NCBI RefSeq assembly: GCF_018977255.1
Contig: NW_024704743.1
Location: 16,618,001 to 16,682,000, forward strand
Source of the DNA: Callorhinchus milii
Taxonomy: Eukaryota
Reading direction: 5' to 3'
Length of the DNA: 64,000 bases
Shown here: positions 1 through 64,000 of the stretch, piece by piece
How positions within the stretch are numbered: position 1 is the stretch's first letter
How the letters are laid out: every line of letters begins with the position of its first letter
Notes under the pieces: generated by a model
Told to the model about the DNA's origin: nothing
The model's input: the letters and a program-made list of their open reading frames with translations, nothing else
Databases searched by the model: none
Program-made: the position numbers and the translations under genes

Positions 1-51
1 TCTCTCTGGGCCTCCCTCTCTCTCTCTCTCCCTCTCTGGGGCTCTCTCTCT

Positions 52-90
<39 letters not shown>

Positions 91-157
91 GCTCTCCCTC
101 TCTCTCTCTCTCGGGCTCTCCCTCTCTCTCTCTCGGCCTCTCTCTCTCTCTCTCTGG
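1..157. repeat. (TC)n-rich microsatellite abutting a 30-N assembly gap (158-187)
   Basis: Read directly from sequence. Confidence 0.95.
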
Positions 158-257
158 NNNNNNNNNNNNNNNNNNNNNNNNNNNNNNGAGTATCATCCGT
201 ATTAAGGAGCATCAACGTTAACTGAATATAGTGACGCAGCTATCGTAAGAGTACTAA

Positions 258-1182
258 GCCCTCCAGCACACACCCAGCACAGCCCCCCCCCACGCACACA
301 CACCCAGGCACAGCCCCCAGCCACCACACCCCACACAGCCCCCAGCACTCACCAGCACACCCCCCAGCAAAACACCCAGCACAGCCCCACCAGCACACAC
401 CCAGCACAGCCCCCCCCAGCACAGCACCCCCAGCACAGCCCCAGCACACACCCAGCACAGCCCCCAGCACCCCAGCACAGCCCCCCAGCACACACCCTAC
501 ACAGCCCCCCAGCACACACCCAGCACAGCCCCCCAGCACACACCCAGCACAGCCCCAGCACAGCACCCCCAGCACACACCCAGCACAGCCCCAGCACAGC
601 ACCCCCAGCACAGCCCCCCCCAGCACAGCCCCCCAGCACACACCCAGCACAGCCCCCCAGCACACACCCAGCACAGCCCCCCAGCACACACCCAGCACAG
701 CCCCCCCAGCACACACCCAGCACAGCCCCCCCAGCCACACCACCCAGCACACCCCCCCCAGTACAGCCCACACCCCAGCACAGCCCCCCCCAGCACACAC
801 CCAGCACACCCCCCACCACAGCCACAGCCCCCAGCACACCCCCAGCACAGCCCCCCAGCACACACCCAGCACAGCCCCCCCAGCACACACCCAGCACAGC
901 CCCCCAGCACACACCCAGCACAGCCCCACCAGCACAGCCCCCCCCCAGCACAGCCCCCCCAGCACACACCCAGCACAGCCCCACCAGCACACACCCAGCA
1001 CACACAGCCCCCAGCACACCCAGCACAGCCCCCCCAGCACACACCCAGCACAGCCACACACACCCAGCACAACCCCCCCAGCACACACCCAGCACAGCCC
1101 CCCCAGCACACACCCAGCGTAGCCCCCCCAGCACACACCCAGCACCCTCCCAGCAACTCCAACACAGCCCCCCCCCCCCCCC
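258..1182. repeat. C-rich minisatellite (CCCAGCACA-CA / -GCCCC units)
   Basis: Tandem CCCAGCACACA/CCCAGCACAGCCCC; degenerate continuations at 3340-3800 and 4092-4800. Confidence 0.95.
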
Positions 1183-1184
1183 CA

Positions 1185-3330
1185 ACAACAACAAGATTAC
1201 CTTTGTATAGCACCTTTCACGTCAGGAGGACATCCCAAGGCGCTGGACACAGTACAGCATTTCAGACCCGAGCTGGGGTCAGGTGGGGGGAAGGGAGGGG
1301 AGGGGAAGGGGGGTGGCCGATGGCATGGTCGAAGAGGAGGGTCTTGAGGCGAGACTTGAAGGAGGCTAAGGAGGGGGTGAGGTGGAGTGACTGGGGGATG
1401 GAATACCAGATGTTGGGGGCAGAGTGGCTGCCGGCTCTCCCGCCAATGGTGGGGCGGGTGGGTCGGGGGACGTGGACCAGGCCAGAGCCGGCTGAGCGGA
1501 GGGAACAGGCGGGTCGGTAGAGGGTTAGGAGGTCGCAGAGGTAGGGTGGGGCGAGGCCATGGAGGGCTTTGTATGTGAGGACCAGTATCTTGAACTGGAT
1601 CCTCTGAAGGATAGGGAGCCAGTGGAGTCGGGCGAGAGTGGGGGAGATGGGGTCACGGAGTTTGGTGCGGGAGAGGACACGGGCTGCAACGTTCTGGATT
1701 ATCTGCAGTCTGTGGAGAGAGGAGTTGGGAAGGCCGTCAAGCAGAGTGTTTGCACAGTCGAGCCTGGAGGTGATGAAGACATGAACAAGAGTTTCAGCGG
1801 CCTGAGGGGTGAGGTAGTGGCGGAGTCGGGCGATGTTATGGAGGTGAGGGAAAGCAGAGCGGGTCATGGCTTGGATGTGGGGGAGAAAGACAGTTGAGGG
1901 TTGAACAAGACACCCAGGCTCCTGACTGGCGGTGAGTTGAAGTGTGCAACCATGGAGGTTGATGCTGCCAGAGCCTGAGGACCAGAGGCGCTGGCGTGAG
2001 CCAATCAGGAGGGCCTCAGACTTGTTCACATTCAACTTTAGGAAATTTGCCCTCATCCAGGACGCGGGGTAGCGGGGGGGGACGGATGAGTCGGGATGTG
2101 GTAGAAAACAGTAGCCTGGGGTTGTTCTTCACCTCCAGGATTATCCTGGAGTAGAAGGATGACTTGGCCGAGGCTAGAGTGGAGTGGTAGATTTTGAGGA
2201 GGTCCAGCCAGATTTGTCGGTGGACCGTTAGGCCAGATTTGACGCAGGTGCGTTCAGCGGCCCGCACCTGGCTCTTCAGTGAGCGGAGGTGGGTGGTGAA
2301 CCAGGGGGAGGAGCGAGAGTAGGAGACAGTACTGGAGGTGATGGGGGCAAGAGTATCGAGTGTGGAGGAGAGGGTGTTGTGGAGGAGGGTGAGAGGAGAA
2401 GAGGGGTCAGTGAGGGTTGAAGGCCAGAGGGAGAGGAGTTCAGAGGACTCCAAGGCAGCGGTTAGGGATTGTGGGGGTAACTTCTTCCAGGGGCAGTAGA
2501 AGATGGTGGTGGGTCTGGTGGAGGTGGGGAGGGGCGGTGGAGGTGATGAAGGAGATGAAGTGGTGGTCGGAGACGGCCTTGTCGGTGATAGTGACATCCG
2601 AGACACTGACCAAGTCGAGTGGGTGGCCGTGACTGTGAGTGGGGGAGTTGATGTGGAGGGAGAGGTTGAATGAGGAGAACAGGGAAGAGAAGTCTGGGGA
2701 AATGGAGCAGGAGGGGATGAAGTGCAGGTTAAAGTCGCCCAGGATGATGAGGCGATCAGAGCAGAGGCAGAGAGATGTAAGAAGTGTCAAAATATCGGAG
2801 ATGAAGGTGGGAGAGGTTTTAGGCGGCCGGTAGAGGAGGTGGATTTTGAGCGAGAGGAAGGAGGGGTGGGAGAGGGTGAGGTACTCGAAAGAGGGGAAAG
2901 AGCCAGAGGAGTAGGGGGATAGGGCAAGTGGTGTCCTTGAGATAAGGGCAACACCACCGCCACGGCAGTTGGGGCGAGGGATGTGGTGGGAGGTGTAGCC
3001 GGGTGGTGTGGCCTCCGTGAGGGGGAAGGTGTTGCCTGGGGTGAGCCAGGTTTCCGTTAAGGCCATGATGTCAACGCTCTCATCAAGGATGAGATCGTTG
3101 ATGACCAGGGCCTTGTTACAGAGGGAGCGGACGTTTTGTAGTCCGATGTGGATGGAGCGGTTGACAGAAGGATGTGTGGGAGGGGAGGAGGGTCCAGGTT
3201 GTGAGGCAGGGGTGGGGGAAATGGGGATAAGGGAGGAGAGGTTGGCTCCCTGGGTCTGTGTCCGGGTTGGCTGGCGAGTGTGGTGGGGAATGGGGCAGTC
3301 GGTGTGGTTTCCGTTAAGGCCATTGCCCAG
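1185..3330 (-). mobile_element. L2-clade LINE, internally deleted (APE endonuclease plus ORF2 C-terminus, RT core missing)
   Basis: QNVRSL..ALTETWL..RGGGVA..ILGDFN in ORF 2440-3441; NFLKLN..LHWLPI..FKIL in ORF 1262-2056; short-repeat 3' tail near 1185. Confidence 0.92.
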
Positions 3331-3804
3331 AACAACCCTCCCAACACACCCAGCCAGAAGAGCCCCACCCACCGAGCCGACCACAGCCCCCCACCCAGCA
3401 AAGTCCCCGTGCCCAGCACAGCCCCTCGATCCGACCAGCACAGGCCCTCACCAACCTCCCAGCACAGTCCCCACCCTCTTGGCACAGCACCCCCCACATC
3501 CAACACAGCACCCCCCACACCCAGCATAGCACCCCCCACACCGACCACAGCAACCCCCAACACCCAACACAGCACCCCCCACACCCAGGATAGCAATCCC
3601 CACCACAGCAAATCTCCACGCTCAGCACAGCGCCCCCACACCCAGCACAGCACCTCCCCGCACCTAGCTCATCCCCCCCACCCAGCACAGCCCCCAACCC
3701 AGCACAGCCCCCAACCCAGCACAGCCCCCCCACCACACCAGGCCAGAATAGCCCCATCCCCACCGCCAACCACAGCCCCCCACTCAGCAAAGCACCCCCA
3801 TCCA

Positions 3805-4090
3805 GCAAGCGAGACACCTGGGTTCAAATCCAGGCAGGGCGAAACCTTGGGCAAATTTCTTTACTCCCCACGCCTAATGATAATCTCTCCAAAACAAAAC
3901 AATAATAAATTGGTCATTTTCAATCCACGACTGTTTGTGGGACACTACTGTGCGCAATTGGCTGCCACGTTTCGCCCACAAATATACGGTCAATTCACTT
4001 TACACCATATTCTATGAAGCACTTTGAGACGTCGAGAAGACGTGAGAAGCGCTATATCAAATGCAAGGATTATTATTATTATTATTATTA
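3805..4090 (+). mobile_element. tRNA-derived SINE with L2-like tail (representative of many copies)
   Basis: Head GCAAGCGAGACACCTGGGTTCAAATCC..GGCAGGGCGAAACCTTGGGCAA; tail GCTATATCAAATGCAAGG(ATT)n. Other copies near 5950-6205, 8810-9025(-), 14270-14430, 39300-39430, 39988-40235, 44095-44300, 47450-47800(-), 48858-49090, 55034-55285(-), 62420-62640(-). Confidence 0.88.
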
Positions 4091-7000
4091 TAGCCCCCGC
4101 CCCAGCAAAACCCCCCCGATCCGCCCACCACAGATCCCAGCATTGACCACGGTCACCCACGCAGCATAGCCCCCCCTTAACCCAGCACAGCCCCTGATCC
4201 TCCCAGCATAGCCCCCCACCAACACAACCCTCCCACACTCAGCACAGCCACCCGACGCCCATCACAGCCCTCCCCCAATCCCCAGCACAGATCCCTATGC
4301 CCAGCACAGTCCCCCACAAACAACCAGCAGCGTCCACTCCTGCGCAGCACAGTCCCCTCCTGCCCAGCACAGCAACCCCACACCTAGCACAGCATCACCA
4401 CCGCCCAGGAAAGCCCACCCAACAGCACAGCACAACTCCTCGAACCGCCTAGAACAGTCCCCTCCTGCCGAGCACAGCGCCCCCACCTCCACCCAGCACA
4501 GTCTCCTCCTGCCCAGCACAGACCCCCCCCCTTCCAACACAGCTCCTCCGCCCTGCACAGCCCAGACCCAGCACAGAGCCCCCTCCCAGCCCTGGCCACC
4601 AAGCAGAGCTCCCCACCCAGCACAGTGTCCCCGCCCAGCACAGCCCACCCCCCAACCCAGCACAGCCCCCTCACCCAGCACAGACCCCACACCCAGCACA
4701 GCCACCCCACCCCCCCAACACCCCTCCGGCCCAGCACCCAACCAGCCAGTACAGCCCCCCAACTCCTCCAGCCAGCCCAGCCCCCCACCCAACCCTGCAC
4801 AGGCAATCTCCGCTAAATTTTAACAATCAATACAACTGCATTACGGACGTGGTGGTGATGAGAAACAAATACAGAAAGTAAAAGTTAAAAGTAAAAAGTT
4901 GCTGCGTCAATGTTTTGTTTCTGGAAATGAAACACAAAAATATTGTTTATAATAATCCCAGCATTTAATCTAGTGCCTGATCATGTAGTTACGACATCTC
5001 AAAGAGCTTCACAGAATACACTGAATTGACTGTATATTTTGTGGGCGAAAACCGCCAAAAGGTTGAAACACCCAGCCTTACGGGAATGACGCTATATAAA
5101 TGTATTGTTTTTCTGTCCTTTCCTGCTCAACTGCTTTGTCATTTCACAATGAAATGAAACTGATGATTAGGAGTCTAACAATATCAAGAAGCACCTGTGG
5201 TTTCAGTGTAAAATTTAATAACCACACCTGGGTTCCTGTAAACACTTGCAAGTTTGCAGGGCTATGGGGAGAGAGAGCGGGGGGAGTGTGACTTGGTTAG
5301 CTCTTTTCAAAGAGCTGGCACAGACACAATGGGCTGAATAGTCTCCTTCTGTGCTGTATAATTCTATGATTTTATAATAGTGTTCTGGTCATTAGTTACC
5401 CTTCGAGGAATGAAAAACATCCTGGTATCACAAATTGCCCTTTGCAACTTTATATCTATTTTCTGTGAAAGGTTTGAAGTTGCTTGTAAGTGCTTGGATT
5501 TCAATTCCCTTTGAAGGAAATTCTGTATTTAAAAACAGCTTTCAATCTTAAACTGCTTTGCCGAAATTATTGTCAAGTGTGGGATGACTGGGTCTTTCTT
5601 ATAGAGGCAAACTTAGCAGTCGTTTTGCATGCAGCGAAGTCTCACAAACAGCCATATGGTTCAGAATCAATAACCAATTTAAGATAATGAAGGATATTGA
5701 CAAAGTAGATAGGGAATTATTTGATAATGCCAAAAAACGAAGCACAATTTTAGCATGATATCTGAGGCAGTTAAGAGCGAATGGAGAAGATATTTCTACA
5801 CACAAAGCACTTAGAATGTAGAATGCATCACCACAGATCACCGTAAATTCAGAATCAAAGGGGAGACAGATAGAAACTTGGGAAGCAAGGGTTATTAATG
5901 CAATTTGAGAAAAAGGCAGTCATCAAGCCTCCTTGATAACTCTGATATCTCGCCTCAATGCCTCGCAAGCGTGAGACCTGGGTTCTACTCCCGGCAGGGC
6001 GAAATATTGGGCAAGTTTCCTTACTCCACACACCTCTGTTTATCTAGCAGTAAGTAGGAACACGGTTGTTAGTCGATTGACAGATCGCTTTCCCGAGGAT
6101 AATAATCCTTAAAAGATTCACTTTACAATATATTCTGTGAAGCACTTTGCGATGTCTAGAAGACGTGAAAAGCACTATATCAAATGCAAGGATTATTATT
6201 ATTATTTTCTTATCTTATGCGTCCCTATAAAAATAGTTGAAGTACCGATATTACTCAAGTACTTGTTTGTTTGGAAAACTTATTTCATAGTTTTGCAGTA
6301 TTCTGCTTAACAAAACTGTTAGAATAGCACTATTAGAATAGTACTGTTAGAGTGGCAGGCTGGTAGGATAGTTCAGACACACTAAAGATTTCTGCTTCTC
6401 TGATTTCTGTGTACACGTCAGACCTTCAAACAATGCAGCACTCCCCCAGCACTGTACTGGAGTGTCATCTTAGACTACAAACTCAAAGTCCCGATATGGG
6501 AATTGAACTGTGAATCTTCTGACCCACATGATGAGAGTCTACCATCTGAGCCAGACTGATACCAGTACAGTGAATTATCTGGGTGTGACAACACAAATTT
6601 GCAAATTGGAATCTTCCATGGTCACATGTAGTCAAGGAATATAATCTGCCCAACCCTAGAAGATGGTGCGATTGATATAGGGGTGGTGTCCATGGTCTGA
6701 TTGTATCACTTTTGTTTTCTGTGAATGAAGAAAGCAGCGTCGTTCAGTGTGTGCTGTGAACTAAGCTGTTGCTGTTGACTGTCTGTGAGCACTGGGTAAT
6801 AATTGTAATCAATTGTGACTGAAGTATGGGGTATGCTGGTGGGAGATCAACGCAGGTTTGAGGACTGGACCAGAAAGTACCGGAGCATATTATTAGAATT
6901 TAGGAATGCTATGGTTGAGCAAGTGAGTGGATTTTTACTGGATAAACCACCCCAGGTCACTTTTGTTTATTCCAAAGGAAGAGTCAAAGTGGTGCCAATC

Positions 7001-7761
7001 CAGTGTCATGGCATTATTGATGTCAACAGTATCTTGAAGAGATTATGTCTATGGGAAGGGTATCTGGATTTGAGAAGTGAAGGGAATCAGAAAGTGATTA
7101 GGGATGACAGGTTGGTCAGTGTTATCTCGCAGGTGGTTGGGTGTTATTTGATAACAAAAACAACAAAGTGACCATAAAGGTAGTTCTGAGAGTTTATGTG
7201 GAAGGAAAGGTTGAGGACAAATGCAACATGGAAAAATCAGGAGAGATGAAGCAGGATGGTTTCAGTTGCTCGAGGCTCCAGCGGTGCCCCACAAGCTATA
7301 TGAATACAAGTTGTTGTTGTTATTCGGTAATTTATTCTTGTTTTAAAATAACGCGAACCTGAATCTTGCACAGTTTATGCAACTCGTCCTGCCTGAAACA
7401 TTCTGGAGTTTTTATGGAACGCCAAGTACTCTGAGATGTCACCTTACAGCAAGGTGGTCCAACTGACGGCCCACGGGCCACATCCAGCCCAGGGATGATT
7501 TCATCTAGCCCGAGAACCTTTTCCACCATCGAGCCACCCACTCCCTCCCTCCGGCGAAAAATGTTTCTCATTACAGCAGCTCAATGCGCAGGGAGTGGAA
7601 ATAATGTTGTCCTTTGCTGCAGTCTGTCAGGGATTCCCTCTTGAGCTGAGAGGAAGACAAGTGTGTCATCCCAACTCCTGCCAATGTAGGACAGTGAGCC
7701 ACCGAGGCTGGGAAAACAGCTGATCCCGTTGCCAAATAGTGAGGCATCTGGCAGATTGAAG

Positions 7762-8300
7762 GTGAGAGAGAGTGGTTGAGAGAGAAAGGGTGGGGGGGAT
7801 GGGGAAGAGACAGAGAGAGTGATTGGGAGAGATAAAGGTGTGAGAGAGAAAGTGATTGAGAGAAGGGTGAGGGTGGGCATGGGGAGAGAGAGTTATTGCG
7901 AGAGAGGGGGGAGAGAGAGAACGATAGAGAGGGGGAGGTGGGAGAGAGCGATTGAAAGAGAGAATGGGGAGAGGGTGATTGAGGGAGGAGAGAGAGAGTG
8001 ATTGGGAATGGGGTTGAGAGAGTGAATGAGAGAGTACGGGAGAGAGTATAATTGAGAGAGGAGGGAAAGACTGATTAAGAGAGAGAGGGGAGAGAGAATA
8101 ATTGAGAGAGAAGGGGGAGAGAGAGTGATTGAGAGAGAAACAGGAAGAGAGAGTAATTGAGAGAAAGAGGAAGAGAGAGAGAGAGTGTGAGATAGGGGGT
8201 GAGGGGAAGAGAGAGTGTGAGATTAGCGAGTATGGGTGAGTGTGAGAGTGAATGATTGACAGAGAGAGCTCATGATGGAGAGGGAGACAGAGAGAAACAG
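7762..8300. repeat. GA-rich low-complexity array with recurring GTGATTGAGAGAG
   Basis: Read directly from sequence. Confidence 0.9.
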
Positions 8301-9936
8301 AAAGAGTGGAGAATTGAGGGGGTGCATTTTGTGGTTTACAGTCAGGGTAGACGATGGGAGTCTCCCTCGGCTGCAGCGGGATGGAGGGGGGGACCCGAGT
8401 ACAGACACCGAGCGACGTGTCGTGCAGTTTCCTCACACAAAACTGTATCTTTCCCAGTGAGAAAATCCTCCACAGCCTTCACCCCTCCCCCGTCCTCATC
8501 CTTCCTCTTCAATCTCCCGACCGAGACGTTCCTTTTGCACAACACATTTGCTTCATGTCCCCTAATCCCATCTGCTCCACCATCACCATTTTGATCCCAC
8601 TCTCTGGAGCTCCATTCCTGTTGTCCCTCCCTTCCTCCTGCACCTTCGATCATGTTTTCCTCTCCCATCCCACCTCCCCCAGCTCCCACCCCCAGCTCAG
8701 GTGCCCAGCCGGTAGTATCGAGCGCTTTGAGATGTCCTTCCAACATGAAAAAGTTGCTGTGTTAATGTTATGTTTCTGGAAGTGAAGCACAAAAATATTG
8801 TTGATAATAATAATAATAATCCTTGCATTTGATATAGCGCCTTTTCACATCTTCTAGTCTGTTTTGTGGGCCACTAGAAAATCCTCAACTAATCTCTAGA
8901 TTCCTATTTACTGCTAGGTAAAAGAGGAGTGTGGAGTAAGAAAACTTGCCCAACGTTTTTCCCTGCCAGGAATCAAACCCAGGTCTTCTTGCTTGCGAGG
9001 CGAGTGCTCCAACCACTGAGCTACATTCCGTCATGTGAGTGGTGTATAAATACAAGTTGTTGCTATGAGATATATCCCTTCATTCCTGTCCTACAGGTTT
9101 TACATCTTTATTTTAAAGACCTAATTTACAGTTCTGCTGTTTCCTTGATGATTAAATGGATCATTTGATATGGTACTGAGCCAAACAAATCATCCAATGA
9201 CACCTTCATTCCCTGGTGTATATCAAGCCAGATGATCTGAGCCAGGCTGGTATTGGTGACATGCCAATTAGCTTCAGTATTCCTGGGATAGGAAGACGAA
9301 AACTAACCAGCCTGAGAAAAATAACAAATGACCAAAAATAACCAGCCTTTTACGTCAAGAAGATCTCTCAAAGCGCTGCAAAGAAGTGGCTGGGAGCCTG
9401 ACTCGGGGAGCTGTGGAGGGGGATGGTGTCAAATGCCAGGTAGAAGAGCCAAGTTGCAATGTTGGCCCTGAAAAAGGAGAGGAAGCGGGCAAGGTGAAGG
9501 TCTCCATAGACTGTGGGCAGAGTACCTGGACTCTCACCCACCAATGGTGGAGTGAAGAGAGGAGAGGACGTGAAACAAGCCGGCGTGCACTGAGTGGTGG
9601 AAGCGGCTAGGGCAGGAGTTTAGCAGGAGGTCGCAGAGGTTGGAGGGATTGGACTGCAAGAGCAAGAATCCTGAATTTGATTCACTAGGGGAGAGGGAGC
9701 CATAGGCCATGATAGGCTCATGGAGCCTGGTGCAGGAGGGCACATATGCTGCAGAGTTCTGGATGCTCTTCAGCTTGTGTGGTGAGGAGTTGGGCAAATA
9801 CATTTAGAAATATTAACCTCAGTGGATTTACTATTATCTACTATTTGCTGTAATTCTCGCTTCTCATAAAATAGTTTTGAACAGTTGTCATTCCTTAAAG
9901 CAGATCGTATTTGAGCTGACAGCTGACTGCACCACC

Positions 9937-10027
9937 ATGAACAATGCTAAAAGAGAACCAGAAGCCGGGCAGAGCCTAAATCCATTGCAATATGCAGTGT
10001 TGGCTGCAGTGTTCGGAACGGCAGTTA
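9937..10027 (+). CDS. CCDC127-like paralog, first coding exon (MNNAKREPEAGQSLNPLQYAVLAAVFGTAV)
   Basis: Context tatttgagctgacag|ctgactgcaccaccATGAACAAT matches the CCDC127 context tatttgtgctgacag|caaactgcaactccATGAACAAC; phase-1 donor A|GTGAGT. Confidence 0.85.
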
Positions 10028-10956
10028 GTGAGTATTGAGATTTTACCTTTTGATTACTAATGTGATAATCTTGTAAAATAATAGGTGGATAGAGGTGCAG
10101 GACCTTACAGCTTGAGTTAAATGCATCCCACCTACACATGGAAATCACAGAGATAGATTGTTGGATTGAATGCGCACTCTCTCCCTGGAGGGACTCATCC
10201 TGCTTACTGGAAAGTGGAGTCCTGTAGCTCAGTGGTTAGAGCTCTCGCCTCGCAAGCGAGAGACTCGGGTTCTATTCCCGGCAGGGCGATATATGATGGA
10301 GGCAACAAGTTTAGAGAATGAGATCAGGCTCATTAATTTGGAAGCAGCAAAGGACCAAACAAATCAAAGGCCTCACTTCCCAAGCGGATTACTTTGTGGA
10401 TTACTTCAGTAAAACACTGTTGTGTCTCATCACTTTAGCACACACCTAAAAACTGTCTCTTTCCCATTTTCTATAGAGTACAACTGTGGGCCAGCAGTGT
10501 AGGGTGGAGAAATAATAATATTTAACAATCCTTGAATTTGATACATCGTTGAGACATCTCAAAGCGCTTCACAGAATACACTCTAAAGCAAATTGACTAT
10601 ATATTTTGTGGGTGAAAGGCGGCAGAAATATGATACACACACACGAACACACCAACAGAGAGTTTTATTGAGGCAGAGAAAGACAGAGAGAGAAAGTGTT
10701 AACCAACTTTTGAACAACTTTTCTCCAGGACGTAAAAGGACGTCCTCCTGACGTGAAAGGTGCTATACAAATGTAATTGCTATGTTTGTTACAAACAGTC
10801 ACTGCACTTTACAATACATTTTGTGAAGTCTCTTGAGATGTTTTGACAATGTAATAAGACACTATATCAAATGTAAGAATTATTATTATCATTATTAATA
10901 CTGCTTCCTTGTGCCACAACAAAATACTGAAAACCATCTTAATTTTGTTTTTTAAG

Positions 10957-11348
10957 GATATATCCAGAAACTGAATGCAAAGGATAAGGAACAGATTGAA
11001 AAATATAAACAACTGAAAAAAATGTATGACAGCAATGAAAAAAAGAGTCAATTAGAAAGGCAAAATCAGGCCAAAGAATTGCTAAAACATTTTGAACAAT
11101 TACTAATGGTGAGGCAAAGTATGTTTTGTAGTCCTTTCATTCACCACCAACATCGTTTAGAGATAGAGAAGGATATTCTTTCCAAAGCTACTACGGACCC
11201 GATAGCAAAAGAGATTGGAATGGAAGAAGACTTGAAAGAGATTTTTCAACGTGATAAACATTGTGCTGAAAAATGGAACTCCGACGGACGGAAAAACGGC
11301 AAATTAATGTGGAATAAGATCTTGAAATGGAAGTCTAAAAAAGATTAA
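10957..11348 (+). CDS. CCDC127-like paralog, terminal coding exon (160 aa total)
   Basis: Acceptor catcttaattttgttttttaag|GA is homologous to the CCDC127 acceptor and in frame with ORF 11022..11348. Motifs RQSMFCS, DKHCA and NGKLMW align to the CCDC127 C-terminal domain. Confidence 0.88.
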
Positions 11349-12499
11349 AAGAGCCAAGGCTTCTTTCAAAGAGCATGTTGGGAAAGAGACCAGATATAAA
11401 ATCATAGCGAGTATTAAAATTCTTGGTGTCTATTCCAATAGAGACTTAGCTGTAGACTTTTGGCTGTTGATCTTTACATTGTCCAGATGTTAGTTTGGTA
11501 TTTTATGCATATTTGTTGGTTCAGATTGGCAAGAGCAATTGGTAATAAGGGCAAGCTTGGCTGGTCTATGAACAACTATTAGTAGTGAGCTTTCACTGTA
11601 ACATCACTATACAAAATACTCAGCTTCTTAAGCTTTAACTTTACTCTTCCACTAGGCCCTAAAACAAATCAGACAAATTACAGCATAGAGGGAAGTACTC
11701 TTGCCTCCGAGTCAGATGGTTGTGAGTTCAAGGTCCATGCTGGAACTTTCAGTTCACAATCTAGTCTGATATTCCATTACAGTGCTGGGGACGCAGTGCT
11801 GGGGACGCACTGCGTTGTTGGAGGTGCCGTTCTTCGGATGAAACTAAGGTCCCATCTGCCTCTTCAGGTGATGTTCAAGATTCTATGTACTATTCGAAAA
11901 GAGAAGCGTGGTAACCCTGGTATCCTGGGCAAAAATCGCCCAGATAGAACTGATCATTCACAGTTTTGTAGCTGTTTGAGTAGTATTGCTGCGTACACAT
12001 TGACTGCCATGTTCACCCACAAAGACACAGTCACTACACATGTTCTTAAGGAGACCCTGTTATAATTGTTTTTGGCAGGGTCAAAGCCTACATTTGGATT
12101 TAGTCATCTTAGTCATGGAGGAGGGAATCACTCAGTAGACTGGATGTTTGCCTATGCTCAACTGGTTTGTTTTAAAGAGGATTTTTTAAAAAATAAATAT
12201 TATGCAGTGCTGTTTCAACACAAATATCTTAAAAATTTAATGTCTTAAAAAATGTGTGTGGGAAACCAGTGGGATATTCATAAGTACTATATATAGTTGA
12301 TACATAGATTAAGACCACAGGTAGAAATGTGTATTTGAAAAGGGCTTTGGGATTCACTTTATTAATTTAAAAATATTTTTTCTTTTAATTAAATAAACAG
12401 CAACTTTAACAATCCAATGGAACAGTGAGGTACAACGAAAATAAACAGAGGCAGACAGGAGCTGCATACCTTACAGATACATCAAACCATAGGCAACTT

Positions 12500-15400
12500 T
12501 TTTTTGGGTGGGGGATCAGCCGGGTGACTGACACATGTGGAAACCCATTCACCTACTTCAGAGTATCCAAACCAAACTAAGAACTCCATCTATCTCACCT
12601 ACACACAGAAATTCTTGTGTATTGGAAATAAATGCACACTCTCAGTGGAATATTCATAAATACTACTCTCTTACGTTACCCAGGGGGGAGCCACGACAAT
12701 TAAATGAAAATGAATTAGATGTCGACATGGTTTCCACCCTTAGTTTCGATTAATGTAAGGTATTGTAGTTGTAGATATGGTTGCAATCTGGATTGCATGT
12801 TTATTGCTGGGTTTTGATACAATGAAAGTACATTTTGTTCAATAAAGGCTGTACAATCTGACCTGGTGTCTCTTATTGTTTTGCTCCTTTGGGTGTCTGA
12901 CGCATACAGAAACCAATCACCATGCTTAAGGGTATCCAAACCAAGCTGAGAGTTCCTTGCTTCCCACCTCACATGGAATCCCAGAGATATTTATTGGAAT
13001 GGAATGTGCACTCTCTCCTGTTTACCAAATTCCGGAAGCTATTAGGGACAAGTTGGCAAGAGCCAAAGGCTTGGGGACCCCAGAGTCTGCATTGGGGTAC
13101 TGCTGGAGTCTAACCAGCTAAAACTGCACAGCTTTCCATTAAGAACATTGTCTGACAAGCATTCCTATTGCTTGTCCAGCTAGGACCTCCCCACCTATAA
13201 GCGATTTGGCTTTCAGGGTTAATAGGAGTTGAGTGGGATGACTCCCTACCCCCAATGACTGGTCTGCCTTTCCAGGTGCTGCCGATGAGCCAGGTTGGCG
13301 GTAATATCATCAGCTGTGCCCTGGTGTACTGTGTGCCCGCCTGGCTCAGGTAATGGATTAGATAATCCTGCTTACCTCCTCCGCCCCCCCCCCAGCCGAG
13401 GAGGAGATACAAGTTGATCATTTGACATCTGACAAGCGTGAGGTTGAGCCCTCACAGGGTGGATGGCAGGTACCAGAAACTCTCTACAAGCTTCCTGGTG
13501 GTGTAGGATTTTAATAATGTGGTTGACTCTGAGGTAAGATAGCAGACAGAGACAATGGATAAATCAAAGGGTTAATTTATTAAGCAACAAGATGGTTAGT
13601 AAACAGTTACAAGTTTCATGCTTACAACTGCAGAAGATTGTTCAGGGCCGGCTGATCTCGACCTTCACTGTGGACACTGACACACCAATATTCCTTTGGC
13701 TAATTATTTAGCCTACGATCCCATGCTCATGGGATCCAGTATCCCACAGTGTCTAACTGTGTCCAACCTGTTAACATTTGTTTTGTTCTTTTATACCCCA
13801 AAGTTTGGACACATGATGATGAAATAGGAATGTGTAGCCAGAGGCCATTCCACCTAATCAAAGTTTACAATTTGATTGTCCAATCATATTTCTGAATTGA
13901 TTCATCCAGTCACTTTTCCTCACTCAGGGTACGCCCATAGGTTCTCAGGGTTTAATCTTGGGAATCTGGGAGTTCTCTTGAAGCCCCTGATACCAAGTGT
14001 GCAAAGTTCAGTTTGGCAGTTAATTGTATTTCCTTGACACCTTAAAATCATAAAATCCTTTCAAGACCGTCTTCCCACCAGACTGCCAGGCACCAAGAGT
14101 CCCATTAATCAGATGAATGTCAGGTTAAAGCGAAGCCACACATTCCTGATTTTATGAACGTTGACTTTTGGCCCTTTTAGTTGATTTTGGAGTCCCTCTT
14201 ATCAATGCAAACTACAATATAAAATATAAAATACAATGTAAAAAACAATAATAAAAATTAGTCACTTCAATCCATGACCGTTTGTGGGACACTGCCGTGC
14301 GCAATTGGCTGCCGCATTTCGCCCACAATTATAGAGTCAATTCACTTTACAGTATATTCTGTGAAGCACTTTGAGATGTATAGAAGGCGTGAAAAGCGCT
14401 ATATCAAATGCAAGGATTATTATTATTAGATTATTATTTTGTTTACTTGAGATAGACTGTTAAGCACCATATTTCTTACACCCACTTTGGGGTAACAAAC
14501 AATGATTTTGACTATTTCCTTACAGTGGGCAACACAGTTCAGCATTGCCACCATCTTCCTGCCTACAGCTCAGACACACATCCCTTCCCATTGAGCAATG
14601 GTTCCTCTATCCCTTCCCATGGAGCTGCTGCATCAGCTGCTTACTCAGCACCTGCTGCTTAATCCAGGTCCTCATGTCAGGGCTCTTAATAAATAGACTG
14701 TGAGGCCGCCTCCACCTCCAGGGTTTTTAATGACAGGTCAGTGTAGACCGGAGCCCTCCCTCCCTCAGCTGCTTCCCGTGTTGCCACAAATCCATCTCAC
14801 TGCTTGTTCCTGGACTTTGCAAATGAGCCATAGGAATCCTCTCCGCTGCATCCCCAGGAACTTGGATCCATAAAGGAGGACTGTTTGCACACAGGTCTTA
14901 TATTCCGCAAGCTTGACCTGCATTGGGACCTTGCTGTCCTTGAAGACGGGCGAGTATGACCAGAGTGCCCTTCACCCTTTCTATGCATGATCCTTCAGGA
15001 CAGATGGTGTCCACCACAATGCCCAAGGAACAACAATTGGGACTCATGTTCCTTGTATGCATTCATGTTTAAATTTGTGTTTAATTAGTGTTTCTCTTTC
15101 ATAGAAAATTTATAGTATAGGATTTTTTTTTTGGGGGGGGGGCTCAGATGGGTGTCCGACACAGGTGGAAACCCATCACCATGCTCAAGAGTATCCAAAC
15201 CAGACTGAGAGTTCCATGTATGTGTACCACCACATAGAAATTCTCCTGTGTCTGGAACACACTTGTATAGTAATAGTAGTCGTGCCTTATCATGTTGTTG
15301 AGACATCCCAAAGTGCTTCACGGGATATACTGTAAATTGATTTGACTGGATATTTTGTGAGTAATATCAGAGCAATGTCCCTCAAACAGCCATGTAGGAA

Positions 15401-15890
15401 GTGACCAATTTTATTTGGGGGATTGTTAGGCAGGACACTGGGAAAAGCTCCCTTCTCTATTCGAATAGTGCCATGGGGTCTTTCATGTCCACCTGAACAG
15501 GCAGACGGAACCTCAGTTTAATGTGTCATTCAAAGGATGGCACCTCCAACAATGCAATGCACATCCAGAACTGCATTGGATTATCATCTTAGAAAATGTG
15601 ATTCCTGTTAGAAAAGTCCTAACTTGGGACTTGAACCCACAACCTTCTGACTCAGATTCGTGTGTGCTACCACTGATCTAGGCTGACACAAAATACCTAA
15701 TTCTAGACAGTATTAGGCACAGGCTGGTAAGAGCCAAGACTTGTGTTGTGTGTTGGGGTACTGCTGGAGTTCACTCAGCTAAATTTGAATAGCTTGCCAC
15801 TGAGAGCACTGTTTGGCAAAGTTCCCACTGGTTGTCCAGCTCAGGCCATCCTATCCTTTAGGGCTTTGAGTTACAAGAGTTGAGTGGGAG
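12500..15890 (+). mobile_element. Cluster of an unclassified dispersed repeat (copies ~12500-12650, 12890-13250, 15125-15260 + 15695-15890); further copies at 27643-27980 and 58150-58480
   Basis: Shared motif GGGTGTCTGACAC..GTGGAAACCCATCACCATGCT.AAGAGTATCCAAACCA.ACTGAGAGTTCC. The third copy is split by a SINE. Confidence 0.75.
13502..14216 (-). mobile_element. Possible solo LTR
   Basis: Ends TGTAG...CTACA; minus-strand TATAAAA (~13795) followed by AATAAA (13581-13576); no TSD found. Confidence 0.4.
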
Positions 15891-16637
15891 ACATGCCAGT
15901 TTCCAATTACTTAGAAGGGTGCAATCTGCTCCAATTTCCCTGTTCTTTTCCCATGTTATTTTTCCACAACTCTAACCCCTTTTTTTTCTGGTGATAACAC
16001 TCAATTTGTTCCATCTCAGTGTACACCAACCTGCTTCAGGTCCCCCGCACTTCTCATCCCATCATTGGTGGTCCGGCATTCAGCATCTCTGCCCCCACAA
16101 CCCTCCCTCCATCCCTCCTGACCCCAACTCTCAGCTCGGTCCAAAAATCCATGACTGTCCAGTGCCCTGGGACGTCTTTCCAACCTGATGGACACTATAC
16201 AAGTGTAATTGTTGTTGTTTTTGTTAACAGTGATGGAGCCTGACTCCGAGCCAGAGGAAGGGAGGAGGTGACTGAAAGCATCGTCGAAAACTTAGTTGTG
16301 ATCTAAGAGGGGAAGAAGGGGGCAAGGCGGAGGGATTGAGAGAGAGAATTCCAAAGCTTTGGGGTGTAGCTTAGTGGAGTAAGCAGGCAGTGGAAATGGG
16401 AGAAAGCAGGTCAGAAAGGTTGGGAGGTGCTTAGGCATGAAGGCATTTGTAGACAAGTGAGAGGATCTTGAAACCGATCCACTGTTACAATGAGCCAGTG
16501 AAGCCTGGCGAGGACTGGTGTGATGAGGGGTGGAGTTTACTATGTTTGAGAATATGGGCGGCGGAGTCCTGATTCAACACAGTAACAGATAACACAGTAA
16601 CAAGCTGGACCCAGCGCATCCAAACATCTTGCTTCTC

Positions 16638-16726
16638 GTAACCCAGGCGACTCTGAAAATATTTACGAGTTGTCAACTGACTGGCCAGTTTCCAACCCAC
16701 AGGCATCCTGAGTCTTGGTGACATCA
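16638..16726 (+). promoter_or_regulatory. Candidate promoter: X-box-like GTAACCCAGGCGAC and CRE variant TGACATCA
   Basis: Motifs read directly from sequence about 0.6-0.7 kb upstream of the putative exon at 17349; function is inferred. Confidence 0.35.
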
Positions 16727-17348
16727 GTGGGACTCTGGAAGTGAGCAGAAGCAGCAGCAATATAACACCCCACTGGTGTTAGCAGTATCATTTGCTAAGG
16801 ACCCTCTCCCCTCACCTACACACACTTACACCCTACCGTACTTGGTATAACAGTAACCTAATAAATAGCACAATAAACTGCACCATTACAAAATATACAT
16901 ATATTTACCCCTTGTTTGTTCGGGTGGATATTACCGATTCTAGTATGCTGTTTGAAAATAGAGGAGTTTCTCTTGGTATCCTGGCTAACATTTTTCCAGA
17001 TAAATTGATCATTCACCTCCTGGCTGTTAGTGGGAATTTGCTGAATTAAAAATTGGCTGAACGTTTACTTACAAATACAGTCGCTGAGCTGGAATTGTTT
17101 TGACAGCAATTATTATAATTATCTGTGAAGTGACTTAAGAGAGTTTAATATTATAGGTGGGATACTTGCTGTAGGTTATTTATTTGCCAAGTTTGTAATT
17201 CAATAATTAAATGACGCAACCTACACAGGAATAGGAATAGAAATCTATTTAAGAAGCTGTACTACAGCATATCTACCAATGACCACAGCTTTGACATCTA
17301 AAGTCAGTGAAATACACCACAAAGTCGACCCCTTAGCTCAGATTGAAG

Positions 17349-17488
17349 ATGCACTCAAGTTCTGTGTTGAAGAGTTTTGGTGGTGGTCTGACCTTGAACT
17401 GTGACATCAAGGAGAATAATTCAGCAAAGAAAGAGTTTTTCACTGCACACTGGGAAGATCTTATTTTGATAACTAAGCCAGACGACAG
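17349..17488 (+). CDS. Uncharacterised protein, putative first coding exon (MHSSSVLKSFGGGLTLNCDIKENNSAKKEFFTAHWEDLILITKPDD)
   Basis: aagATG start, 46 open codons, strong phase-2 donor CAG|GTGAGA matching the phase of the exon at 19918. Confidence 0.6.
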
Positions 17489-19399
17489 GTGAGAAATGCT
17501 TTCATCTCAACCTTTCCTGCACGACTTTCCGTTGCAAAGTTGCTCCCCTGCGGAATTATTGTAAAATTCATCTGTTTACCATTTGTAAAATTCTTATGTA
17601 TTTACATTAATACATGACTCATTTGTGATTCATAAACTACACCATTCCAATGCACATGTATTTTACTAGACTCATTAGGGCATTTGGATTGCAAGTTTGT
17701 GAGATAGACATGATGTGACACATAGATTGGTCTGATCGGTATGGTGGGCGTAGAGCCTACTTGAGAGGGGAACCGTTTCCATCGATCAGTATAACAGACA
17801 GTCAAAACACCACCTCATTCTGCAAACAAAAACTGCAGCTTCTTTTTGCTTTTTGATTTGCTGTTGTTTCCTCTGAGACTTGTGATTGGTGTTGATTTCC
17901 TTCTAGTAGATTTCTGTAACAGGAATCTAGTTCTTTTTCAATGTTGTAATTACTCTTAAAAATTAGAGAAAAATAATCATTCCTACTTTTGATATAGCAC
18001 CTTATCACATCACTGAAACATCTCTAAGTGCGTCACAGGAATTTTTCTTTAAAGCGCAGTGACTGTGAATTTCTAGGCAAACATAGCAGACAACTTGCAC
18101 ATAGCAATATCCCTCAAAAAGCAATGAAGTTAATGATAATAATAATAATTCTGATGATTTTTGGCTAGGACATTGGGAGAATCTCCTTTCTCTTTTTAAA
18201 TAGAACCATGGGATTTTTAATGTTCGCCAGAGGCAGACGGCCTAAGTTTAACATCTCGTTAAAGGATGGCAACTCCAACAATGCAGAATTCCCCGAGCAC
18301 ATTATTGGAGTGTCAGTCTAGACTATGACTTCAAAGTCCCAATGTGGGGATCGAACCCACAACTTTTTGACTCGGAGGTGAGAGTACTACCAAATGCGCC
18401 AGGCTAATACCTTAAATAGAAACCTTAAATAGGTGAAAAACAGCCTTAAATTAATGTAGAACTCTCTAGTGATTTAGTAAGTGCAAAAGACAGAATCAGA
18501 AAGATGCTTGAAAAAGAGTAATATTAAAGAGTAACATTGAAGAGAGTGCGATTAGATAAAATGATTCATGTAGCCAAAAATACCAGCATAGACTTGATTG
18601 GCCAAATGGCCTGCTTGCATGCTGTAACATTCTATGATCACTATGTGAATCTGATTTGCTATACGAAAGTAGCTAGATTAAGATCTAGCAGGTGTCAGAG
18701 CCCTGCGTAGTTCCATGAACATTTAGAGCGTGTTAACACGATACGCAGAGGGAAAAATGTTGCACCTCCCTCTCACTGGTGCTGTAAACTGAACAGTCGC
18801 TCAATTTTACAAAATAAAAATTTAAAAGTGAGTTTTAGTAAAAACTACTTGCATTTGATATAGCACCTTATCATGTCGAGAAATCTCAAAGAGCTTCATA
18901 GAATATACTGTAAAGTGAATTGACTGTATATATTTTGTGGGCAAAATACGTTGGATATGGCTTTGTTGGAATTAAAGATAACTTAGTTCAAATTACTAAA
19001 GCTATAATATTACAACACCTCTGCATAGTGCTTTCTTTACCGCTACAACAGGAATAGACCCAGATTTATGCATATGTTGATTGTGGAAAGGAAGAGATGT
19101 GCAGAGTCCTTATGTGGACAAATTAAATCTACAAATTACTGATTTATTTACCAAATTTCCAAGTGTTCTTGCAAATGTCAAATTATGAATGGAAATGTTA
19201 ATAAAATGGCATTTGCAGCATCTATTTTATTGGACAGTTAAAAGTGAATCTTCAAACTGATTCTCAAGAGCAGTGCAAATTGTTGAAATTAAAGGCAGTC
19301 ATTATGATAATGTAAAGATTGGAAATTAATATATACAAGCTATGAAAACTCTAAAATGTAGCTAAAACATGGTACAATCTAGGTTTGGACACTTTACAT

Positions 19400-19790
19400 T
19401 AGAATGCGTTAGAATACACAACACAGAAACAGGCCATTCGGCCCAACTGGTCTATGCCAGTGCTTATGCACCACATGAGCCTCCTCCTGCTCTTCCTCAA
19501 CTAAGCTTTCAAGCATAACCTTCTATTCCTTTCTCCCTCATGTACCTATCTAGCTTTCCCTATATCTATGCTATTTGCCTCAACAACTCCTCGTGGTAGC
19601 TGTTCCACATACCCACTACGTTCTGTGTGAAGAATTTTCTTCTAACTTCCCTATTTAATCTATTTGTGACTATTTTATATTGATGGCCTCTGGTTTTGGT
19701 CTCCCCCACAAGTGGAAACATCTTCCCTATGTCTACCCTATCAAAACCTTTCATCATTTTAAAGACCTCTATTAGGTCACCCCTTACCCT
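19400..19790 (-). mobile_element. CR1-like LINE 3' end
   Basis: KMMKGFDRVD..FPL..TRGH.YK..RRKFFTQ.VVGMWNS. Older similar pieces at ~5680-5900, 26600-26730 and 43470-43800. Confidence 0.85.
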
Positions 19791-19917
19791 CCTCAGTTTA
19801 CTTTTACAGTTTTATACTTTTACTTTAGTTTACTTTTAGTGGCATGATTTGCTTTAGTTCTAAGGTGCTGTGACACATCCTGATAGTCACTTTAATCCTT
19901 AGTGCTTGATTTAACAG

Positions 19918-20314
19918 AATCATTTTGAATGAAGACAACGTTTCGTGCAAGGAGCACTATGACCAGAAACAACAAGCTATGTTCATTCTGCAGAGATCTC
20001 CTGATCAGAAAATGAGGATGGGCCGACTAGGAGGGAAAATAATGGAATATTGTCTCCCATATAAGAATGTCCTCCCTGTGCCAGTCTTTATGCCAAGCAG
20101 AGTACAAACCACTGCCAAAGAAGACTTCAGGACCCAGTGGTCTCCACTGTTGGAAGAAAAAAACATGAGGCAACTTGGAAAAACTTCAAATCCGATATTT
20201 AAAGAGGCGTTTCTCAACAAAGGAGAATTTTTGGCAATAAAGGATACTACACTTCCAAAAAGGGTAGGTTTCATAGCCTCATCCTCTCTGTCTCCTGATG
20301 TGCAAAGAGGCTGA
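19918..20314 (+). CDS. Uncharacterised protein, putative terminal coding exon (178 aa total)
   Basis: Acceptor ttgatttaacag|A, about 130 open non-repetitive codons (ORF 19925..20314), TGA, then AATAAA at 20321-20326. Confidence 0.68.
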
Positions 20315-22777
20315 GAAGGCAATAAACTGAGCCAAAATTCCAGCTTGAAACCAGAGGGATGAGCAAGAATCTCTAGTATTGGTGCGACTGTGTCATTATC
20401 AATGGTTGTGCTGTCTTACCTCTCAACAACTATATATTCCAGTTTATGAAATGTAAGGATTATAAATTAAATGTACTCAATGCTATTCAAAATTAAGTTT
20501 ACGCTTCTGTTGTTATCCATCCAGATACATTTTAACATGGCCTAGATGTAACGATTTCAGGATCAAAGAATCATAGAATGTTACAGCACAGAAACAGGTC
20601 ATTTGGACCATCAGGTTTGCACTGGTGTTTCTCCACATGAGCCGCCCAGTCTAACAACTCACAACACAGGTCCTTTCATGTTCCTCTTTTTCAAGCAACT
20701 ATCTGATTCCCTTTCAAAAGAATTGTTGGCTTCTGCTTCAGTGACATGTAACCCAGTTTTGTACGATTAAGCCGTTTCCACCTGAATAAATAAAATTAAT
20801 GTCAATTCCAAAGCTAATAGAATATTTGTAAAATACATGTTCCTACCCAAGGGAGCAGCTGGGTAGGTTAGTAGAGTTATTTCCAGTGGTGCAAATGTTG
20901 GGGCAACAACTAAACAAGTTAACTTCAGTTATGGACATTATTGAAGGAAGTCAAAGCCCATCCGAGACTTGATGTCTGATAGGGAGCCTCTAGTCGCCTC
21001 AAATCTTTTCTGGTCAGGACGGACTCAGAGGGTTGCCTAGAGAAATGAGAAGAAACAATATCCACAGAAAACACAAATGTTTTTACATTTTAAAACAAAT
21101 CAGAGAAAACTTCAGTTTTACAATCTGAGTAAATTCGATTCCAAACAAGAACAGTGGATACAAGACAAGATTAAACAACAAGTGATTTATTTAATATAGC
21201 AAAAGAATGAAAATAAAACAGGAGAAATAGCAGAAATGTTTTTCTGCAACATTGCTGAAGGAGACTTCAAGAATAAACTGAAAAACAGATCTTCACCGTA
21301 GACTTGTAGGAGAGCCAAACAAAGCATTTTTTTCCAGCAGCAAAAAATTAAACAAAAACAGGGCAGACACAGCTGGAGATAATCCAGTATAGGATATCAG
21401 TATCAGGATATTACAAACACATTTAAAGCTTCTTAAAGCTATACTATATGTGGAAAAATAAGTAAGAGACTATATGTTACTATTCCATGGCACAATACAA
21501 TTTGTTGTTAGCACCTAGCAAGAATCATTTGTAGGTGCTCACAACATCAAGTTTATTTTTTTGTTTCCAAATAATATCAAGTTGAATCCAGTGCTTACAT
21601 TATCGGGAAGAGGGGCTCTATTTATGATAGGTTCAAAAACGTAGGTCTGTTTTTACTTAAAAACAGGTGAATTCTATGTGCCTTATTCTTGACCACTGCC
21701 AGTTTCACACTGAGGGAATACGAGATTTGCCCCTTGTCATAACCCTGACACAATAACTGACACAAGAGTATAGCACACAGATCTTGGAGTGATACTTCCT
21801 TTAAACAAGGAAAATACCTAATTACAGAAGTCACAAAAACAAATCTGACGCTTCAGATTTGTTTTTTGTGACCTCTGTAATAAGGTGAGGAACAGATTCC
21901 AATTGTGCCAGTTCAGAAATCAACCTTTTCAAACACAGTACTGATCCAATTTCAAATTCTCACACATGATACGGAGAAGAGTGTTTGCAAGACAGACACA
22001 TTATTGTTTCAGATTTTAAGAAATAATCGCAGATACATTGACTATTCAATCATAGATTGATTGAGGTTGATTATAGGTCAAATGGTCATGATCCAATTTT
22101 ATAGCGAGTTAAGTCCTACATATCTCATGGTCTTTAACTTACATAATTGTCTTATAAGTTATTGAAATTGCACAGTCAGAGATCCACAGCCAAACATTTA
22201 CAATTAGGTCTCTATTGGGATAGGCATTGAGAGTTTTAAAACTCTATTGGGAAAGATTCCACTTGAGCCTAGATTTACGCTATTTGTACAGCATTTAAGG
22301 GCATCAAGAATTAAACAAATTGTTGAATTCAGTCGTATCTTTGAAGTTATTTTTCTGTATTTCTTAAAAGAACTTACAGAAAAATTGCTTCAATTCGCAG
22401 AATTAAGGCTGCATTTAAGAATCTGCAAAATTCTGAATGCAATAACATTTATTTAACACCTTTCAAGTCGGGAGGACATCTCAAAGTGCATGAGAATGCT
22501 GGCTGAGCACCCAAGCTGGGGGTTGGAGTGAGGGTTGTGGGAAGGGAAAGATGTGGGAAAGCTCAATCAAAGAGATGGGCCTATTGAGATGAGCCTTGAA
22601 TGAGGGGAGGGAGGGAGGAAGGGAATACTCTGAACTGCTATAGAATTAGAATAATTCTAATAATCTTAAATTGGATATAGTTCCTTATCACATCTCACAG
22701 TGCTTTACAGAGTTTCTGTAAAGTGTGGTGTCTGCATTTGTAGGCTTTATCTAGACCCACATGGAATTTATCCCCGA

Positions 22778-23466
22778 TTAAAACTTCACGTCAGGTCTCT
22801 TTCCCAACATGGCTTCCTCAGCTCTCCTGAACTTTTGAAGCTCAGCTTGAAGTTTCCAGTATGAGATGTAAAGCCACATTAACCTGCCATTTTTTTGTTT
22901 GTCAGTGTTCAATGGATTAGCACAATGTTTATCATGTTTAAAAATGTCCTTCAAGCCAGCTTCTATTCCAACCCTTTTAGCCATCGAGTCTGTAGCAGCT
23001 CGATAAAGCATATTCTTCTCCAGGTCAAGGCGATTGTGTCTTGGGACAAAGTGACTACAAAACAGGTTTTGTCTATCAACTAGTAATCTTTCAACATATT
23101 TTATATATGCATTGGCCTGCCTTTGCCATGCTTCTTCTCTTTCCACCAGATTCCGGTACAAGGCTCCTGCAGCACCAGACTGCTGAATAATAGCTTTCTC
23201 TTCTTCAATCCTGGCACGCTCTTGATTCAGCTGTTCATGTTTTTCAACAAGTTGTCGACTCTGTGCTGAAAGAGCTTCTCGATAGCCTTGCACTCTGCTC
23301 TGATGTTTCTCCTGCTCTAGCTCAAGATGTGCAATAGAGCGCCGATACTGAACTATTGTGTCGCGGTATTTAATTTCCAAATCTTTGTGTGCAGCATCCA
23401 TCTGCATCTTACACTCTGCTTTTACTCCATCAATCTCTTTCTGGGACTCTCTCGACCAGATCCAGC
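22778..23466 (-). CDS. CCDC127: CCDC127 terminal coding exon (coiled coil plus C-terminal domain; 269 aa total)
   Basis: Acceptor tttcaag|GC completes CGC (R), then WIWSRESQKEI...RQNLFCS...DKHCA...NGRLMWLYISYW...; lies within ORF 22778..23632. Confidence 0.95.
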
Positions 23467-24104
23467 CTTGAAAAGCAAAATGAAGATAGTTTATTTTAAC
23501 ACAAGGTACAGGAACACTAGGAATAAACAGTGATTTGTGTGCTCTGAATAGAAAGGAAAAAAAATTGTAAATTGCTACTACAGTCCTCAGATATTTCTGG
23601 ACTATCCACTGCAATTTACCATTGTTTAGCAAGATTTTTTTTGAAACATCATAAATGCGATTCTATTTCCAGCCTAACAGCAGAAAATCCTACTCTAGAT
23701 GCTTGCCAGTTAATTTTCCTTCAAAACTTTTAACTTTTGAACAATCATTTCTTTGCATCATCAAAATAACCAGCTAAGACATAACTAAGACATAAGCACG
23801 ATCCATTCCCACTGAGACATTCTCAGCACCACCTCAACAAACATCATGTAATTCTATATGACAACTACAATAGTTTGTAACCAGCTATCCACAAGAGTTT
23901 GAGTTTACTCAATTTATCGTAGGTATTACTTGGTGGTTATTTTTCTCTAAATACATGTATACATATATCCTTCATATAATCTGTGTTACTTCCTTCTAAA
24001 GGTTTGGCTAAATCTTAGATCCTATACGCAATTTGTACTATTTGGTCTGCTCTACTGGAGATTGTGAAAAACTAACCAATGCCTGTTTCAGAGCGAATCC
24101 AATA

Positions 24105-24503
24105 CAGTCAAACCCTGGCTAACAGGACTGATGGGGAAGGAGATCCTTTCCGGCTAGGCAGATTTCATGGCTAATCCTAACCCTTTGAAATAAATTCAGA
24201 TAAATCCTCCTTAACCTTTAAAATAAAATGAATTTTAAATAAATAAATTAGACAAAAAAGCAAAACATATTGTGGCCACTGATGCAATGCAGCTGTATTG
24301 ATGGCCTTGGCAAAACCAATCAGTGTTAAACTGTGGGGATCACATGCGCTGCGTGGCAAGGCATGGGTGCACACTAGGAGAGTTGGGCTGGTGGGAATTT
24401 GGAATTCACAGGATGGATTTGGGGCCGGAGGAGATTTTTTCAGATCCGGTCCAGCTAAGTCCAAATTCCAGATATTTTAAGTCTGGTTAGCCGGGGTTGA
24501 GTG
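24105..24503. mobile_element. Tigger/pogo-like MITE in CCDC127 intron
   Basis: TA|CAGTCAAACCCTGGCTAACAGGAC ... GTCTGGTTAGCCGGGGTTGAGTG|TA; imperfect ~23-bp TIRs with TA flanks. Confidence 0.72.
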
Positions 24504-24606
24504 TATTCTGTTTCTAACTTCCCCGAGCTGGATGGTCCTGAACCTCTATCCATCTGTTGACTGGCAAAATTAACAAAAAAAACAGGAATGAGTTTCCAAT
24601 ACTTAC

Positions 24607-24727
24607 GAAAGGCAGCTAGTCCCAACATGGGCACGAACAGGGCGTAATTCCATTTGCTTCCATCACCTCCACCCTCTCTAGGGTTAGGCATGATGTTCCA
24701 CTGCATAGGCTCATTAAGGTTGTTCAT
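24607..24727 (-). CDS. CCDC127: CCDC127 first coding exon (MNNLNEPMQWNIMPNPREGGGDGSKWNYALFVPMLGLAAF)
   Basis: MNNLN..WNI and WNYAL.VPMLGLAAFRWIW are characteristic of the CCDC127 N-terminus. Acceptor gives exon start at 24741; phase-1 donor C|GTAAGT at 24606. Head-to-head with SDHA as in other vertebrates. Confidence 0.95.
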
Positions 24728-25564
24728 GGAGTTGCAGTTTGCTGTCAGCACAAATAAGACAAGTGTTAATTGTGCCAAATGTCCATCAGTCTTAGACAGT
24801 AAAACAATATTGTCTTATAATTTAAGATAATACTCCTTGCATTTGATGTAGCGCCATATCAAGTCTCAAAGGGCTTCACAGGATTTACTGTGTATTTTGT
24901 AGGTGAACATGGCAATCAATTTGAAGGACGGCACATCGCACAATGGGTGCTCTTCAGCACCGCATTGGAGTGCCAGAAGTCCAGTACTGCTCTATAATTT
25001 ATTATTTACTTATTTTAATTAAAGAACTGTTAGAAAAATAGATTACTGCAGCATGAAAATTCACAACTGAACCTACAGTATTGCATGAGATCAAGCTTCA
25101 TATCAAGTAGGATTCGATAAGCCCAAAACTATTCAAAGCTTGTTACTAGATCATACACACGCATCATTAGGCATCTCAGGAGTCAGCAAAAACTAATAGC
25201 ACAGATGACAACCTTTGAGTCTGGTGTATGTGCTAATTCCCTCATTGGAGTTCTGGTACAAGTTCCCCCTCTGCTGTAATTCCCTGCTCTCCCCCATATC
25301 CTTTGATTGTCAGTTTGGCTCATTGATAATATTATTGTCTCTGGATCAGATGATTGTGGGTTCAAGTCCCATATCAGAACATGAGCCCATAAGCTAATGC
25401 TCAGATGCAAAGTCTTGCCCGCTAGTTTCCGATGGACACTGAAGATCCCTTATACTGTTCAAACAAAAGAGTTGCTCTCAGTGCTCTGGCCAACAATGCT
25501 CCAGATAAATTAGCTGTTCACCTTATTGCTGTTTTAAGGAACCTTATTGGCGCAAATGGCTACC

Positions 25565-26600
25565 AACAACAACTTGGATTTATATAGCGCCCTCCACACC
25601 GGGCAGTGTCTCAGAGTGCTTTACAGTAATGGATCCCGGGGCTGAGCCAGGGGGATGGGGAGGAAGGTGATCAAAGGCGCAGTCGAAGAGAAAGGTCTTC
25701 AGCAGAGACCTGAAAATAGGAAGAGAGGGAGTGAGGCGAAGGGAGTGAGGAAGTGAGTTCCAGAGCCTCAGGGCATAGTGGCTGAAGGCACGGCCGCTGA
25801 GGGTGGAGTGGAGAACTTGGGGGATGAGGAGGAGGCCAGACCCGGAGGAACAAAGGCAACGGGTACTGTTTTGAGGAGAGAGGTCAGAGAGATAGGGGGG
25901 TGCAGAGGAGTGGAGGCATTTGAATGCAAGGGTGAGGATCTTGAAGTCGATCCTCTCTGGGACAAGCAGCCAATGCAGTCTGGCAAGGACTGGGGTGATC
26001 GGGGAGTGGAGTTTGGTGCAGGTGAGAATGCGGGCGGCAGAGTTTCCTACAAAAACAGTGACTATAATTAATAGGAAACAACGACAATTGACAGCAAACA
26101 ATAATTACTTGTGAAGCACTTTGAGATGTGATAAATGTTATAAAATATATGTCGAGCTGGGGGGAAAGAGAAGGTGACTGAAGGCAAGGACGAAGAGGAA
26201 AGGCGAAGGAAGGTGCAAGGCAGAGGGATTGAAAGAGTTCCAAAGTTTTGTGGGTAGTAGCTAAAAGCATGGCTGTCAATGGTGGAGCGGAGGGGCGCAG
26301 GAGAATGGAGTCAGGTGAGCAGAGGAGGCAGGAAGGGGAGTAAGCATATGGGAGAGGAAGGGATGTGCCAGGGCACGAAAAGATTTGTAGATGAGTACGA
26401 GGTTCTTGAAGTTGAGCCGCTCTGTGATAGGGAGCCAGTGAAGCATAGCAAGGACTGGTGAATATATGGGCGGGGGAGTTTTGGATTAGTTGGAATTTTG
26501 TGAATAGTGGAGCTGGGAAGACCGATGCGGAGGGCATTGGAATAATCGAGCCGGGAGGTGACAAAGGCGTGGGCGAGGGTCTCCCTCAGGCACACACCCA
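25565..26600 (-). mobile_element. Two adjacent 5'-truncated L2 3' fragments
   Basis: AARILT..HSPITPVLARLHWL..RIDFKIL (25580-26045) and HAFVTSRLDYSNA (26150-26600). Confidence 0.88.
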
Positions 26601-29453
26601 TGTACATCGTCAAAAATTGTTTTTAAACTCCACCTCCTTCTTCCGGTGACAATCTTTAATTTATGTCCTCTGACAACTGACTTGCGAAATAGCGGAAATA
26701 TTCTTTCACTATCTGTAAAAATCCTCACTGCTGAAAGCTAGCAAATTAACCTGGGTTATAAGCTCCATACTTCTGTTTGACTTGTTAGATGACTAACCCA
26801 ATGATGTAATCTTTATTAAACAGTCCTAACTAAATGTCTGCCCTATGGCTCTGTATCAAGGACATTCTGATCTTTATACAAGGTAATTCATACTTGCAAA
26901 TGTTAAGTGTCTAAACCTGTGCGTGTAAACTAAGTGAATGAGAACTTTGTTACAGCACAGAAAGTATGTTCATGTTCTCAACATTCACTTCTTTACAATA
27001 CAGAACAGCTTTAGAGTTGATAAATAATATTCAATATACATTAGTAAAAGAAAAATACAATGTTCCTTAACTAAATTATTAATAGACATCGCTTTTTTCA
27101 TCCCACATCATTTAAATCTCTCCTCCCCTTCAAGAGGAATTTAATCTTGAACATTTTTGAAGGTTCATTTTGCCACTTACTGAAATATCCAGCTCAATAA
27201 AGGCAACAGAATATGTGTGATCATCGAAGAGTCCAATTTGCAAATTTGTTTCTGAAATGAAGATACAACAGTTATATTTTTACAGTGCCTTTCATGTAAA
27301 CAAATGTCCCAAAGTACTTCACAAAATGAGAATTAGAACAAACAGAATGTTATTTAGACAAATACAGCAACCAATCTGCGCTCACAATGTCCCAAATTGC
27401 TGATTAACCTGAAATTAGTATTTACATTACAGAATAGTTCATTAGAAAGATGCTGTACAAAATGCAAGAATTATTATTAGAAAGTGAGTAATAAATATGT
27501 GGTACAGTCTACTCATGTATTAACAAATTAAAGAGAAACAAAAGGCCTCTAGATAGTAAGATCCAGGATAAGTTTAAGAGTTCCAGCTTTAAGGTCCTGA
27601 CAAAGAATAAGATAGATGGTGCATTAAGCTAGTTTCAACACATTTTGTTTGGGTCAGCCGGGTATCTGACACACGTGGAAATCCACCAGCATACTTAAAG
27701 AGTATCCAAACCAAACCGAGAGTCCCATGCAGCCCACCTACATACTGAAATTCCTGTGTTTGGAATGTAACGTGCACTCTCTCCCCAGAGGAACACATCC
27801 TGTTCATCTAATTCTGGAGAGTATGAGGCACAGTTTGGCAAGGACCCAAGGCTTGGGAACCCCCAGAATGAGCTTTGGGGTACTGCTGGAATTTCACCAG
27901 CTTAGAACCTCATAACTTGCCACTGAAAACACTGTCTGGCTAGCTTTCTGTTGCTTGTCTAGCTGGGACCACCCTTCCCAATTGGTCAATGCAATAAAGA
28001 TATAAGGAGGAAGAGCTTATAGTGAAGTACAGTGTATTGAGAGGAGCAAGAAGTGGAAATTGAGAGAAAAAAATTATTGCAGCAATACCCAAAAGTGATT
28101 TTTTTTGGCCAACCAGGAGACGGTGACACAAAGACGAGAATTGTTGAAGATAGATTAAGGCTAAAGAGGAGGGATTTTTTTCGAATTCATGATAAATATT
28201 TTACTACTTCCTGTTCAGGAGTGTGAGAGAGGTACCAAAATAACTTCATGAGATATGGGAGCAGTATCCATGTTTTGGCCCAATTTGGGCTTGGTAGACA
28301 GTTAAGAGCTTTGAGAGGACAATATATAGCACAAAATATAAAATGAAAGTACAGAAATAGAATGTGCAGTACATTATTAATATAATTATCAATATTATCT
28401 TTCTTGTGACAGTAACTGACCAATAAGAGTGGGAGGAAATGTTTCCCCTAAATCATTAATCTGCTGTCCTATGTAAGTAAGTCTGGAATCTTTCCTTACT
28501 TTATTTCGCTGCTGATAAACTTGTCAACAGCAGGATTTTAAAACATTTGAACACTGAAACAAAAATCAAACTCTGGTCTTATACTGTTGAGTTTTCTGAT
28601 CATAATCCAAATGATTCTAGAGGTAAGAATAGTCAAAATCAGAAACTTGGATACTCCAAAACAACAGACAGCTCTCAAACTCCAAGATTCACGAAAGAAT
28701 TTGTGACTAACGAATCATGAAAGTAACCAGATGCGTCAGAGGCTGACTTGCTGAAACTATGCTCCGACACCGATCTTCCAGTTCCCACTTCCAGAGTTTT
28801 TTTTCCCCACAGCCAGAAGTGGCCAACAGAGGCTTCTACTGTTCGGCACGAGATTTTCATAAATCAGCACTCAGGAATATGCCTCTACCACATCTGGGAA
28901 TGTGCAGGATTCATTAGATAAAGTCCTTTTGCTACGATCATAAATGAGCCACCCAGAGTAAAGCAGTTTTGGACTCTGAAACTTATACACAGCTGGATCC
29001 AAGGTGACATGAGGTAACACTGATGTAATGGAACACTAATGTGCTATTTTAGATCCAGTTGATGTCCTGGAAGCTGGATTTCAAAGCTCTAAAATTTTAC
29101 CCTAACATGATTACATTGTTGAGCTTCTGAGCTGCCCCACTAATAACCATGTGAATGTTTAACTGGATGTGCTAAACATTTACATGGCTAGTCAACTGCA
29201 GCAGCCGTGAAGCTTAGAAATATATTCTGTTGCAGATTTCTGATTCACTGGCTATGTTGCTGTCGAGCACATCTTGATGCAAACAAGCTGTGGAAAAAAA
29301 GATACGGGAGCAGAAATAAACACTGATCCTGTTAAGCATTTCCACAAAATTTCTCCAGTGGCTGACTGACTAAATGGCTCACTCGCAGGGCAAGATTACA
29401 AGAGAAGCAAGGATGAAGAAGGCCCTTCTGCCCTTAAGTTATAAAGTCTAGAA

Positions 29454-29642
29454 CAGAGGTGGCCCGCAGAGCTATCAAGAAGTGGCCGCTAGGCATTCGC
29501 ACTAGTCAAGGTAAGTCAGTGTTCAATCAATAGTGTGTTTCCAGTTTTTTCTTGATGGAATATTTCCTGATTATTTATGGCATGAATCAAGAAATATTCA
29601 ATCAAGATTTTGTTGGCCGACTATATAGGCTGTCCACCACTG
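29454..29642. mobile_element. hAT-type MITE (189 bp)
   Basis: Perfect 8-bp TSD GTCTAGAA (29446-29453 and 29643-29650); imperfect TIRs CAGAGGTGG / CCACCACTG. Confidence 0.8.
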
Positions 29643-30294
29643 GTCTAGAAGATCACTGACTTGAAACCTGGACTCTTCTGATTCAGTTAATCTTCAATAG
29701 GGCACTACCATGGGACCTGTTTAAACATCTCTTCCAAAAAACAGCACCTCTTGACAATACAGAGCTTCCCCCAATATTGTTCTGAAGTTGCAACCTAGAC
29801 GGTGACACCTTACTAAAGTTATTTGACCCAAGTTCTCTGATACATGTGAAATTCTGCTAAACATACAACAGGCATGGGATACTCCCAGCAATCTATCCCC
29901 ATGAGTAGACTTCAGCAATACATTGCAGGACTAATATTTTCTAGCACATTCTGATCGTACGAGAAGCAGGAATTTCTGTGATAAATGTAGTTAAGCAACA
30001 ATTTAATGCAATTGTAACAATCATCGTTTCATACAGTGACTTAACAGTGATAGAAAGTGAATGGAAAAAACTTCAAATACAATCCCACACAATACAGCAC
30101 TAACTTTTCATGCATTTGCTCTCAATCCCTCAATCGCTCCCTAACTCCTCTCATTGCCTGTCTTTCACACACTCAATCTTTCAACAATTTGTACTTATAC
30201 GGCATCCTTCATGTGGGAAAACACCTCAATTTACCTCACAGAAACAGAGTAAAAACAAGGCTGGAGATGGGGTTAGAGTCAGGGAAGCATTATC

Positions 30295-30850
30295 AACAAC
30301 AACTTGGATTTATATAGCGTCGCTCATGCAGGGTAGCTTTCCGACCACTTGACAGTGGCGGAGCACTTTGCCAAGCCGAGGGGGGAGGTGACCGTAGGCA
30401 CGGTCGAAGAGGAAAGTCTTCAGGCGTGATCTGAAGATGGGGAAGAAAGGGACCAGCCGGAAGGATAGAGGAAGAGTGATCCTGAGGTTTGTGGCGCAGT
30501 GGCTGAAAGCGCGGCCATCGATGGTGGAACAGAGGGCTACAAGGGATATGCAGGAGTCTGGAGCCAATCGAGTGGAGGCAGCGGGTTGGGGAGTAAGCTG
30601 GTTGGAAAGGTAGGGAGGTATCAGGGCATGAAGGGATTTGAAAACAAAGTAAGGATCTTGAGATTGATCTTTTCAGCGATAGGGAGCCAGTGGAGCCGGA
30701 CTAGTACTGGTGTGATGGAGTTTAGTACGGGTGAATATGCGGGCTTTGGAATTATGGATCAGCTGGATTTTCTAGAGGATGGAGCTGGGGAGAGCAGCAA
30801 GGAGGGCATTTGAATAATTGAGGCGGCAGGTGACGAACATATGGACGAGT
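30295..30850 (-). mobile_element. L2 3' fragment
   Basis: GRAFSH..FRSRLKTFLF and a (CAA)n tail like the other copies. Confidence 0.85.
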
Positions 30851-31504
30851 GATGGAAAGCACAATCAGAGATAGGTTTTTAAGAAGGGTTTTCAAAGTGG
30901 AAAGGATGGCTTATAGAGAATGGGAGCAAGGTATCCCTCTCTCACACAGACACACTCCGTATCTCTCTCTTTCCTTTACACTCCATCACCTCTCTCTCTC
31001 ACACAAACTGTACCTCTCATTCACACACTGCACCTCTCTATCACATACTCTCACACACACACACACACAAACATAACACTGTACCTCTCTCCCTGCCTGT
31101 CACACACACATGCACTGCTCCTCCCTGCCTGTCACTCATAATCTACTCCTCCCTGTCCGTGAAACAACAACTTGCAGTTATATGGCACCCTTCAGACAGC
31201 ACAGTGTCTCGAAGTGCTGTCACTGTATCACACATTGTACCTTAATCTCTCTCGGACTCTCACATAACACAAACTTTCTTTATCACACATGGTACCTCTC
31301 TCTTTATCACACACTGTACCTCTCACACACAATGTACCTCTCTCTAGATATATCACACTGTACTTCTCCCTATCACATACTGTAGCTCTCTCACACACAG
31401 TACCTCTCTCTCACACATACACTATACCTCTTTCAGACTCTCACACAGACACTGTACCTCTCTCTCACGCACACTTACATGTTACCGCTCTCACACACAC
31501 ACAC

Positions 31505-32475
31505 CAGCAACAACAACAAAATTACATTTCTTTAGCACTTTCATGTCGGGAGGACGTCCCAAGGTGCTGGACAATTAATATTTTGGACCAGAGCTGGGGG
31601 TCAGGATCGGAGGGCGGGGGGGGGAAGGAAGGTGACCAAAGGCATGGTCACAGAGGGGGGTCTTGGGATGGGTCTTGAAGGAGGCAAGGGAGGGGCGAGG
31701 CGGAGGGACTGCAGGAGTTTCAGAGGATGGGGGCAGAGTGGCAGAAGGCTCGCCCGCCAATGGTGGCGCTGCGAGGCGGGTGACATGAAGCAGGCCGGAG
31801 GGAGTGGGCAGGTTGGTAGAGGATTAGGAGGTTACAGAGGTAGGGGGGAGCAAGGCCATGGAGGGCTTTGAAGGTGAGGACCAGGATCTTGAACTGTATC
31901 CTGTGTCATGGGAAGCCAGTGGAGTCGGGTGAGGATGGGGGTGATAGGGTTGCGAAGACTGGTGACAGGCGACACGGAAATCCGATTGGAGGGGTTCGTG
32001 AAGAGAGTGGCGGGAGAGGAAGGAGCAAAGCTGGGAAGCAACAACTCGTTCCAGGACCTTGGAAAGGGAGATTGGAGATGGGACGGTAGTTTGAGAGCAG
32101 AGATGGGTCCAGTGAGCGTTCTTTAAGGATAGGAATGATGACGGCGTTTTTTTTAAACGTGTGGGAACAGTGGTGAACAGGGAAAGGTTTATGATGTCTG
32201 TGGGAGGTGGAGCTGGGAGGTGAGGAGAGGAGAAGGGATGGGGTCAACGGAGCAGGTGGTTGGTTTCATGTGGGTTATGGTGGTGGTGAGAATGGAGGAG
32301 GAAACAGGTTTGAGGTGTGGAGGGAGGGATGGGTAGGGACCGTGGTGTGAGGGGGAGATAGGAAAGGGGTAGTGGTCATAAGGGCAGAGGCAGCTGAGAT
32401 GATACCCTGGACTTTGATTTTGAGGAAGTCCAGCATCGCCTCACAGCTGGCACTGGAGGAGAGAATAGGCCAAGC
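31505..32475 (-). mobile_element. L2 fragment with internal deletions
   Basis: AVIIPILK..LDPSLLSNYRPISNLPF joined closely to PITPILTRLHWLP and the 3' end. Confidence 0.85.
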
Positions 32476-32485
32476 GTGAGAGACG

Positions 32486-33089
32486 CTGTACCTCTCTCTG
32501 TCTCTCTGTCTCTCACACACATACATACACACACAGACACCTCTCTCTCTCGCACACACACTATCTCTCTCACACACTGTACCCCTCTCGCTCTCACACA
32601 CTGTACCCCCCGCTCGCTCTCACACACTGTACCCCCCGCTCTCTCTCACACTGTACCCCCCGCTCGCTCTCACACACTGTACCCTCTCTCTCTCACACTG
32701 TACCCCTCTCTCCCTCACACACTGTACCTCTCTCTCTCTATATATACTCCCCTCCCTCTCTCTCTGTGTATCTCTCTGTACCCCTCTCTCTCTCTCTGTA
32801 CCCCTCTTTCTCACACACACTGTACCCCCCTCTCTCTCTCCCTGTACCTCTCTCTCTCACACACACACTGTACCCCTCTCTCTCTCTCTCTCACACACAC
32901 TGTACCCCTCTCTCTCTCACACACGCACACTGTACCCCTCTCTCTCTCTCTGTACCTCTCTCTCTCTCTCTCACACACACACTGTACCCCTCTCTCTCTC
33001 ACACACACACTGTACCCCTCTCTCTCTCACACACACACACTGTACCCCTCTCTCTCTGTACCTCTCTCTCACACACACACACTGTACCC

Positions 33090-33122
<33 letters not shown>

Positions 33123-33263
33123 TGTACCTCTCTCTCTCTCTGTACCTCTCTCTCTCACACACACTGTACCCCCCCTCTCTCTCTCTCTCACACACACACA
33201 CACTGTACCTCTCTCTCTCTCACACACACACACTGTACCCCTCTCTCTCTCTCTCTGTGTACC

Positions 33264-33297
<34 letters not shown>

Positions 33298-33527
33298 TGT
33301 ACCTCTCTCTCTCTCTGTACCTCTCTCTCTCTCACACACACACTGTACCCCTCTCTCTCTCTCTGTGTATCTCTCTGTACCTCTCTCGCTCTGTGTGTGT
33401 GTGTGTGTGTGTGTACCCCTCTCTCTCTCTCTGTACCTCTCTCTCGCTCTGTACCTCTCTCTCTCTCTCTGTACCTCTCTCTCTCTGTACCCCTCTCTCT
33501 GTACCCCCCTCTCTCTCTCTCTGTACT

Positions 33528-33561
<34 letters not shown>

Positions 33562-34430
33562 TGTATCCCTCTCTCTGTGTATCTCTCTGTACCTCTCTCT
33601 CTCTGTATCTCTCTCCGTATCTCTCTCTCTGCCTCTCTCTCTCTCTGTATCTCTCTGTATCTCTCTGTACCTCTCTCTCTCTCTATACCTCTCTCTCTCT
33701 CTGTACCCCCCTCTCTCTCTCTATACTTCTCTCTCTCTCTCTCTCACACACACACACTGTACCCCTCTCTCTGTGTATCTCTCTGTACCTCTCTCTCTCT
33801 CTCTGTACCTCTCTCTCTCTGTACCTCTCTCTCTCTGTACCCCTCTCTCTCTCTGTACCCCTCTCTCTCTCTGTACCCCTCTCTCTCTCTGTACCCCTCT
33901 CTCTCTCCCTCTCTGTACCCCTCTCCCTCTCTGTACCCCTCTCTCTCTCTGTACCTCTCTCTCTCTCTGTACCCCTCTCTCTCTCTGTACCCCTCTCTCT
34001 GTACCTCTCTCTCTCTGTACCCCTCTCTCTCTCTGTACCCCTCTCTCTCTCCCTCTCTGTACCCCTCTCCCTCTCTGTACCCCTCTCTCTGTATCTCTCT
34101 CTCTCTGTACCCCTCTCTCTCTCTGTACCCCTCTCTCTCTCTGTACCCCTCTCTCTCTCTGTACCCCTCTCCCTCTCTGTACCCCTCTCTCTCTCTCTGT
34201 ACCTCTCTCTCTCTCTCTGTACCCCTCTCTCTGTACCTCTCTCTCTCTGTACCCCTCTCTCTCTCTGTACCCCTCTCTCTATCTCTGTATCTCTCTCTCT
34301 CTCTGTACCCCTCTCTCTGTACCTCTCTCTCTCTGTACCCCTCTCCCTCTCTGTACCCCTCTCTCTATCTCTGTACCTCTCTCTCTCTGTACCCCTCTCT
34401 CTCTCTGTACCTCTCTCTCTCTCTCTCACA
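32486..34430. repeat. CTGTACC(CC)(TC)n(AC)n tandem array in CCDC127 intron 1 (degenerate part at 30930-31500)
   Basis: Read directly from sequence; the array and its degenerate part are separated by the L2 fragment at 31505-32475. Confidence 0.95.
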
Positions 34431-34725
34431 CTCCGCTCTCCGTCTCTCGGCAGTGGCACAGTGAGAGCTGTACCATGACACCCGGGGGAGCGCCCCACCC
34501 GCCCCCTCCACAGCGTGTCCGCCGCCCACAGACAGATACAGACCGTGACAGGTGTTTGGGATACGAGCTGAGGGTTTCCTCAGTATCCCACGTGCTCAGT
34601 GCGGCCGCTCCCCCTCAGTGACTGAGAGGGGAGGATCCCCCCCCCCGCGCCCCCCCCGCGCCGCCAGTGGTTGGTCCCGCGGGTTCAGGGAGCTGCTGCG
34701 CAGGCGCGAGGTCACAGGAGCAAAG

Positions 34726-59537
<24,812 letters not shown>

Positions 59538-59644
59538 ATGTCATGAGACAAGTATATCAGTTACAGGCATAAAAATGTACATGGTTAAAGCAGCGACATG
59601 TTCGTATTTGGTTATAATAATAATAATATTCTGTCCTAATGAAA

Positions 59645-59650
59645 AATAAA
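59645..59650 (+). terminator. Candidate SDHA polyadenylation signal
   Basis: AATAAA about 110 nt after the stop, with T-rich sequence downstream. Confidence 0.6.
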
Positions 59651-62600
59651 ACATTTGCAGTTCTACTACACATTTTAACTGTTTTAATTTAAAGTACTGT
59701 ACATAATGGACAAACTATTCCATATTAAAGTGGGCAAACTTATCAAGAAACAGTTCTAGATATTTACATGAAATGGAGGTGAAAATGTGACTTTCACTAA
59801 TTGGAAGTCGCTGTGCTAATTGTGACTCACTGGATTTAACTAAAATTGCACCTTTCAGTAAGACGTTCGCTTAAAATTTGAGTTCTTGAAGGCCAGCAAA
59901 TCTTGTTTGAGGTCACTGCTTTGATTTCCGACCTTTTGTCACTTGAGAAAACAAAACATTAATGCGCTTTTCCAAGCAAAAGGTTTGCAAAAGCGCATTT
60001 CGAACCCAACTTGTTTTATTCCTTAAAAATGCTCCACTCGCTGCATGGGCTTTACTGATGCAATATTGCTGAATAATATAACTATGTTATAATTTCAAAC
60101 TAAAGTAGAGGTTATAATCTTCTTATAGAACATACCTGCTGTCCTGTTGGTTTAATGTAATGGAATCATTATCAGTAACGACAAAACTCATAACTCTTCT
60201 AAATGTTTACCCAATTTCAGTTGAACTATGAATTAAGGAGATCAGACACAAATGAAAGGGAAGATGATTGATGATCTTTACAGAATGCTTTAAGTTCTCT
60301 TGCTTGATTGTAAAAAAGATGAATTTTCTTTGCTACTGGAGTACTAACTTAGAATGGCCCAAGTATGTGTTGGCTGTTGCAGGGATATTATCGTTCTTCA
60401 AGAAGGAATAATGGTCATGTGCCATATTCACTGTGTGTTACATTGCTCTAAAATGTATTTTCAAAACAAAGTATTGCTTTATTTGCAAAAATTATTTAAA
60501 CTGATGTTTTTTTCTAATTTCACAATACTGTTCCAAATAAAGCAATGAATGAAGCATCCACATTGCTCTTCAAAGTCCTTAGAAGTCGTATTGTCATGTT
60601 TGTGAGGAAAAAGCATTTGACGTTCGACCTTACTACTGGTCATGTTGTTGTTGATGATGATGATGCTACTAATGGGGCACTTAAAAGTAAGAATTTGTGA
60701 CAAGCATGCCAATACAGCCAGTTAGGTTACAACAATAACTTGCATTTATATAGCACCCTTCGTGTGGAGCAGCGTCTTGGAGCGCTTAACAGTGCCTGAG
60801 CAGGGGGCGGGAGGAGGTGACCATAAGCATGGTCGAAGAGGCAGGTTGTACAGGAGTACTGTGCAGTATAACTATTGCACAAATGGATTGCTGCTATGGA
60901 TGTCCAGTCTGAGCCTTGTACAAGTACATTCTTTTGATATATCGATGTGTGGATTGTGAGACTCATAAAAGGATTTGTAAATGGCAAATCTATTACGGTC
61001 AAAGCTCAGCATCAATCTCTACCAACGTCCATCAGATCGACGCCTGAAAACTTTAGAGTGAACCTTGTACATCCAGAACCTCACAATTCAGATCTCAGTG
61101 TTCACCACTTGGATCTTAGATGATGGACAGGAAGGAAATAGGTACAATTTAAAATTCTAGTTTGAATAACCACAGCACCAGAATGACAAGGTCCTCTTGG
61201 TCTTCTAGTGCTGCTAAAAGTTCAAACTTTGAACCTGGCATTCCAGAAATAGAGCTGCACTGCTGTGCTCTCCTATGGATATGATTAAATAGCCAACCGG
61301 AAAACTGAGTCTTTCAAATTTATTGCTACTTATTCAATTTAACCTCTGGGGAAGCAGATGAAATAAAGTAGAGTATCTGCTTGGGAATAAGATTTCAGTT
61401 TATAGTGAAAGGAAACTAATGCCTCCATTCTTCATTTTCACATTCTTCCGTTCACAGTCCATCTGAATCCGGACGATTGGGAATTTCACAGCGACACTTT
61501 GTCTCTCCTCCTCTGCCAGCATTAAGATATCTCTTCTGATATTGTGCGATGTGTCCTCCTCATCTGGGTTTATAAACAATTTGCCAGCTGGTCGTGCAAT
61601 GCAAAGCACTGCCACTGGGGGTACTGAAGTATAACATTTAGTGCGTGAAGAGAAATTGATGCATTTTGATAATTTTAAGTTATTGTTTAATCATAAATTG
61701 AATGTGTACGTAACCCAAACCTTGAATTCGCCTGCAAAATATACAGTCACTGCACTTCAACAGTGTACTGTATATCCTTTCGAGGCTCTTTGAGACATCC
61801 TCCTGGCATGAAAAGCACTATATCGAATGTAGGGATTATTATTAACCCTTTTTTGCATTTGTTTTGGTAATAAATGTGATCATCTTATTTACTGTTTTCC
61901 TCTTCACGTTTACTCATCATAATCATAATTATTATTATGATGAGTAAAAGTGAATAATAGTAATTATTATCATTTTGGGGATGAAATTCCTTTTGTAGTT
62001 TAGTTGCTAGTTTGATACAACAACTTGCATTTATATAGTGCCCCTTATGCAGGGTAGAGTCCCAGAGAGCTTTCATTGGAGGGATGGGGAGCAAGAAGTT
62101 AATTTGCGAGATTGGCAAATAGATTTGTAAATGGTGAATCAGTTGTGTCTCAGCCGACCCTCTGGAACTCTGCTCGCACACCAGGCCTCTGTTTCATTGT
62201 CTGTGAAGCCGGTGTCTGAGGGAGTTCAAAAGGTTGGCCCGAGTGATCCGGAGATAAATTAATTACAAATCTTTTAGCAAATCTTAGTGGGCACTTATAC
62301 TGAGTCGACAGCAAGAGTAACTTCTCCCGCTTAATTCATACCTGTATAAGCTAGTCCCTATACAATTGGTTCTTTTCCGGTTTTAAACTTGGACATCAAA
62401 ACTTCATGGAGGGAGCCTTTGATAATAATACTTGCATTTGATATAGCACCTTATCACATCTTAGAAACGTCTCAAAGCGCTTCACAGAATATACTGTAAA
62501 ATTGACTGTATATTTTGTGGGTGAAAAGCAGCAGCCAATTGGGCACAGCAGTGTCCCACAAACAGTTGTGGATTGAGTGACCACATTTTTTTTAGGGGAT

Positions 62601-63302
62601 TATTACCTCTGGAAAGTGATCTGTCAATCGCTTAACAACCGTTAGTTAACTTTTATACCTTTCTTACCAGCACTGAATGTCAGGGAGGAGGAGCTGGGTT
62701 AAAACTCTACTTGAGTGCTTAACAACTGAGATTTTGAATATACAGTCAAAATCAGGCAGCCTTTGATGTGGGGAATTCCTCAGCACAATGATTATGATAA
62801 GGCAAAGGGTGCAGGAATAATCCCACAATCTGGCTACAAAGGTTGCGCCTGAGGACTTCTCCATGCTGAAAGATCATGAGAATCGGCACTTGAATGCGGC
62901 TTAAGCAATAATAATACAGTAATATAATCTACCATTTGGTACAGCGCCTTATAACAATGTTGAGATGTGTCAAAGTGCTTCAAAAGAGTTTCCAGTAAAG
63001 TGAAATGACTATTTGCAGGAGAATGTCATGGTCAATTTGCACACAGCATTGTCCCACAAATAACTGTGAACTGATTCACCAAATTTTGTACAGGGGAGGG
63101 TTGTTGGCCAGGATAATGGGAGAAACTCCCTTCTCTCTTGCATAATGCCATGTGATCTTTCACGTCCACTTGATGAGCCAGATGGGGCTTCAGTTCCACA
63201 TTTCATCTCCGACAATGCAACACTCTCCCAGCACTGAGAGCCTGTCAGCCTAGAGACTATGAGCTCAAAATCCTGACATTCTGACTCAGAGGTGAGAGTG
63301 CC

Positions 63303-63870
63303 ACCAACAACAAGATTGCATTTATAGAGTGCCTTTCACGTCGGGAGGACATCCCAAGGCACTGGACAGTTGGGTCAGGACCCGAGCAGGGGGGAAATGG
63401 TCAGGGGGAGGGAAGGGAGGGAGTGAGGAGGGGGTAGAGAGGAGGTGAAGTCACGGTTGAAGAGAAAGGTCTTGAGATTGGCCTTGAAGGAGGAAAGGGA
63501 GGAAGCGGCGAAGGCACTGGGGGATAGAGTTCCAGAGCCTCGGGGCTGAGAGGCTGAAGGCCCGGCCACCGATGGTAGGGCGGTTGGGGCGGGGGATGTG
63601 GAGCAGACCGGAGCCAGAGGAACGGAGGGTACGGGCAGGTAGGTAGGGGGATAGTAGGTCGGAGAGGTAGGAGGGAGCAAGGCCGTGAATGGCCTTGTAG
63701 GTGAGGATGAGGATCTTGAATTTGATCCTCTGGGGGATGGGGAGCCAGTGGAGGTGAGCGAGGGTGGGAGTGATGTGGTCACGAAGCCTGGTGCGGGACA
63801 GGACACGAGCTGCCGAGCCAATCAGGAGAACCTCAGTTTTGCGCACGTTGAGCTGAAGAAAGTTGAACCA
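63303..63870 (-). mobile_element. Young L2 3' fragment with internal deletion
   Basis: NFLQLNVRKTEVLLIG joined directly to AARVLSRTRLRDHITPTLAHLHWLPIPQRIKFKIL. Confidence 0.9.
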
Positions 63871-64000
63871 ACTGAACCAGGCTGACGCAAAGTCCGATTG
63901 TGTGAGGCAATGCTCAAATCCTGCCGCCCAGTTTATTACTTTCCTAGAATTAATTTCCATCTATTGTCCAGAAACAAAGATGGTGATACAATACGTTTAA

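Follow-up and report, generated by a model that had tools for sequence, protein, structure and literature searches.

Introduction

The locus studied here, in a 64,000-nucleotide stretch of Callorhinchus milii DNA (the window), raises the question whether a shortened, inverted copy of CCDC127 is a working gene, and what a CCDC127 protein with a much shorter rod may do. Human CCDC127 was reported to have its anchor in the mitochondrial outer membrane with N-out/C-in topology, the anchor giving the targeting and a disulfide setting topology and stability (10.64898/2025.12.12.693940). The rod was described as forming dimers and tetramers, with a tetramer patch at human residues 69-74, and the dimeric head as binding liposomes via its tip (10.64898/2025.12.11.693622). 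The mouse protein, SPRIZ, was presented as an outer-to-inner-membrane tether of about 18 nm, whose rod length scales the intermembrane space (PMC13666014).

Gene structure and identity of the copy

The first coding exon of the copy (9923..10027, plus strand) follows an acceptor AG at 9921-9922, carries the ATG at 9937 and ends before a GT donor at 10028. The intron (10028..10956, plus strand) is of phase 1 and closes with an AG acceptor. The last exon (10957..12860, plus strand, delimited by the contigs described below) contains coding sequence at 10957-11348 and then about 1.5 kb of 3' UTR, with an AATAAA poly(A) signal at 12841..12846 (plus strand). Joining 9937-10027 to 10957-11348 gave 483 nt in a single frame encoding 160 amino acids, and the junction codon was Arg, the same as in the parent CCDC127. 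The spliced 160-residue frame, phase and junction residue proposed in the sequence-only reading were all re-derived from the letters of the window.

The protein is letter-for-letter identical to UniRef100_V9L5J5 and XP_007896305.1, a 'CCDC127-like' protein of Callorhinchus milii. The gene model is already in the databases, and what is new is its reading and not the existence of the gene. The V9L entries, to which V9L5J5 belongs, presumably derive from transcript submissions. A precomputed PF28343 match was present on the exact protein, family members filled its homolog list, and the coding-exon layout of CCDC127 was found in the copy, that is a phase-1 intron at an Arg after the anchor. The local Pfam profiles gave no CCDC127 match for the copy, nor for the parent. 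When the second exon was compared in six frames with the species' own genome, only the copy and parent loci were returned (6/6 candidates scored). The database model P0002 is a patched model of the copy's own locus. The copy is thus a real gene, and by sequence it belongs to the CCDC127 family.

Origin of the duplicate

The parent CCDC127 encodes 269 amino acids on the minus strand (coding exons 24727-24607 and 23466-22778) and is identical to the database protein P0190. Its probable non-coding upstream exon, flanked by AG/GT, lies at 27250-27181 (minus strand), and the depth of run X3 at 27225 was 104.5; the parent-exon contig of X3 gave the same figure. Parent and copy are 11.4 kb apart, inverted and placed tail to tail.

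The homology of the two loci was found to extend into non-coding DNA. The intron matched over 63/86 positions at its 5' end (score 56 against a shuffled maximum of 27) and over 112/152 at its 3' end (40.5 against 39), the context upstream of acceptor and ATG over 41/58 (42 against 40), and a true 3' UTR patch over 35/45 (50 against 42). The identity of these patches was 71-78%; two of the four are barely above the shuffles when taken singly, and all four occur at the expected places. A homolog of the parent's non-coding exon was located at 6593..6626 (plus strand; 31/34 identical, E 4e-8), the sole significant match besides self in 164 kb (alignment score 60 against a shuffled maximum of 40). 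No acceptor AG stands at the corresponding position, and the homolog may or may not serve as an exon. With this match the duplicated block reaches at least 3.3 kb upstream of the copy's ATG. An apparent promoter homology upstream of the copy was rejected as simple-repeat sequence, no CpG island was seen at 4001-10000, and a promoter was accordingly not found.

Because the non-coding patches and the unique exon match align with the parent, the copy is best read as an inverted genomic duplication of at least 4.9 kb and not as a retrocopy. The earlier preference for genomic duplication over retroposition agrees with the alignment of the intron ends, ATG context, 3' UTR and upstream exon. Its 3' UTR homology stood only in part, since the 35/45 patch is true 3' UTR and the DNA directly after the copy's stop is the parent's coding tail in another frame.

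The neutral distance between copy and parent was about 0.33 in the non-coding patches, a figure that alignability pushes downward; at synonymous sites it was 0.38-0.54. In the trees the parent paired with P0003, a probably holocephalan CCDC127 ortholog, without the copy (support 99/96 and 94/87), and at several sites where the parent and P0003 share a derived residue the copy is shark-like. On these two grounds the duplication probably predates the split of the parent and P0003. The copy would be an old duplicate, probably made on the chimaera stem. The topologies with copy and parent as sisters (p-AU 0.06 and 0.13) and with the copy among short shark forms (p-AU 0.087) were not rejected, and the copy forms a long branch.

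Loss of rod, tail and pairing surfaces

Human positions are given after a primate protein with numbering matching the papers. The length balance of the copy is 269 - 10 - 79 - 20 = 160 amino acids. Ten residues were lost before the junction, and the distance from the junction Arg to the first Cys is 136 residues in the parent and 57 in the copy, that is 79 fewer. The sizes proposed earlier for the N-terminal and coiled-coil losses (about 10 and about 79 amino acids) were confirmed against the parent, as was the much shorter spacer. The coil loss consists of two deletions and not one, because residues 32-53 of the copy derive from parent 102-123 (37/66 nt matching, with 31 for the next best placement and a mean of 21). 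About 60% of the rod appears to have been lost. The residual rod, residues 32-65, is encoded at 10959..11060 (plus strand) and is helical in the model. The two deletions remove the tetramer patch and the second half of the 113-134 zipper, and whichever of the two placements of the residual coil is taken, the patch residues D69/L70/K73/Y74 lie in deleted sequence.

A third loss, that of the last 20 amino acids, was overlooked in the sequence-only reading. A net 1-nt shift after W155 leads to an early stop at 11346-11348 within the frameshifted ex-coding tail (11331..11407, plus strand), and the parent's last codons persist downstream of this stop in another frame (11375-11407). The sequence suggests that the frameshift is young, since 18 nt of the ex-coding tail are still identical to the parent. 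It is not an assembly error, because the contigs of 4/4 runs (three studies) cross it without a gap.

The helical head domain (11061..11330, plus strand) is identical to that of the parent at 44/90 positions. It keeps C88 (11127-11129, plus strand) and C133 (11262-11264, plus strand), the equivalents of human C174 and C219, with the same 45-residue spacing and a predicted disulfide. The equivalents of F177, W223, L233 and W241 are also kept. The tip equivalents are P90, F91, I92, K136 and W137 in the copy and H, F, V, P and L in the parent, 3/5 being hydrophobic in both. The predicted head-dimer surface comprises L137, Y141, L233, L236, Y237, Y240, L243, V244, L247, F250 and I257 (10.64898/2025.12.11.693622). 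In the copy, positions 236 (N), 237 (K), 240 (K), 243 (S) and 244 (K) are polar, 247, 250 and 257 are absent, and 137 and 141 lie in or beside the second deletion, leaving one survivor (L233) of the listed self-pairing residues. The C-terminal domain had been described as retained; this holds for both Cys and fails for the last helix, which is cut and polar.

The anchor candidate is a hydrophobic stretch at residues 19-30 followed by Arg/Lys (9991..10026, plus strand; from hydropathy and alignment). Its 17-residue hydropathy is 1.35 compared with 1.41 in the parent, its 13-residue value of 1.71 is tied lowest among 33 short forms, and the Trp-rich motif found after the anchor in orthologs is lost. 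The predicted structure showed one continuous helix at 16-88 and a compact helical head (pLDDT 90.7, pTM 0.67). The PDB sequence search and Foldseek gave nothing informative for the copy. The best VIA-align matches were generic helical bundles (Z up to 7.5) and the top score in the protein atlas was 0.75, both likewise uninformative.

Transcription of the copy

Four of 13 matched runs (X1, X2, X3 and X8, from three studies) were compared as contigs over 8400-27400. No run is recorded as RNA, and the RNA status of X1-X3 was inferred from splice-site breaks. In 3/3 RNA-like runs (X1, X2 and X3, two studies) the contigs begin exactly at the 10957 acceptor, with 124, 163 and 115 further letters at the break, each number exceeding the 105 nt of the upstream exon. 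The contig of the DNA-like run X8 continues through the acceptor (10868-11840). The same break was seen at the parent's acceptor in X1 and X3, and the contig cover of X1 ends at 12860, 14 nt past the AATAAA. The 15 joints listed, out of a set with 2,440 more, did not include 10027/10957, and the origin of the further letters was inferred. The evidence that the copy is still spliced, transcribed and polyadenylated is indirect but consistent, and it is in accordance with the splicing proposed earlier. The contig depth over the copy was 140 in X1 and 3-5 in X3, compared with 54 and 56-105 over the parent. This contrast is only a lead for tissue-variable expression, because the runs were found via the copy and contig depth cannot rank genes.

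Selection on the copy

The dN/dS of copy against parent was calculated pairwise on 90 ungapped head codons, which differ by 40 transitions and 41 transversions. The whole head gave a dN of 0.35, a dS of 0.54 and a ratio of 0.65 (bootstrap 0.36-1.17), and ratios of 0.87 and 1.01 were obtained at transition weights of 2 and 3. A value near 1 had been named by the sequence-only reading as an argument against its own proposal, and the range of 0.65-1.01 reaches it. The whole-head dN/dS counts against conserved function, and the case for function is rescued only by the split into conserved and variable columns.

A column was classed as conserved when at least 95% of 120 orthologs agreed in it. Of these columns 20/22 are kept in the copy, as compared with 24/68 of the others (Fisher p 4e-6), and up to W149 all 19/19 are intact, the disulfide pair included. 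The dN/dS was 0.11-0.17 at conserved columns and 0.9-1.4 at the others. Under neutral simulation 19/20 was reached in 0/4000 runs both at d 0.27 and at d 0.35, and at d 0.15 in 1.25% of runs. The substitutions were milder than expected under neutrality (mean BLOSUM score 0.09 vs -0.57, p 0.005), and neutral survival of ATG, frame and splice sites was at most 2% at a per-branch d of 0.13-0.27, even with indels left out and with assumed rates. As neutral simulations rarely reproduce the conserved columns, frame and splice sites, the core was selected for most of the copy's history, and the rest changed at or above the neutral rate. The function claimed from the retained frame is thus supported by purifying selection on the core and opposed by the whole-head ratio. 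The constraint may be historical, because the frameshift cutting the final helix looks young, and pairwise data cannot show present-day selection. The copy-parent differences were placed as 28/46 derived on the copy, 11 on the parent and 7 unassigned.

Short CCDC127-like proteins in other species

The published survey covers 711 homologs from 292 assemblies and states that there are no distinct paralogous clades; it includes no holocephalan, 0/13 cartilaginous fish assemblies being chimaera, and two distinct proteins each are given for Pristiophorus and Ambystoma (PMC13666014). Putative short 'CCDC127-like' gene models were found in sharks (Pristiophorus 210 and Mustelus 247 aa), teleosts (Anguilla 187, Cirrhinus 168, Pampus 160, Paramisgurnus 177, Astyanax 171, Paramormyrops 186/206, Poecilia 205/209, Lates 177 and Alosa 177 aa), lamprey (Lethenteron 185 aa) and salamanders (Ambystoma 186 and Lissotriton 186 aa). 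Like the copy, they have an anchor stretch, a short rod and a Cys-pair head, and many are polar at the pairing helix. They do not form one clade, and their orthology to the copy is at most putative.

From 212 proteins, 142 with both anchor and head motifs were retained; of the 70 removed, 48 had no anchor, 19 had no motif and 3 were patched or unrelated. The retained set comprised 109 long and 33 short forms, the short ones including invertebrates and probable mis-models. The spacer was 130-139 in 102/109 long forms and 54 in the copy by the same measure. A quick tree, made after removal of 10 rows and thinning of the amniotes, contained 24 short and 76 long forms. The short state changed 7 times on it, at least 4 of these being forced by starred branches, which suggests at least four separate origins or reversals. 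The shark short forms nest among sharks, and the Alosa short form groups with its long neighbour. Two or fewer of the five pairing positions were hydrophobic in 19/33 short forms against 1/109 long forms. A coupling of short rod with loss of the pairing surface was not shown, because the independent-pairs test had 4 pairs and was not significant.

The sequence-database searches found no ortholog of the copy in another species, another chimaera included. The candidate P0123, taken as an ortholog with the same short tail, was rejected as a C. milii model carrying the parent's head. No publication on the copy or on short CCDC127 paralogs was among the matches listed; the supplements of papers may mention short copies.

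Discussion

The reading that we favour, held with a little less than even confidence, is that the copy is a constrained short, weakly pairing tether. If what is described for human and mouse CCDC127 is carried over, the N-terminal helix would anchor the copy in the outer mitochondrial membrane, and the MIA40 relay would form the C88-C133 disulfide and so hold the head within the intermembrane space. The tip residues F91, I92 and W137 would then touch the inner membrane. The 79 fewer rod residues at 0.148 nm each amount to 11.7 nm, and the copy would span about 6-7 nm and not about 18 nm. Without the tetramer patch, half of the zipper and the head self-pairing surface, a short and weakly pairing membrane contact would result. 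Every step from the sequence to membrane geometry is deduced, starting from the observed gene structure, transcript break at the acceptor, deletions and kept conserved positions. The two Cys, the F177 and W223 equivalents, the scaling of the mouse intermembrane space with rod length (PMC13666014) and the recurrence of short models in other vertebrates speak for the tether. The whole-head dN/dS of up to 1.01, the cut final helix, the failure of the database searches to find an ortholog, the weak anchor with its lost Trp motif and the two non-hydrophobic tip residues of five (P90, K136) speak against it. In addition, the membrane binding described in the accessible text is that of a dimeric head (10.64898/2025.12.11.693622), and the self-pairing residues of the copy are mostly gone.

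The same losses would also fit a transcribed duplicate in decay, once constrained but no longer working or needed after the frameshift in the tail and the loss of its pairing surfaces. This account is doubtful, and it deserves to be taken seriously: the overall dN/dS is 0.65-1.0, 28/46 differences arose on the copy, the frameshift is real and recent-looking, the searches found no ortholog, and the CCDC127 family tolerates loss, since the mouse knockout of the parent is reported as viable (PMC13666014). It is weakened by the 19/19 intact columns up to W149, the transcript with a poly(A) end and the lack of any coding variant among the table rows listed for the 4 runs. The frameshift, moreover, lies 3 codons past the last near-invariant residue, where other short forms end or drift. 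A functional role other than spacing, with the disulfide-locked head as a scaffold whose surface evolves fast for a new partner, seems unlikely. The dN/dS of 0.9-1.4 at non-conserved columns though the parent branch is slow, the 8/15 bases differing over the five codons whose changes make the pairing helix polar, and the repeated fast-evolving local fish copies with long branches (neighbouring locus tags in Alosa and Poecilia) point in its direction. Host-pathogen conflict or a tissue-specific mitochondrial role may be named as examples. However, dS rests on 20 differences that are not assignable to a branch, and the copy keeps both anchor stretch and tip, as a tether would need. An interferon link of the copy was rejected, with interferon-type motifs at chance (3 found vs 3.3 expected) and no paper tying the CCDC127 family to immunity among the matches listed.

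It is highly improbable that the copy regulates the parent by pairing with full-length CCDC127 and blunting or shortening it. Part of the zipper region (parent 102-123) is retained, mouse and Xenopus orthologs were reported to cross-pair (PMC13666014), and contigs of both genes occur in each of the three RNA-like runs; but with both anchors in one membrane the two rods would be offset by 79 residues, and the copy no longer has the tetramer patch or the pairing surface of the head. An assembly artefact, of the whole copy or of the tail frameshift, can practically be dismissed. The frameshift does sit at a run of As and two patched database models exist (P0002 and P0123), but copy and parent, at about 70% identity, are not near-identical, and the artefact is refuted by four independent runs that match the window across the tail gap-free.

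A broader proposal may be made, which we regard as speculative and rather unlikely: non-amniote vertebrates would repeatedly have made short CCDC127 copies as a second class of molecular ruler, for outer-inner contacts of about 6-10 nm. If true, cells would tune the width of the intermembrane space by paralog choice, the length of SPRIZ regarded as fixed in vertebrates would apply to the parent gene alone, and the elephant-shark copy would be among the shortest rulers. The recurring short copies in fish and amphibians, if the models are right, would point to an undescribed branch of the CCDC127 family.

Comparison with known systems

The copy shares with vertebrate CCDC127/SPRIZ (PF28343) the gene structure, a putative N-terminal anchor, the helical rod, the helical head, a cysteine pair of the C174/C219 type and some hydrophobic residues at the tip. 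Vertebrate SPRIZ has a coiled coil of fixed length (about 14 nm) and about 136 residues from anchor to first Cys, whereas the rod of the copy is 79 residues shorter, with 57 residues over that interval, without the tetramer patch and much faster evolving. The final helix is whole in vertebrate SPRIZ, whereas that of the copy is cut and polar with one listed self-pairing residue left. As its rod is short and its tetramer patch and head-dimer surface are lost, the copy is not of the fixed-length SPRIZ tether class. Non-vertebrate SPRIZ (Limulus, PMC13666014; sea-urchin proteins of 200 aa) resembles the copy in its shorter rod and similar head fold. It is, however, ancestrally short (by about 45 aa) and reportedly without the hydrophobic loops (PMC13666014), whereas the copy was secondarily shortened by 79 aa and keeps the F177 and W223 equivalents.

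It was argued that the rod length of SPRIZ has stayed fixed over about 500 million years in vertebrates, and the change of rod length described in the accessible text was towards a longer rod only: MARTINI, with 75 additional rod residues, reaches about 28 nm and widens the intermembrane space still further (PMC13666014). A natural, core-conserved copy that is 79 residues shorter offers the missing short-rod test of this length argument, and it also poses the question whether head pairing is needed for inner-membrane binding. MARTINI and the copy are alike in an altered rod length with anchor stretch and head kept. MARTINI is artificial and longer with its pairing surfaces preserved, whereas the copy is natural and shorter with its pairing surfaces lost, and as a tether it would be the natural mirror image of that engineered protein.

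Database models of the copy and its parent

Two database models of the chimaera paralogs carry exchanged tails. The model of the short copy (P0002, UniRef A0A4W3IZE8) has a parent-like tail, while that of the full-length parent CCDC127 (P0123, UniRef A0A4W3J275) has a copy-like tail. Both tails are probably artefacts, the protein of each paralog having been aligned to the locus of the other.

Short CCDC127-like proteins in other vertebrates

Among the collected family proteins, those of newt and axolotl (P0194 and P0196) are 186 aa long, with the rod cleanly shortened and the anchor largely intact. These may represent a conserved short CCDC127 paralog of salamanders, and may be better suited than the chimaera copy as a protein for testing. 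P0157, P0165, P0198-P0204, P0159, P0206, P0155, P0186 and P0177 make up another group of CCDC127-like proteins, all of them short and very divergent. Several copies occur in each Poecilia species, and the seven members placed in the tree formed one well-supported clade (99/99). The group looks like an expanded, fast-evolving percomorph subfamily.

Neighbouring genes and open reading frames

Between the copy and the parent lies an intact two-exon telethonin/TCAP-like gene of 178 aa on the plus strand (window 17349-17488 and 19918-20314; Pfam PF09470, E 1e-16). Its second exon (19918-20314) showed low-depth cover by contigs of sequencing runs X1 and X3. A better telethonin match was obtained on another contig (C23); the window gene is therefore a second, divergent TCAP gene.

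About 4-5 kb ahead of the window start, a minus-strand single-ORF gene with DUF5614 and DUF1308 domain matches (L012:5048-6370) is presumably C7orf25/UPF0415. On a further DNA piece, an acidic, low-structure open frame of 632 aa (L009:4072-5967, plus strand) gave no match in the Pfam search and is probably a large exon. A Spin-doc zinc finger (PF18658) is encoded in a 322-aa minus-strand ORF (window 41205-42170), which runs on in broken frames and is probably a decayed DNA transposon.

The plus-strand exons from window ~34700 onward (e.g. 50643-51002 and the 53511-53789 region) resemble those of SDHA, which would here lie head-to-head with CCDC127. In human, SDHA and CCDC127 are likewise arranged head-to-head.
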